Of a DNA stretch of 64,000 nucleotides, positions 1 through 64,000 are shown piece by piece (the stretch's first letter is position 1; every line of letters begins with the position of its first letter). The translations under genes were made by a program, and so were the position numbers. This DNA is from Squalus acanthias (Eukaryota). The stretch is taken from positions 434,001 through 498,000 of the forward strand of contig JASTWF010000323.1 of assembly GCA_030390025.1 (NCBI GenBank). The letters run 5' to 3'. The notes beneath the pieces are model-generated. The model had not been told where the DNA came from. It made no database searches and saw nothing but the letters and a program-made list of their open reading frames with translations.

Positions 1-2868
1 AAACTCACCCCACACCAGCTTACAGTCCAACACCCTCAGATAACCTCTCCCCTCACCAGCTTACAGTCCAACACCCCCAGATAACCTCTCCCCTCAGCAG
101 CTTACAGTCCAACACCCCCAGATTACGTCTCCCCACAACAGCTTACAGTCCAACACCCTCAGATAACCTCTCCCCTCACCAACTTACAGTCGAACACCCC
201 CAGATAACCTCTCCCCTCACCAGCTTACAGTCCAACACCCCCAGATAACCTCTCCCCTCCCAGCTTACAGCCCAACACCCCCAGATAACATCTCCCCTCA
301 CCAGCTTACAGCCCAACACCCCCAGATAACCTCTCCCCACACCAGTTTACAGTCCAACACCGCCAGATAACCTCTCCCCTCACCAACTTACAGTCCAACA
401 CCCCCAGATAACCTCTCCCCTCACCAGCTTACAGTCCAACACCCCCAGATAGCCTCTCCCCACACCAGTTTACAGTCCAACACCCCCAGATAACCTCTCC
501 CCTCACCAGCTTACAGTCCAACACCCCCAGATAACCTCTCCCCTCACCAGCTTACAGCATAACACCCCCAGATAACCTCTCCCCTCACCAGTTTTCAGTC
601 CAACTTCCCCAGATAACCTCTCCCCTCACCAGCTTACCGTCCAATACCACCAGATAAACTCTCCCCACACCAGCTTACAGTCCAACACCCTCAGATAACC
701 TCTCCCCTCACCAGCTTACAGTCCAACACCGCCAGATAACATCTCCCCTCACCAGCTTACAGTCCAACACCCTCAGATAACCCTTCCCCTCACCAGCTTA
801 CAGCATAACACCCCCAGATAACCTCTCCCCTCACCAGTTTTCATTCCAACTTCCCCAGATAACCTCTCCCCTCACCAGCTTACCGTCCAATACCACCAGA
901 TAAACTCTCCCCAAACCAGCTTACAGTCCAACACCCTCAGATAACATCTCCCCTCACCAGCTTACAGTCCAACACCCTCAGATAACCCTTCCCCTCACCA
1001 GCTTACAGTCCAACACCGCCAGATAACCTCTCCCCTCAGCAGCTTACAGTCCAACACCCTCAGATAACCTCTCCCCTCACCAGCTTACAGTCCAACACCC
1101 CCAGATAAACTCTCCCCACACCAGCTTATATTCCAACATCCCCAGAAAACCTCTCCCCTCACCAGCTTACAGTCCAACACGCCCAGATAACCTCTCCCCT
1201 CACCAGCCTACAGTCCAACACCCCCAGAAAGCCTCTCCCCTCATCACCTTACATTCCAACACGCCCAGAAAACCTCTCCCCACACCAGCTTAAAGTCCAA
1301 CACCACCAGATAACCTCTCCCCTCACCAGCTTACAGACCAACACCCCCAGACAACCTCTCCCCACACCAGCTTACAGTCCAACATCCCCAGATAACCTCT
1401 CCCCACACCAGCTTACAGTCCAACATCCCCAGATAACCTCTCCCCTCACCAGCTTACAGTCCAACATCCCAAGATAACCTCTGCCCTCACCAGCTTACAG
1501 TCCAACACCCCAGATAACCTCTCCCCGCAGCAGCTTACAGTCCAACACCACCAGATAACATCTCCCCGTATCATTTTACAGTCCAACATCCCCAGATAAC
1601 CTCTCCCCTCACCAGCTTACAGTCCAACATCCCAAGATAACCTCTCCCCACACCAGCTTACAGTCCAACACCACCAGATAACCTCTCCCCTCACCAGCTT
1701 ACAGTCCAACACCCCCAGACAACCTCTCCCCACACCAGCTTACAGTCCAACATCCCCAGATAACCTCTCCCCTCACCAGCTTACAGTCCAACATCCCAAG
1801 ATAACCTCTCCCCTCACCAGCTTACAGTCCAACACCCCCAGATAACCTCTCCCCCTATCATATTACAGTCCAACATCCCAAGATAACCTCTCCCCACACC
1901 AGCTTACAGTCCAACACCGCCAGATAACCTCTCCCCCTATCATTTTACAGTCCAACATCCCCAGACAAACTCTCCCCTCACCAGCTTACAGTCCAACACC
2001 CCCAGATAACCTCTCCCACTATAATTTTACAGTCCAAGACCCCCTGATAAACTCTCCCATTACTAGCTTACAGTCCAACAGCCCCAGATATCCTCTCCCC
2101 ACACCAGCTTACCGTCCAACACCCCCAGGTAACTTCTTCCCACACCAGCTTACAGTCCAAAACCCACAGATAACCTCTCTCCTCAGCAGATTGCACTCCA
2201 ACAACCCCAGATAACCCAGCTCCTCAACAGTTTATAGTCCAACTCCCCTAGATAAACTCTCCCCTCACCAGTTTACAGTACAACATCCCCAGATAACCTC
2301 TCCCCACACCAGCTTAAAGTCAAATATCCCGAGTGAACCTCAAAAACTCACTAGCTTACAGTTCAAAACCCCCAGATAAACTCGCCCCACAACAGCTTAC
2401 AGTTCATCACTCCCAGATAACCTCTCCCCTCACCAGCTTACAGTCCAACATACCCAGATAAATTCTACCCACATCAGTTTACAGTCCAACACCCCCAGAA
2501 AATCTCTCCCCCCAACAGTTTACAGAACAACACCCCCAGATGAACTCTCCCCTCAACAGCTTACAGTCCAACATCCCAAGATAACCTCTCCCCACACCAG
2601 CTTACAGTCCAACATCGCCAGAAAAAAACTCTCGTCTCATCAGCTTACAGACCAACCTCCACAGATAACCTCTCCCCTCACCAGCTTACCGTCCAACACC
2701 CGCAGACAACCTCTCCGCTCGCCAGCTTACAGCCCAAACCCCCAGATAACCTCTCCCCTCAGCAGCCTACAGTCTAACACCAACCGATAAGCTTTCCCCA
2801 CACCAGCTTACAGTGCAACACCCCCAGAAAACCTCTCCCCTCAGCAGATTACAGTCCAACAACCGCAG
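1..2868. repeat. 41-bp tandem satellite, C-rich on + strand; continues off the left edge
   Basis: About 70 copies of ACACCCCCAGATAACCTCTCCCCTCACCAGCTTACAGTCCA, more divergent towards 2868. Confidence 0.97.
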
Positions 2869-2870
2869 AT

Positions 2871-3404
2871 ATTGCGCCAGAAATTCGGATCTCGACGGGT
2901 GAGTACGCGCCCGGTGGTGAATTAAGTAAAATTTAAACATTTTTTCCACAGGTTTATCTTTTTAAAATACCTTAAAGAAAGGTACGTTTATTTTTAGGCC
3001 CGTTAAAAACTGTAAGTAATTTTTTCAAAATTTTAAATTTTTGTTTAAAATAGTTAATTTATGTAATTTATATCTATTTTAAGAACGTGATTTTTTTTTG
3101 ATTTTTTTTAAGTTTTAGTTCTGTTTTGGGGCCGATCTCTATTCACAGATTTGACAGGTCTTCCCGTCCAGTCTATGAATGGAGATTCCCTGCTTCGATT
3201 GGCTACCCATGGCCCAGGCGATCCCAGGGGACGCTTCGAACTAACTGCGCCCCTGGGATCTGCGAGCACTGCACATCGGCAGCTGGAGGAGGCCCAGGAC
3301 AGGAATCCCACGCGGACCCACAGCACAACGGCAGGCGCGCTCGGTAAGTGCAGGTCGGGGGCTTGCTCTCGCGGGAAGCCTCCGACCCGAATTTGTGGCC
3401 CAAT
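2871..3404. mobile_element. MITE-like TIR element, copy 1 (internally shortened)
   Basis: Ends ATTGCGCCAGAAATTCGGATC and GACCCGAATTTGTGGCCCAAT are inverted repeats; interior homologous to copies at 9.3, 41.1, 52.8 and 60.3 kb. Confidence 0.8.
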
Positions 3405-3760
3405 TAACTTTTGTTCCATTCAACCGAATTGTGATGAACTTTGATCTTTTCTCATTTTATAGACTATATTTGAAGGGTGTCGGTAAAAATGTGCTGTGTT
3501 TCTGACAGCGGGGTGTGGGTGAGCATCTGGTGAGTGTAGCAACTCAGGGCTGGATGCAGGAAGCTCTCTGACAGTCTCTCTCTCTCTCTCTCTCTCTGAT
3601 AGGGAGAGTTGATTGACAGATGGAGGCTGTTGGTGGTTTGATTAATGCAGGAGGTTCCCTCTAAACCGTTTTATGATTGACAGCTGCAAACCACTTATTT
3701 GTACCTGGTCACAAACCAGCGAAATTATAATTGCCAGATTTAAACACACAGATTCGCTTT

Positions 3761-3830
3761 AGTGGTTAAGGCGTTGGACTCGAAATCTAATGGGAGGTTC
3801 CCAACGCAGGTTCGAACCCTGATGGCAGCG
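3761..3830 (+). pseudogene. tRNA-Ser(CGA) relic, 5' end lost
   Basis: AGTGGTTAAGGCGTTGGACTCGAAATCTAATGGG...GCAGGTTCGAACCCTG matches vertebrate tRNA-Ser. Confidence 0.8.
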
Positions 3831-4403
3831 GATTTGTTCAGTGTTGCTCGCAATGCTCCTTTTCTTTAGAATCATAGAAATTTACGGCACAGAAGGAGGC
3901 CATTCGGCCGATCGTGTCTGTGCCGGCCGAAAAATCCAGCTCCCAGCATCCGCTCTCTTTTGAAGATATGAGACATTTCAGTACCGGTTTTAAGGCTATT
4001 AAAGGATTGGCTAGAAAGCTGCAGTAATTACCTGCTAAATGAGCTGAGTGTGATTAAAGTATTATTTCAATAAATGAACTGATTACCTAAGTTTTCAAGA
4101 AGGCATGCTGGGAGGCTTGACCAAAGTCCAAATGTGTTCTGCAGACTGTCACACAGAACAGAGCATGGGGAAATCAATTCAAATAAAATTATCGGCAATA
4201 TCTTGGATTGCTGTAAACCTTATTTCTGAGGAGAGCTCATCGACCTGTGACGTTAACCCTTTGTTTCTCTTTCCACAGATGTTCCCGGACCTGCGACGTT
4301 TTTCCGGCATTTTCTGAATAATTCTATTTTTATTGTGCGCCCCCTTGTATTAACACAAATCGAAAAATAATTGCAGTGTCTCGAAAATTGAACTCGGCTA
4401 AAA

Positions 4404-4476
4404 TGTGAGGTGGTGTCGGAGCTAGAATTTTCGCCTGACACGCAGGAAACCCGGAGTTTGATTCACGGCCGATGCA
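4404..4476 (+). pseudogene. tRNA-Gly(GCC)-derived pseudogene
   Basis: GGTGGT..TAGAATTTTCGCCTGACACGCAGGAAACCCGG..GATTCACGGCCGATGCA; many substitutions. Confidence 0.7.
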
Positions 4477-4779
4477 AAATGCCAAATTTCATCGATGTTT
4501 TTTCCGGGAACGTTTTCAATTAAAGAATTTACAAAAAGACATTCTGTTGGGGTTATCGCAGCTGACCGTCTTATCTCGGTCTCTTGCACTTGTCTACTTG
4601 CCTGTGAATCCTAATGCTGCGTATATCGGCCAGACTGGGACTCTGATCATCTTAAAACAGTTCGATTGTCGTTTTACTGGTGATGTGGAAAAAGAAGGGC
4701 CCACTTGCTCAATGGAGCAAGAGTATATACATTAAACACATCGACACTGATAACTAAAGCGGACCCGATACAATCAGCG

Positions 4780-6731
4780 GGAACGGTAGCATACTGGTTA
4801 TCCAGAGACCTGGGCAAGAGTTCAGTTTCCCACCGCGGCAGCTGGGGAGTTTAAATTCAGTTAATTAAATAAATGTGGAATAAAAAGTTAGTATCAGTAT
4901 TGGATTGTCGTAAAAACCCATCTGATTCACTCATGTCCTTTGGGGAAGGAAATCTGCCGTCCTTACCTGGTCTGGCCTATATGTGACTCCAGACCCACAG
5001 CAATGTGGTTGACTCTTAACTGCCCAATCAAGCAAGAATATCTATATTAAAAACATCGACACTGATAACTAAAGCAGACCAGATACAAAATCACACGGAT
5101 CACTCGGCACACGACATGAAACCCTGCAAGGTCCTCCTCACCAACATCTGTGGACTTGTGCCAAAAATTGGGAGAGCTGTCCCACAGACTAGTCAAGCAA
5201 CATCCTGACATAGTCACACTCACAGAATCATACCTTTCAGCCAAACTCCTCCATCATCGTCCCTGGTTATGTCCTGCCCCACCAGGGGTGGCGGCGCAGT
5301 GTTATACAGTCGGAAAGGAGTGGGCCTGGGAGTCCTTAGCATTGACTCCAGACCCCATGAAGTCTCATGGCTTCAGGTCAAGCAGGGCCCAGGTAACCTC
5401 CTGCTGATTACCACTTAACCAGCCTCCCCCAGCTGAGGAATCAGTACTCCTCCATGTTGAACACCACTTGGAAGAAGCACTGAGAGTAGCAAGGGCACAG
5501 AATATACTCTGGGTGGGGGAATTCAATGTCCGTCACCAAGAGTGGCTCAGTAGCACCACTACTGACCGAGCTGGCCGTGTCCTGTAGGACATAACTGCCA
5601 GTCTGCGCCTGCGACAGGTGGTGAGAGAAACAACACGAGGGAAAACATACTTGACCTCGTCCTCACCAATCTACCTGTCGCAGATGCATCTGTCCAAGAC
5701 ATTATTGGTAGCAATGACCACCGCACAGTCATTGTGGAGACGAAGTCCCGTCTTCACATTGAGGACACCCTCCATCTTGTTGTGTGAAACTATCACCGAG
5801 CAAAATGGGATAGATTCAGAACAGATCTCGCAGCTCAAAACTGGATGTCCATGAGGCGCTGTGGGCCATCAGTAATCTGTAACCTCATGGCCCGTCATAT
5901 CCCTCACTCGACCATTACCATCAAGTCAGGGGACCAACCCTGGTTCTATAAGGAGTGTAGAAGAGCATGCCAGAAGCAGCACAAGGCGTACCTATAAATG
6001 AGGTGCCAACACAGGACTACATGAATGATAAAAAGCGGAAGCAACATGATATAGACAGGGCTAAGCGATCCCACAATCAACGGATCACATCAAAGCTCTG
6101 CAGTCCTGCCACATCCAGTCGAGAAGTTGGTGGACCATTAAACAACCAACGGAAGGAGAAGGCTTCATGAATATCCCCATCCTCAATGATGGTGGAACCC
6201 AGCACGTGAGTCCAAAAGACAAGGCTGACGCGTTTGCAACCATCTTCAGCTAGAAGTGCCGAGTGGATGAACATATCGGCCTACTCCTGAGGTCCCCACC
6301 ATCTCAGAAGTCAGTTTTCAGCCAATTCGATTCACTCCATGTGATATCAAGAAACGGCTGAACGCACTGGATACGGCAAAGGCTATGGGCCGCGAAACAT
6401 CTTGGCTATCGTGCTGAAGTACAGCTTTAACACTGGCATCTATCCGACAACATGGAGAATTGCCCAGGTGTGTCCTGTCCACAAAAGGTAGGAAAAATCC
6501 AAACCAGCCAATTACCGCCCCGTCAGTCTACACTCAATCATCAGCAAAGTGATGGAAGGTGTCGTCGACAGTGCTATCAAGCGTCACTTACTCACCAATA
6601 ACCTGCTCACTGATGCCCAGTTTGGGTTCCGCCAAGACCACTCGGCTCCCGACCTCATTACAGCCTTGGTCCAAACATGGACAAAGGATCTGAATTCCAG
6701 TGGTGAGGTGAGAGTGACTCCCCTTGACATT
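4780..6731 (+). mobile_element. Degraded non-LTR retrotransposon (APE endonuclease plus start of RT; CR1/L2-group LINE)
   Basis: QHPDIVTLTESYL (APE), NYRPVSL, DAQFGFRQDHSAPDL...LDI (RT); frameshifts and stops; truncated at about 6731. Confidence 0.85.
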
Positions 6732-6732
6732 A

Positions 6733-7790
6733 CACGATCATGCTTGGACATCTGTCAATTGACATTGAGCACATTCCCACAATGTGTCGGATGGATTGGG
6801 CAAATGATAATCTTAGGGGTGAGTGGCCTGCCTGTGGGGCAGCCGGCGGGCCCTCTGCAGGTACAAATAATCACCCGATCCGTGTTATTCTAGATGCTCA
6901 GTTAAGAATGACCACTTTTAAATGTATTGCTAATTCTACCACGGTTGCTCAGACGTACCCAGAGGGCTCGGATTATATTAAAAATGAGGCGTCTTTTCAG
7001 AAGACGTGGTTCACCTCTTGGCAGGAACAAAAAGGGAATTGTTTGATACTATCTTGGGATCCATAGAGGTCGGCATAAATTCGAAGAATGTTGAGATTCT
7101 TAGACATCAATTACTGGCGATGACCCAGGCTGAAACAAAGGGAGAGGCGCCCGAGATTGTGATGACTGAGGACTGGAAGATTCTAACCAATGCCTCAATT
7201 AATTTCTACTACAATACCCACTCAGTCCTGATGGCATTAGGGAACATAACACTGCAGGGGTTAAACGGGGCAGCGTGGGCCAGCCTTTGCCAAAATGTGC
7301 AATTGAGTCTGAATGAATTAATAAGGAATATCGTTCGAGCTTTATTCAACCAGAATTGGTCGCTGGACTTGGCTCGCACAGCCCTGGGACCATTTGGATC
7401 TGAATGGGTTAAGGCTCACTTGGGGAATTGTCACTTTGACGGTTGTTTGTTTGTGGCTCTGTACCCACGTAACGACACCCAACAAGTTGCGTGTCCCATT
7501 GTAAATTGTGGTTATCTGAGTGATAATGCCACGTTGAGAGCCACTGAGACCCGGATGTACTCTCCATATAACGAAGCCACTCGGTCCTACTCTGAAATAG
7601 AACTGAGATTTTGTAGGACATTTGACGACAAGTATGTGTGTGATACTGTCCATCAGGGCAATGGTAAATGAACATCCTGTATGGCACATCTCGCTCCTGC
7701 AATGTTGAAGTTCGGCGGTTAAATGAATCTATAATTGTGGATATGGGGTTTGGGCGATTATCTGTACGTAACGTGCGTCCTTGTAATTCT
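6733..7790 (+). pseudogene. env: Endogenous retroviral env relic (F-protein-like, lokiretrovirus-type)
   Basis: ORFs 6740-7066 and 7006-7671: basic site TKR followed by ELFDTILGSIEVGINSKNVEILRHQL, many N-x-S/T sequons, CPIVNCG, Cys-rich FCRTFDDKYVC; continues in another frame to about 7790. Confidence 0.65.
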
Positions 7791-8137
7791 CAAAAACGTG
7801 TTCAACATGATGTAGGAAACATGTACAGATAACCGGTGAGTTTACACATCTTCTCGATTGTGCCAAAGGCTCAGTCACTGCGTTGAAATCGAATCTATTT
7901 CCTGCACATTGTTCTTTTCCTGATAGATGCTGGTTTAACAGTTAAAACTGGCCCCACATTCCCTCCTGTCAATAAGTAATACTGAAGGCCCACCTTTATA
8001 ACTCTCATCCGTTATTGCAACACGGTGGGTCTGAGGAACCTAAGTGCCCACGTGGAACATTTAATAAGTAAATAATAGCGGAAACACCAATTGAAGTTTC
8101 TGCTCTGGTAGAAATATCACACCGCAAAAGCATCGGC

Positions 8138-8233
8138 TGCTCTTGGTGAGGCTCGAACTCACAACCGTCGGCATTTCTCGAGCCTGCATTGTCATATAAG
8201 TACCAGCGCGCTAACCGATTGCGTCACTACAGC
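8138..8233 (-). tRNA. tRNA-Ile(TAT), intron-containing, several substitutions (possibly a pseudogene)
   Basis: GCTGTAGTGACGCAATCGGTTAGCGCGCTGGTACTTATA-intron-ATGCCGACGGTTGTGAGTTCGAGCCTCACCAAGAGCA. Confidence 0.85.
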
Positions 8234-8769
8234 CGTGTGAGTTATCCGTGCTCACTTATTTTCACATTTCAGGTTGTCTAATAGTGCGGGGGTCAGGGGC
8301 ACTGTTTAATGTTGTTTAATTGAGGATCATTGGCTGGGGTTATATGATAGAGTGCAGCAGGAGTTTCTCTCATGTGTTCGCGAGCTGGTGAATTTACCAA
8401 AGCCTGCACCAGATTCCTGGTGTCATAACCACTGAACATTTTTACCCAACTCCTAATATATAGTCTGTAAAATGAGAACGGATGAAAATACATCACGTGC
8501 AGAACACAATATTTTTTTAAAGTTTTGCCTGTGACTCGTTAACCATGTGAGTATTTCGGTCAGTCCGAAACAAAAAGTTAGCGGTTGATTAATGGCGATT
8601 ACAGCAAATTTTTCACACAGTTTAATGAATTTTGTGTAATTAATAAAATAAACAGTTTTCTTAAAGTTAATTCTTCGACGTGGACTGGAACCCGTGTCGC
8701 ATGTATAATAGGATTTATACATGGCAGTTGCTGTTCTGAGTTTTTCCTCTCATTCTTTACAGAGCAGCG

Positions 8770-8830
8770 GTTTCCGAAGTGTAGCGGTTATCACTTCCGT
8801 CTAAAGCACAACAGGTCCCCGGTTCAATCA
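8770..8830 (+). pseudogene. tRNA-Val relic
   Basis: GTTTCCGAAGTGTAGCGGTTATCAC...AGGTCCCCGGTTC; 3' end lost. Confidence 0.7.
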
Positions 8831-9263
8831 TCTCTTGTAGGTGGAGATCAACAAAATACATTGACAGCCGCGCGGTATTCTCCTTTTCTCTATACAGTTC
8901 TGTACACACTCAAACTCTACACAGATACCGACAGTGTGAGAGATTATTACAGGATCCTGCAGCGCTGCCTCCGTTAATGGCAACAGTTCGGAGCCGCTTT
9001 TCACACGCGGCAACAAACCCATGAGTTTGTTTGCTATTCCAAAGCTCCCAGAGTGAGTGAGGCCGCGACAGCAGCAACGTTTAGGCCGCCTGTCCGGCCC
9101 GCTCTCTCCAAGCGCCGGCTGCCGGCGGAAAGCAGCGATTCCAGCCTCAGAGAGCGTAAACTGCCCATCGCTGCGAAAAAAAGATAACACTGAAGCAGAG
9201 GAGCGCAGAGATTTGCATCTATAGCGTGTAGGTGAGGATGGACGAGGTTAATATCGATCGAGT

Positions 9264-10003
9264 CATTGGCACAGATATTCCGATCGCAGGCCTCCCGCGG
9301 GCGGAGGCCTGCGATCTGGAAAAATCTGCGCCCTTATCTGAGGGCTCCCGGGACGCGCACAGTTCCGATGCTGGTCCTCTCCAAAATGCCGGTGCGCAGG
9401 GCCCAGGTATCCCAGAGGCGCATGTAGCTCGCAGTGTTCCTGGGTTCACGTGGGCCATGTGGAGCCAATCAAAGAAGGGAATCTCCCTTCATATATTTGA
9501 CAGGAAGACCTGCCAAATATATGAATGGAGATCACCCACAAAACATAGTAACATTTTAAATAAATTTTAAAAAAATCACATTTTTAAAATGACTTGTAAG
9601 TCCAATAAATTAACTATATTAAACAAAATTTAAATTTTTGAAAAAAAGTAATTAAAGTTTTTTACGGAGCTAAAAAGAAACTTACCTTTTTTAAAAGTAT
9701 TTTTAAATGATAAATCAGTGGAAATTTTGTTTTCCTTTTTTCACCTCTTATCCTGGTAAAAGCAGGCGCAAGAATTGTAAGGGTTTTCTGCGGGCGGAGG
9801 GTCTCCAAAAAGCGGAACTCTTCGCACGCAGATGCCCTTCCCCTGGGCAGCCGGAGGATCTGTCAAGAGCTTTCTTGACAGATCGGAAATGCCGGTTTCC
9901 AGCGCATGCGCAGTGCATGCCTCAAACCGGCATTTCCGATGTCCCTACGGGTGGGTACACAGCGCTTTACCCAACCGTAGAGATCGGAATATCCGGCCCA
10001 ATG
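9264..10003. mobile_element. MITE-like TIR element, copy 2
   Basis: CATTGGCACAGATATTCCGATC ... GATCGGAATATCCGGCCCAATG, about 22-bp TIR; AT-rich core; internal hairpins. Confidence 0.85.
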
Positions 10004-11059
10004 TTTTGGAACCGCTGAAATTGAATCTTTCTCCGGCGGATGTTCCAGGTTTACGTATGAAAATGCCCTCGAGGTGCAAATTTGGAGATGCCGTGTAGTG
10101 GGACAAGTTAAAGGATCAGCACAGTTAATGCCGAGAACAAATTAAACAGTAGCTCAAGCTGATGAACCTTACACTGGTGAAAATCCTGGGCGGAGATTTA
10201 GAGGAAACGACACTGGGAGGGGCTGCATTGCGATTCTAACACTTCTCCAAGCACATTCCGGGCAAGCCATCGACCGTAAAAAGAGGGCTTGCAACGGGAA
10301 TGGAACTGCGGGCACACGTGACAGAGCATTGGTATTGGGAATGTAAAACTACTGTCTCCAATACTCTGCTTACCTGAATCAGTCAAAATGCAATGGACAA
10401 TACATGAATAATCCATTTTATTCAACGTGTAATAACCAGTTGATTGGGTCTGTATTCCAGACAGAGTGACACTTTAGTCTAGGGGTATGAATCTCGCTTT
10501 GGGGATTGTAGATTGAAATTTGCGAAAGGTCCCGCATGAGCCCCTTTTTAACGTCGACTTCTGATATTGGACTTGTGCTCTAAACTTGTTCCAATCCGCC
10601 TAATAAATAATCGGTCAGGACACAAATCATTCTCCATCATTCTCCAGCGACTTTGGAGGAAGGTCAATGCAAACTGCCATGTAAATATCATGGCTTTAAT
10701 GACAATAAATTAAAATATTTTTTTAGCAATCACGTTGTAAGTATATTTGGGAGTGTCTATGTTAGATACAAATGTATTTGTGAGTTGTTATTGTGTTAGA
10801 TGTAAATGCTTCTGCACCTCTGTTCGTTATAAATTTATTTAGATTTGTCTATATTATTTATTACTGTATTAGTGTGGGGGAATCTGTGTTAGTTGTAAAT
10901 GTAGCTCTGAGCGCTGCAAATATCCGTCCGGCCCCATTCTACCTTATCATTGCTCCCACGTGGGACTCGGCAGACCATCTGTTAAATTCGGATTCAACTT
11001 TTGCTTTTATTGCTATTTAGAAAATGTGAGGTTTAGAAAGTAATAGCTCTGCACCCATC

Positions 11060-11525
11060 AGATTCTCTGATATCTCCTGAGCGTCCCTTACCCTGTCTGA
11101 TAGGCCCTGAGCGCCATTTACACACTATGATAGGTCCTGAGAGCCCCTTACCTTGAGTAATAGGCCATGAGCGCCATTTACCCTCTCTGATAGGCCCTGA
11201 GAATCCCTTACCCTTTCTGGTACATCCGGAGCATCCCTTACACGCTCTGACACATCCGGCGCGTCCTTTACCATCTCTGGTACATCCGGAGCGTCCCTTA
11301 ACCTGTCTGCTACATCCGGAGCGTGTCTTTCCCTGTCTGGTACATCCGGAGCGTCCCTTACCCGCTCTGACACATCCGGCGCGTCCCTTACCCTGTCTGA
11401 TATATCCGGAGCGTCCCTTACCCTGTCTGATACATCAGGAGCGTCCCTTATCCCTGACTGATACATCCGGAGCGTCATTTACTCTCTTTGTTACCTCCTG
11501 AGTGTCCATTATCCTTTTTGATAAC
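11060..11525. repeat. 30-bp minisatellite
   Basis: TACATCCGGAGCGTCCCTTACCCTGTCTGA units; a degenerate paralog lies at about 18300-18550. Confidence 0.9.
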
Positions 11526-12158
11526 CAGCTTGCTAAAATTGCATACTTCACTACTCATTTGCAGATATGAAGCGCTTACCGTCGCTCACGCTCTTCAATT
11601 GTTTAGGGAAAAGCGCCAACTACCAGTTAAACAAAACCCACTTCTTCAGTAAGTCTCCCCGATTTCACTTTATTTCCCAAGGAAATTTCGTGCACAATCG
11701 GGCTGCTTTGCTTCCAAAGGCCAGCCCTGCTTTCGCAGAGCTTGTCTGTCGAACGGTCCCGCACATCTAAATGTATCGACTGTTCTCAAAGCACCAATTC
11801 AGATTAGTGCGAATGGGACATCTGGCCCCAGGAACAGCCGTGGGAGCAGAGCAAACTTAACGGTGTAAGTAGGTGAAAGTGAATGTTAGATTTTGGTGAT
11901 ACCGCAGGAAAGTGACAATGAAATGGAAAGAGGAAAGTAAAGGAGGGTTATTGATTGTGGAAGGAAGAAAAAGCTGGGAGAAGAGGTGGGTTTAAATTAT
12001 GGAGCATCAAGCTCAGGCATGTGGGAGCGCGGGGTTTTGAAGGAGCAAATTAGGTTTTCAACAGAAAATATAATATTTGTTTCATGGAGAAAAAAATTGA
12101 TTTTTCGCTGCGTTCTATCACCAGGTGAAGCAGAGAACAAAATATATAAAGCGAGCTG

Positions 12159-12230
12159 TGCCGTGATTCGGATGCGAACCGAGGTTGTTGTGGCCACAAC
12201 GCAGAGTACTGACTGCTATACGATCACGGC
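12159..12230 (-). tRNA. tRNA-His(GTG), mutated copy
   Basis: GCCGTGATCGTATAGCAGTCAGTACTCTGCGTTGTGGCCACAACAACCTCGGTTCGCATCCGAATCACGGCA. Confidence 0.85.
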
Positions 12231-12343
12231 GCTACAGATCAATTGCTAGAACTCTGCTCTAAACACAGCAAAGTCACATACTGCGCTGCTTAGCAAAGAT
12301 GAATTTTTGATGAAGAGACCAAAATCAGCACCGCCAGAAAGTA

Positions 12344-12396
12344 TGACAGCGGTGGAATTCGACCCAGGCCCCGCAGCGACTGGAGCCTTAACCCAG
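12344..12396 (-). pseudogene. tRNA-Leu(AAG) 3' fragment
   Basis: CTGGGTTAAGGCTCCAGTC...GAATTCCACCGCTGTCA. Confidence 0.7.
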
Positions 12397-12491
12397 AATG
12401 CGAACTAGTGCAGCCGCAGTTACATTTAAAAGATTGTGGCCCTTTCACACGAGAAGAAACTCACCCTGGAGGGTCATAAAAAGAAAAGAAA

Positions 12492-12566
12492 TGTCTCACT
12501 GGGAATCGAACGCAGGATCATTTCTGTTTACTAGACAGGGGCTTTGAACAGCTAAGCCAAAAAGCC
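12492..12566 (-). pseudogene. tRNA-Thr(AGT) pseudogene
   Basis: TGGCTTAGCTGTTCAAAGCCCCTGTCTAGTAAACAG..GATCCTGCGTTCGATTCCCAG. Confidence 0.75.
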
Positions 12567-13679
12567 AAAGCACAACTGCCGTGCCTTACCTCCACTCACT
12601 GAAATCTATCAGCTACCTGTAACTGCCTGTTGGAGTGTGAGGCCGTTTATTTATTTATCCATCTCTCTTGTCTATTCCCGCAGGTGTCCCGATGCTGTCT
12701 GTATCTCTCGCTGCGATTATCTCAGTGTCAATCTGTGGGGTTATTCTGAATTAATACGAGTGTTTGTGCCTTACATGAAATAAATGAGAGGATCAGACAA
12801 TTGTTCCTCTGACACTGGGGAAGAAATGAGCCAACAATTATAACAATATATTATTTATTGTGATGCACCAAATACAATATTCCATCTCGAATGATTTAGG
12901 TTCAATTCTGTGCAAAAAGAAACTGTGACCCAAACGTGTTTCCAATTCGCCGCCTTTTAACTGACGTCACAAACGCCACCATTGCACCTCAAGGTGATTC
13001 ATAACTAATAACCAGAGAAGTCAAGCAGTAAAACGGTATTTGTAGAAAGGCTTGTGAGACTGTGGAACGCACTGGCCCAGAGCAGCAGATTTAAAATAAG
13101 GTTTAAAACCGGCAGCGTGTGGGAGGAAAGAGAGAGAGAGGCAGGAGAGCCACAGGTAAGATCACCTTCGAAACCACTGGTCCCGCATCTGCTTTAAATC
13201 CCCCCACTGTATTTAAACACATTTAATGTCATATTCATATATTGATGCATTTGAGCATTATATGAGATTTAACGCTGTCGCTGGTCTAAAATAATTGCTT
13301 TATTTATTTGATCCCACCCGCTGTGTTAAGTCTCTACCCTGAATATTTATCTTCAACCTAGAATCAGTTTATATTCTGGAGACAAGGTTTCAGCAGCCGG
13401 GGGGCAGGGAGCAGAGGCTGAAGCTGATCTGTGTCATGTGAGAGCAGAACGCAACATTCCTGCTTTTTATTTTCATTATCCTGCTGAATATTGGATACTG
13501 TTCTCAACATCGTACATTACCGTTAAATGTCGGAGGTTTTCCTTTATTGTAATGATCGCTGCGATTCTTCGCGATTTGATGAATTTGCAGCAAATTAAAT
13601 ATCACCCAACCGTAATGGCCAATAGTAAACAGGGGTCAGCGATTTGAGAATTTAAATTGTTGGAGGCGATGCGCTCGCA

Positions 13680-13762
13680 GTTGCGATGTCCGAGTTGTTA
13701 AGGCGTTGGACTTGTAAATCTAAAGCAGTTTTCCCGCGCAGATTCGAACTTTGCTCGCGGCG
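13680..13762 (+). pseudogene. tRNA-Ser(TGA)-type pseudogene
   Basis: GCGATGTCCGAGTTGTTAAGGCGTTGGACTTGTAAATC...CGCGCAGATTCGAACTTTGCTCGCGGCG. Confidence 0.75.
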
Positions 13763-13941
13763 GGTTCTCTCATTATTGGAATCAATGTCTTCAATTAATT
13801 TATTTTCTTCACTCTGCTCCGTCTGGAAGGATTTTTGAAATTTCTATACCGTTTTTAAGGAAACTACAGGATTGGCGAGAGACCGGAATCACTTACATAC
13901 TTCAAGAAGGCAGCTGAGTTTGCTGACCTAATTCTGCAGAT

Positions 13942-14404
13942 TGTCTGGAAGTTACAGATAAGGAGGCCTCGAGAGTCTCTGAGGAACCTTCGCATACACT
14001 CGGTGCTGTCCGGTAGCATCAGTCTGTGTAACCATGGGGGAGAGAGAATGGAAAGTCACTGGAAGGCTTGTTTCTGTCAGCAGCAATGGTATAAGAGCAG
14101 CCATTCTAAAGTCAACGCAGAATACAGTCCAGGAGACAGACAAATAGAAAAGATTGCGAAAACTGACCAGAACAACAACAAGGAAGACACCAACACATAA
14201 TTCATCTCTCTGTCTCCCGAGGCAGAAGAATTGGCTGTGTTGAGTTTAGAGTTGCACCACTGAGTTAAAGGTTGTACAAATCTCCCTCTGTAAAACTTGT
14301 ATTATAATGTTAATAAAACCAATTGTTCGAAAAGTTTCAAGCCTTGTTTGATCTTAGCTCTGATTACCCTAAAGAGTGAAGAGAGTTAAAGCAAAAACCC
14401 TACA
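13942..14404 (+). mobile_element. Possible solo LTR
   Basis: TG...TACA ends, TATAAG at 14090, AATAAA at 14312; no clear target-site duplication. Confidence 0.45.
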
Positions 14405-15084
14405 GATCCTTCTGTCCAAGGTCACCTTCTCCTCCCAAACATGCTACACTTAGCTCATGGCATGGCTCAAATTATTGATATATAGTCGGAATGGAAAAAC
14501 TTGTAAGACTTTGGGGGAGAGCAGCGGATTGGTGCGTGGTCGTTTAACTCACTGGGCGAAAGTTTTTCTTCTGTGTTCTGAATCTGGCTTTAGACCGACC
14601 AGTAAAACCGATGGCAGTACTAATCCATTGTGCTCTGCAATATTAAATTGTACTCTAACTATTTCACGTCAACAATGTTATACTCTCTTTACAAAAATGG
14701 CTTCTGCTTACGAATTGTTTTGTCAGAATCAATTGCTCTGAAGCTACATTGTCGTCTGTCTCGACATCCTGATATTGTAATCTCTGCCATAAATATACTG
14801 CATTCAAATTGCTGTGAGAGCGAAGTGAAAGGTAAATGTGAAGATAGTCGAAATTAATTAACACGACGATGATATAATTCATTATTTGCGATGCTATTGG
14901 GGGCGGGTTAAAGCTTTGTATTAATACATGAGCTGTGTTTTGTTTTGTTTGGTTTGTTTCGCTTTTTTAATGTAAGCAAGGAAGGAAAATATCCCTAATC
15001 CGCGATTCCTCGCTGTATTTATCTGTTCTGTATATATCCCCTCCTGTTCACTGTTTGTTTATTCAGTTCTGACAAATGATAGAC

Positions 15085-15233
15085 AATGGTATTAAGGGCT
15101 ATAGAACCAAGGCGGGTAGATTGAGTTAAGATACAGATTGAGTTCAGTTAATCAGCCATGATCATATTGAATGGGGGGGGGGGGGCAGGCTCGAGGGGCT
15201 GAATGGCCTCCTCCTGTTCCTGTGTTCCTATGT
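15085..15233 (+). mobile_element. CR1 LINE 3' tail fragment
   Basis: ATTAAGGGCTAT...CAGCCATGATC..GGCTCGAGGGGCTGAATGGCCTCCTCCTGTTCC. Confidence 0.75.
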
Positions 15234-15791
15234 ATGGCTCAAACCCCGAAAGTAAAGGTGTCTGTTGTCTCCACAGATGTTGAATGACTCGCCGTGTGGG
15301 TCCAGTGTTTTTCTTGCTGTTTAAAGCTGGGTTTTGGGGATGAGCCGATGGAAGTGAAAACCTGCCGTGGATGGAGGGCGGGTTGGTTTTCTGCAAGGAG
15401 CAAATCAACTGGACCGAAAAATCACCTCCAGACAAATTCACCAATATATTCCCCACCTCACTACGGCATGTACTGCTCCACCATATCATATAAACCCAGC
15501 TAGTGCCCCCTCAATTCAACAATCTTCACCAGTGTCCCCACTATTATACAACCTCAGGTCTGCGTGTATGGAGTGTGGGTCTTTGACAGTGGGTTTTAGA
15601 CAACAGCAGCCGCCGGTCCTCTTGCGTCAGACTAAGTAAAACTAGATGTCATACATATAAGATAATCAATAATAAATCCAGTAGGGAATTCAGGAAAAAC
15701 CTGTTCATGCAAAGAGTGGTTGGAACGTGGAACGCGATACCACAAGTACCAGATATCAGTGAGGGCAGGAGCGGCGCTTAGGGCGTGAGTT

Positions 15792-15866
15792 GGCTCCGTG
15801 TCTTAGCTGGTCAAAGCGCATGTTTAGTAAACAGGAGATCCTGGGTCCGAACCTCAGCGGGGGCCT
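15792..15866 (+). tRNA. tRNA-Thr(AGT), mutated; followed by a T-run
   Basis: GGCTCCGTGTCTTAGCTGGTCAAAGCGCATGTTTAGTAAACAGGAGATCCTGGGTCCGAACCTCAGCGGGGGCCT plus T-tract (Pol III terminator-like). Confidence 0.8.
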
Positions 15867-16535
15867 TTTTTTTAAAGAACATAAGAATTATGTTATGAAC
15901 CCACAGAGGTGGGTTGCTTCTCGTTTGAAAGTGCTGCAATCCTTTGGGATGGGAACGGATAAAGGCTCATCACACGCACATCACAATTACATATTAAAGT
16001 CTGACTGTCATTCGGTCAACATGTTAAAATTTCCTTCAGTCGGCAACAGAACGTTATCGAATTATTAATGCTGATTACAACAATTATTCCTGATGATACT
16101 GCCTTTAATTATATGTTCGTGTAATTGATTTAATAAGCTACACAACTGTTTTATAAAAATCAGACGGGAATTAACCCCGTGCTATGGCTGCTACGAATTC
16201 CTACCCCTGGCCCACCAAGGAACGCTCCAGCAAGCAGCTGAGGGCTGTAAATACATTGGGAGTCCTTCATCCCTGGTACCATTCCAGTAAATCACTTCTG
16301 GTCATTCCTTCCTTCTAATAAATAAAGTAAGTGAAACGTTTATAAGCAAAAGCAGGAACATAATAAAAAAGGAAAGAAAAGTAAATACTGAGCAAAATGG
16401 ATGTGAAAGTTTTCAAAATGAGATAACAGAACATTTGAGTTTTGTGATCGATCAGTGAGAGGAATGAATCGCTCTCTCGGGCCTGTGTGGGTCGATTTAC
16501 CGATAGAGACAGACAGAGAGCAGTTTTGCACCCAG

Positions 16536-16607
16536 GCTTGGCTAGCTCAGTCGGTAGAGCATGAGACGCTTAATCCCATGGTCGTGGGTTCGATCCCCCG
16601 TTGGTTA
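16536..16607 (+). tRNA. tRNA-Lys(CTT), mutated
   Basis: GGCTAGCTCAGTCGGTAGAGCATGAGACGCTTAATCCCATGGTCGTGGGTTCGATCCCC. Confidence 0.8.
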
Positions 16608-17542
16608 TTTGCTATTTTAAATTTTTACGGCTGATTTTACAGGCGATCCCCAGCTCTGAATTCCTCGGCAGAGAGTTCAAGAAGTGGTAGATATAAATGA
16701 GATTCAACAACAATATCAGAAAATCTCTCCTTGATTCGGGAACTCTTATCTCACTGGAGTAAATCGCTGCTAAACATTGAACTTCATATAATTTCACCTG
16801 CAGCTCGGGGTCAGGGCGGCTCAGTGGGAATTCGGGCCCGTCTCTCCCTTCACATCCATCAGAGCCGGGTAAACAAACGGGAATTTTACACAATGTTGTG
16901 CTCTGTAACTTTTTATAACAACTTCAGTGTATTTCACTCCGTGTCTAACCCTGTGAGGTCTCCCCTGCTGTGTCAGCTTTCTGTGTTAATAAACACTTCA
17001 GCAGAACATTAACATAACCTGAGCTCCGAGATCTGGTTGGGTTCCATTCCCCCGAAAGTGAGGAATGAGCGGGAGGGACGATTCCACTTGGGGGTATATT
17101 TTCTCCTGATTCTTCCTCCCAAAATGAATCAATTCATTACATTTCAGCTGCCATGACCATTTCCTCGCTATGTCTAAGTCCTCCTGAAGTCTGCTATTAT
17201 CCTGCTCACTATTTACTACTTTACCAAGCCATCCACAAAAAATGAAATTTGCTCCCTATATCCAAGTCCAGGTCAATTATATATACCGAGAAAGGCAATG
17301 GTCCTAATACCTGGGCGAACGCACTGCAAAAAAGGCAGCGCATTACTGCCCATCTTTGGGAAGCAAGACATCACACGGCCCGGGGTTGCCTTCTCATACA
17401 CAGCGCACAGCGACAGTAAAATCCGGAAGATTGTATCCTGGTCACTCAGCCTTCCAGCAACAGTTAGCGAGGACCGGATAAAATGAAACATTTTATTTAC
17501 CTGAGTGCGGAAATCCAGTGCAACTGAATTCTGCATCATTAA

Positions 17543-17625
17543 GTCAGGATGGCCGAGAGATCTGAGTCGCTGCGTTCAGATCGCAGTCTCCTCTGCAGCC
17601 TAGGATTCGAATCCCACTTCTGACA
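17543..17625 (+). tRNA. tRNA-Leu(CAG), mutated
   Basis: GTCAGGATGGCCGAG..GCTGCGTTCAGATCGCAGTCTCC..TTCGAATCCCACTTCTGACA. Confidence 0.85.
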
Positions 17626-19038
17626 CTGAATCCTTTAATTATACAGAATGATTTTGCTGGAGTTCATTTTTCGGCCCTATTGATTTTTTTCTGCCAGAAA
17701 ACGAAGCCGACTTCCATCCACGGCAGGTTTGTTTTATTGTTTGTAAGTATGTATTGTGTTGGGAGTCAGAAGAACAGGGCCAGTGGAATCAATCCATTGT
17801 GCTTAAAACTTGCAGTAATCCACATCATAAATTATCGGACAGAAACCAAATCATTCCACAGCAATCTCCAGCGGATTAGGATGAAGGTTAATATAAACTA
17901 CCATATTTATATCATGGCTTTAAAGACACTCAAATAAAGTATTTTTTTAGCTATCAATTACCTGTAATCGTTGTAAATATATTTGGATGTGTAAATGTTA
18001 GATACTCATGTATTTGTGAGTTGCTAATATGTTGGATGAAAATAATGTTGCGGTCTGTTAATTACTCATGTACTTCGATTTACCTGTATTATTGTTTAAT
18101 ATACTGGGTGGGGGAATCTGTGACAGTTATAAATGTATTTCTGAGCGCTGCCAATGTCAGCCCCGTTCTACCTGCTCATTGCACCCACGTGGGACACGGC
18201 AGACCATCTGTTACATTCAGTTTGAAGTTTTGCTTTTATTAATCATGTTGACTTTTAGAAAATGTGATGTTTAGAAGATAACAACTCTTGTTTCACCTAC
18301 CTCTCTGATAACTCCTCAACATCACATACTTTCTCTGATACCTCCCGAGTGTCCATTACCTTCTCTGATGCCTCCCGAGTGTCCATTACCCTCTCTGATA
18401 ACTTCTGAGAGTCCGTTACTCTCTCTGATATCCACTCAGAGCCGTCAGACCCACTTGATACCATCTGAGAAACCCTTCAATTCCCTCACAGCATCTGAGA
18501 TCCCCTTGCGCTCGCAATCCCCTCTGAGAAACTCTGAGACGCCCTGATACCAGGAGCAAAGGGTGTTTTGAATGCCGCAGCGCAGGAAATTTGTGGGCGG
18601 AAAAGGCTGACTTTACACCGTGTGTGGGGAAAGTTAAGGACGACCTTGTGTGTGAGAAGAGCACAGAAACGTTTTGCTTGGAGCTGCGCCCTTGAGGCAA
18701 GTTTTGTGTTGTCAGGAAAACTGCTACAGTGAAAGCACAGCATTAAAAACAGAAAATGCTGGAAATATTCAGCAGCTCAAGCAGCATCTATAGAGAAACA
18801 TTCCTTTTACCAGGACGCCACTGTCCACTTTGATTGATGCTTCACGTAGTTCATATCTTACAATTTCAACACCTACGTGCAAGGAACAGTTTGGGTGGAA
18901 ATGAGGAATTTGCTGATTTGAGCAAATAGAGTGAGGCAGCAAAACGCAACTCCCCCACTGCGGATTGGGCAAGGATGGGGCTCAGATGCAGAAGTCTTGG
19001 ATGTGTTGAAGAAAGGGAAACAGATCTAGTCTTAAATG

Positions 19039-19120
19039 CAATATCGATAGAATTTGAAACCAGGCGTGTAGTGCACAGTCGATTAGCGATCCACCGCCTT
19101 GACCTCTCAAGCACCTCGCC
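19039..19120 (-). pseudogene. tRNA-Ser(GCT) pseudogene
   Basis: GGCGAGGTGCTTGAGAGGTCAAGGCGGTGGATCGCTAATCGACTGTGCACTACACGC. Confidence 0.7.
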
Positions 19121-19250
19121 CCGTGAACACAGCTCAGAAAGATCTTTTATTTCCTTCTTTCTCAATGCAAAGCCCTGGACTAAAAGCGGCAGGAGCAGAA
19201 GAGCCAGCTTTTCATTATCACCAGAATTAAAACAACATCATCACTGGTGT

Positions 19251-19333
19251 GCTATCGTGTTCGAGCGGTCTAAGGCGCTGGATTTACAGTACCGATTTTT
19301 CCGAGGGCGTGGGTTCAAATCCCACCGCTGCCA
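19251..19333 (+). pseudogene. tRNA-Leu(TAG/AAG-type) pseudogene
   Basis: CGAGCGGTCTAAGGCGCTGGATTTA...GGCGTGGGTTCAAATCCCACCGCTGCCA; anticodon arm damaged. Confidence 0.8.
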
Positions 19334-19497
19334 TAATTTGTTTAACATTCGTGTTTTCAGAAGAACTGCTCGTGGCTAATTTGAAAAGATGAAAGTTGAA
19401 AACATTGATCAGGTCAGGCAGCATCTTTTGAGACACACTCTTCACCAAGAATACTTTTTTAAGCGGCGTCCTGCGCGGCAATGCTGTGATCTGTGGC

Positions 19498-19562
19498 GCC
19501 GTGTCCTGGTAACACTCTGAGTTGTGGACCCAGCAACGCTGATTCGAATCCCAATCAAGGTG
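19498..19562 (+). pseudogene. tRNA-His relic
   Basis: GCCGTG..ACTCTGAGTTGTGGACCCAGCAAC..TTCGAATCC. Confidence 0.6.
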
Positions 19563-19589
19563 CTTGACTCCTCCATCACCCTCACATCG

Positions 19590-21510
19590 AATCATAGAAT
19601 CAGAGAAATTTACAACACAGTAGGAGGCCATTCGGCCCATCTTCTCCGTGCCGGCCGACAAAGAGCTATCCACCCTAATCCCACTTTCCAGAACTTGGTC
19701 CGTAGCCTTGTAGGTTATGGCAATTCAAGTGCATAGCCAAGTACTTTTTAAATGTGATGAGCGTCTCTGCCTCTACCACACTTTCAGGCAGTGAGTTCCA
19801 GACCCCCACTACCCTCTGGTGGAAAAAACTCTCCTCAAATCCCCTCTAAACTACCGACCAATTACTTTATATCTATGCCCACTGGTTATTGACCCTGCTA
19901 CTAAGGAAAATAGGTCCTTCCTTTCCACTCTATCCAGGCCCTTCATAATTGTATACACCTTAATTAAGTCTCCCCTGAGCCTCCACTGTTCCAAAGAAAA
20001 GAGCTCCAGCCTATCCAATCTTTCCTCATAGCTAAAATTACCCAGCCCAGGCAACATCCGCGGAAAACTGCTCTGCACCCTATCTAGTGCAATCACATCC
20101 TTCCTGTAATGTGGTGACCAGAACTGCAAGCAGTATTCTAGCTGTCTCTATTACTATCTTCGCTTGTACTATCCGACACACTCACACATTTATGCACCTT
20201 ATTCCTCTTTTATACTCCTTTTTGCTGGTGCCCACCTCCCTGCCAAGCTAGATTAAACCCTCCCCAACAGCACTAACAAGAGAATATTGGTCCCGGCTCT
20301 GTTGAGGTGTAACGCGTCCGGTCTGTACACGTCCCACCTTCCCTAGAAACGTTCCCAATGCCTAATCAAACTAAAGCCCTCCCTCCTGCACCATCTCTCC
20401 AGCCACGCATTCATCTGTTCTATCCTACTATTCCTGTACTCACTAGCACGTGGCTCCGGGAGTAATCTGGAGATTACTACATTTGAGGTCCTGCTTTTTA
20501 ATCTCTCTTCTTCGCTCCCTAAACTCTGCGGCAGGGCCTCGTCCCTCTTTCTGCCTATGTCGTTGGTACCGATATGGACAACGATCTCTGGCTTTTCACA
20601 CATCCCCCTCAGAGTGTCCTGCAGCCGCTGAGTGACATTCTTGACTTTGGCACCAGGGAGGCCACATAACATCCTGGAGTCATGTCTATGGCCGCAGAAA
20701 CACCTGTCTGCTCCCCTAACTATCGAATCCCCTGCCACTATAGCTCTTCCAATCTTTTTCCTCCCCGCCCCGTGCAGCTGAGCCACTCCTGGTGCCGTGG
20801 ACAAGACTCTGGTTGCACTCCGCAGAGGAACCATCGCCCTCACCACTACTCAGAACAGAATACTGGTTGGAGAGCGTGCTGCACTCAGTGGACTCCTGCA
20901 CTACCTGCCTGGCCCACCTCTTCTGTCTGGCAGTCACCCATTCCCTCTCTGCCTGCATACTCTTAAGCTGCGGGATGACCACCCCGTAACTCTCAGACTC
21001 GCGGATGCACCGCAGTTACTCCAGGCGCCGCTCAGGTTTCGAAGCCCAGAGCTCGAGCTGCTGTAGCTGGCGACACTTCCTGCACATGTGGTCGCCCAGG
21101 CTACGTGAAGTGTTCAGGACTACCCACATGGCACAGGATGTGCACTCCACGGGACTGAGCTGCCCTGCCATGTCTTTATTTAATAGACTAAGAACTAACC
21201 CAGCAGAACTAAACTTAAAAATTAACAAAAAACACCTACCAGCTCCTCACCAATCAGCTCCTTCCCTTGTGCCGACGTCACACTTTCGGATTCTGCCTCT
21301 GTTGAGTTGCTGCCTCTCCGGCTCTGCTCCCGCTCTGGTCCCGCCCAGGTCCGCTGCTGCCTTCCAAATAAGTCCAGTCTTATTTTATTTATTTACTTAG
21401 TTAAAGTATTTAATCAACGATTACTTGTAGTTATATTAATTAGTTTAACTAGTAAAGCTATACATTTAATGCAGTATTTTATAGTTTCTCTCTCCTAGTT
21501 TAGAGAGAAA
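19590..21510 (-). mobile_element. CR1 LINE, internally deleted (5'UTR, ORF1 zinc-finger/SGNH esterase, 3' end of ORF2)
   Basis: MAGQLSPVECTSCAMW..CRKC, VAGDSIVRG..VHIGTNDIG; QFWSPHYRKD..YEERL..RRLRGDLI-like segment; CR1 tail. Confidence 0.9.
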
Positions 21511-21511
21511 A

Positions 21512-21556
21512 CCTCGTGACTGCGAACTCACGCGTGCAGAGTACAATGGATTAGCA
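21512..21556 (-). pseudogene. tRNA-Ser(GCT) fragment
   Basis: TGCTAATCCATTGTACTCTGCACGCGTGAGTTCG. Confidence 0.65.
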
Positions 21557-21770
21557 TTACCGTCGGATTTAAAGGTCAGTTTTAAGCCAGATTCATAACA
21601 GAGAAGAAAAAGTTTCGTCAGTGGGTTAAACGACCTTGCACCACTCCGCTGCGCTCACCCATAGTCCTACAAGTGTTTTTCCATTCCGACTATATATTAG
21701 TAATTTGAGCCATGACATGAGCTAAGTGTAGCACGCTCGCGAGGAGAAGGTGACCTTGTACAGAAGGATC

Positions 21771-22248
21771 TGTAGGGTTTTTGTTTTAATTCTCTTCACT
21801 CTTTAGGGTAATCAGAGCTAAGACCAACCAAGACTTTAAACTTTTCTAACAATTGGTTTTATTAACATTATAACACAAGTTTTACAGAGAGATATTTGTT
21901 CAACCTTTAACTCAGTGGTGCAACTGGAAACTCAACACAGCCAATTCTTCTGCTTCCGGAGATGGAGAGATGAATTATGTGTTGGTGTCCTCCTTGGTGT
22001 TATTCTGGTTATTCTTCGATATCTCCACTCCATTTGTCTGTCTCCTGGACTGTCTCCTGGACTGTATTCTGCTTTTTACTTCAGAATGGCTGATCTTATA
22101 CCATTGCTGCTGACAGAAACAAGCCTTCCAGTGACTTTCCATTCTCTCTCTCCCATGGTTACACAGACTGATGCTATCGGACAGCACCGAGTGTGTGCGA
22201 AGGTTCCTCAGAGACTCTCGAGGCCTCCTTATCTGTAGCTTCCAGACA
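21771..22248 (-). mobile_element. Possible solo LTR (duplicate of 13942-14404)
   Basis: Reverse-complement copy within the inverted duplication. Confidence 0.45.
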
Positions 22249-22439
22249 ATCTGCAGAACACTTTTGGAATTAGGTCAGCAAACCCAGCATGCCTTATTGA
22301 AGTAAGTAAGTGATCCAGGTCTCTCGCAAACCCTTTAGTTTCCTTAAAACCGGGATTGAAATGTCCAAAATCCTTCCAGAGGGAGCAGATTGAAGAAAAC
22401 ACATTATTTGATGGAATTGATTCCACTAATGAGAGAACC

Positions 22440-22508
22440 CGCTGCGAGTAGGGTTCGAACTTGCGAGCAAAAACCCCAAGCGAATTGCAAGTCCAAGGCC
22501 TTAATCAC
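22440..22508 (-). pseudogene. tRNA-Ser(TGA)-type relic
   Basis: Paralog of 13680-13762: TTAAGGCCTTGGACTTGCAA..AAGTTCGAACCCTACTCGCAGCG. Confidence 0.65.
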
Positions 22509-23613
22509 ACAGCCTCCAACAAGTTAAATTCTCAAAACGCCGACCATGATTACTATTGCCAATAACGGTTTCGTGTCATTTAATTTGCGTCAAATTCATC
22601 AAATCGAAAAGAGTCGCAGCGATCGTTACAATAAAAGGAGAACTTCCGATATTTAACGGTAATGTAAGATGTTGAGAACAGTATGGAATATTCTGCAGGA
22701 TAATGACAATAAACAGCTGGAATATTGTGTTCTGCTCCCACATGACACAGATCAGCCTCAGCCTCTGCTCCCTGCCCGCCGGCTACTGAAACCTTGTCTC
22801 CAGATTATAAACTGATTCTAGTTTGGAGATAAATATTCAGGGTGGAGCCTAAACTCAACGGGTGGGTTCAAATATATAAAGCAGTTATTTTAGACCAGAG
22901 ACCGCATTAAATCTCATGTATTGCTCAAAGGAATCAATGTGTGAATATGACTTTAAATGTATTTAAATACAGTGGGGGATTTAAAGCAGAGTCGGGGCCA
23001 CTGGTTTCCAAGGTGATCTTTCCTGTGGTTCTCCTGCCTCTCTCTCCCCTTCCTCCCACACGCTGCCTGTTTTTAAACCTTGTTTTAAATCTGCTGCTCT
23101 GGGCCAGTGCATTTCACAGTCTCACAACCCTTTCTGCAAATACCCTTTCACCGATTGACTTCTCTGTTTATTAGTTATGAATCACCTTGAGGTGCAATGG
23201 TGGCGTTTGTGACGTCAGGTTAAAATGTTGGCCTTTTGGAAACGCGTTGGTGTCACAGTTTATTTTTGCACTGAATTCAACCAAAATAATTCAAGGTGGA
23301 ATATTGTATTTGCGGCATCACAATAAACAATATCTTGTTATAAATGTTGTCTCATTAGTTCTCGCGTGTCAGAGGAAAAATAGTCTGATCCCCTCATTTA
23401 TTTCATGTAAGACACAAACACAGGTATTCATTCAAAATCAACTCACAGATTGACACTGAGATAAAAACAGCCAAAGATATAGACAGCACCGGGAAACATG
23501 GCGGAATAGAGAGGAGAGATGGATCAATACAAAACGGCCTCAGACTCCAAGAGGCAGTAACAGGCAGATGACAAATATCGGTGAGCGGAGGCAAAACAAT
23601 TTAGTCGTGATTT

Positions 23614-23672
23614 GGCTCCGTGGCCTAGTTGGTCAATGCGCTTGTCTTGTAAACAGGAGATCCTGGTTCGAC
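23614..23672 (+). pseudogene. tRNA-Thr(TGT), 3' truncated
   Basis: GGCTCCGTGGCCTAGTTGGTCAATGCGCTTGTCTTGTAAACAGGAGATCCTGGTTCG. Confidence 0.75.
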
Positions 23673-23771
23673 TTTTTTTTTTGCCTTCATGAACCTCCAG
23701 GGGTGAGTTTCTTCTCGTGTGATAGTACCACAATCCTTTTAAATGTAACTGCGGCTGTACTAGTTCCCATT

Positions 23772-23824
23772 CTGGATTAAGGCTCCAGTCGTTGAGGGGC
23801 GTGGGGTGAATTCGACCGCTGTCA
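23772..23824 (+). pseudogene. tRNA-Leu(AAG) 3' fragment
   Basis: CTGGATTAAGGCTCCAGTC..GGGGCGTGGG..CCGCTGTCA. Confidence 0.7.
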
Positions 23825-23937
23825 AAATTTCTGGCGGGGCTGATTTTGGCCTCTTCACCAAAAATCCATCTTTTCTAAGCACTGGCGTGTGTGACTGAGC
23901 TGTGGTCAAAGCAGCATTGCAGCAGCTGATGTGCGGC

Positions 23938-24009
23938 GCCGTGATCGTACAGTGACCAGTACTCTGCCTTGTGGCCGCAGCAACATCGTTTCGAATCCGA
24001 ATTATGACA
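23938..24009 (+). pseudogene. tRNA-His(GTG) pseudogene
   Basis: GCCGTGATCGTACAGTGACCAGTACTCTGCCTTGTGGCCGCAGCAAC..TTCGAATCCGA. Confidence 0.8.
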
Positions 24010-24409
24010 CAACTCCCTTTACATCTTGTGCTCTCAGCGACACCAGCTAATAGAAGGTAGCAAGAAATCGATCTTTACTGCGTGAAACAAATATTATTTA
24101 TTGGCGATGAAAACATGTTCACTCCTGCAAACCCTCCTCTTCTCCTAGCTTTTTCTTCCTTCCACAATCAATAGCCCTCCTTTACTTCCCTCCTTCCATT
24201 TCATTATCACTTTCCTGCGGTATTACCTAATCTAACATTCGCTTTTACCTGCTTACACCGTTAAGTTTGCTCTGTTACCACTGCTGTTCCTGGGGGCGCA
24301 GTCGATACATTTAGACCCGCGGGGACGCTCGACAGACAACCATTGCGACAACAGGGCTGGCGTTCGGAAGCAAAATAGCCGGATTGCCCCCTAAATTTCT
24401 TTGTCCTAA

Positions 24410-26500
24410 TCATGCCTCACGTATACTACGAGGGTTGGAAAGTACATTCTGAGCGTGTAAACGTCATCTGTTTGCCACATTTTGGCCAGTAAATCATTTC
24501 ACCTGCATTACCGGACTGCAGAAGGTCATTTTGCATTTACCACACACGTCCCTTAATCTGCTGTTAAAACCAAATGAGACTAAGGTATGCTTTCAGCGAA
24601 TAAGTAAATGGACACTCGAATTGTTACAGCGCGACCTGGACATTACGCCTAAACGAACCACGCTGTTACCCCTTATGCTCGCCTATGAGGGAAGCCCACA
24701 CCAGTGTCCATTACCAGTGCTAGATATGGAACCAAATCCAATAAAGGCTAACGGCATACCCGGAGCTCGAAATGTGTATGTTGACGGGTCATCATACTAT
24801 GTAGATGGCCATCCTAGAACTGGATAGGCCCTTATTGATATCTACGCTCACGATTGGTCAGAGGGATTTCAAGTTCTCGTCCACTCCTCACAACAGGCAG
24901 AACTGATTGTTGTAATTCTAGCCGTACATTACACGACTATGGATGAAACAAATATCTGGTCCGACAGCAGTTACGTCTGTAACACAGTGATGGCTCTTCC
25001 CCGCTATAATACAAATGAGTTTTGCTCATCAGATGGTAAATCTTCATTACATTCTGGTCTCCTCCGTAAGCTATGGAAAATGCTTCAGGAACGAGTCGCC
25101 CCTTGTCACGTTGGTAATGTAGCAGCCCATCAGAAAGATTCATCTACCCATTCCCGAGGTAACCAAATGGCCAATCGCTTTGCTAAGGAGGCGGCCGAGA
25201 CCGAAATGTTACTACCTTGGTGGGTGATGAATGATACTCAGACGCACGTAGTGGGGACGGTGACTAAGACTAAAGCCATTGATCTTTTGGCCCTACAGGA
25301 TTCATATGCCCCTTATGCACAGGTAATAGCCTGGCATCAACAGGGATGCACGCTACCAGCACCCACCCTATGGGCAGACTCCACTGCAATGCAACAAGGT
25401 GTAGATAAAAACCCTCCCCTACTAATGACGAGGAATAAAGAGGGAGACCTAGTAGTTTGTATTCCTCCTCAGTTAAAGGAAAACATTCCAACTCTGTTTC
25501 ATTCTCACCCGACGGCGGTCCATTACTCAGCGGCCTCTACACTACAAAAGTTATTACCTGTTTGCTGGTGGCCTGGAATGGAACAGTATGTGGAACAATA
25601 TGTTAATTGTTGCTTGCCATGCCTACAGACAAACCTCCCTTCTTGTTCAAATCACGCTTTACTTTGGTCACAGTCGCCTCCTGAGGGACCATTGACACAC
25701 TGACAGATTGACTTTATTGGTGCACTAACAAAATCCAAGGGAAACTATGAGTACGCACTTGTGATAATCGATCAGTTCATTAAATGGATTTAGGCTTTTC
25801 CCCCTGAGTGAGGTGTTCTGTAGATGGGGATTGCCATTACAAGTGGATAGCGATCAGGGTTCACACATTACGGGGACAGTTTTCACAACTCTGCAAGAAA
25901 TGTTACAGATAAAACATAAATTGCACATTGCACACCATCCACAATCATCAGGGATTGTGGAGAGGGGAAATCGAACTTCAATGACAATGTTGCAGAAGTT
26001 GTGTACAGAACACCCCAATCAGTTGGCTGAAATGTTGCCTTTATGTCTAATGGCAATACGCTCGACCCCACACGTGACTAGGAGGGTAAGTCCATATGAT
26101 GCTATTACTGGGAGGCAAATGCGGATACCAGGACATGTAACATTGGGAAACAACACACCATTAAAACTACAACCATGTAGCCAAAAATGGTTAGAAATCT
26201 TGAAAGATAATATGGACAAGGTGAAAAAGCTGGTGGCCATTAACATAGGCAAATCGCGGGAACAAATCAAGCGATATTATGTTAAGAGGGTAAAACCATT
26301 TGAGTATGATGTTGGAGACCGAGTAATGTTACAAAATTTCTCTCGAAAGAAACACTCATTCGAGATAAAATGGACGGGCCCTCATACCATAGTAGATAAA
26401 ATAAATCCGCCTGTGTATCTACTGAATGTCCCATAAGGTCCGAAGGGAGAACCAAAAATAAATGTTTCCATATCAATCAGATGAAAACTGTTAAGAATTA
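24410..26500 (+). pseudogene. pol: pol pseudogene: degenerate RNase H (tether), RNase H, integrase
   Basis: ASRILR..CKRHLFATFW..ISKWTLEL; YVDGSS, SQQAEL, IWSDSSYV, AAH..GNQMANRFAK; H-H-C-C (HSHP..HY..CLPC); IDFIG, DSDQGSH, HPQSSGIVER, KWTGPH; stops and frameshifts. Confidence 0.9.
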
Positions 26501-26534
26501 AGATGTTACATTTTGGTTTACCCACAGGTTAAAG

Positions 26535-28282
26535 ATGTGGCTCTGTATGCTGAAACTGATAATTGGATGTGCAGTGAGCTCTTCGGAGATAACAAAAACT
26601 TTTGACATTACCATTAACATCTGTACACTGGATGAAGGAGGCGAATGCGCCGTACTCCCCATCTATGGAACGGAACCTCGAATTGCTGGCGGACATAAAC
26701 AATCAAAGAACTATAATGGATCATCCGAGACGTATGAGGGGGATGTTCCAGTTTGGATCAGAAATAGTACAAATGATAATATTACAACACCATACGTAAC
26801 GGGTTATGGTACATTACAAGAAAAGGTGTATAATTGGGAAATAAAAGAAGAGTATGGTGTGTGCGTCAGGTGTGGGTTAAGGAAAGGAAAGGCCCAAATG
26901 CGTGGAAATTCCTGAAGAAAAATAATGGAATCTGGGAACAGGTACAAGAATCAAATCAGGGACCAGTAGCATCGGAAAGTAAGGGATATATATAATCATG
27001 CTGGCCTCGGTGTTGGAAGAAACATACCGGCCAGTATTCTTGTATTGGGTCGAAAATTATCATGGGCTTTAAACATCAGGATGATGATTGGCCTGCTATT
27101 CCCGAATATGATGTAAAGATTACCTCAGCAGGATATGAGATTCCCAGAGACGATATAGAGATCACCGCGGCAGATGACTTTATGATGACTTTTAAACATT
27201 GGGGAAATTATAGGGATTTTGAGAATAAATATAACAGCTTAATAGAATTCGAAAATGCAATAATTGGATGTGTAAGGGACGGTGGGTATGTCTATAGTGT
27301 TAAGCCTTCACACTATGAGAAAGCAAGTCATTCAGAACCACGGGAGGGTGTACCCGAGGAACAATGTCCCCTACTAACACCAGGACCTGGGAACGGTCTT
27401 GTAATTATACCCACCTATAAAGCAGTGTTTCATCAAGTAATACCGGAAGTGGTCCCTGTTATCCTAAATTTAACAGAACTAATACTACCAAATTGGTGCC
27501 CTGACAAAACAGCACAACTAACTCAGAGAATGCTGCAGCAGGTTTTTAATCAGTACTGGGAAAAAATCGACCTTATCTATAAATATAGAGAAAACAGAAG
27601 GGACCTTCCGTCACGAGTTTAGTACTACTAAAGAGAGCAGCCAGGGAAGAGTAGACAGAAAAGAGGATTGATTAACGATGGACTCACAGTTTCCAACACA
27701 GTAACATCGGTAATTAACTCAATGGATTCCGCAGATTTACAAAAACAATTACAAACGGTAAGGGAAAAGTTGAAGGAGATACTTAGTAGGGAAAACAACA
27801 TAGTAAGCGAGGAGCTAAGGGAGGATCAGGTAATGACCACACACCTGCGGGACATCATACATGAAATAGAGGAACATGACAAAACAATGAATTATCTGAT
27901 TAGAGAAAACAGAAATGCCTCTGATCAAGCAGCCCATAATGACGTATGCGTTATGTACGGCAATTGTCTGATTGAACAAACTAGGGAACACATTCAGACC
28001 ATCAATCAGGGACGTCTCCCCACTTGGGTCACCAATAAACACTTATCAGGGCTATCCAGTTATTACGATGATGCAGAACTATGTAAGATCAGGAGTTTGA
28101 TTACGATCCACCCTGTCAAACAAGAATGACACGAGGTAGGGAGTCAAATGTTGATGGGACTAATACTACAAATTCCTATTCTAATGAATCCAACTAGGCC
28201 CAACCCCCTATTTAGGATAGAAAATATAGGAGTAGTACAAGGGAATACTATTACCCGATTTCTCACGGCACCACAATGGTAA
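26535..28282 (+). pseudogene. env: env pseudogene (signal peptide, RQKR furin site, fusion peptide, heptad region)
   Basis: MWLCMLKLIIGCAVSSS; SRQKR|GLINDGLTVSNTVTSVINSMDSADLQKQL at 27650 onward; GLILQIP..PLFRIENIG after an in-frame stop at 28127. Confidence 0.8.
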
Positions 28283-28289
28283 GTACAAT

Positions 28290-29150
28290 TATACCTGGTT
28301 GGGGCCTAAAGCTGAATCCAGTCCCTCACGACCCGGATTGATCCTATTCTGCAACCCATTCCCTCACTATCCGGACTTATCCTATACAGCACTCCCGTTC
28401 CTCACTTCCCGGACTGAACACACCTGAATCCAGTTCCTCACTTCCTGTTCTGGCACTTCTCCCGACATCAGTCCCTCGCTACCCGGACTTGGCCTACACC
28501 TAACTCCACTCCCTCACTACCCGGACTTGGCCTACACTTGATTCCAATCCCTCACTGCCCGGTCCGGGCTTACACCTGACTCCAGTCTGTAGCTACCCAG
28601 ACTGGGAGTGCACCGGACTCCAGTCCCTCACTACCTGGTCTGATCGTACATCACACACTCGTCCCTCGCTACCCCGACTGGGCCAACAATTAACTGTAGT
28701 CCCTCGCTACCAGGTCTGGGTCTTCACCTGACTCCTGTCGCTCACTACGCGGATTGACCTAAACCTGATTCCAATCCCTCAATACCCGTTCTGGACCGAC
28801 ACCAGATATATTTTTGAAGGCTAAGAGGATCAAGGGATATGGGGAGAAAGCAGGGACAGTGTACTGAATTTGGATGATCAGCCATGATCGCATTGAATGG
28901 AGGAGCAGGCTCGAGGGGCCGAATGGCCTACTCTTGCTCCTATCTTCTATATTTCTATGTTGCTATTCCAGACCTTCACTTGCCGGTCTGTGCCTGGACT
29001 TGACTCTGGTCCCTCATTATCCGTTCTGGGTCTACATCTGATTCTAGTCCCTCATTACCCGGTCTGGGCCTACACCTGATTCATGTCAATAACTGCCCGT
29101 TCTGTGCCTACACTGAACTTAATTCCCTCGCCACTCAGACTGGGCCTATA
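28290..29150. repeat. 38-bp tandem repeat with a CR1 3' tail inserted at about 28802-28960
   Basis: CCTACACCTGACTCCAGTCCCTCACTACCCGGACTGGG units (e.g. 28493 to 28531). Confidence 0.85.
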
Positions 29151-29231
29151 TGTGGCACGTTAGGAGTGGTTATATTTCTCTAGGTCACTGGTGCCTTTCC
29201 AGAGGGGCCTGACAGATGGCCGCGCACCTCA

Positions 29232-30850
29232 GGGAAATTGACGGGATTGAAGGCAAATAAATCCCCAGGGCCTGATAATCTACATACTAGAGTACTTAAG
29301 GAAGTGGCCCTAGAAAGAGTAGAAGCATTGCTGATCATCTTCCAACATTCGATTGAATCTGGAACTGTACCCATGGATTGGAGGGTAGCTAATGTAACCC
29401 CACTATTCAAAAAGGGTGGTAGAGAGAAAGTGGGGAATTACAGACCGGTAGACCTGACATCGGGAGTGGGGAAAATACTAGAGTCCATTATAAAGGATGT
29501 AATAGCTGAGCACGTGAAAAACAGTGACAGGATCGGACAAAGTCAACATGGATTTACAAAAGGTAAATCGTGCTTGACTAATCTGCTGGAATTTTTTGAG
29601 GATGTAGCTGGGAAAAATAGATAAGGGAGAACCAGTAGATGTGGTGTATTTGGACTTTCAAAAGGCTTTCGATAAGGTCCCGCATAAGAGATTAGCGTGT
29701 AAAGTTAAGGCACATGGGATTGGGGGCAAGGTATTGACTTGGATATAGAACTGGTTGGCGGACAGAAAGCAGAGTGTAGGAATTAATGGGTCTTTTACCG
29801 AGTGGCAGGCAGTGACTATTGGGGTACCGCAGGGTTCGGTCCTTGGACCCCAGCTATTCACAATATACATTAATGATCTGGATAAGGGAACTAAATGTAA
29901 TATCTCCAAGTTTGCAGATGACACAACGCTGGGTGGGCGTGTGTGCTCCGATGAGGATACTGAGATACTCCAGGATGATTTGGACAGGTTGGTGAGTGGG
30001 CAGAAGCGTGGCAGATGCAATATAACGTGGATAAATGCGAAGTTATCCACTTTGGTGTCAAAAACAGAAAGACAGACTATTATCTGAATGGCAATAGATT
30101 GGGAGAAGGGGAAGTGCAACGAGACCTGGGTGTCCTTGTGCACCAGTCGCTGAAGGTAAGCATGCAGGTGCAGCAGGCGGTGAAGAAGGCAAATGGTATG
30201 TTGGCCTTCATAGCGAAAGGGTTTGAGTATAGGAACAGGGATGTCCTGCTGCAGTTGTACAGGGCCTTGGTGAGACAACACCTTGAGTACACTGTGCAGT
30301 TTTGGTCGCCTTATCTGAGGAAGGATGTTTTTGCCATGGAAGGAGTTCAGCGAAGATTCAGAAGGCTGATAACTGGGATGGCAGGAATGACATATGAGGA
30401 AAGATTTGTTCGATTGGGCTTATACTCGCTTGAGTATAGAAGAATGAGAGGGTATCTCATCGAAACATATGCTTTTCTGACAGGTCTGGACAAACTAGAT
30501 GCAGGAAGAATGTTCCCGATGGTCGGAGGGTCCAGAACCAGCGGTCATAATCTAAGGATAAGGTTTAAGCCATTTAGGACAGAAATGAGGAAGAATTTCT
30601 TCACCCAGAGAGTGGTGAACCTGTGGAATTCTCTACCACAGAAGGTAGTTGAGGCCAAGTCATTAAATATATTCAAGAATAAGTTAGATATATTTCTTAA
30701 AGCTAAAGGTATCAAGGGATATGGGGAGAAGGCAGGTACATGGTACTTAGTTTGGATGATCAGCCATGATCTCATCGAATGGCGGAGCAGGCTCGAGGGG
30801 CCGATTGGCCTACTCCTGCTCCTATCTTCTATGTTTCTATGTTTCTATGT
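29232..30850 (+). mobile_element. CR1 LINE, 5' truncated (RT, frameshifted)
   Basis: KSPGPD, NYRPV, QHGFTKGKSCLTNL, GVPQGSVLGP, FADD, QFWSP, CR1 tail with TTCTATGT repeats. Confidence 0.95.
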
Positions 30851-30998
30851 TTCAAAGGGTGCCCAGTGTAGACAGTGTGTGACTGAGCTTGTGAATGTCC
30901 CCGATCACCGGCCCCACGGGCGGCCCGGTCTGGGGGAGAGCGGCTCGCCACAATATCAGGCCCATTGAGCTCTCAGGCTGCAAATTCTACGCTTCCTC

Positions 30999-31921
30999 TC
31001 ATCCTTTAATGAATCTTACAATCAGAGTAAAGGGATACTTCCCCACATTCTTCAACTGCTCTCTGAACTTAGTCTGTGTCACGGCATAAATCGCAGTGTT
31101 TGTGCAGCAGCTCAGCAGCTGCAGCATCAATCCCATTTCCAGTACGTAAGTAGGTAGATATACAGCATAATATATGAGATTTTCAGTTGGAGACAACAAA
31201 TAATACATCCGGCTCCATATAGAATTCACCATAAACATTGCCCACAACAGAATGAAATTGCCCGAGATAACAAACAGTAAAATGATGGATTTCCTGCGGC
31301 TCTCCATTTCTGGATCTCTGGGACTCTCCCCACAGCTGGGACCCCGGAGTCTCCTCCGGGCTCTGCTGGCCACTAAAATGTGTCTGACGGTTAAAACATT
31401 GAGCAGCAGGATAAGAACAAATGGGACACACGGGGTGAGAACATAATGAAGGAACTCGATTGCTGCCCAGAACCGTGAAAACATAACATAATATTTTACC
31501 CAGCAAAACCAGGGGGTGTTGGAAAGCCAATACCGATCTCCCAACATAAAATACCAGAAAATATTCTTTAAACAGCTCAGCACAGTCACTGTTCCCAGAA
31601 CCACAGCCGCCGTTTTCTCGGTGCAATATTTTGTTTTCAGCTTCTGGCAACAAATGGCCACAAATCGATCAAAAGTGAAAGTGACAGTGAACCAGACAGA
31701 ACAGTCCGTGGCTGCATAAAGCAGGACGGCGTGGATATTACAAAGGTGGATGGAATGTACGAAATAAAACTGATGCTTATAAACAATCGGAATCTGCCTC
31801 AATATCAGGTCCAGAATAACGACCAGTAGATCCGCCGCCGCCATGGCCACCAGGTAGCGAGTGACACACTTGGAGAGACCGCACTTTCCCCGAGACAGGA
31901 TCACAATCGTCACTAAGTTAA
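30999..31921 (-). CDS. GPR139-like: Class A GPCR, GPR139/GPR142-like, coding exon 2 of 2
   Basis: NL..IVILSR..YLVAMAAADLL..TFDRFVAICC..LLN..NTAIYAVTQTKFR; acceptor TTTCCCTTCCTCGCAG|TTAAC; no stops. Confidence 0.92.
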
Positions 31922-33916
31922 CTGCGAGGAAGGGAAATAAACAGGGAAATTAGACATCAGGCTGGGAGCAAAATCAGCAGTTTGATGGAATTCCGGTTGA
32001 AATCTGCAACTCATTAACGACACTCACTGATATAATCTAATTCTATTACCCGTGGAGCTGAATGCAGGGTTTATTGTAAGAATAATCAGAAATACATCGT
32101 ATTATCAATACATGAGATGGGGATAAATGCAACATTAAAGTAAGAGATGTTTGATTAAGGAGAGATTAAATGATAGATCTAACTTTAGCCCAGCAGACAA
32201 AAGCAACGCCCGGGAGACAGGGACACACAGGACCAGAACCTCTCTGGATGCCTTCGTGTCCCGGGATCAGTCAGCATTTGGAGCGGTGCAATTCGCTTCT
32301 GTGCCCCTGTGTTAGGGAGGGGGAAATGCCGCTCGGATCCCTGCTCCTGGTTAGAAGATGACTTCTATTTAGAACAGAAAATGAATGGAGCAACAAAATA
32401 CAGAAACTGCAACCTTGGCGTGCAATAATAGCAGGCAATTGTATTTAAAATGTACGGATATATTATGCAAGCACTAAGATGACACGTACAAGTGCACTGC
32501 CGTTATAAAGTTAACTGGGCTGTAAGAAGCGTTTTGACAATTGAGTTTTCTACATTTTTGTTGAAATACACAAATTCCAGCTCATTGAAAGAAGATTTTC
32601 AAAATAGCATTGCAAAGAATGAATTCTGAATTAAAATAAGTAGTTATCATTGACCAGATAATGTCCCACTAAATGCATTTATTTGCATCAAAATAAGACG
32701 AATTACCCCAGAGGCAAAGTGCCGCTGAATGCTTTTGTAAAGCATCTGTACACAAGTGGCAGAGATTTATCATAGTACTTTTCCACCTGTTGTTTACCAA
32801 TTTGTGCAGAGAATATTAGATGGGAAAATATGAAAGGATTTTTTTAGCCTCAGTACCTCTGTTACAATCAGCTGGGATTGTTTATCCTGAAGTACAGCAG
32901 AAACAATAGAAAATGAGTCTGGGTGTCACTGAGAGATCCACTGAATTGTGAAAGACAGGCATGGGATCAAATTTTAAATTCCAAACAACGCTGGGAAATA
33001 AATGTGTTGAAATCTGGCTTAATGAACATTTTGTGAGAATGTAAATTGTCCTTGTAATCCTGTTCTAACCATCAGAAGCAGTTCAACTAATACTGAACAG
33101 GAGATGGCGGGAAAGGAGACACTGACTGGAAATGAATGATTAGCGGAAATTTCAGATATTTAGCGATGTGTGTGTATGATCTGACAGGATTTGGTCCTGT
33201 GACTCTGGGCAAGTAACCATACCGAGCATTGGCTGAAAACAAATGCAAAACACTGCGGATGCTGGAAATCTGAAAGTAAAACTGAAAATGCGGGGAATAC
33301 TCAGCAGGCCAGGCAGCATCTGTGGAGCAAGAACAGAGTTAATATGTCAATTCGATGATCTTTCGCCATTGGGTGAAAAGTCTCCTAAACCAAGACAACA
33401 TTCTTCTGATCTGTTACAAATGTTCAGTGGAGGTAGCAGAACGAAATTCGTCAAATAAAGAGTCTCCAACAATATCTTTGCTTGAATTGAATATAGAACA
33501 TTTGAATCTTGGTAACACCGTATCCTGTTCAGAATCAATAGCTGACAGCAGCGCGGATGGGATGGAGAATGCCAAGGAGATAAATACAGTTACACATTAT
33601 TCATAGAAATAATAGCCAGCTGCAGAGACTTAACAGGGACACCAACAGCAGCGAGGGGGTGGCGGAGTAAATGACAAGAACCGTAATACAATGAAACATG
33701 AATTACATAATTAATAGCTTGCTGCAGAGACTGACCAGGGACATCAACAGCAGCGAGGATGTGCCATTAATTTTAAACAACAACCCATGCATTAACAAGG
33801 ATGCAATAACTTGTAACACAGAATAGCATTAATAACAATACACCACGTAAAATAGCAAGAATAATGTTTCAGTGTAACATGGTTAATATAATTAATAACT
33901 GGACATAGATACTTAC

Positions 33917-34010
33917 TAGGAACACCAACAACAGCGAGAAGGGGATAGTAAATCTTTTGTATATCATAACATATTCTTGTTATCCGCTGGCGTTCAATAA
34001 AACTTTCCAT
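33917..34010 (-). CDS. GPR139-like: GPR139/GPR142-like GPCR, coding exon 1 of 2
   Basis: MESFIERQRITRICYDIQKIYYPLLAVVGVP, then donor A|GTAAGT; phase-1 join to exon 2 gives a 338-aa ORF. Confidence 0.85.
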
Positions 34011-34109
34011 GGAGATGCTCGAACAGACGACTTTCCTTCTGTGAGTGACTGATGGTATTTGTGCTGGAGGCAACGCGCTGATTGTGTGAGCTGACACAGT
34101 GAAGGGAGC

Positions 34110-34170
34110 TCCTTATTTAGAGCAGAGAGAAATCCCCTAGTGAAATCATTAGGCCTCATTAATTACAGTC
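34110..34170 (-). promoter_or_regulatory. Putative GPCR promoter: TATA-like box, O/E-like site, homeodomain sites
   Basis: TAAATAAG about 100 bp upstream of the ATG; CCCCTAGTGA (34134-34143); TAATGA twice and TAATTA (34146-34165). Confidence 0.45.
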
Positions 34171-34519
34171 ATTGAACAAACAGACTCATTGAACCATTGT
34201 CATCACAAAACTTCACTGCAACACAATCTAGCTCACGTTATTGTACATATCTATAGATTAAAGGTGAGCGAATGCGCATTATTTCACCCGCCCTTTAAAA
34301 TACAGAGGACAGAACAGAGAGAACGGAGTTTCTCTTCCTGTATAGAACTCAAACTGAGAACAGAAGAGCCGAAAGTGACAGAAAAAAGGAAGAAGTAAAA
34401 AATGAAAAAAGATGCTTTGCCCCATCCTTGTTCTCTGATTTATTCCGTCCATGACCAGAAGGTTAAAATATTCACGATAAATAAATGTTCCTAAACATCT
34501 GGATCTTAGATCTGATCCC

Positions 34520-37500
34520 AGTGATGGAACAATGGGACTCGGGTACATGGCACTGCTCCCGCCACAGTCCAGGAATTTCATACCCAGGTTCGCTGATGTT
34601 ACACTGCGCCCGCCTCCGTCCAGGAATTGCATTCCGAGGGACGCCTAGATTACTCAGCTCCCACTTCAATCCAGGAATTTCTTTCCCAGGCCATCTAGAT
34701 TACAATGCTCTCGCCTCAAACCAGGAATTTCATTCGCAGGGTCGCCTAGATAATATTGCTGCCGGTACAATCCAGGAATTTCATTCACAGGGTCGCCGAG
34801 ATTACACTGCTCCCGCCTGAGACCATGAATAGCATTCCAAGCGCCGGCTAGAGTACATTGCACCCGCCTTAGTTAAGGAATTTAATTCCCAGGGCAGGCT
34901 GGATTGAATTGCTCCCACCTCAATCCAGGAATTGCATTCCCAGGGCCGCAGAGATTGCACTGCTCCTGCCTCAATCAAGGAATTGCATTCCCAGGGCCGC
35001 CTAGATTAGACTGTTCCAGTCTCATTGCAGGAATTTCATTCCCAGGGCCGCCTAGATTGCACTGTCCCTCCACAATCCGGGGGTTTCATTCCCAGGGATG
35101 GCTGGATTACACTGCGCCCGTCTCAGTCGAGGAACTCCATTTTCCATCACCGTATAGAATACATTTCACCCGCCCCTGGCCGGCAATTTACTTCCCAGGC
35201 GCGCCTAGATTACACAGCTCCCGCCTCAGTCGAGGAATTTCATTCCCACGGGCACCAAGATTGCAATGCGCCCGCATTAGTCCAGGAGTTTCATTCGCTG
35301 GGGTACATAGATTACACTGCTCCCGCCTCTGTCCGACAATTTAATTGCCAGGTGCGCCTAGATTTCACAGCACCCGCCTCAGTCGAAGAATTTACATCCT
35401 AGGGGCACCGAGATTAAACTGTTCCCGCCTCAGTCCAGGCATGTCATTCCATGGGACCCCAAGATTACACCAATCCCGCCTCAATGCAGGAATTACATTC
35501 CCAGAGGCGGCTAGTTTACACTGCTCCCACCTCAGTTCAGGTATTTCAATGCCCGAGACTCCTAGATCACACTATTGCCGCCTCAGTCCATGAATTTCAT
35601 TCTCAGTGCCGTCTAGATAACACTGCTCCCGCCTCAAAAGAGGAATTTCATTCCCAGGGCCGCCTGGATTACACTGCTCCCGCCTCAATCAAGGAATTTC
35701 ATTCGCAGGTTCGCCTAGATTAGGCTGCTTCCGGCACAATCCAGGAATTTCATTCACAGGGTCGCCTGGATTACATTGAACCCGCCTCAGTTCAGGAATT
35801 CCATTCCCAGGGCAGGCTGGATTACACTGCTCCTGCCTCAATCCAGGAATTGCATTCCGAGAGCCGCCTAGATTACACTGCTCCCGCCTCAGTCCAGGAA
35901 TTTCATTCCCTGGGGCGGCAAGATAAAATGCTCACGCCACAGTCCGGCAATTTCATTCCCAGATGCACCTAGATTACACAGGCCCCGCCTCAGTACAGGA
36001 ATTTCATTCTTGGGACACCTAGATTACACTGCGATCGACTGCGTCCAGGAATTTCATTCCCAGGGCACCGAGGTTGCACTGCTCCCGCCACATTCCAGGC
36101 ATTTCATTCACAGGGGCACCTATATTACAATGTACCCCACACCTTCCCGGAATTTCGTCCCCAGGGCCGCCTAGATAGCACTTTCCCGCCTCAATCAGGA
36201 GCTTTCATTCCCAGGGCCGGCTCTATAACATTGCTCCCGCCTCAATCCAGGAATTGCATTCCCAGGACCGCCTAGATTGCACTGCGCCCGCCTTAATCCG
36301 GGCCTTTTATTCCCAAAACCGGCTGGATTACACTGCTCGCGCCTGAGACCTGGAATTCCATTCCCAGCGCCGCCTAGATTACATAGCACCCGCCTCAGTT
36401 CAGTATTTTTCTTCCCAGTGGCGCCTATATTACACTCCTCCCGCCGCTGTCCATGAATATCATACCCATGGCAACCTAAATTACACTGCTCCTGTATCTG
36501 TCCAGGAATGTCATTCCCCTGGCTATCTCGATTACACTGCTCCTGCCTCAGTCCAGGATATTTATTCCTAGGGGCACCTAGATGACACTGCTACCGCCTC
36601 AGTCCAGCAATTTAGTTCCCAGCGCGTCCGAGTTTGCACTACTCCCGCCTCAGTCCCTGAATTTCGTTCCCAGGGGCACCTATATTACACTGCTTCCGCC
36701 TTCAGTTCAGGAATCTTATTCTGAGGGGGAACCTAGATTACACTGCTCCCGCCTCGGTCCAGGACTTCAATTCACAGGGCCGGCTTAATTAAACTGCTCC
36801 CGGCTCAATCCAGGAATTTAATTAACAGGGCCGCCTAGATTACACTGCTCCCGCATTAATCCAGTAATTACATTCCCACACCATCTAGATTACATTGTTC
36901 CCGCCTCAATCCATGTCTTTAATTCCCAGATTCGTCTGGATTACACTTCTCCCGCCTCAGTTCAGGAATTACATTCCCGGGGCCACCTAGATTCCACCGC
37001 TCCCGCCTCAGACCAGGAATTACATTCCCAGGGTCGCCAAGATTACATTGCATCCACCTCAGTTCAGGAATTTCATACCCAGGAGCGCCTAGATTACACT
37101 GCTCCCGCCTCAGTCGAGGATTTTCATTCCCAGGCCATCCGGATAACACTGCTCCCGCCTCAATCCAGGAATTCTATTCACAGGGCCGCCTAGATTACAT
37201 TGCTGCCGCCTAAATCCTGGAATTCCCTTCCCAGGGCCGCGCAGGTGACATTTCACACGCCTCAGTACATACATTTACTTCCCAGGGCCGCCTAGATTAA
37301 ACTACTCCCACCTCAATTCCGAAATGTCAATGCCAGTGCCACCTAGATCAAACTATTCCCGCCTCAGTCCTAGATTTCATTCTCAGGGCCGCCTAGGTTA
37401 GACTGCTCCCTTCTCAGTCCGTCAATTTCATTCCCAGAGCCGCCTATATTAAAATGCTCCAGCCTCAATGCAGCAATTTCATTCCCAGAGCCGCCTATAT

Positions 37501-37575
37501 TAAAATGCTCCCGCCTCAATGCAGCAATATCATTCCCAGAGGCGCCTGGAATACACTGCTCCCGCCTCAGTCCAG
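34520..37575. repeat. 51-bp tandem satellite
   Basis: About 60 diverged copies of CCCAGGGCCGCCTAGATTACACTGCTCCCGCCTCAGTCCAGGAATTTCATT. Confidence 0.95.
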
Positions 37576-37609
37576 ACAAATCCTACACTATCGAGACTGC
37601 TCATTTCAC

Positions 37610-37925
37610 AGGCACGGTGCATGTACACAGACAGAGAAGCTCATGTAAAGATGCTATGTCCGACACGGGCCCAGACAGCTCCTCCACATACACAGACTTC
37701 TACGATCACAGACCAGAAAGCTCCAACACTGAAACAGCTAGCTACTTTCACAGACCCAGAAAGTTCCTACACAGACCAGACAGCTCCTCCACATATACAG
37801 ACATCTACTATCACAGATCCAGACAACTGGTACACAGTCCCAGATAGCTACTTTCACAGACCCAGAAAGTTTCTACACAGACGCAGGCAGCTCCTATACC
37901 GATTCAGACATAACCTACTCAAGCC
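37610..37925. repeat. Low-complexity tandem repeat (ACAGACCCAGA..CTAC units)
   Basis: Short, irregular A/C-rich repeats. Confidence 0.7.
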
Positions 37926-38866
37926 CTAAACACCGCGCAGTTCATTAATTCGAAATATGTTAACCTTTTCTTAAATCCACTCCTTTATATGAGCTGTTGC
38001 CCTGAATTTACTCACAATTCTCCAAACAGCAAGGACTTAGGCGGCACCAGCGGCCGCGTGGCCTAAACCACACTCGATGATTATGGCCTGTGCCCCTGCA
38101 TTGTTCATACCTTGTTAAAATTAAAACAGACCCCTGGAATTCTTCAACTTCTTGAATGAAGGTGGAACAGCGATCGCGAATCGGTGATTGAACATTCCGC
38201 CCCCCCCTCTCTTCGTTCTTCCTGCCACTGAAACTGGCACCGAAATCAAGACTAGCGGGAAAACAAATGATTAGGGAGCAGAAACATAACTTTCTCCTTC
38301 AGGAAGAAATGTAATTGCAAAAATATTTATCAACCTTAATGACGTCATTATCTGTTTTAGTGTCTTTGGTTGAGAGATACATAATAGGCAGTACAATGGG
38401 GAGAAATCCTTGTTCTCCTCGACATCCTCTCATGGGATCTGAGGTCTCGGTTTAACGTCTTATCAGAAAGACAGCACCGCCGACAGTGCAGCACTCCCTC
38501 AGTACTTCACCGGAGTGTCAGCCTGGATTATGTGCTCAAATTTCTGAAGTGTGGCTTGAGTTTGCTACCGCTGAGCCACGGCTGAAACCTAAACACAGTT
38601 CATTCGGCTGGAGTGAAATGACGGAGATAAAGCGAAAAATGATAATGGAGTAAACCTTCAACTTGAAGCCCGAGAATAAATCGCGCATCGCAATCGGCCG
38701 CCCGATTTATGTTGCCATCGATTTCATAAGCAATGATAATCATGCCGTTTCTATAATGGGCGGGGTCGTGGTCAGTTGCGGAACATTCTTTGACTGTTTA
38801 AACCTGGAGTGCTCACAGTCCCAGATCATTCTGTGTGTTAGGTTTTTTAAAGGAGTGCGATTTCAG

Positions 38867-38950
38867 CTGTGATGACCTTTGTTGTTAAGAGTGCTGTGTT
38901 ACGAAGTAGCATTGGGTCTCCCTGCGCTGGTGCGAACCCAGCTCGCAGAG
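38867..38950 (+). pseudogene. tRNA-Ser(CGA)-type relic
   Basis: GCTGTGATGAC..TTAAG..CGAA..ATTGGGTCTCCCTGCGCTGGTGCGAACCCAGCTCGCAG. Confidence 0.6.
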
Positions 38951-39067
38951 GTTATGTTCGTTAATTCGAAATATGTTCATCTTTTCCATAATCCAGTCCT
39001 TTATATGACTTGTTTCCCTGAATCTCCTCACAATTCTCCCCACAACAAGAGGCTGGGTGACAGCAGC

Positions 39068-39156
39068 GGCCCCGTGGCCTAATGGATAAGGCATCTGACA
39101 TCGGTGCTGATTGTTCAGTTATCAGAAGATTGCAGGTTTAAGTTTTGCCGCGGTCG
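39068..39156 (+). tRNA. tRNA-Arg(TCG) with a 16-nt intron at 37/38 (mutated, probably a pseudogene)
   Basis: GGCCCCGTGGCCTAATGGATAAGGCATCTGACATCGG[TGCTGATTGTTCAGTT]ATCAGAAGATTGCAGGTTTAAGTTTTGCCGCGGTCG. Confidence 0.85.
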
Positions 39157-39401
39157 TTCAACTCATTGGGCGACACGTATTCTTCTCTGTTCTGAATCTG
39201 GCTTGAAATCGACCATTTCTGCCAGTACCTCACCTGAAGTAACGGAAGGCCTTTTGCTTAGATGAAGCTGATTGTGCATTTTCACCATTGTAGATCTGTG
39301 TGCACGGGCAAGACAGGCGGTGAAGGGGACATAATTTCACAATATTTCTGCTTAGATGCAAATAGCAGGAAATAGAATGGCTGAGAGCGGTGCAGCTGTA
39401 A

Positions 39402-39474
39402 GATGAGGTGGTCGAGAGGTTAAGCCGATGGACATTGTGCGCTGCACGCATGGGTTCAAATCCCATCTTCAGTG
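39402..39474 (+). pseudogene. tRNA-Ser(GCT) with anticodon loop deleted
   Basis: GATGAGGTGGTCGAGAGGTTAAGCCGATGGAC^ATTGTGCGCTGCACGCATGGGTTCAAATCCCATC. Confidence 0.8.
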
Positions 39475-40370
39475 TTATTGCGTTAAACGTTTGAGGCTGA
39501 TAAACCTTCCGGAGCATTTCAAATGAATTTTATGGAAAACAGACTTTGAATCGTAATCTCGTCAAATCTATTCTGGTGTTTCTGGTTTCTTCAACTTCTT
39601 GAATAAACGAAGAACAGCGATCGCGAATCGGAGATATAACTTTCCCTCCCTCTCTTCCCTGTTCCTTCCTCTGAGTTTGGCACCGAAATCAAGACCAGCG
39701 GGAAAAAAAGATTAGGGAGAATAAACATAACTTTACCGTTTTGGAAGAAAGATAATTTCAAAAATATTTCTCAACCTTAATGAAGAGATTATCTGCTTTA
39801 GTGTCTTTGGTTGAGAGATAAATAATGGACAGTACGATGGGGAGACATACTGTCATGGGATCTGTGGCCTCGGTTTAACGTCTTATCAGAAACATGGCAC
39901 CGCCGACAGTGCAGCACTCCCTCAGTACTGCACCGGAGTGTCAGCCTGGATTATGAGTTCAAGTCTCTGGAGTGGGGCCTAAGTTTGTTAACGCTGAGCC
40001 ACGGCTGACACCTAAATTCTTTTCATTCGGCTGGATTGAAATGACGGAGATAAAGGGAGAAATGATAGTTGAGTAAACCTTCAACTTGGCGCCCACGAAT
40101 AAACCGGGCATCGTAAACGGCCGCTCGATTTATGTTGCCATCGATATCATAAGCAATGATAATCAGGCCGTTTCTGTAATGGGCGGGGTCATGGTCTGTT
40201 GCGGATCACTCTCTTTCTGAAAAAGCGGAGTTCTCACAGTCCGGATCATTCTGTGTCTGTTTAAACCGGGAGTGAACACATTCGCGGATCATACTGTGTA
40301 TTAGTCTTTTTAAAAGTACAGCGATTTCAGCTGCGATGACCTTGTTGTTGATGTTTAATTAAGTGTGGCG

Positions 40371-40461
40371 GGGCTCGTTCGGGTTTTGAACCTAAGATCT
40401 CTTGCAATTTATCAACAGTTAAATTTCCGAAGTGAGAATCATACCGCTTAAACAACGAGCC
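40371..40461 (-). tRNA. tRNA-Pro(CGG) with a 19-nt intron at 37/38 (mutated)
   Basis: GGCTCGTTGTTTAAGCGGTATGATTCTCACTTCGGA[AATTTAACTGTTGATAAAT]TGCAAGAGATCTTAGGTTCAAAACCCGAACGAGCCC. Confidence 0.85.
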
Positions 40462-41138
40462 GCCGATGCTGACATCGACCTTTCCCTCGCCCTCTTCCTT
40501 CCTTTAAGACTGGCCTCGAAATCAAGACTAGCGGGAAATCAAATGATTAGGAAGCTGAAACAAAGCTTTAACCTTTAACAGGAAATGCAATTTCAATAAT
40601 ATTTATCAACCTTAATGACGAGATTAGCTGTTTTACTGTCTTTGGTTGAGGGATAAATAATGGGCAGTACAATGGGGAGAAATCATCGTTCTGTTTAACA
40701 TACTGTCATGTGATCTGAGGTCTCGGTTTAACGTCTCATCAGAAAAACGGCACCGCCGACAGTGCAGCACTCGAATCAGTTTATAAACTGGAGTGAATGT
40801 GTCAGCAACCTGTGGGCAGGCAGCAGAGGCTGAGGCTGTGTCACATGGGAGCAGAAGACCATATGCTTCCCACGGTCCCTTCCCGTGCAAGCGCAGGAGT
40901 TGCTACACCTGCCCTTTTATCTCCTCCCATCCCTGGTACTTTTACTTCTTTCAATTCAGTATACTGTATTCGCTGCACACGATGTGGTCTCCACTAGTTT
41001 GGGGAGACCAAACAGAGATTGGTTGATCGCTTTATGGAATACCTCCATAACATCTGCAAGCGTGACTCTGAGCTTCTGTGCTTGGCCTCCTACACTGCTC
41101 TAATTAAGCTCAACGGAAGCTCGAGAAACAGCACCATG

Positions 41139-41904
41139 AATGGCCCAGAAATTAAACAGTGAGGGTTCCCGCGGGGGTAAGTAATCCCCGCGATATCGCG
41201 CTCCACGCATACCGTTTTGCTCCGGGCCCACACGAACTTTAGTTTGAAAGGCTCTCTCTCTTGGAACCGTGCAGTACGTTCATGACCCAGAGACGCAATT
41301 AGTTTGCGCGAGCTCTGGGATCACGTGATTCAGTTAGAGCCAATGGCAGCACGCCATATTTCATTCATAGTTTTGACAGGAAGACCTGTCAAAGCTATGA
41401 ATACTGCACCCCCCCCAAAAGAACAGCTAAACCGCAATTAAATTAAAAAAGCCATCACATTAATAAAATAAGTATAGTTAAATAAATTAATCACTTTAAA
41501 CAAAAAATTAAATTTCTGAAATTAGTTTACATTTTTTTAAAAGTTATAAAAATAAACTTACCTTTCTTTAAATCTCTAAAAAAGATAAACCTGTTGAATA
41601 AAATTAAAAATAACACTTAATTAACTACTTACCTTGTTAAAATGGGGTCCTACGCCTGCTTTCTTTATGTGTGAAATCTTCACCACTGACCTGCGCGTTC
41701 AAAGCTGAAAAAATAACTAAGTGCACTGCGTGCGCACAGCCTGTAGCGCGCACGCGGTTCACTTAGGACCCGCCCCCTTTTGAATTCACGAACTGCCGGT
41801 TTCCCGCACATGCGCAGTGCATGCAGGAAACTGGCAATTGGAGACCTAATACGCGAGAGTACACAGTGCGTACTCTCGCGTATTAGGTCTAATTTTCGGG
41901 CAAT
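41139..41904. mobile_element. MITE-like TIR element, copy 3
   Basis: AATGGCCCAGAAATT ... AATTTTCGGGCAAT; perfect 21-bp subterminal hairpin at 41842-41890. Confidence 0.8.
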
Positions 41905-41989
41905 CGTGTTCCTGACTGCCCTCCATCACACCACGTCGGCAGAAATACAATCAGTCAGGAAGGCATTACAACAAAGATCACAGCAAAAT

Positions 41990-42920
41990 ACAGCTAAGAC
42001 AATGAGGTGGGGTCACAGGGGGTCCAACGTATCAAATGCTGCAGTCTGCAGTTATGGAAATCACATCTGTGAACGAGACAACGACGACTCTAGTCTGGAT
42101 GACTCTACGTCATGTAGCGTGACATGAAACCAAGATCCCGGTTGAGGCCGCCCTCATGGGTTCGGAACTTGGCTATCAGTTTCTGCTCAATGATTTTGCG
42201 TTGTCCTGTGTCTCGAAGGCCGCCTTGGAGAACGCTTACCCGCAGATCCGAGGCTGAATGTCCTTGACTGCTGAAGTGTTCCCCGACTGGGAGGTAACAA
42301 TCCTGCTTGGCGATTGTTGCGTGATGTCCGTTCATATGTTGTCTCAGTGTCTGCATGGTCTTGTCGATGTACCATGCTGCAGTGCATCCTTTCCTGCAAC
42401 GTATGAGGTAGACAACGTTGGCCGAGTCACATGAGTATGTACCATGTACCTGGTGGGTAGTGTCCTCACGTGTGATGATGGTATCGGTATTGATGATGTG
42501 GCATGTCTTGCAGAGGTTGCCGTGGCAGGGTTGTGTGGTGTCGTGGTCGCTGTTCTCCTCACAGCTGGGTAATTTGCTGTGAATGATGGTACTTTTGAGG
42601 TTCGGCGGCTACTTGAAGGTGAGTAGTGGAGGCGTGGGGATGGCCTTAGCAAGGTGTTCGTCGTCATCGATGACAAGTTGAAGGCTGCGAAGAACATGGC
42701 GTAGTTTCTCCGCTCCGGCGAAGTACTGGACGACGTAGGGTACTCTGTTGGTTGTGTCCCGTGTTCGGCTTCTGAGGAGATCTATGCGATGGTACATACT
42801 CATGTGACTCGGCCAACGTTGTCTACCTCATAAGTTGCAGGAGAGGATGCCCCGGGGCATGGTACATCGGCTAGACCATGCAGACACTGTGACAACGTAT
42901 GAACGGACACCGTGCAACAC
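41990..42920 (-). mobile_element. Penelope-like element, GIY-YIG 3' part, with an inverted 5' segment
   Basis: Highly similar to 54807-55500; VGEHFS..SDLRVSVL..EQKLIAKFRTHEGGLNRD; 42790-42920 is an inverted copy of the GIY-YIG region. Confidence 0.9.
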
Positions 42921-42924
42921 CGTG

Positions 42925-43970
42925 CCCTGTCTATAGCATGCTACTTCCGCTTTTTAGCATGTATGTAGTCCTGTGTTGCACCTTCCCCAGGTTGGCTCCT
43001 CATTTTTGGTTACGCCTGGTGCTGCTCCTGGAATGCTCTTCTACACTCCTTATTGAACCAGGGTTGGTCCCGTGGCTTGATGGTAATGGTAGAGCGAGGG
43101 TTATGCCGGGCCATGAGGTTGCTGATTGTGGGTAGAATACAATTCTGCTGCAGCAACGGCGCACAGCACCGCATGGATGCCCACTTCTGAGCTGCTAGAT
43201 CTGTTCGGAATCTATCACATTTAGCACGGTGGTAGTGTCACACAATACGATGGAGAGTGTCCAGAATATGAAGAAGCGAATTCGTCTCCACAATAACTGT
43301 GCGGTGGTCACTGCTGCCACTGTAATGTACAGATGCATCTGCGACAGGTAGATTGGTGAGGACGAGGACAAGTCGATTTTTCCCTCGTAATGGTTCTACA
43401 ACCACATGTCGCAGGTGCAGACTGGCAGTTCTGCCCTTCAGGACTCGGCCAGCTCAGTCAGTAGTGGTGCTACCGAGCCACTCATTTTTATGGACATTGA
43501 AGCCCCCCACCCAGAGTACATTATGTGCCCTTGCACAGTGCTTCTTCCAAAAGGTGTTCAATATCAGCTGAGGGAGTGCGGTGGGTGGTAATCAGCAGCA
43601 GGTTTCCTTGCCAAGAGACTTAATGGGGTTTGGAGACATTGTTGCGGAATCCCAAGGCCTCGCTTTCCCAACTTTATACCACAGTGCCTCTGGCATAAGT
43701 CCTCAGATGTTGGTGAGAGTCGACTGGATTGGGTGTGCTGGTGTTTCCGTAAGCGGAGGTGACGAGCGCGATGCCGGGTGGTCCGTCCTGTTTCATTCTT
43801 ACTGTTTTTCGTAGCGGTTTGGTACAACTGAGGGGATGGCTTCCTAGGCAAATTCAGAGGCAGTTAAGAGTCAACCACATTGCTCTGTGTCTGGAGTCAC
43901 ATATAGGCCAGACCAGGTAAGGACGTCAGAGTTCCTGCCGTAAAGGACATTAGTGAACCAAATGTGTTTT
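42925..43970 (-). mobile_element. LINE fragment, same family as 4780-6731 (5' region and APE)
   Basis: Reverse-complement homology to about 4930-5950. Confidence 0.85.
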
Positions 43971-43984
43971 TACAGTGTTTTCGG

Positions 43985-44700
43985 CCCCTTGTTATTCCTT
44001 ATCTCCACCCATACTCATTCTAATTCCTGATCTTCGGAGCCGAGATCCTTTCTCGCTACTGTCCTTAAGTCATCCTTTATTATCAGGGCTAGACCCCCTC
44101 CTTTTCCATTCTGCCTCTTTAGTGAGGGATTTCTAGAGCTTAGGGCCGAGGCAGCTGAAAGCACGGCCACCAATGGTGGAGCGATTAAAATGGGGTGGCG
44201 CAAGAGGCCAGAATTGGAGGAGCGCAGAGATCGCGGAGGGTTGTAGGGCTGGAAGAGGTTACAGAGATAGGGAGGAGCGAGGCTATGGAGGGACTTGAAA
44301 ACAAGGATGACAAATTTAATATCGAAGTGTTGCTTAACCGGAAGCCAATGTAAGTCAGCGAGCTCAGGGGCGATGTGTGAACGGGACTAGCTGCGAGTTA
44401 GCAGTTTGGGATGATTTGAAGTTTACGGAAGGTGGAAGATGTGAGGACAGCCAGGAATACAGCACAGAATGAGGTCATTCGGTCTATATTGCCTGTACTG
44501 GTCTATGAAAGACCTGTACAATTATTCTGTCACATCTGCTCTTTCCCCAGAGCTCTGTAAATGATTACCATTGGTGTATTTAGCCAATGCCCTTCTTAAA
44601 GTTACTATTGAGTCTGCTTCAAACACACTTTCAGGCAGCGCGTTGCAGGTCACAACAACTTGCTGAGTAAAAAAAAGTTTCCTCCTGTCGCCTCTGGTCT
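43985..44700 (-). mobile_element. Patchwork of LINE fragments (CR1 APE piece, L2-like 3' piece, CR1 tail)
   Basis: RQNGKGGGLALIIKD; GAAGCCAATGTAAGTC L2-like segment; CR1-type 3' sequence. Confidence 0.65.
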
Positions 44701-44952
44701 TATATCAAACATCTCAAACGTCATGTCCAAATTCACCTTTTGCTCCCAAACATGCTGCGCTCAGCTCATGTCATGTCTCAAATTACGAATATATACTTCA
44801 AAAGGGAAACATTTGTACTACTATGGGGTGTGGGACTAATTAGACAGCTCTTTCAGAGAGCTAGCAGAGGCACGATGGGTCGAATGGCTTTCTTCACGAA
44901 TGCCGGATTCTGAGATTGTAATGCTTCATGTGGGGAAAGGCTTTTTGCCGGC

Positions 44953-45027
44953 GGCTCGTTGGTCTAGGTGTATGATTCTCGCTTCGGGGTTGTTATAGTT
45001 GAAATGCGAGAGATCCCGGACGAGCCC
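44953..45027 (+). pseudogene. tRNA-Pro(CGG) with a 16-nt intron; T-arm deleted
   Basis: GGCTCGTTGGTCTAGGTGTATGATTCTCGCTTCGGG[GTTGTTATAGTTGAAA]TGCGAGAGATCCCGGACGAGCCC. Confidence 0.85.
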
Positions 45028-45209
45028 CATTTATTATTAATGAAAAATTAACTTCTTACAGCTTATCGACACTGCGGAAAACAACATTCCTTAAAAGAAA
45101 AAAGCAGATTTCGCGCCGTTTTCTACACATCGTCCGAAATTCCCGAGCTTCACGGGAGCAACTTGAAAAGCAACCAGCCTGGTAACTGAAAAGGCTTTGC
45201 GCTCTAATC

Positions 45210-45311
45210 GACTCTGTTGCGCAATGGAGATCTCATTGGATTTGTGAATCAAGAAGAATGAATTAAGATGAAGTTTTGAGAGGTTGTGGTTGCGAGTCCT
45301 GATTCACGTCA
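45210..45311 (+). pseudogene. tRNA-Arg(TCT)-type intron-containing relic
   Basis: GACTCTGTTGCGCAATGGA..CATTGGA..insert..AGGTTGTGGTTGCGAGTCC. Confidence 0.6.
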
Positions 45312-45369
45312 AGGGTCGTTGATTCCGGGGCTCGACAGGGAGATTTTGCAGCAAAACTTCAACTCTTTC

Positions 45370-45812
45370 TTGGGCAGTCTCTCGGAACCGAGGATGACTT
45401 GCTTCCACGTTAAAAATGAGTTCTCAGGTGAATGATGAGTCCAATGCGGGACCTACCGTGTCTGTCACATGTGGGGCAGACGGTGGTTGAAGTGGCGGTT
45501 CGGTGGGTTGACTTGCGCTTTGCTTCCGCTTGCTCCCGACATATAGATTCGAGTTGTTCGGTGCCTTCCCGGATGATTCTCCTCCACTTTGTGCGCGTCT
45601 TGGGCTAGGGACTCCCAGGTGTCAGTGGGGATGTTGCACTTTTTCAAGGAAGCTTTGAGGGTCTCCTTGAAGCGTTTCCTCTGTCCACCTGGGGCTTTTT
45701 TGCCGTTTCAGATCTCCGAGTAGAGCGTTTGTTTGGGGAGTCTCGTATCAGGTATGCGGACGATATGACTTGTCCATCGGTGCTGATCGTTGGCGTGAGC
45801 GAGAACACAACT
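45370..45812 (-). mobile_element. RTE-clade LINE 3' end
   Basis: GGQRKRFK.TLKASLKKCNIPTDTWESLAQD; GGAAGCAAGTCATCCTCG tail. Confidence 0.85.
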
Positions 45813-46159
45813 TCAACTGGTTGATTAATTTGCTTCAGGAAGGGAAACTGCCGCCCCGACACTTCCTATTACACAAATGACTCCAGTCACAACCCACTTT
45901 CCCTCGGAGCTGGATTGACGAACCGCTCCCCAGAAGGAAAGTCACCACCTGCTCAGGGCAACTCTTGGAAAACAAATTAAAGAGATGATCAAACTAAAGT
46001 CAGTCTGCTGGGCGCTCAGACTGGTTTCACACTGGACACATGCAGCCAGCTGAAAGACAACGAGTCACTGACAGCAGTGACGGGCAGAAACAGCACCGCC
46101 TCCCACGGCTGATCAGCATTCCTTTCAGACCGGTTCAGGAAGAGAGCTTGAAACAGCGG

Positions 46160-46241
46160 CGCTGGGAGCAGGATTCGCATCTGCGCAGAAAAATCCCGCT
46201 CGATTTCAAGTCCAACAAATTAAACAGTCGGTGATCGCAGC
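46160..46241 (-). pseudogene. tRNA-Ser(TGA) pseudogene
   Basis: GCTGCGATC..TTGGACTTGAAATC..GCGCAGATGCGAATCCTGCTCCCAGCG. Confidence 0.7.
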
Positions 46242-46363
46242 TGCAAGCGGCCGGTGCTGCGGCTGTAGATCAGACTGTGTCGGGTCATCACAGGAGCTCT
46301 GTCAGACTGCATCTCCTTTCAGACAGGTTTCTAACTGGACACCTGCAGCGCGGGTCTGTGCGG

Positions 46364-46432
46364 GCATTGCCTGATTAAAGCGGAAGTTTTTTACCTGCCG
46401 TGTTAGTCCCGGGTTGGATTCCAATCAATGCA
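46364..46432 (+). pseudogene. tRNA-Gly(GCC) relic
   Basis: GCATTG...CCTGCC..CCCGGGTTGGATTCC..CAATGCA. Confidence 0.55.
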
Positions 46433-46699
46433 GAACCATCACATTTTGCTTTCGGCACCCCTGAGATCGGCGAATTGGGATACACTTATACGGACACATT
46501 ATCCTCCTAATTAACTGTCTGATTGGAGCAAAGCGGCGCTTTAGAATACAGGTACAGCAGACAAAGTTGTTTCGCTCTCAAGTGCTCTGCTCTGCTCGCA
46601 ATTGAATTCGACCTTGAAGCGGCTCTGGACATTAATCTCACTGAAACAGAGTGTGTCCGCGGTGCGTCTGTCAGCGAGTAGGTGACGAGGTTGGGGTTG

Positions 46700-47335
46700 T
46701 TGTGAAATAACAACAGAAAACACTGGAAAAACTCAGCAGGCCAGGCAACATCCGTGGAGAGAGAAACAGAGTTAACGTTCCAGGTCGAAGACCTTTCGTC
46801 AGAATTGGAAAAAAGCAGGAAATGAAATAGATTTAAAGCAAGTATAATGCTGGGAAAAGGGCGAGGGGATGAAAGAACAAAAGGCAAATCCAGTGGTGGG
46901 AAAGAAAGCAGGATGGATTAAGAGACATTAAGAGATAATCAAGGCAAGGGGAGGTGGTAATGTGGCAGGTAGAGGCTAGATGAAGTGTGAACTGCGCTGG
47001 TAGAATGAAGGGCAAATGCCAGCTTCTGGTTGGGGAAAAAAAGGCCAAACAAAAGGGTGGATGAAAAAATAAAATTAAAATATATATATGTGATAGGGGC
47101 CAAGGTTATGATCTGAAATTGATGAACTAATTTTGAGTAGAGAGGACTGTCGGGTGCCTAAACGAAAGATGAGGTGCTGTTCCTCGAGATTACGCTCAGC
47201 TTCCGTGGAACAATGCAAGAGGCCCAGGACGGTGAGGGGGTCGCTTTCAATCGAGGCTGTGACATGATACAAAGGGGAGGGCTGCTATGAGGTTTGGAAC
47301 ACATTGCCAGTCGGGAGCGGGACAAATCAAAAGGT
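46700..47335 (-). mobile_element. Penelope-like element (second family), 3' end with pseudo-LTR
   Basis: VLGLLHCSTEAERNLEEQHLIFRLGT (GIY-YIG C-terminus), pyrimidine-rich UTR, CTGACGAAAGGTCTTCGACCTGGAACGTTAAC. Confidence 0.75.
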
Positions 47336-47345
47336 ACCAAAAAAA

Positions 47346-50300
47346 GAGTCATAGCGTCATAGAGTTATACAGCACAGAAAGAGGCCCTTCGGCCCATCAT
47401 CTCCGCACCGGCCATCAAGCCCTATCTATTCTAATCCCATTTTCCAGCACTTGGTCCGTAGCCTTGTATGCTATGGCGTTTCAACTGCTCATCTAAAGGC
47501 TTCTTGAATGTTGTGAGGGTTCCTGTCTCTACCACCCTTTCAGGCAGTGAGTTCCAGATTCCAACCAAACTCTGGGTGAAAAAGTTTTTCCTCAAATCCC
47601 CACTAAACCTCCTGCCCCTTACCTTCAAACTATGCCCCCTGGTTATTGACCCCTCTACTAAGGGGAAAAGTTCTTTTCTATCTACCCTATCTGCCCCTCA
47701 TAATTTTGTACACCTTAATCAGTCCCCCCTCAGCCTTCTCTGCTCTAAGGAAAACAACCCTAGCCTGTCCAGTCTCTCTTCATAGCTGAAGCGCTGCAGC
47801 CCAGGTTACATCCTGGTGAATCTCCTCTGCACCCTCTCCAATGCAATCACATCCTTCCTATAGTGTGGCGACCAGAACTGCACACAGTGTTCCAGCTCTG
47901 ACCTAACTTGCGTTTTGTACAGCTTCATCATAACCTCCCTGTTCTTGTCTTTTATGCCTCAGCTAATAAAGACAAGTATCCCATAGGCATTTTTAACCAT
48001 CTTATCTACCTGTCCTGCTGCCTTAAGGGATCTATGTACATGCACACCAAGGTCCCTCTGATCCTCTGTCCTTCCTAGGGTCCTACCATTCATTGTATAT
48101 TTCCTTGCATTGTTAGTCCTCCCAAAATGCATCACCTCACACTTTTCAGGGTTAAAATCCATTTGCCACTGTTATGCCCATCTGACTAACCCGTCTATAT
48201 CGTCCTGTAGCCTGAGGCTTCCCTCCTCGCTATTTACCACCTCACCAATTTTCGTGTCATCTGCGAACTTACTGATCATACCTCCTAAATCCATATCTAA
48301 ATCATTAATGTAAACTACAAACAGCAAAGGACCCAGCACCGATCCCTGCGGTACACCACTGGACACAGGCTTCCAGTCACAAAAACAACCTTCGACCATC
48401 ACCCTCTGCCTCCTGCCACTAAGTCAATTTTGGATCCAATGTGCCAAGTTGCTCTAGATCCCATGCGTTTTTACATTCTTGACCAGTCTCCCATGCGGGA
48501 CTTTGTCAAAAGCCCTACTGAAGTTCATGTAGGTCACATCAACTGCACTACCCACATCCACACATCTAGTCAGCCCCTCGAAAAATTCAATCAGATTGGT
48601 CAGACATGATCTCCCCCTGACAAAGCCATGCTGACTATCCTTGATTAATCCTTGCCTCTCCAAGTGGAACCTAATTCTGTCCCTCAGAATTGTTTCCAAT
48701 AATTTCCCTACCACTGATGTTAGGCTCAGTGGCCTGTAATTCCCTGCTTTATCCCTACTATCCTTCTTGAATAATGGTGCTACGTTATCTGTTCTCCACT
48801 GCACTGGCACCTCCCCTGTGGCCAGAGAGGTTCTGAAAATTTGTGTTAGAGCCCCTGCAGTCTCCTCCCTTGCCTCACACAGCAGCCTGGGATACATCTC
48901 GTTTGGGCCTGGGGATTTATCCACTTTTAAGCCTGCTAAAACCGCTAGTACCTCCTCCCCCTCAATACTAATTTGTACAAGTATATCACCATCCCCCTGC
49001 CTGATTTCTATGCCTACATCGTCCTTCTCCATAGTGAACACAGATGCAAAATATTCATTTAAAACCCCACCTACATCTTCTGGCTCTACACACAGATTGC
49101 CACTTTGGTCCCTAATGGGCCCTACTCTTTCCCTGGTTATCCTCTTGCCCTTACTTTACTTATAAAACACCTTGGGATTTTCATTTATTTTGCCCGCCTG
49201 TGTTATTTCATGCCCCCTCTTCGCTCTCCTAATTTATTTTTTAAGTACCCCCCTGCAGTTTCTATACTCCTCTAGGCCTTCCACTGTTTTTAGTCCTTTG
49301 TATCTGCCAAAAGCCTCCGTTTTTTTTACTAATCCATTCTCGTATGTCCCTTGACATTCAGGCGTCCCTGGGCTTCTTGGTTCTACCCTTGACCTTTACG
49401 GAAACATATTTCCGCTGTACTCTCTCTATTTCCTTTCTGAAAGACTCCCACTGCTCTGATGTGGATTATCCTACAAGTAGCTGATCCCACACCACTTTGG
49501 CCAGATCCTGCCTTATCATATTTAAATCGGCCTTCCCCCAATTTAGAACCTTTATTCCGTTCCATCTTTGTCCTTTTCCATGAATGCCTTAAATCTCACC
49601 GAATTATGGTCACTGTCACCAAAATGCTCTCCTACTAACACTTCTACCACTTGCCCGGCTACATTCCCTAGAATTAGGTCCAATACCGCCCCCTCTCTTG
49701 TAGGACTTTCTACATGCTGGCTCAAAAAGCTCTCCTGGATGCACTTTAAGAAATCCGCACCCTCTAAGCCTTTCACACACTGACTATCCCAGTTAATATT
49801 GGGGAAGTTGAAATCCCCTACTATTATTACCCTACTATTAATCCTACAGTTCTCTGAGATTTGCCTACATATCTGTTCCTCTATGACCCGCTGACTGTTT
49901 GGGGGCCTATAGTTAACTCCCAGCAAAGTGTTTGCCCCCATTTTGTTTTTAAGTTCTACCCATATGGCCTCATTAGAGGAACCTGCTAAGATATCATCCG
50001 TCCTTACAGCAGTAATTGACTCCTTGATTAACATTGCGGAACCCCCATCTCTTTTACACCCTCCTCTGTCTCGGCTGAAGATTCTATACTCCGGAATATT
50101 GAGCTGCCAGTCCTGCACCTCCCTTAATCATGTCTCTGTGATAGCAACCATATCATACTCCCAATTGTTCATCAACAACTTTAATTTATCTGCCTTACTC
50201 GCAAGACTCATTGCATTAAAATAAATGCCATCCAGCCTTGCCATACTCCCTTGTGCCGTTAAATGTTTCCTCTGCCTTCCAGGCTGACTTGTTTTTTCCT

Positions 50301-50900
50301 CTATATTTGGCTCTGCATCACCCCCTGCTATAGCTCCACTCGGTATCCCAAACCCCTGCAAAGTTAGTTTTAACCCCCCCGACCCCCAACAGTACTAGCA
50401 CACCTCCACGCAAGGATGTTGGTCCAGTTGCGGTTCAGATGCAACCCGTAAGATTTGTACAGGTCCCACCTTCCCCAGAAGCAGACCCAGTGATCCAGGA
50501 AACTAATGCCCTCCCTCCTGCACCAACTCTTTAGCCACGCATTCATCTGCTCTATACTGCTATTGCTATACTCACTAGCACGTGGCACCGGGAGTAATGC
50601 AGAGATTACAACCTTTGTGGTCCTGCTTTTTAATCTGCTACCTAGCTCCCTAAATTCTTGTTGCAGGCCCTCATCCCTCTTTCTACCCATGTCGTTGGTA
50701 CCAATGTGAACCACGACCTCTGACAGTTCGCCCTCCCCCTTCAGAATGCCCTGCAGCCGTTCAGTGACATCCTTGACCCTGGCACCAGGTGGCAACATAC
50801 CATTCTGGAGTCACATCTGCGGTCACAGAAACGTCTATCTGTTCCCCTTACGATAGAATCCCCTATCACTATTGCTCTCCCACTCTTTTTCCTCCCCTCC
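47346..50900 (-). mobile_element. CR1 LINE, long copy (ORF1 esterase, APE, RT, tail), degenerate
   Basis: PGARVKDV..VHIGTNDM; MVAITET, GDFNFP, LDLILGN, GDSDH; NYRPLSL, GVPQGSVLGP, FADD. Confidence 0.95.
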
Positions 50901-51154
50901 AGTCAGCAGATTTGAGAATCTGTAGATCCGCTTTGGGAAAGTGAATCAGAGCAGAATGAAGGGCGAACTGTCCGACTGCCCAGAAGCGATCAAGGCACAG
51001 CTCTGTCGGCGCGTTCCCCTGGTTTACGAGGCAGGAACATTCCTCACACAGAAATTATTCAAACCAGTGGAAAAAATTCCAGCAGCCGGTAATTTATTCT
51101 ACCGATTGAAGGAATGGCGAACGTGGTTACCGAGTGACGGTGGAAAGTTTATTC

Positions 51155-51610
51155 ACTTTTGTTTCATTCAACAAAACTATGATGAACTTTGATCTTTTCT
51201 CATTTTATAGACTGTATTTGAAGGGTCTCGGTAAACATGTTCAGTGTTTCTGACAGCGGGGTGTGGGTGAGCAGCTGGTGAGTGTAACAGGCTCAGGGCT
51301 GGATGCAGGAAGCTTTCTGACAGTCTCTCTTCCTCTCTCTGATGGGGAGAGTTGATTGACAGTTGGAGGCTGTTGGTGGTTTGATTAATGCAGGAAGTTC
51401 CCTCTAAACTCTGTTATGATTGAGAGCTGCAATCCACTTGTTTACCTAGGACAGAAACATGAACAAAAGTTCATCACTCCCGGATCATTCTGTGTCTGTT
51501 TAAAGGGGAGGCGATTTCAGATACGACGGCCGAGTGATTAAGATGTTGGATTCGAAAGTCACGTGATTTGTTTAGCTGAGGCTCGAACTCTGCTCGCGGC
51601 GGATCTGTTC
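51155..51610 (+). repeat. Duplicate of the 3405-3840 block, including a tRNA-Ser relic
   Basis: GATGAACTTTGATCTTTTCTCATTTTATAGACT..GGGGTGTGGGTGAGCA.. shared. Confidence 0.85.
51520..51601 (+). pseudogene. tRNA-Ser(CGA) relic
   Basis: CGGCCGAGTGATTAAGATGTTGGATTCGAAA..GGCTCGAACTCTGCTCGCGGCG. Confidence 0.65.
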
Positions 51611-52009
51611 AGAAGTTCGAAATCTGCTTTTTGTTCTTTAAACATATCTTTTGTCAGAGCGCTGACCAGAAATTGCTCAGTATTCTCTCCACTGCTATTT
51701 CGCAAGTTCATAGCACCCGCGTAACCTATTGGAGAAGGCGAAAGATCTTCGATGTCACGCGTAATCTTATCCGAAGATTGCAGGGACGAGTCCGACCGTG
51801 GCTGTTTTACACACTGGGCGACAGCTGTTCCTAAATTTTCCGAGTCTGTCTCACACCCGGACATTCGTCCCCCAGAGTCCTCAGTCTCTCCGGCATCTTT
51901 GCATTCAGTGGCGGGAGCTGCTCTTCCGCTGAAGTTTGCTGACAGAAGCATTGTCTAACATTGTCGAATTCCCATTCCCGCAAAGAACGAAGCCAAACAG
52001 AAGGAGGGA

Positions 52010-52335
52010 ATTACATAGAATGACGCTGACTTTTACAAAACATAAACGGACCATTGGGCCCAACTGGTGTGTGTCGGTGTTTCTGCTCCACACCAGCCTC
52101 CTCCCGAGCTGCTTCATCTCCTCAGATCAGCAGAAACTTCTGTTCCTGTCTCCCTCATGTGTGTATCCAGCTTCCCCTGAAATGCATCTAATCGTCTCAA
52201 TCGCTCTACGAGGCGGCCAGTTCCATATTCTAACCACTCTCTGAGTAAAGAAGTTTATCCTGAATTGCCTATTGGATTTATCAGTGACTATCGTGTATTG
52301 ATGAACCCTAGTTTTGGACACCCCACAAGTGGAAG
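52010..52335 (-). mobile_element. CR1 3' fragment
   Basis: FRINFFTQRVVRIWN motif. Confidence 0.75.
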
Positions 52336-52617
52336 TATCTGATATAAGTCAACCCTTCCAAAACCGGAGCTCCAACTGCCGACCATTTCCGCACTGCACT
52401 GCCTGTAATCAGAAAAGTTCAGCCCCGACTGCGGAGAGCTAATCCTGTCCTGACAAGAAATGGGGAAGTTTACCTGTGCGGTGCGCCGGTTGCTACGGGG
52501 CTTTACTTGCAGAACTGCAGTTCTGCCCCTTCAGACACCCGGGGTCGCCAAGCCTTGAGTCTTCCCGACCTGTACCACATATCTGTAGACTTGAAGGGTT
52601 TATACCCGTACTGGGAG

Positions 52618-52775
52618 CGGAAGAGAGAGAGAAGCAGAGAGAGAGAGAGAGAGACAGAAAAAGACAGAGAGACACAGAGAGAGAGAGACAGATATATTGA
52701 GAGTGAGACCAAGCGATAGGCAAAAAGATTGAGACAGAGAGAGCGACAAGAAGAGCGGCAGAGAGATTGAGAGAT
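52618..52775. repeat. (GA)n microsatellite
   Basis: GA-rich simple repeat. Confidence 0.85.
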
Positions 52776-52828
52776 AAACTTGCATTTGACGGACAATGAC
52801 TATCCCTGTATAGAGTAATATGAAAATC

Positions 52829-53525
52829 TAATGGCCCGTATTTTCCGATCGCAGGCTCCCCGCGGGCGGAGGCCTGCGATCTGAAAAAAATCTGACCTGA
52901 GGACTCCCGGGACCCACACGCTTCCGCTACTGGGCCTCTCCAAACTGCAAGTGCGCAGGGCCCACGTATCCCAGAGGCGCATGTCGTTCGCAGCGTCTTT
53001 GGGATGACCTGGGCCATGGGGAACCAATCAAAGAAGGGAATCTCCCTTCATACACTTGAAAGGATGACCTGTCAAATTTATGAATGGAGATCACCCCAAA
53101 AACATAGTAAAACTTTAAATACATGTTTAAACAATCACAGTTTTGAAATGACCTGAAATTACAATAAATTAAGAATTTTAAACAAAAATTAATATTATGA
53201 AAAAAATATTTAAAGTTTTTTGCGGGACTAAAAATAAACTTACCTTTTTTAAAAGTATTTTTAAATGAGAAATCAGTGAAAAACAATTTATTTTTTACTT
53301 TTTTCAACACCTATCCTGGTAAAAGCAGACCTTACGCCTGCTTTTACCAGGCGCAAGAATTGTAAGGGTTTCCTGCGGGCGGAGGGTCTCCAAATAGCGG
53401 AAATATCCGCCTACAGAGACAATTCTCCAGGCGCTGTGCATGCCTGAAACCGGCATTTCCGATGTCCCTACGGGTGGGTACACAGCACCTACACAGCCGT
53501 AGGGATCGGAATATCCGGGCCATTA
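52829..53525. mobile_element. MITE-like TIR element, copy 4
   Basis: TAATGGCCCGTATTTTCCGATC ... GATCGGAATATCCGGGCCATTA; closest to the copy at 9264. Confidence 0.88.
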
Positions 53526-54544
53526 TCCGGGCGAGTGAGAGAACCATGGTTCACAAAAGAGGTTGAATGTCTAGTCAAGAGGAAAAAGGAAGCGTATGTA
53601 AGGATGAGAAAACAAGGTTCAGTTGGGTCGATTGAGGGGTACAAGGTAGCAAGGAATGAGCTAAAAAAAGAGCTTAGGAGAGCTAGGAGGGGGCATGAGA
53701 AGTCCTTGGCGGGTCGGATCAAGAAAAACCCCAAGGCCTTTTACTCTTATGTGAGAAATAAAAGAATGGCCAGGGTGAGGGTAGGGCCGGTCAAGGACAG
53801 TAGTGGGAACTTGTGCATGGAGTCAGAAGAGATAGGAGAGGTGATGAATGAATACTTTTCGTCAGTGTTCACCGAGGAGAGGGGCCATGTTCTTGAGGAT
53901 GAGAGTGTGATAAAGGTGGATAGGCTGGAGGTGGTAGATGTTCTGAGGGAAGATGTTTTAGCAATTTTGAAGAACCTGAGGGTCGATAAGTCCCCTGGGC
54001 CAGATGGGATATATCCTAGGATTCTTTGGGAGGCAAGGGAGGAGATTGCAGAGCCTCTGGCTTTGATCTTTGGGTCCTCACTGTCCACCGGGATGGTGCC
54101 AGAGGACTGGAGAGTGGCGAATGTTGTTCCTCTCTTCAAGAAAGGAAATAGGAATGACCCTGGTAATTATAGGCCGGTTAGTCTTACTTCGGTGGTTGGT
54201 AAGATAATGGAAAAGGTCCTGAGGGATAGGATTTATGACCATTTGGAAAGGGGCAACTTAATCAGGGAAAGTCAACACGGATTCGTGAAGGGTAAGTCTT
54301 GCCTAACAAATTTGATTGAATTCTTTGAGGAGGTAACTAAGTATGTAGATGAAGGTAGAGCAGTTGATGTCGTATACATGGATTTTAGTAAGGCGTTTGA
54401 TAAGGTTCCCCATGGTCGGCTCATGAAGAAAGTAAGGAGTTGTGGGATAGATGAAAATTTGGCCGATTGGATAAGTAACTGGCTATCTCATAGAAATGAG
54501 AAGTCGCACAACACCAGGTTATAGTCCAACAGATTTATTTAATT

Positions 54545-54586
54545 TTACAAGCTTTCGGAGCAGTTCGCTCCTTCGTCAGTTAAGTT
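54545..54586 (-). ncRNA. Minimal hammerhead ribozyme motif in the Penelope 3' region
   Basis: TTAA-CTGACGA-AGGAGC(GAACT)GCTCC-GAAA-GCTT-GTAA. Confidence 0.65.
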
Positions 54587-54806
54587 TAGCAGTGAGAGAA
54601 TCTCCCAGAATTCACAATTTAAATACAGACAAAATATATTCAAATCTTTCCCACATCAAAGAGCATAGCCAAGACAATGAGATGTGTCCCAGGGGGTCCA
54701 ACGTGTCAAACGACCTGCTGCCTGCATATCCTGTCAATCTGTGTAGGTTCTTGTGTTAGCCTTTTTTTAAAAAAAAACACCTGGGAAGACCGGCCATGAT
54801 GTCAAG

Positions 54807-55763
54807 TCACGTTCTGTATCGTGACATGAACCCGATATCGCGATTGAGGCCCTCCTCATGAGTGCGGAAATTGGCTATCAGTTTCTGCTCTATGATTTTG
54901 CGCTGTCGTGTATTTCGAAGGCCGCCTTGGAGAACGCTTACCCGCATATCCGAGGCTGAATGCCCCTGGCTGCTGAAGTGTTCCCCGACTGGGAGGCAAC
55001 CCTCCTGCCTGGCGATTGTTGCGCGGTGTCCGTTCATACGTTGTCTCAGTGTCTGCATGGTCTCGCCGATGTACCATGCTCTGGAGCATCCTTTACTGCA
55101 ACGTATCAGGTAGACAACGTTGGCCGAGTCACATGAGTATGTACCGTGTACCTGGTGGGTAGTGTCCTCACGTGTGATGATGGTATCTGTGTCCATGATT
55201 TGGCATGACTTGCAGAGGTTGCCGTGGCAGGGTTGTGTGGTGTCTTGGTTGCTGTTCGCCTGAAAGATGGGTAATCTGCTGCGAACGATGGTACCTTTGA
55301 GGTTAGGCGGCTGCTTGAAGGCGAGTAGTGGAGGCGTGGGGATGGCCTTAGCAAGGTGTTCGTCGTCATCGATGACATGTTGAAGGCTGCGAAGAACATG
55401 GCGTAGTTTTTCCGCTCCGGGGAAGTACTGGACGACGTAGGGTACTCTGTTGGTTGTGTCCCGTGTTCGTCTTGTGAGGAGGTCTATGCGGTTTTTCGCT
55501 GTGGCCCGTCGGAACTGTCGATCGACGAGTCGAGCGTCATATCCCGTTCTTACGAGGGCGTCTTTCAGTGTCCGTAGGTGTCCATCGCGTTCCTCCTCGT
55601 CTGAGCAGATCCTGTGTATTCGCAGGGCTTGTCCATAGGGGATGGCTTCTTTAACGTGGTTAGGGTGGAAGCTGGAGAAGTGGAGCATCGTGAGGTTGTC
55701 CGTGGGCTTGCGGTAGAGTGAAGTGCTGAGGCGTCCGTCTTTGATGGAGATTCGTGTGTCCAA
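54807..55763 (-). CDS. Penelope RT thumb / GIY-YIG endonuclease ORF (partial; one stop codon just upstream)
   Basis: 318-aa ORF with VVYLIRC-x-YIGET GIY-YIG motif. Confidence 0.85.
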   Translation of the reverse strand: MDTRISIKDGRLSTSLYRKPTDNLTMLHFSSFHPNHVKEAIPYGQALRIHRICSDEEERDGHLRTLKDALVRTGYDARLVDRQFRRATAKNRIDLLTRRTRDTTNRVPYVVQYFPGAEKLRHVLRSLQHVIDDDEHLAKAIPTPPLLAFKQPPNLKGTIVRSRLPIFQANSNQDTTQPCHGNLCKSCQIMDTDTIITREDTTHQVHGTYSCDSANVVYLIRCSKGCSRAWYIGETMQTLRQRMNGHRATIARQEGCLPVGEHFSSQGHSASDMRVSVLQGGLRNTRQRKIIEQKLIANFRTHEEGLNRDIGFMSRYRT

Positions 55764-57049
55764 GAATGAAACCGATTCTCAGGAGTAGTCCATGGTGAGT
55801 TTGATGGTGGGATGGAACCTATTGATGCTATCGTGTAGTCCTTTCAGTGATCCTTCGCCGTGGGTCCAAAGGAAGAAGATGTCGTCGATGTATCTGGTGT
55901 ACAGCGTTGGTTGGAGGTCCTGTGCAGCGAAGAAGTCTTGCTCGAACTTGTGCATGAAGATGTTGGTATCTCATAGAAGGCAGAGGGTGGTGGTGGATGG
56001 AACATTTTCGGACTGGAGACCAGTTACCAGCGGTGTGCCACAGGGGTCGGTGCTGGGTCCTCTGCTGTTTGTGATTTTTATCAATGACTTGGAGGAGGGG
56101 ACTGAAGGGTGGATCAGTAAATTTGCTGATGACACCAAGATTGGTGGAGCAGTGGATGAGGTGGAGGGCTGTTGTAGGCTGCAAAGAGACATTGATAGGA
56201 TGCAGAGCTGGGCCGAAAAATGGCAGATGGAATTTAACCCTGATAAGTGCGAGGTGATTCATTTTGGTAGGGCAAATTTGAATAAGGATTACAGGGTCAA
56301 CGGCAGGGGTCTGAGGAACGTGGAGGAGCAGAGGGATCTGGGGGTTCATATCCACAGATCTCTGAAGGTTGCCACTCAAGTGGATAGAGCAGTAAAGAAG
56401 GCCTATGGTGTGTTGGCGATAATTAACAGAGGGTTTGAGTTTAAGAACCGTGAGGTTATGCTGCAACTGTACAGGACCTTGGTGAGACCACATTTGGAAT
56501 ATTGTGTGCAGTTCTGGTCACCTCACTATAGGAAGGACGTGGAAGCATTGGAAATAGTGCAAAGGAGATTTACCAGGATGCTTCCTGGTTTGGGGGGGAG
56601 GTCTTATGAGGAAAGATTGAGGGAGTTGGGGCTTTTCTCTTTAGAGCGGAGGAGGATGAGAGGCGACTTAATAGAGGTTTATAAGATGATGAGGGGGATA
56701 GATAGAGTGGATGTTCAGAGACTATTTCCTCGGGTAGAGGCAGCTGTTACAAGGGGGCATAACTATAAGGTGCATGGGGGGAGATATAGAAGGGATGTCC
56801 GAGGTAGATTCTTTACTCAGAGAGTGGTTGGGGTGTGGAATGGTCTGCCTGCTGTGATAGTGGAGTCGGACACTTTAGGAACTTTCAAGCGGTTATTGGA
56901 TAAGCACATGGAGCACACCAGAGTGATAGGGAGTGTGATAGCTTGATCTTGGTCTCGGACAATGCTCGGCACAACATCGAGGGCCGAAGGGCCTGTACTG
57001 TGCTGTACTGTTCTATGTTTCTATGTTTCTATTATGTTATCGGCTCTAT

Positions 57050-57535
57050 GGTTCTGAGCTTCTGTCCTCGGCCTCCTACACTTTTCTAATAAAGCTCAAC
57101 GGAAGCTCGAGGATTAGCAACTCATCTTCCATTAGACGCTTTACAGCCTTCCGGACTCAATCTGAGTTCATCAATTTCAATTCATACCACTGTTCTCATT
57201 TTTGTGGACAGCAGCTGTTGGTAATGATTCTGCTATTGGCATTTACACCTCCACTGGAGCCATCTTTTGTTTCTTTACTTCTCCCAATAACACCCTTTTG
57301 CCTCACACCATCATCTCTTTTGTCATTTAATCTCTCCTGCCTTCCACCCTATCACAGACCATCCCCCATGTTCTTTCCTCCGCTCCCCTTTTCCCTGCCA
57401 TTGCACTTGCTTAAAACCTATTACATTTCTAACTGTTTCCAGTTCTGATGAAAGCTCATCGATCTGCAACAATAACTCTGTGTGTCTCTCCACAGATGCT
57501 GCCTGACCTGCTGAGTGTTTCCAACATTTTATATT
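57050..57535 (+). mobile_element. Penelope-like (second family) 3' end and pseudo-LTR
   Basis: QRKLE..LIF..LQPSGLN remnant; CTGATGAAAGCTCATCGATCTG..CCACAGATGCTGCCTGACCTGCTGAG. Confidence 0.7.
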
Positions 57536-58044
57536 TTTATTGCAATATTCCTGCTGTTTATATTCATTATCCTGCAGACTATTCGTACTGTTCCCAACAT
57601 CTTCTATCACAGTTAAATATCAGAGGCGTAACATTATTATAATGATCGATGCGGTTCTTTTCAACTTGTGGTTCCACGACAAATTGAATATCACGAAACC
57701 AGCGCAATAATCATTGCGGAGGTAAAACATACGGTGCAGGGTCAGTGATTGGAGATTTTGCGGTCACGCAGATCTAAATGTAACGACTGGGTTCTTGCAC
57801 CATTGACTATTGGTAAGAATGGGACACGTTACCCCATCTCTGGTGGGCCTGTCCTGCCGGTCGGACAGGACATACCCAGGGATGGCGATGGAGGAGTCTG
57901 GGAAGTTGACTGAAAGGTATGATTCTTTGAGTACGACTCTTTGAGTATGATTATGTCAGGCTGTTGCTTGACTAATCTGTGGGGCAGCTCTCCCACTTTA
58001 GGCATAAGTAACGGAGGAGGAGGTTGCAGAGTCGATTGGGCGAG

Positions 58045-59315
58045 GTTTTAGACCACACCTAGAGCACTGTGAGAAGTTCAGAATAACCACACCAGAGTAA
58101 CCATATATTGGCCTTGGAGGGAGTGCAGTGTAGGTTTACCAGAATGAAAACTGGACTCCAAGGGTTAAATTTGACGGGGAGATTACACGAATTACGGTTG
58201 TCTTCCCGATAATGTAAAGGTTAAGGCGAGATTTGTTCGAAGTTTTCAAGATATTAAGGGGAACAGATAGGATAGATAGAGATAAACTACTTCCGCTGAT
58301 TGGGGAGTCTAGGACTAGGGGGCATAGTCTAAAAAATAGAGTCAGGTCTTTCAGGAGTTAAATTCGGCAGCACTTCTACAAACAATGGGTGGTAGAAGTT
58401 TGGAACTCTCTTCCACAAACGACAATTGATGCTGGATCAAATGTTAATTTTACATCTGAGATTGATAGATTTTTGTTCACCAACTGTATTAAGGGATATG
58501 GGCCAAAGGCGGGTATGTGGAGTTAGGTCGCAGATCAGCCATGATCTAACTGAATGGCGGAACAGGCTGGAGGGACTAAATGGCCAACTCTTGTTCCTAT
58601 GTTCATATATTGTATAAAGCTCTGCTCAAACCACATCTAGAGAACTGCGTCCAGTTCTGGGCACCGTAAAAAAAGGAAGGATATATTGGCCTTGGAGCGG
58701 GTTCAGCGCGGATTCACAGAATGATACCGGGGTAAACGGGTTAGATTATCATGAACAGCTGCAGAGACTAGGCTTGCATTTCGTTGGGTATAGAAGATAA
58801 AGATGTGATATAATTAAGATAGTTAGATTACTGTCCGTTCCGCTCTGTAACACACTGACCTGTTAACTGTTTCCAGATATTGTCGCTCCTTTTCAGCATT
58901 GGATGTGCTGCAGTCCGCTGACAACAGGCGTTTAAACCGAGCAAGATTGCAGCCCTGGCGGTAAATGTTGCAGCTGACGTTTTTCTCGGGTTCCAGGCGC
59001 TGGCGGGGATTGGAAAGCTCTTGTTTCACACTGAGTAAAACTAGAAGTCATCAATATAAGGTAGTTACCAATAAATCCAATAGGGAGTTCAGGAGATAGT
59101 TATTTACTCAAAGTACGCGCTATCATAAGGAATAGTTGAGGTAAATAGCATTGATGCATTTCAGGGGGAGTTAGATAAGTACATGAAGGAGACAGCAACA
59201 GAAGGATATGCTGAAGTTAGATGATGTGGGCTGGGAGTAGGCTCGGGTGCAGCATAAACGCCGGCAGAGACCAGTTGTGCCGAATGGCCTTTTCCTGTGC
59301 TGTACATTCGATGTA
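58045..59315 (+). mobile_element. Several old CR1 3' fragments
   Basis: GCCTTGGAGGGAGTGCAG, GAAGTTTGGAACTCTCT and CAGCCATGATCT CR1 motifs; stops throughout. Confidence 0.75.
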
Positions 59316-59569
59316 AAGTGTCTGAAAATGTCATAAATCCGCACCTGCTTTAGGCTCCAGACTTTAATGCAATTATTTTCTCTAAATAAAGCCTCTTAAT
59401 AGCCTCGCGTCCTTGTCTCCCGCCACCTCTGGGGGAAGGTCAAACTCCCCGCAGAAACAATTCTGCCCGAGCCGTCCTCGCGGGATTCTTTCAATTTGCG
59501 GTTTTGAAACAGGACAGCGACACAAATCTGTTTCCTTCTTTGACCCTGTGATTCGCTATTCTGCGGGTA

Positions 59570-59699
59570 TGAGATAGAGAGAGAGGAGCGAGAGGGAGAA
59601 GAGCGAGTCAGAGAGAGGAAGGAGGAAAAGGGAGAGACAGAGAGAGATAGAGAGCGAGAGGGACAAAGAGCGAGTCAGAGAGAGGGAATGAGGAAACGG

Positions 59700-59731
<32 letters not shown>

Positions 59732-59953
59732 ACGAGAGGAACAGACCGGGGGAGAGATATAGACATCCTTGTCAACCTATTTAATTGTTATCCCCAGCAG
59801 TTTGTAAAGATGATCAACGGAAGGACTTGTATTTTATGCTTTTCCCGACTTCAGAGCGTCCCAAAGCGCTTTACCGCCAATTGTGTTAGAACTTGATGTT
59901 CCGCCCTGGACTTTGGAAACTACAGCAAATTCGCAACAGATTCTTCCTCTCTT

Positions 59954-59990
<37 letters not shown>

Positions 59991-60060
59991 TTCTCTCTCT
60001 CTATTTCTCTCTCTCCCTCTCTCTCGCTGTCACTGTCTGTTTGTTTCTCTCTCTTTCTCT
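59570..60060. repeat. (GA)n and (CT)n microsatellites
   Basis: 59570-59762 GA-rich; 59940-60060 CT-rich. Confidence 0.85.
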
Positions 60061-60267
60061 GGTTGAATCTCCATCAGACGGTCTCCCTCCTTCTTTATAA
60101 CTGAACAGCGACATGCAATCGCAGCCTGTCCCGGGGTGAGTTACTATGGGGAATCAGCAGGCCCACAGGCCTCCTCCTTAGACGGGAAGCCCGGAGAGAG
60201 AGGCAGACGCGCGCAATGTGGAAACAGTGAATAATGGCATATTCATTCGTAGTTATTTCTAACAATT

Positions 60268-60977
60268 TACTGGCCCTGAAATTCGCCTCTCCGGTTTGCA
60301 GCGGGGGTAAGGATTGCGCGTGCACTTACCTACCGCGCCTGCCGTTGTGTTTTGGGCCCACGGGAACTTCAGCTCCTGGGCCTGCTCCAAGTGCCAGCGT
60401 GCAGTGCTTGCCTGTCTCAGGGGCGCAGTTAGTGCGATGCGTCCTCTGGGATCACGTGGGCCATGGAGAGCCAATGCCAGCAGACGATCTTTCATTCATA
60501 GATTTGACAGGAAGACTTGTCAAATCTGTGAATTGAAATCGGCCCCAAAAGAATAGCTAAACTTAAAATAAATTTAAAAACCCCATCACATTTATAAAAT
60601 AACTATAGATAAATAAATAAACCACCTTAAAGAAAAATTTAAATTTTTGAAAAAATTAAAATACTTTTTAAAAGTGACAAAAATAAACTTACCTTTCTTT
60701 AAATTATCTAAAAAAGATAAACCTGTTGAAAAATGTTACAAAATATACTTAATTACCCACTTACCTTGTTGAAAAAGGCTCCTGCGCCTCCTGTTTATAA
60801 GCGTAGGCGAATCACTGCTGACCCTCCCGCAGAAACCTGGGAAACGCTCCCTTCACCTGACCGGAAGTTCCGGTTCCCCGCGCATGCGCAGTACATGCAG
60901 GAAACCGGAACTTCGGGACGCCTTGCGGGTGAGTACCGTCTCTACTCACCCGGGAAGGGCCGAATTTTTGGCCCACA
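60268..60977. mobile_element. MITE-like TIR element, copy 5
   Basis: TGGCCCTGAAATTCG ... CGAATTTTTGGCCCA; same internal hairpins. Confidence 0.82.
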
Positions 60978-61499
60978 ATGTTCTATTTGAGATGCTGTGC
61001 ACTCCAATGACTCGCTATCTCTGCGCCTGTTTCTTAGTTTCTCGCTCTCTCTCTTTCTGTCAGTCTCTGTCTGTTCCTCTTTCTCTGTCTCTCTCTCTGT
61101 CCCTATTTCTGCTTCGTATTGTTTCTCTCCCTGTTGTCTCGCTCTCTCTCTGTCAGTATCTTTCTATCTGACTCAGACTTTTCCCTGTCCGTGTGCCTAT
61201 CTCTCCATCTCTCTTTCTCTATCTATCTAACTCTGCGTTTGTGTGCAGCTGTGTTTGGATTTGAGTGTGTGGATCTCTGTACACATGAACAGGATTAGAC
61301 CATTCATCCCCTTGAACATGTTCCGCCATTCAATTAGGTCATTGCTGATCTGTATCTTAACTCCATTGTTGCTGGAACCTTTAATAACCTTGCCTACCAA
61401 CAATCTATCGATCTCAGTTTAGAAATGTATCTGCTTTCGCTTCTCACTCTCTCTATTTGAATTGCTCCGCAGGTCAGGAAGTTTGTGCAGGGAGAGGTT

Positions 61500-62330
61500 T
61501 TAGATGCTCAGACTGGAAGGAAGTTTAGAGTAGTGTACCCAAGGGGTCGATAGTAGGACAGCTGCTCTTTTTGATGAAGATTAATGAGCTGAACTTGGGT
61601 ACAGAGGACATAATTTCAAAGTTTGCAGATAATACGAAAGACGGTAATGTAGTAAAGAGTGAGGAGGATAGTAACAGACTACAGGAGGACATATACAGAC
61701 TTGTCAAATGGGCAGACACGTGACAGATGAAATTTAACACAGAGAAGTGTGAAGTGATATATTTTGGTAGGAAGAATGAGGAGAGGCAAAATTAATTAAA
61801 TGGTACAATTTTAACATGAATAATTATTTACTTTAATCGGCTCCCTCTGGAGATCACTGGCCCAGAAACTGATGAGAAAGCTCTCCCCTGCATTTTATTA
61901 ACCGCCTCTAAATGGTACAATTTTAAAGTGGGTGCAGGAACAGGGAGACCTGGGGTGTGCGGACACAGATCTGAGAAGCTGTCAGGACACGTTGAGAAGA
62001 CTGTTAAAAAAGCACATGGGAGCCTTGGCTTTATTAATAGAGTTCAAAAGCAAAGAAGTTATGCTACAACTTTAAAAACACTGGTGAGGCCTCAGCTGGA
62101 ATTTTCTCTTCAAATCTGGGCACCACGCTTTAGGAAGAAAGACACGGCCTTGGTGAGAGTGCAGAATAGATTTACTAGAATGGTACCAGGGGTGAGGGAC
62201 TTCATTTATGTGAAGAGACTGGAGAAGCTGGGATTTTTCTCTTTAGAGCAGAGAATGCCAAGAAGAGATTTGATAGAAATGTTCAAAATTATGAACGATT
62301 TTGATAGAGTTCATCAGGAGAAAACTTTAA
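61500..62330 (+). mobile_element. Degraded CR1 RT fragment
   Basis: GTACCCAAGGGGTCG, AAGTTTGCAGAT, LVRPQLE..WAP..QNRFTRMVPG. Confidence 0.85.
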
Positions 62331-62362
62331 AAAAGCCACATTGAAGGTGATAAAACCGCGCC

Positions 62363-62434
62363 AAACACGGACGGGGGCCGAACCCATGATCTTCGGTTTA
62401 TGAGACCGACGCCTTACCACTTAGCCACCGCGCC
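62363..62434 (-). tRNA. tRNA-Thr(CGT) body carrying a CAT anticodon
   Basis: GGCGCGGTGGCTAAGTGGTAAGGCGTCGGTCTCATAAACCGAAGATCATGGGTTCGGCCCCCGTCCGTGTTT. Confidence 0.85.
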
Positions 62435-62599
62435 GTCAGTGTCGTCTACATTCCAGCTTCCTGGGTAGCGAACTCTGAATCGTTTCAATTAGGTTGAAAT
62501 AGCACAGCCACAAATACAGAAAAATAAAGCGGGATAGTGGAGCAGGCAACTGATCCGCCTCATTTGCATGAATACTTTCATAAAACCTTTCACACAAAC

Positions 62600-63085
62600 A
62601 TAGAATCATAAAACACAGAAGGAGGGCATTTGGCCCATCGTGCTCATGAAAGCGCTATCCAATTATTCCCAGCTCTTTCCCCATACCCCTGCAAACATTT
62701 CCTCTTCAAGTATTTATCCAATTCCCTTTTCAAAGTTACTATTGAATCTGCTTCGACCGCCCTTTCAGGCACAGCATTACAGATCATAACAACTCGCAAC
62801 GTAAAAAAAAATCTCCTCATCTTCCCTCTGGTTCTTTTGCCAATTATCTTCAATGTGTTTCCTCTTTTTTACTCTGGATGTTGCCAGGACTGGAGAATGT
62901 TAGTTATGAGGTAAGATTGGATAAGCTGGGGTTGTTCTCTTTGGATCAGAGGATGCTGATGGGAGACTTAATTGAGTTGTAAAAATTATGAGGGGCCGAG
63001 AAAGAGTAGATAGGAAGGACCTATTTCCCTTAGCAGAGGGGTCAATAACCAGGGGGCATAGATTTAAAGTAGTTGGTAGAAGGAT
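62600..63085. mobile_element. CR1 3' fragments in opposite orientations
   Basis: 62600-62860 minus (FFTLRVV..CNAVPERAVEA); 62870-63085 plus (DRKDLFPL..TRGHRFKV). Confidence 0.75.
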
Positions 63086-63095
63086 GATCTGTGGC

Positions 63096-63167
63096 GCCGT
63101 GATCTTACAGTTGTTAATACTCTGTGTTGTGTTTGCAGCAACCTCGGTTGGAATCCGAGTCACGGCA
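63096..63167 (+). pseudogene. tRNA-His pseudogene (third copy of the duplicated His block)
   Basis: GCCGTGATC..ACTCTGTGTTGTG..GCAGCAACCTCGGTTGGAATCCGAGTCACGGCA. Confidence 0.8.
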
Positions 63168-63454
63168 CAACTTGCTTTGCATCTTCTGTCTCTTGCAGCA
63201 CCTGCTAATAAAACACAGAGTACCATCATTATTTATTAAAAGAAAAAATCTGTCTTGTTGGTGGTGAAAACCTATTTATTCCTTCAAAACCCCACGCTCT
63301 CACATACCTGCGCCTTATTCTCCATAATTCACACTCGCCTCTTACAGTTTTTCTTCCTTCCACAAGCAATAGCCCTTCTTCACTTTCCTCCTTTCATTTC
63401 ATTGTCACTTTCCCACGGTTTTCCCTTAATCTGATATTCACTTTTACCTACTTA

Positions 63455-63925
63455 GTGTCAGCTGTGGCTCAGTGGGTAGCACACTCGCCTCTGAGGCAGA
63501 AGGCCTTGGGTTCAGATTCTCCTGCAGGGACTAGAGCAGTGAAATCCAGGCTGTCCCTCCAGTGATGTACTGAGCGAGTGCCGGACTGTCGGTGGTGCCG
63601 TCTTTTGGATGTGACGTTAAATCGAGGCCCTGTCTGCTCTCTCAGGTTGACGTAAAAGATCCCATGGCAGTATTTCGAAGTAAGAGCAGGGGAGTATCCC
63701 CGGTGTCCTGGCAAATATTTATCCCTCAATCAACATAACAGAAACAGATTATCTGGTCATTATCACATTGCTGTTTGTGGGAGCTTGCTGTGCACAAATT
63801 GGCTGCCGCGTTTCCCACATTACAACAGTGACTACTTTTAAAATACATCTTCATCGGCTGTAAAGCGCTTTGAGACGTCCGGAAGTCGTGAAAGGTGCTA
63901 TATAAATGTAAGTATTTCTTTATTT
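63455..63925 (+). mobile_element. Full-length tRNA-derived DeuSINE (SacSINE1-like)
   Basis: Head TGGCTCAGTGGG..GGGTTCAGATT; Deu-like core GTGCCGTCTTTTGGATGTGACGTTAAATCGAGGCCC; tail GTAAAGCGCTTTG..GCTATATAAATG; absent from the paralogous blocks. Confidence 0.85.
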
Positions 63926-64000
63926 TACGCCGTTAAGTTCTCTCTGCTACCAACGCTGTTCCTGGGGGTACATGTCCCATTCGCACGAATGCACATTAGT

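Follow-up and report, generated by a model that had tools for sequence, protein, structure and literature searches.

A decayed tRNA-Arg(TCG) gene in Squalus acanthias points to a tandemly amplified tRNA family with putative canonical introns

According to the available parts of two papers that survey GtRNAdb (bioRxiv 10.1101/2025.06.17.660180 and PMC12168002), metazoan tRNA introns are prevalent in the Tyr-GUA, Ile-UAU, Leu-CAA, and Arg-UCU families and essentially absent elsewhere. The initial annotation of the DNA analyzed here stated that the intron-bearing Arg isoacceptor of mammals is TCT, which agrees with the first of these papers (bioRxiv 10.1101/2025.06.17.660180). Budding yeast has 10 intron-bearing genes for tRNA-Pro(UGG) (Yoshihisa 2014, PMC4090602), and in yeast an intron-bearing isodecoder family has the intron in all of its genes (Phizicky and Hopper 2023, PMC10275265), both statements being taken from the available portions of these reviews. 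Heterogeneous tandem tRNA arrays, as far as the accessible text of the source goes, are known from zebrafish, stickleback, and Xenopus (Bermudez-Santana et al. 2010, PMC2888827). No paper describing introns of Arg-TCG or Pro tRNA genes from fishes or sharks emerged from the literature that was searched; Fig. S7 of the supporting information to the second of the two papers (PMC12168002) or public tRNAscan-SE tables may list such introns.

The DNA studied here is a 64,000-nt stretch of the Squalus acanthias assembly GCA_030390025.1 (contig JASTWF010000323.1, positions 434,001 to 498,000 of the forward strand), referred to below as the window. We consider it likely, judging from sequence, that a tRNA-Arg(TCG)-like element in the window is the dead relic of a tRNA-Arg(UCG) family with a 16- to 18-nt intron at position 37/38, and that the live copies of this family would be transcribed and spliced.

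The Arg(TCG) relic and its surroundings in the window

Direct parsing identified a tRNA-Arg(TCG)-like sequence of 89 nt on the + strand of the window (39068–39156). The 5′ exon relic (39068–39104, +; positions 1–37) consists of the acceptor 5′ strand, the D arm, the anticodon stem TCTGA, and the loop C32-A33-T34-C35-G36-G37; compared with intact copies, it carries C5, A26, and A33. It is followed, precisely at the 37/38 junction, by the 16-nt intron relic TGCTGATTGTTCAGTT (39105–39120, +), which is homologous to the 16- to 18-nt introns of the array genes described below and has a G at position −3 that is able to pair with C32. The 3′ exon relic (39121–39156, +; positions 38–73) contains A38, the stem TCAGA, the variable loop, the T arm, the acceptor 3′ strand, and G73. 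The initial annotation had described a 16-nt insert right after G37, an antepenultimate intron G pairable with C32, damage to U33 and to T-loop bases, and a TCG-type body interrupted at the canonical intron position. Parsing reproduces the first three of these features, and the TCG-type body and the canonical position of the insert are likewise supported.

The copy in the window is a dead pseudogene. U33 is replaced by A33, C5 is mismatched with C68, the T stem contains three G-U pairs, and the T loop reads TTTAAGT vs TTCGAGT in intact paralogs, which breaks the B box and leaves a decayed T arm, so that the cloverleaf is not intact. A type-2 gene of RNA polymerase III is expected to have undamaged A and B boxes and, further downstream, at least four T in a row. 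In the relic, the B box region is GGTTTAAGTTT and the first T4 occurs only at +96, the original terminator having been lost. The B box, U33, acceptor pairing, and the terminator are gone, and this copy can no longer follow the route of expression and splicing proposed below for the live genes.

With permissive filters, the Rfam model RF00005 aligned to the relic end to end with a score of 37.2 bits, compared with a gathering cut-off of 29 (E = 1.2e-5 for 2.2 kb scanned and 3.4e-4 for the whole window), and the alignment has a 22-nt stretch in place of six consensus positions. The relic was not listed in an Rfam gathering-mode scan with default filters, and ARAGORN made no call on it, irrespective of whether introns were allowed. 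As a warning for annotation, default tRNA finders may overlook genes of this kind.

The relic lies within a remnant (37940–40771) of about 2.5 copies of a Pro-Arg-Ser unit of approximately 1.6 kb, which shows 76 to 86% identity to live units, differs from them at about 19% of spacer sites, and has lost the Pro gene of its central unit. The unit to which the relic belongs also contains a decayed tRNA-Ser(GCT) (39402–39474, +; Rfam score of 25.6 bits, below the cut-off), which has lost 9 nt of its anticodon arm and whose distance from the Arg gene upstream of it matches that found in live units. In the next unit, a tRNA-Pro(CGG)-like gene (40371–40461, −), also decayed and with an insert after position 37, is 76% identical to the Pro gene of the arrays over 90 nt; together with two further decayed copies on the + strand (44953–45019 and 10474–10534), this makes three Pro relics with inserts in the window. 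Another Arg(TCG)-like relic, of greater age, lies at 51717–51801 (+); it is 70% identical to the live gene, has an insert of comparable length behind its anticodon, and was not detected by Rfam at E ≤ 5.

The window holds several other features. A 96-nt sequence that resembles tRNA-Ile(TAT) and has an insert behind the anticodon (8138–8233, −), which scored 25.4 bits with Rfam and thus falls below the cut-off, is probably the Ile(TAT) mentioned in the initial annotation. An open single-exon reading frame of 316 amino acids (30999–31949, −) encodes a rhodopsin-type receptor (Pfam 7tm_1, E = 5.7e-18), the closest Atlas clusters being named GPR139 and belonging mainly to Chordata. Fragments of retroelement reading frames, with Pfam matches to RNase H with an integrase zinc domain and to reverse transcriptase, are located at 24828–25703 (+), 48454–49155 (−), 53448–54524 (+), and 55789–56946 (+). 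Finally, plant microRNA precursor models gave subthreshold matches (28–36 bits, with cut-offs of 64–85) on both strands of a region of about 300 nt (59694–59995), which is probably a long inverted repeat and no microRNA.

Arg(TCG) and Pro genes of the tandem arrays

The genome's own assembly (G000, 3.7 Gb) was searched for homologs using a 151-nt stretch that includes the insert as the query. This search gave 648 first-look candidates, 40 of which were scored, and all 40 matched over the full length of the query, insert included, with E ≤ 8e-31. These matches comprise one 99% twin, two relics at 84 to 86% identity, and a remainder at 81 to 82%; the latter are spaced by approximately 1610–1613 bp on several contigs, and their sequence reads as an undamaged Arg(TCG) gene that is interrupted at 37/38 by 17 nt. 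The twin, which covers the relic and its flanks and lies on another contig (L002, G000:C1703:344942-345092), could represent a duplicated haplotype or stem from a recent duplication of the segment.

We also searched the assembly with an exact anticodon-arm pattern that allowed a gap of 8 to 30 nt at 37/38, using the reversed pattern as control. Arg(TCG) anticodon arms with such an insert were found 369 times (reversed control, 0), and there are exactly two intronless Arg(TCG) genes, both dispersed. The initial annotation had staked its reading on the insert recurring at 37/38 in other Arg-TCG loci, and it does so in these 369, which is a minimum for the number of such genes in the genome. Among the matches listed (100 of 369), insert-bearing Arg(TCG) copies are restricted to one array family, and contigs C1–C25 have none. 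Near-matches to the intronless pattern are, among those listed (100 of 192 hits), mostly intronless Arg(ACG) genes. Such Arg(ACG) genes also form tandem arrays, with a period of about 1235 bp, on contigs C8, C50, C462, and C463 (loci L032–L040), and the existence of these intronless arrays means that tandem amplification in this genome is not tied to introns.

The array unit is approximately 1.61–1.62 kb long and repeated head to tail, with Pro on the opposite strand, Arg(TCG), and Ser(GCT) 240 nt beyond Arg. Rfam scored these genes at 47.0 bits (Pro), 59.7 bits (Arg, above the gathering cut-off), and 64.4 bits (Ser), and ARAGORN called Arg(tcg) with a 17-nt intron. The insert thus lies at 37/38 in the window copy according to parsing and in the array copies according to ARAGORN, and joining the array exons yields a sequence identical to one of the dispersed intronless genes (L041). 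In the array Arg copies the B box reads GGTTCGAGTCC and a T5 run follows at +21, in line with the polymerase III consensus given above. The first T4 lies at +21 for Arg, +31 for Ser, and +56 for Pro. Directly downstream of L041 there is a T5 at +3, and the second intronless Arg gene, which is another isodecoder, has its terminator at about +3; across L041 and nine intronless Pro genes, the first terminator lies at approximately +2 to +6.

The intron variants among the matches listed are TTGCGAATTCTTCAGCT, TTGCGATTCCTTCAGTT, TTGCGAATCCTTCAGTT, TTGCGAATTCTTCAGTT, one of 18 nt, and the 16-nt TGCGAGTCCTTCAGTT. Every live variant seen keeps the anticodon-complementary GCGA and the G at −3, and C32 accompanies G(−3) in each variant seen, including the window copy. 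With anticodon TCG and exons equal to those of the genome's intronless Arg(TCG) gene, these genes fall outside the Arg(UCU) family. Nor does the family follow the yeast type, in which all isodecoder genes have the intron, since there is an intronless gene with an identical product as well as a second intronless isodecoder.

The Ser(GCT) gene of the unit is intronless and the Pro gene has an 18-nt insert at 37/38. Pro genes with inserts of 16 to 22 nt at this position are exemplified by L017:1259–1349 (−) and L007:1803–1892 (+). The Pro anticodon varies by array (AGG, CGG, or TGG) and the exons are otherwise identical. Genome-wide, the pattern search found 528 Pro anticodon arms with an insert vs nine without, and at least 10 insert-bearing Pro loci lie outside arrays and have dissimilar inserts. 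The expanded tRNA-intron repertoire that the initial annotation had proposed for cartilaginous fish is therefore seen in this genome, given 369 Arg(TCG) copies and 528 vs 9 for Pro.

Selection, proposed processing, and alternative explanations

Conservation of the array genes was assessed in five sampled 10-kb array stretches, with array copy L017 as the reference for Arg. All Arg genes in these stretches (31/31) have the exons of L017, which on joining give the sequence of the intronless gene, and hence an intact mature domain; among the Pro genes, 27/30 show no damage. Damaged array copies are L005 (T stem), L008 (1-nt deletion), and L044 (position 2). Copies within an array are non-independent because of concerted evolution, and we compared array types A, B, and C with one representative each. 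Variable sites across the three types amount to 0/73 in the Arg exons, 3/17 in the intron, and 131/788 (16.6%) in the spacers; the chance of finding no exon change at the spacer rate is about 2e-6. The intron diverges at the spacer rate, apart from GCGA and the block whose last base is the G at −3, and the conservation of the exons spans the entire tRNA and is not confined to the two promoter boxes. In the relics, 7 to 12 of 73 exon sites and about 19% of spacer sites differ from live copies, which is the pattern of neutral decay. The invariance of the exons next to a diverged intron and diverged spacers indicates purifying selection on the tRNA product of the array Arg genes.

The following route would account for these features, its splicing steps being modeled on the available text of reviews of eukaryotic tRNA splicing (PMC4090602, PMC10275265). 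RNA polymerase III would transcribe the live array genes from their intact A and B boxes, ending at the T5 run 21 nt downstream, and the pre-tRNA would retain the cloverleaf, with CGA of the intron pairing with the anticodon UCG. C32 would pair with the intron G at −3, so that the 3′ splice site would fall within a 3-nt bulge. The TSEN endonuclease, measuring from the mature domain by its ruler mechanism, would then cut at 37/38 and at the end of the intron, and the RTCB ligase would join the halves into a mature tRNA that is the same as that of the intronless gene. In a ViennaRNA fold of type C in which the cloverleaf was enforced, U33–G36 are paired with the intron. Unconstrained folds favor non-cloverleaf structures by 2 to 4 kcal/mol, and the C32:G(−3) pair appeared in no ViennaRNA fold, free or cloverleaf-enforced.

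Several other explanations deserve consideration, one being that the arrays are a silent, satellite-like amplification in which the insert is disabling rather than a working intron, the cell depending on dispersed intronless genes. Intronless genes do exist in the genome, two for Arg(TCG), both intact, and nine for Pro, each with a terminator of at least four T within a few bases, whereas the first T4 of the array genes comes only at +21 to +56; in addition, 369 and 528 copies far outnumber what a cell would seem to require, and two intronless genes might in principle be enough. A silent array would, however, hardly be expected to keep all 73 exon sites invariant while spacers vary at 16.6% of sites and the intron at 3/17, or to conserve a region that comprises the whole tRNA and not the A and B boxes alone. 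Unselected copies decay, as the relics show (7–12/73), and the live intron retains both features expected of a TSEN substrate, that is, the anticodon-complementary GCGA and the G at −3. We therefore regard silent arrays as unlikely, although this is the alternative that we take most seriously. The idea that the element in the window is a private accident, meaning a random 16-nt insertion into a single pseudogene, or else a tRNA-derived SINE, has in its favor that the window copy is clearly a pseudogene and that the window contains retroelement reading frames. We give it hardly any weight: hundreds of paralogs share the insert and its position and have homologous flanks, and the head-to-tail units of 1.6 kb, with three different tRNA genes on both strands, have no poly-A or SINE body.

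A separate issue is the origin of the Arg(TCG) intron, which could be ancestral, as the initial annotation had suggested for the repertoire, retained here and lost in mammals, or could have been gained within the lineage. The intron is already present in relics that are about 19% diverged (in the window, L003, and L004) and about 30% diverged (window positions 51717–51801), which makes it an old feature of this genome; the dissimilar intron sequences of dispersed Pro loci likewise suggest age for the Pro family. Against retention from a vertebrate ancestor stand the confinement of intron-bearing Arg(TCG) copies, among the matches listed, to one unit family with none on contigs C1–C25, the absence of an intron from both dispersed Arg(TCG) genes, and the distribution of metazoan introns, which the available parts of the two papers cited above restrict, in essence, to the Tyr-GUA, Ile-UAU, Leu-CAA, and Arg-UCU families (bioRxiv 10.1101/2025.06.17.660180 and PMC12168002). 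Ancestral retention therefore seems rather improbable, and the confinement to one array family together with the intronless dispersed genes suggests a derived gain in the ancestor of the array family, followed by amplification.

Two candidate sources of the intron sequence were considered and set aside. The intron motif CTTCAG resembles the loop sequence CTTCGG, as if the anticodon loop had been duplicated; this match is too short. A truncated Arg-like fragment lies upstream of the relic Arg gene in two loci (L003:1179–1240 and L004:1179–1221), and the intron of the array Pro gene shares an 11-nt identity with the anticodon region of this fragment in L003, which may be a coincidence or a trace of exchange between genes. 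As evidence of origin, this identity was rejected because it is short and because dispersed Pro introns appear to be divergent forms of a separate Pro intron.

Comparison with known systems

Taken as a whole, the family to which the window relic points is real and, for an animal, unusual, though of a known kind, and splicing is the predicted route to its mature tRNA. The broader proposition, that most copies of tRNA-Arg(UCG) and of tRNA-Pro of all three isoacceptors have canonical introns, are under selection, and are spliced, is one that we favor by a modest degree. If it is true, intron gain and amplification to hundreds of copies would have taken place in two tRNA families that lie outside the four metazoan families with known introns. 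This would be a natural example, open to dating, of a tRNA intron being gained in an animal, in which an identical mature tRNA is encoded both by genes that have the intron and by genes that lack it. Array types of different ages, along with the relics, would make intron gain, its cost or benefit, and intron-dependent modification directly testable, which bears on how, or whether, animals acquire new tRNA introns.

The inserts of this family resemble canonical animal introns spliced by TSEN and RTCB in being located at 37/38, in being short (16–18 nt), and in having an anticodon-complementary segment and a −3 base that can pair with position 32, the mature domain of the array genes being an ordinary cloverleaf. 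They differ from known animal introns in that the isoacceptor is Arg(UCG), which the accessible text of the two papers groups with essentially intronless tRNAs (bioRxiv 10.1101/2025.06.17.660180 and PMC12168002), and in that the same mature Arg(UCG) would be derived from coexisting intron-bearing and intronless genes, with splicing predicted here. The array Pro genes, with their 18-nt insert at 37/38, resemble yeast Pro(UGG). Unlike in yeast, AGG, CGG, and TGG genes all carry an insert, the genome is that of an animal, and nine intronless genes exist alongside; the likeness is one of position, and we claim no homology. The organization of the locus is similar to that of the zebrafish, stickleback, and Xenopus arrays, with head-to-tail units on the kilobase scale, several tRNA genes per unit, and hundreds of copies. 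The tandem tRNA unit of Xenopus measures 3.18 kb. The available text on the fish and Xenopus arrays (PMC2888827) does not mention introns, and in the unit described here two of the three genes, from families that are normally intronless, have putative introns.

What the first reader, a model, noticed from the sequence alone, without database searches (positions are those of the whole stretch)
40371..40461. Intron-containing tRNA-Pro(CGG), an isoacceptor outside the usual mammalian intron set
Seen: a full-length Pro(CGG) body with 19 extra nt (40407-40425) exactly one base 3' of the anticodon, the TSEN 37/38 position. The antepenultimate intron base A could pair with U32. Known: mammalian tRNA introns are essentially confined to Tyr-GTA, Ile-TAT, Leu-CAA and Arg-TCT. 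Inference: because a second Pro(CGG) copy has a different intron at the same position, this lineage probably has a real intron-bearing Pro(CGG) family rather than a random insertion.
Basis: partly seen in the sequence, partly recalled or inferred. Interest (0 to 1): 0.75.

Follow-up and report, generated by a model that had tools for sequence, protein, structure and literature searches.

The report
Intron-bearing proline tRNA gene family
The flagged gene is a decayed copy, but in this large vertebrate (probably shark) genome most proline tRNA gene matches and nearly all matches for one arginine tRNA carry a short intron, which human genes for these tRNAs are not reported to have.

Summary
On the minus strand, 40461-40371 is a tRNA-Pro(CGG) body with a 19-nt insert at position 37/38. 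This copy is a pseudogene: 13 of 72 exon bases differ from the intact gene, and its unit's exons are not significantly better conserved than its spacer (p=0.13). It belongs to a decayed copy of a 1.62-kb tandem unit (Ser-GCT, Arg-TCG with intron, Pro with intron).

Exact-motif counts in the genome, intron-bearing versus intronless: Pro-CGG 152:1, Pro-TGG 25:4, Pro-AGG 38:4, Arg-TCG 418:1. All 30 fetched CGG intron genes have exons identical to the intronless gene. Between array subfamilies exons differ at 1-5 of about 225 sites and spacers at 8-13%.

Best reading: canonical TSEN-type introns in isoacceptors outside the human four, amplified in arrays. Splicing and expression were not shown. 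[quoted passage not shown] I found no paper naming these isoacceptors, but could not check GtRNAdb or other fishes.

The parts
40426..40461 (-). 5' exon of a decayed tRNA-Pro(CGG); 6 of 36 bases differ from the intact gene, position 37 is A instead of G
40407..40425 (-). 19-nt intron at 37/38, related to the 18-nt intron of the intact tandem-array genes (13 of 18 aligned bases match); third-last base A
40371..40406 (-). 3' exon; 7 of 36 bases differ; anticodon stem and T-stem partly broken
39068..39156 (+). Decayed tRNA-Arg(TCG) of the same repeat unit, with a 16-nt intron at 39105-39120
39402..39474 (+). Decayed tRNA-Ser(GCT) of the same unit; 9-nt deletion across the anticodon
37940..40771 (.). 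About one and a half decayed copies of the 1.62-kb Ser-Arg-Pro tandem unit; 76-82% identical to intact arrays in the long aligned blocks
44953..45027 (+). Second Pro(CGG) pseudogene: 16-nt intron at 44989-45004, 13-nt deletion removing the T-arm; lies in a block 82-90% identical to locus L048
10468..10543 (+). Third Pro pseudogene (TGG): 17-nt intron resembling that of the dispersed C21 genes, T-arm also deleted

Best explanation
The flagged sequence is a dead copy from a living gene family. In this genome most tRNA-Pro genes (CGG, TGG, AGG) and nearly all matches for tRNA-Arg(TCG) carry a 16-18 nt intron at the canonical 37/38 site. Most are in homogenised 1.62-kb tandem arrays (Ser-GCT, Arg-TCG with intron, Pro with intron); a few intact Pro genes with other introns lie elsewhere. 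Shown: gene structure, motif counts, exon conservation, and decay of the window copy. Inferred: at least some intact genes are transcribed by RNA polymerase III, cut by the TSEN endonuclease (which measures from the mature tRNA body and uses the U32/C32 to intron-purine pair) and ligated by RTCB, giving tRNAs identical to the products of the few intronless genes. Inferred: the three Pro anticodons share the array intron because base 34 switched inside the array. The window copy is a displaced piece of such an array that is decaying and is unlikely to give a tRNA.
For: Counts, intron versus no intron: CGG 152:1, TGG 25:4 (22, 23), AGG 38:4 (25, 26), Arg-TCG 418:1 plus one array copy with a partial deletion (44, 45, 79, 80); reversed-pattern controls 0. 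Exons: 30 of 30 fetched CGG, 5 of 6 AGG and 5 of 12 TGG intron loci match the intronless gene apart from base 34. Array L020 versus five other array loci: exon differences 1, 1, 1, 5, 4 of about 225; introns 4-5 of 35; spacers 8-13%; Fisher p from 1e-9 to 8e-6. Three intact intron lineages (array, L049, L007/L008) have 0 exon differences while their flanks are at 0.40-0.52 identity against a random baseline of 0.46. Third-last intron base is A in 46 of 48 intron-bearing Pro loci, and both exceptions have damaged exons; in the Arg introns it is G opposite C32. This matches the A-I pair rule given in PMC10275265 (passages). The AGG array intron pairs over 5 bases with the anticodon loop in the canonical register. 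The C21 genes have TTTT four bases downstream. Window copy: exon 28 of 217 versus spacer 190 of 1110 differences, p=0.13.
Against: No transcript, splice junction or intron circle was seen. One intact intronless gene exists for Pro-CGG and one for Arg-TCG, each with a T-run terminator, so the intron genes are not strictly needed. The main CGG array precursor folds poorly: forcing the cloverleaf costs 9.2 kcal/mol, against a median of 1.7 (quartiles 0.8-2.8) for 81 Pro precursors from metagenomes and 0.7 for the C21 genes. Its intron pairs with the anticodon loop over only 2 bases in the canonical register. The array Pro genes have no TTTT until +56, only a broken T-run at +8. Neighbouring array units are identical (1341 of 1341 bases), so 152 copies are not independent. 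Gene conversion could also homogenise exons. 7 of 12 fetched TGG intron loci have exon changes. Array counts may be inflated by duplicated contigs (L003 and L004 look identical around the gene).
Confidence: 0.72

Rival explanations
1. The intron-bearing genes are a silent, satellite-like amplification. The few intronless genes supply all tRNA-Pro and tRNA-Arg(UCG), and the introns are never spliced in vivo.
For: Intact intronless genes exist for every anticodon checked. The CGG array precursor misfolds in prediction and has a weak terminator. In zebrafish most predicted tRNA genes lie in heterochromatin and lack accessibility (PMC11574265, passage). The window is full of decayed tRNA copies.
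Against: Exons are far more conserved than spacers and introns between array subfamilies. The dispersed C21 genes have perfect exons, a TTTT terminator and a well-folding precursor. The A-I pair fits both isotypes (U:A in Pro, C:G in Arg).
Confidence: 0.2
2. On origin rather than function: Pro and Arg-TCG introns are an older vertebrate or chordate state that sharks kept and mammals lost, and they are already listed in GtRNAdb for other fishes. The family is then real but not new.
For: Three intron lineages have flanks diverged to the random baseline, so the intron is old within this lineage. tRNA introns are both gained and lost in eukaryotes (PMC4090602, passages). Pro introns occur in other eukaryotes: 125 motif matches in 119 metagenome loci, and S. 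cerevisiae Pro-UGG and S. pombe Pro-CGG have them.
Against: The shark preprint singles out sharks for abundant intron-containing loci among the vertebrates it compared. Ten paper searches found no vertebrate Pro or Arg-TCG intron.
Confidence: 0.3
3. The 19 nt are a random insertion in one pseudogene or in a tRNA-derived SINE and are unrelated to tRNA splicing.
For: The window copy itself is a pseudogene.
Against: Its insert is related to the intron of intact array genes. 215 Pro motif matches carry an insert in the anticodon loop; in all 48 fetched it lies at 37/38. The repeat unit is a three-gene tandem array.
Confidence: 0.02

Closest known systems
Human intron-containing tRNA families Tyr-GUA, Ile-UAU, Arg-UCU, Leu-CAA (PMC10275265, passages)
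   Same: Short intron at 37/38, purine at the third-last intron base opposite pyrimidine 32, and families that mix intron-bearing and intronless genes (human Arg-UCU 5 of 6, Leu-CAA 5 of 7).
   Different: Here the isoacceptors are Pro-CGG, Pro-TGG, Pro-AGG and Arg-TCG. Copy numbers reach tens to hundreds in homogenised tandem arrays.
[quoted passage not shown]
   Same: Same phenomenon at the level of total counts, if this genome is a shark; that paper also describes large tRNA clusters.
   Different: The passages I saw do not name the isoacceptors, the array unit or the residual intronless genes. Its Fig. 3A or supplements might.
Fungal intron-containing tRNA-Pro: S. cerevisiae Pro-UGG (PMC4090602) and S. 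pombe Pro-CGG with intron-dependent m5C34 by Trm4a in vitro (PMC6380293, abstract and Discussion)
   Same: Same isotype and intron site; offers a possible function (wobble C34 methylation by an NSUN2-type enzyme).
   Different: Different exon bodies and unrelated-looking introns in the metagenome matches. In budding and fission yeast all members of an intron family carry the intron (PMC10275265), whereas here intronless genes persist.
Mammalian Arg-UCU family with one brain-specific intronless gene (PMC10485636, passage)
   Same: A lone intronless gene beside an intron-bearing majority.
   Different: Here the lone intronless Pro-CGG and Arg-TCG genes give the same mature sequence as the array genes; tissue specificity is unknown.

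Membership tests
Canonical eukaryotic (TSEN-spliced) tRNA intron | Located between positions 37 and 38 | tested here: met
   Window copy and 48 of 48 fetched intron-bearing Pro loci
Canonical eukaryotic (TSEN-spliced) tRNA intron | Short length (about 14-60 nt) | tested here: met
   16-18 nt in fetched Pro loci, 19 nt in the window copy, 17 nt in the array Arg-TCG
Canonical eukaryotic (TSEN-spliced) tRNA intron | A-I pair: pyrimidine 32 with third-last intron purine | tested here: met
   A in 46 of 48 Pro loci and in the window copy; G opposite C32 in the Arg introns
Canonical eukaryotic (TSEN-spliced) tRNA intron | Intron pairs with the anticodon loop (bulge-helix-loop) | tested here: inconclusive
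   5 bases in the canonical register for AGG arrays L055 and L056, 4 for L049, only 2 for the CGG arrays and C21 genes (5 in a shifted register for C21)
Canonical eukaryotic (TSEN-spliced) tRNA intron | Intact mature tRNA domain around the intron (family level) | tested here: met
   30 of 30 fetched CGG intron genes equal the intronless gene in both exons
Canonical eukaryotic (TSEN-spliced) tRNA intron | Excision by TSEN and exon ligation in vivo or in vitro | not testable with these tools
   No read-level data were obtained
Functional tRNA-Pro(CGG) gene (the window copy) | Intact cloverleaf, G37, intact internal promoter bases | tested here: not met
   13 of 72 changes, 4 stem pairs broken, G37 to A; exons not constrained relative to spacer, p=0.13
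tRNA-derived SINE | Dispersed tRNA-like head with its own body and tail | tested here: not met
   Intact members are complete tRNA genes in a three-gene tandem unit or single genes with T-run terminators; target-site duplications were not searched for

The most novel reading that the evidence does not exclude
The shark lineage gained canonical introns in tRNA-Pro and tRNA-Arg(UCG), isoacceptors that lack them in humans, and amplified them until they make up over 95% of motif matches. This gives a two-tier system: a few dispersed intronless genes for basal supply, and splice-dependent array genes for high demand such as oocytes. The intron may also license m5C34 on Pro-CGG, as in fission yeast. 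It would be a datable case of tRNA intron gain in a vertebrate, with mature-identical intron and intronless genes side by side.
Probability: 0.2. Interest if true: 0.7.

Novelty: new variant of a known kind. Interest (0 to 1): 0.45.

Why it matters
Why tRNA introns exist and how they are gained is an open question, and the vertebrate picture rests largely on four human families. A vertebrate with introns in three Pro isoacceptors and Arg-UCG, next to intronless genes that give the same mature tRNA, is a natural experiment on what an intron does for expression, modification and decay. It also names which tRNAs contribute to the reported excess of intron-containing loci in sharks. The flagged copy itself is only a fossil marker of the family.

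Tried and rejected
Retrocopy test: the single intronless Pro-CGG gene (L037) is not a processed copy with a CCA tail. It has a T-run terminator and sits tail-to-tail with an intronless Pro-AGG gene, so it gives no proof of splicing.

Expression: the run search on one array unit gave no RNA holder listed; this is no evidence either way. No reads were laid (one search returned no data), so splicing and the presence of the intron in other organisms remain open.

Rfam tRNA search of the genome scored 63 of about 369,000 candidates, all 72-73 nt long, and was useless for an intron census. Six stretches around those hits held Lys-TTT, Cys-GCA and one Cys-like gene, none with an intron.

The Arg-TCG body with a TCT anticodon matched once, so the Arg-TCG intron genes do not look like anticodon-switched Arg-TCT genes. 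This relies on my recall that Arg-TCT has a different body.

Origin of the Pro intron as a copy of the anticodon arm: local similarity gave shuffle p of 0.01-0.04 for 3 of 9 introns and 0.09-0.93 for the other 6, uncorrected. Not accepted.

One or several intron gains: unresolved. Introns of the three lineages share 7-12 matches over 17-21 columns.

Dropped row: the L020 versus L006 comparison, because the stretch taken from L006 probably did not cover the whole unit.

Metagenome scan: matches have other exon bodies that I read as fungal or protist (not verified); uninformative on vertebrates.

Literature: ten searches. The Schmidt and Matera 2020 review was not held. No per-anticodon intron table for fishes was found in the supplements searched; one supplement was unreadable, one file was not searched, and bioRxiv supplements are closed.

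Full report
Observation. The finding lies on the minus strand. Read from 40461 to 40371 it is a 91-nt tRNA-Pro(CGG) body with 19 extra bases at 40425-40407, one base 3' of the anticodon; the third-last inserted base is A opposite U32. Default ARAGORN and both Rfam scans miss it. ARAGORN finds it only at a lowered threshold and mislabels it Arg. A two-exon match with at most 7 mismatches per exon occurs once in the window and never in 50 shuffled windows.

The copy is a pseudogene. Against the genome's intact intronless gene (L037) it differs at 13 of 72 exon bases. G10 and G37 are changed, two anticodon-stem pairs and one T-stem pair are broken, and a T-loop base is altered. It lies in about one and a half copies of a 1.62-kb unit that also holds a decayed Arg-TCG gene with a 16-nt intron (39068-39156) and a decayed Ser-GCT gene (39402-39474); the long blocks are 76-82% identical to intact arrays. 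Across that unit, exons differ from the intact array at 28 of 217 sites and spacer at 190 of 1110 (p=0.13), so no constraint is detected. Its insert matches the array intron at 13 of 18 bases.

The family. The window is G000:C2484:434001-498000 of a 3.71-Gb genome. Exact-motif searches gave, with versus without an insert: Pro-CGG 152 versus 1, Pro-TGG 25 versus 4, Pro-AGG 38 versus 4 (the pattern allowed GGG but all listed matches were AGG). That is 215 of 224 Pro matches. Arg-TCG gave 418 versus 2 short-gap matches; one is an intact intronless gene and one an array copy with an internal deletion. Reversed-pattern controls were 0. Of the 100 CGG matches listed, 91 are on C26, 7 on C322 and 2 on C21, most spaced about 1,623 bases apart; 52 were not listed. 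The unit is Ser-GCT, Arg-TCG with a 17-nt intron, and Pro with an 18-nt intron. The counts miss variant copies and may include duplicated contigs. Ser-GCT, His-GTG, Glu-CTC, Lys-TTT and Cys-GCA genes seen in fetched loci have no intron at 37/38, so the trait is isotype-specific among those seen.

Signs of function. I fetched 30 of the 152 CGG, 12 of the 25 TGG and 6 of the 38 AGG intron matches, the first ones listed. Exons equal the intronless gene, apart from base 34, in 30 of 30, 5 of 12 and 5 of 6. Neighbouring array units are identical (1341 of 1341 bases), so this is not 30 independent observations. The better test is between subfamilies. Array L020 differs from five other array loci at 1, 1, 1, 5 and 4 of about 225 exon sites, 4-5 of 35 intron sites and 8-13% of spacer sites (p from 1e-9 to 8e-6; a sixth comparison, L006, was dropped as probably misaligned). 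Three intact lineages (the 18-nt array, 16-nt L049 and 16-nt L007/L008 on C21) share identical exons while their flanks are near the random baseline. The third-last intron base is A in 46 of 48 Pro loci and G opposite C32 in the Arg introns, as the A-I rule requires (PMC10275265, passages). The AGG-array intron pairs over five bases with the anticodon loop in the canonical register.

Against function. The main CGG-array precursor needs 9.2 kcal/mol to adopt the cloverleaf, because its intron can compete with the anticodon stem; 81 metagenome Pro precursors have a median of 1.7 and the C21 genes 0.7. It pairs with the loop over only two bases in the canonical register, and its first TTTT is at +56. 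Intact intronless genes exist for each anticodon checked. Gene conversion could mimic exon conservation. No RNA evidence was obtained.

Other DNA. One array unit is held at word shares of 0.39-0.82 by 17 of 24 listed runs, under nine coded organism labels and three unlabelled rows, in 11 studies. The unit is therefore not peculiar to this assembly, although the best holders may be its source.

Mechanism. Most likely (0.72) these are canonical introns removed by TSEN and joined by RTCB, in at least part of the intact genes, giving tRNAs identical to those of the intronless genes. Structure, counts and conservation are shown; transcription and splicing are inferred from the known pathway. The main functional rival is silent arrays (0.2); zebrafish tRNA genes are mostly inaccessible (PMC11574265, passage). 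A random insertion is excluded. A possible role, untested, is intron-dependent m5C34: S. pombe Trm4a methylates C34 of tRNA-Pro(CGG) in vitro only on the intron-containing form (PMC6380293, abstract and Discussion), and human Leu-CAA needs its intron for m5C34 (PMC11408192, passage). That cannot explain the AGG, TGG or Arg-TCG introns, which have no C34.

What is known. The review lists human introns for Tyr-GUA, Ile-UAU, Arg-UCU and Leu-CAA. Pro introns are known in yeasts (PMC4090602, passages). bioRxiv 10.1101/2025.06.08.657570 reports abundant intron-containing tRNA loci and large tRNA clusters in sharks (five passages seen; figure and supplements not seen, and they may list anticodons). 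Ten searches found no paper naming Pro or Arg-TCG introns in a vertebrate. Also opened without such a statement in what I saw: PMC4536317, PMC2888827, PMC8450103, PMC10485636, PMC11417395, PMC9858662 (passages), PMC8044555 (no occurrence of 'intron' in text or supplement) and PMC3964593 (supplement search only). GtRNAdb, other fish genomes and the Schmidt and Matera 2020 review were not available, so novelty against bony fishes is untested. Six look-ups in the scan's own notes showed no earlier report of this family.

Verdict. Observation confirmed; interpretation supported and widened; the flagged copy is a pseudogene. New variant of a known kind, interest 0.45.

Noticed in passing
G000 C26, C322, C603, C3245 and other contigs; window 39068-39156: tRNA-Arg(TCG) is almost entirely intron-bearing: 418 motif matches versus 1 intact intronless gene on C23. 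There are about twice as many Arg matches as Pro intron matches (215), which is unexplained.
   Followed up: partly
G000:C26:41616690 and 8 other places: Nine Arg-CCG-anticodon matches, all with a 19-nt insert resembling the Arg-TCG intron; no intronless match to that motif. They may be anticodon-switched or decayed copies.
   Followed up: no
window 44953-45027 and 10468-10543; L038; L048: A similar 13-nt deletion between the two short direct repeats flanking the T-loop recurs in Pro copies with different introns, which suggests a deletion hot spot or conversion among pseudogenes.
   Followed up: partly
L009-L059: The same array intron occurs with CGG, TGG and AGG anticodons, and whole arrays differ in anticodon. 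The intron end fits the AGG loop best in the canonical register, so AGG may be the ancestral array anticodon.
   Followed up: partly
L037, L050, L061, L063: The nine intronless Pro motif matches lie in four small dispersed groups on C5, C6, C7 and C20; three groups include oppositely oriented genes. One more intronless TGG variant in L061 is missed by the strict motif.
   Followed up: partly
window 3747-63168: Many decayed tRNA genes (His-GTG three times, Thr-AGT twice, Ser, Leu, Lys-like and Val-like, and a probable Ile-TAT with intron at 8138-8233 on the minus strand; some isotype labels are from my recall). The only default ARAGORN calls are Thr at 12491-12567 and Met-CAT at 62363-62434.
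   Followed up: partly
window 31002-31949 (-): 316-codon open frame with a rhodopsin-family 7TM receptor domain (PF00001).
   Followed up: no
window 24828-25700 (+); 48457-50127 (-); 53448-56943 (+); 20346-20849 (-): Retroelement fragments: RNase H plus integrase zinc domain; endonuclease and reverse transcriptase pieces; a GDSL-like domain.
   Followed up: no
window 4-2871 and 34551-37575: Long C-rich minisatellites: 41-bp period with 70 copies and 51-bp period with 59 copies; also 30-bp and 38-bp arrays.
   Followed up: no
L185-L187, L189, L190: Lys-TTT genes, repeating every 1.77-1.79 kb in L185-L187; ARAGORN found one tRNA per unit and no intron.
   Followed up: partly
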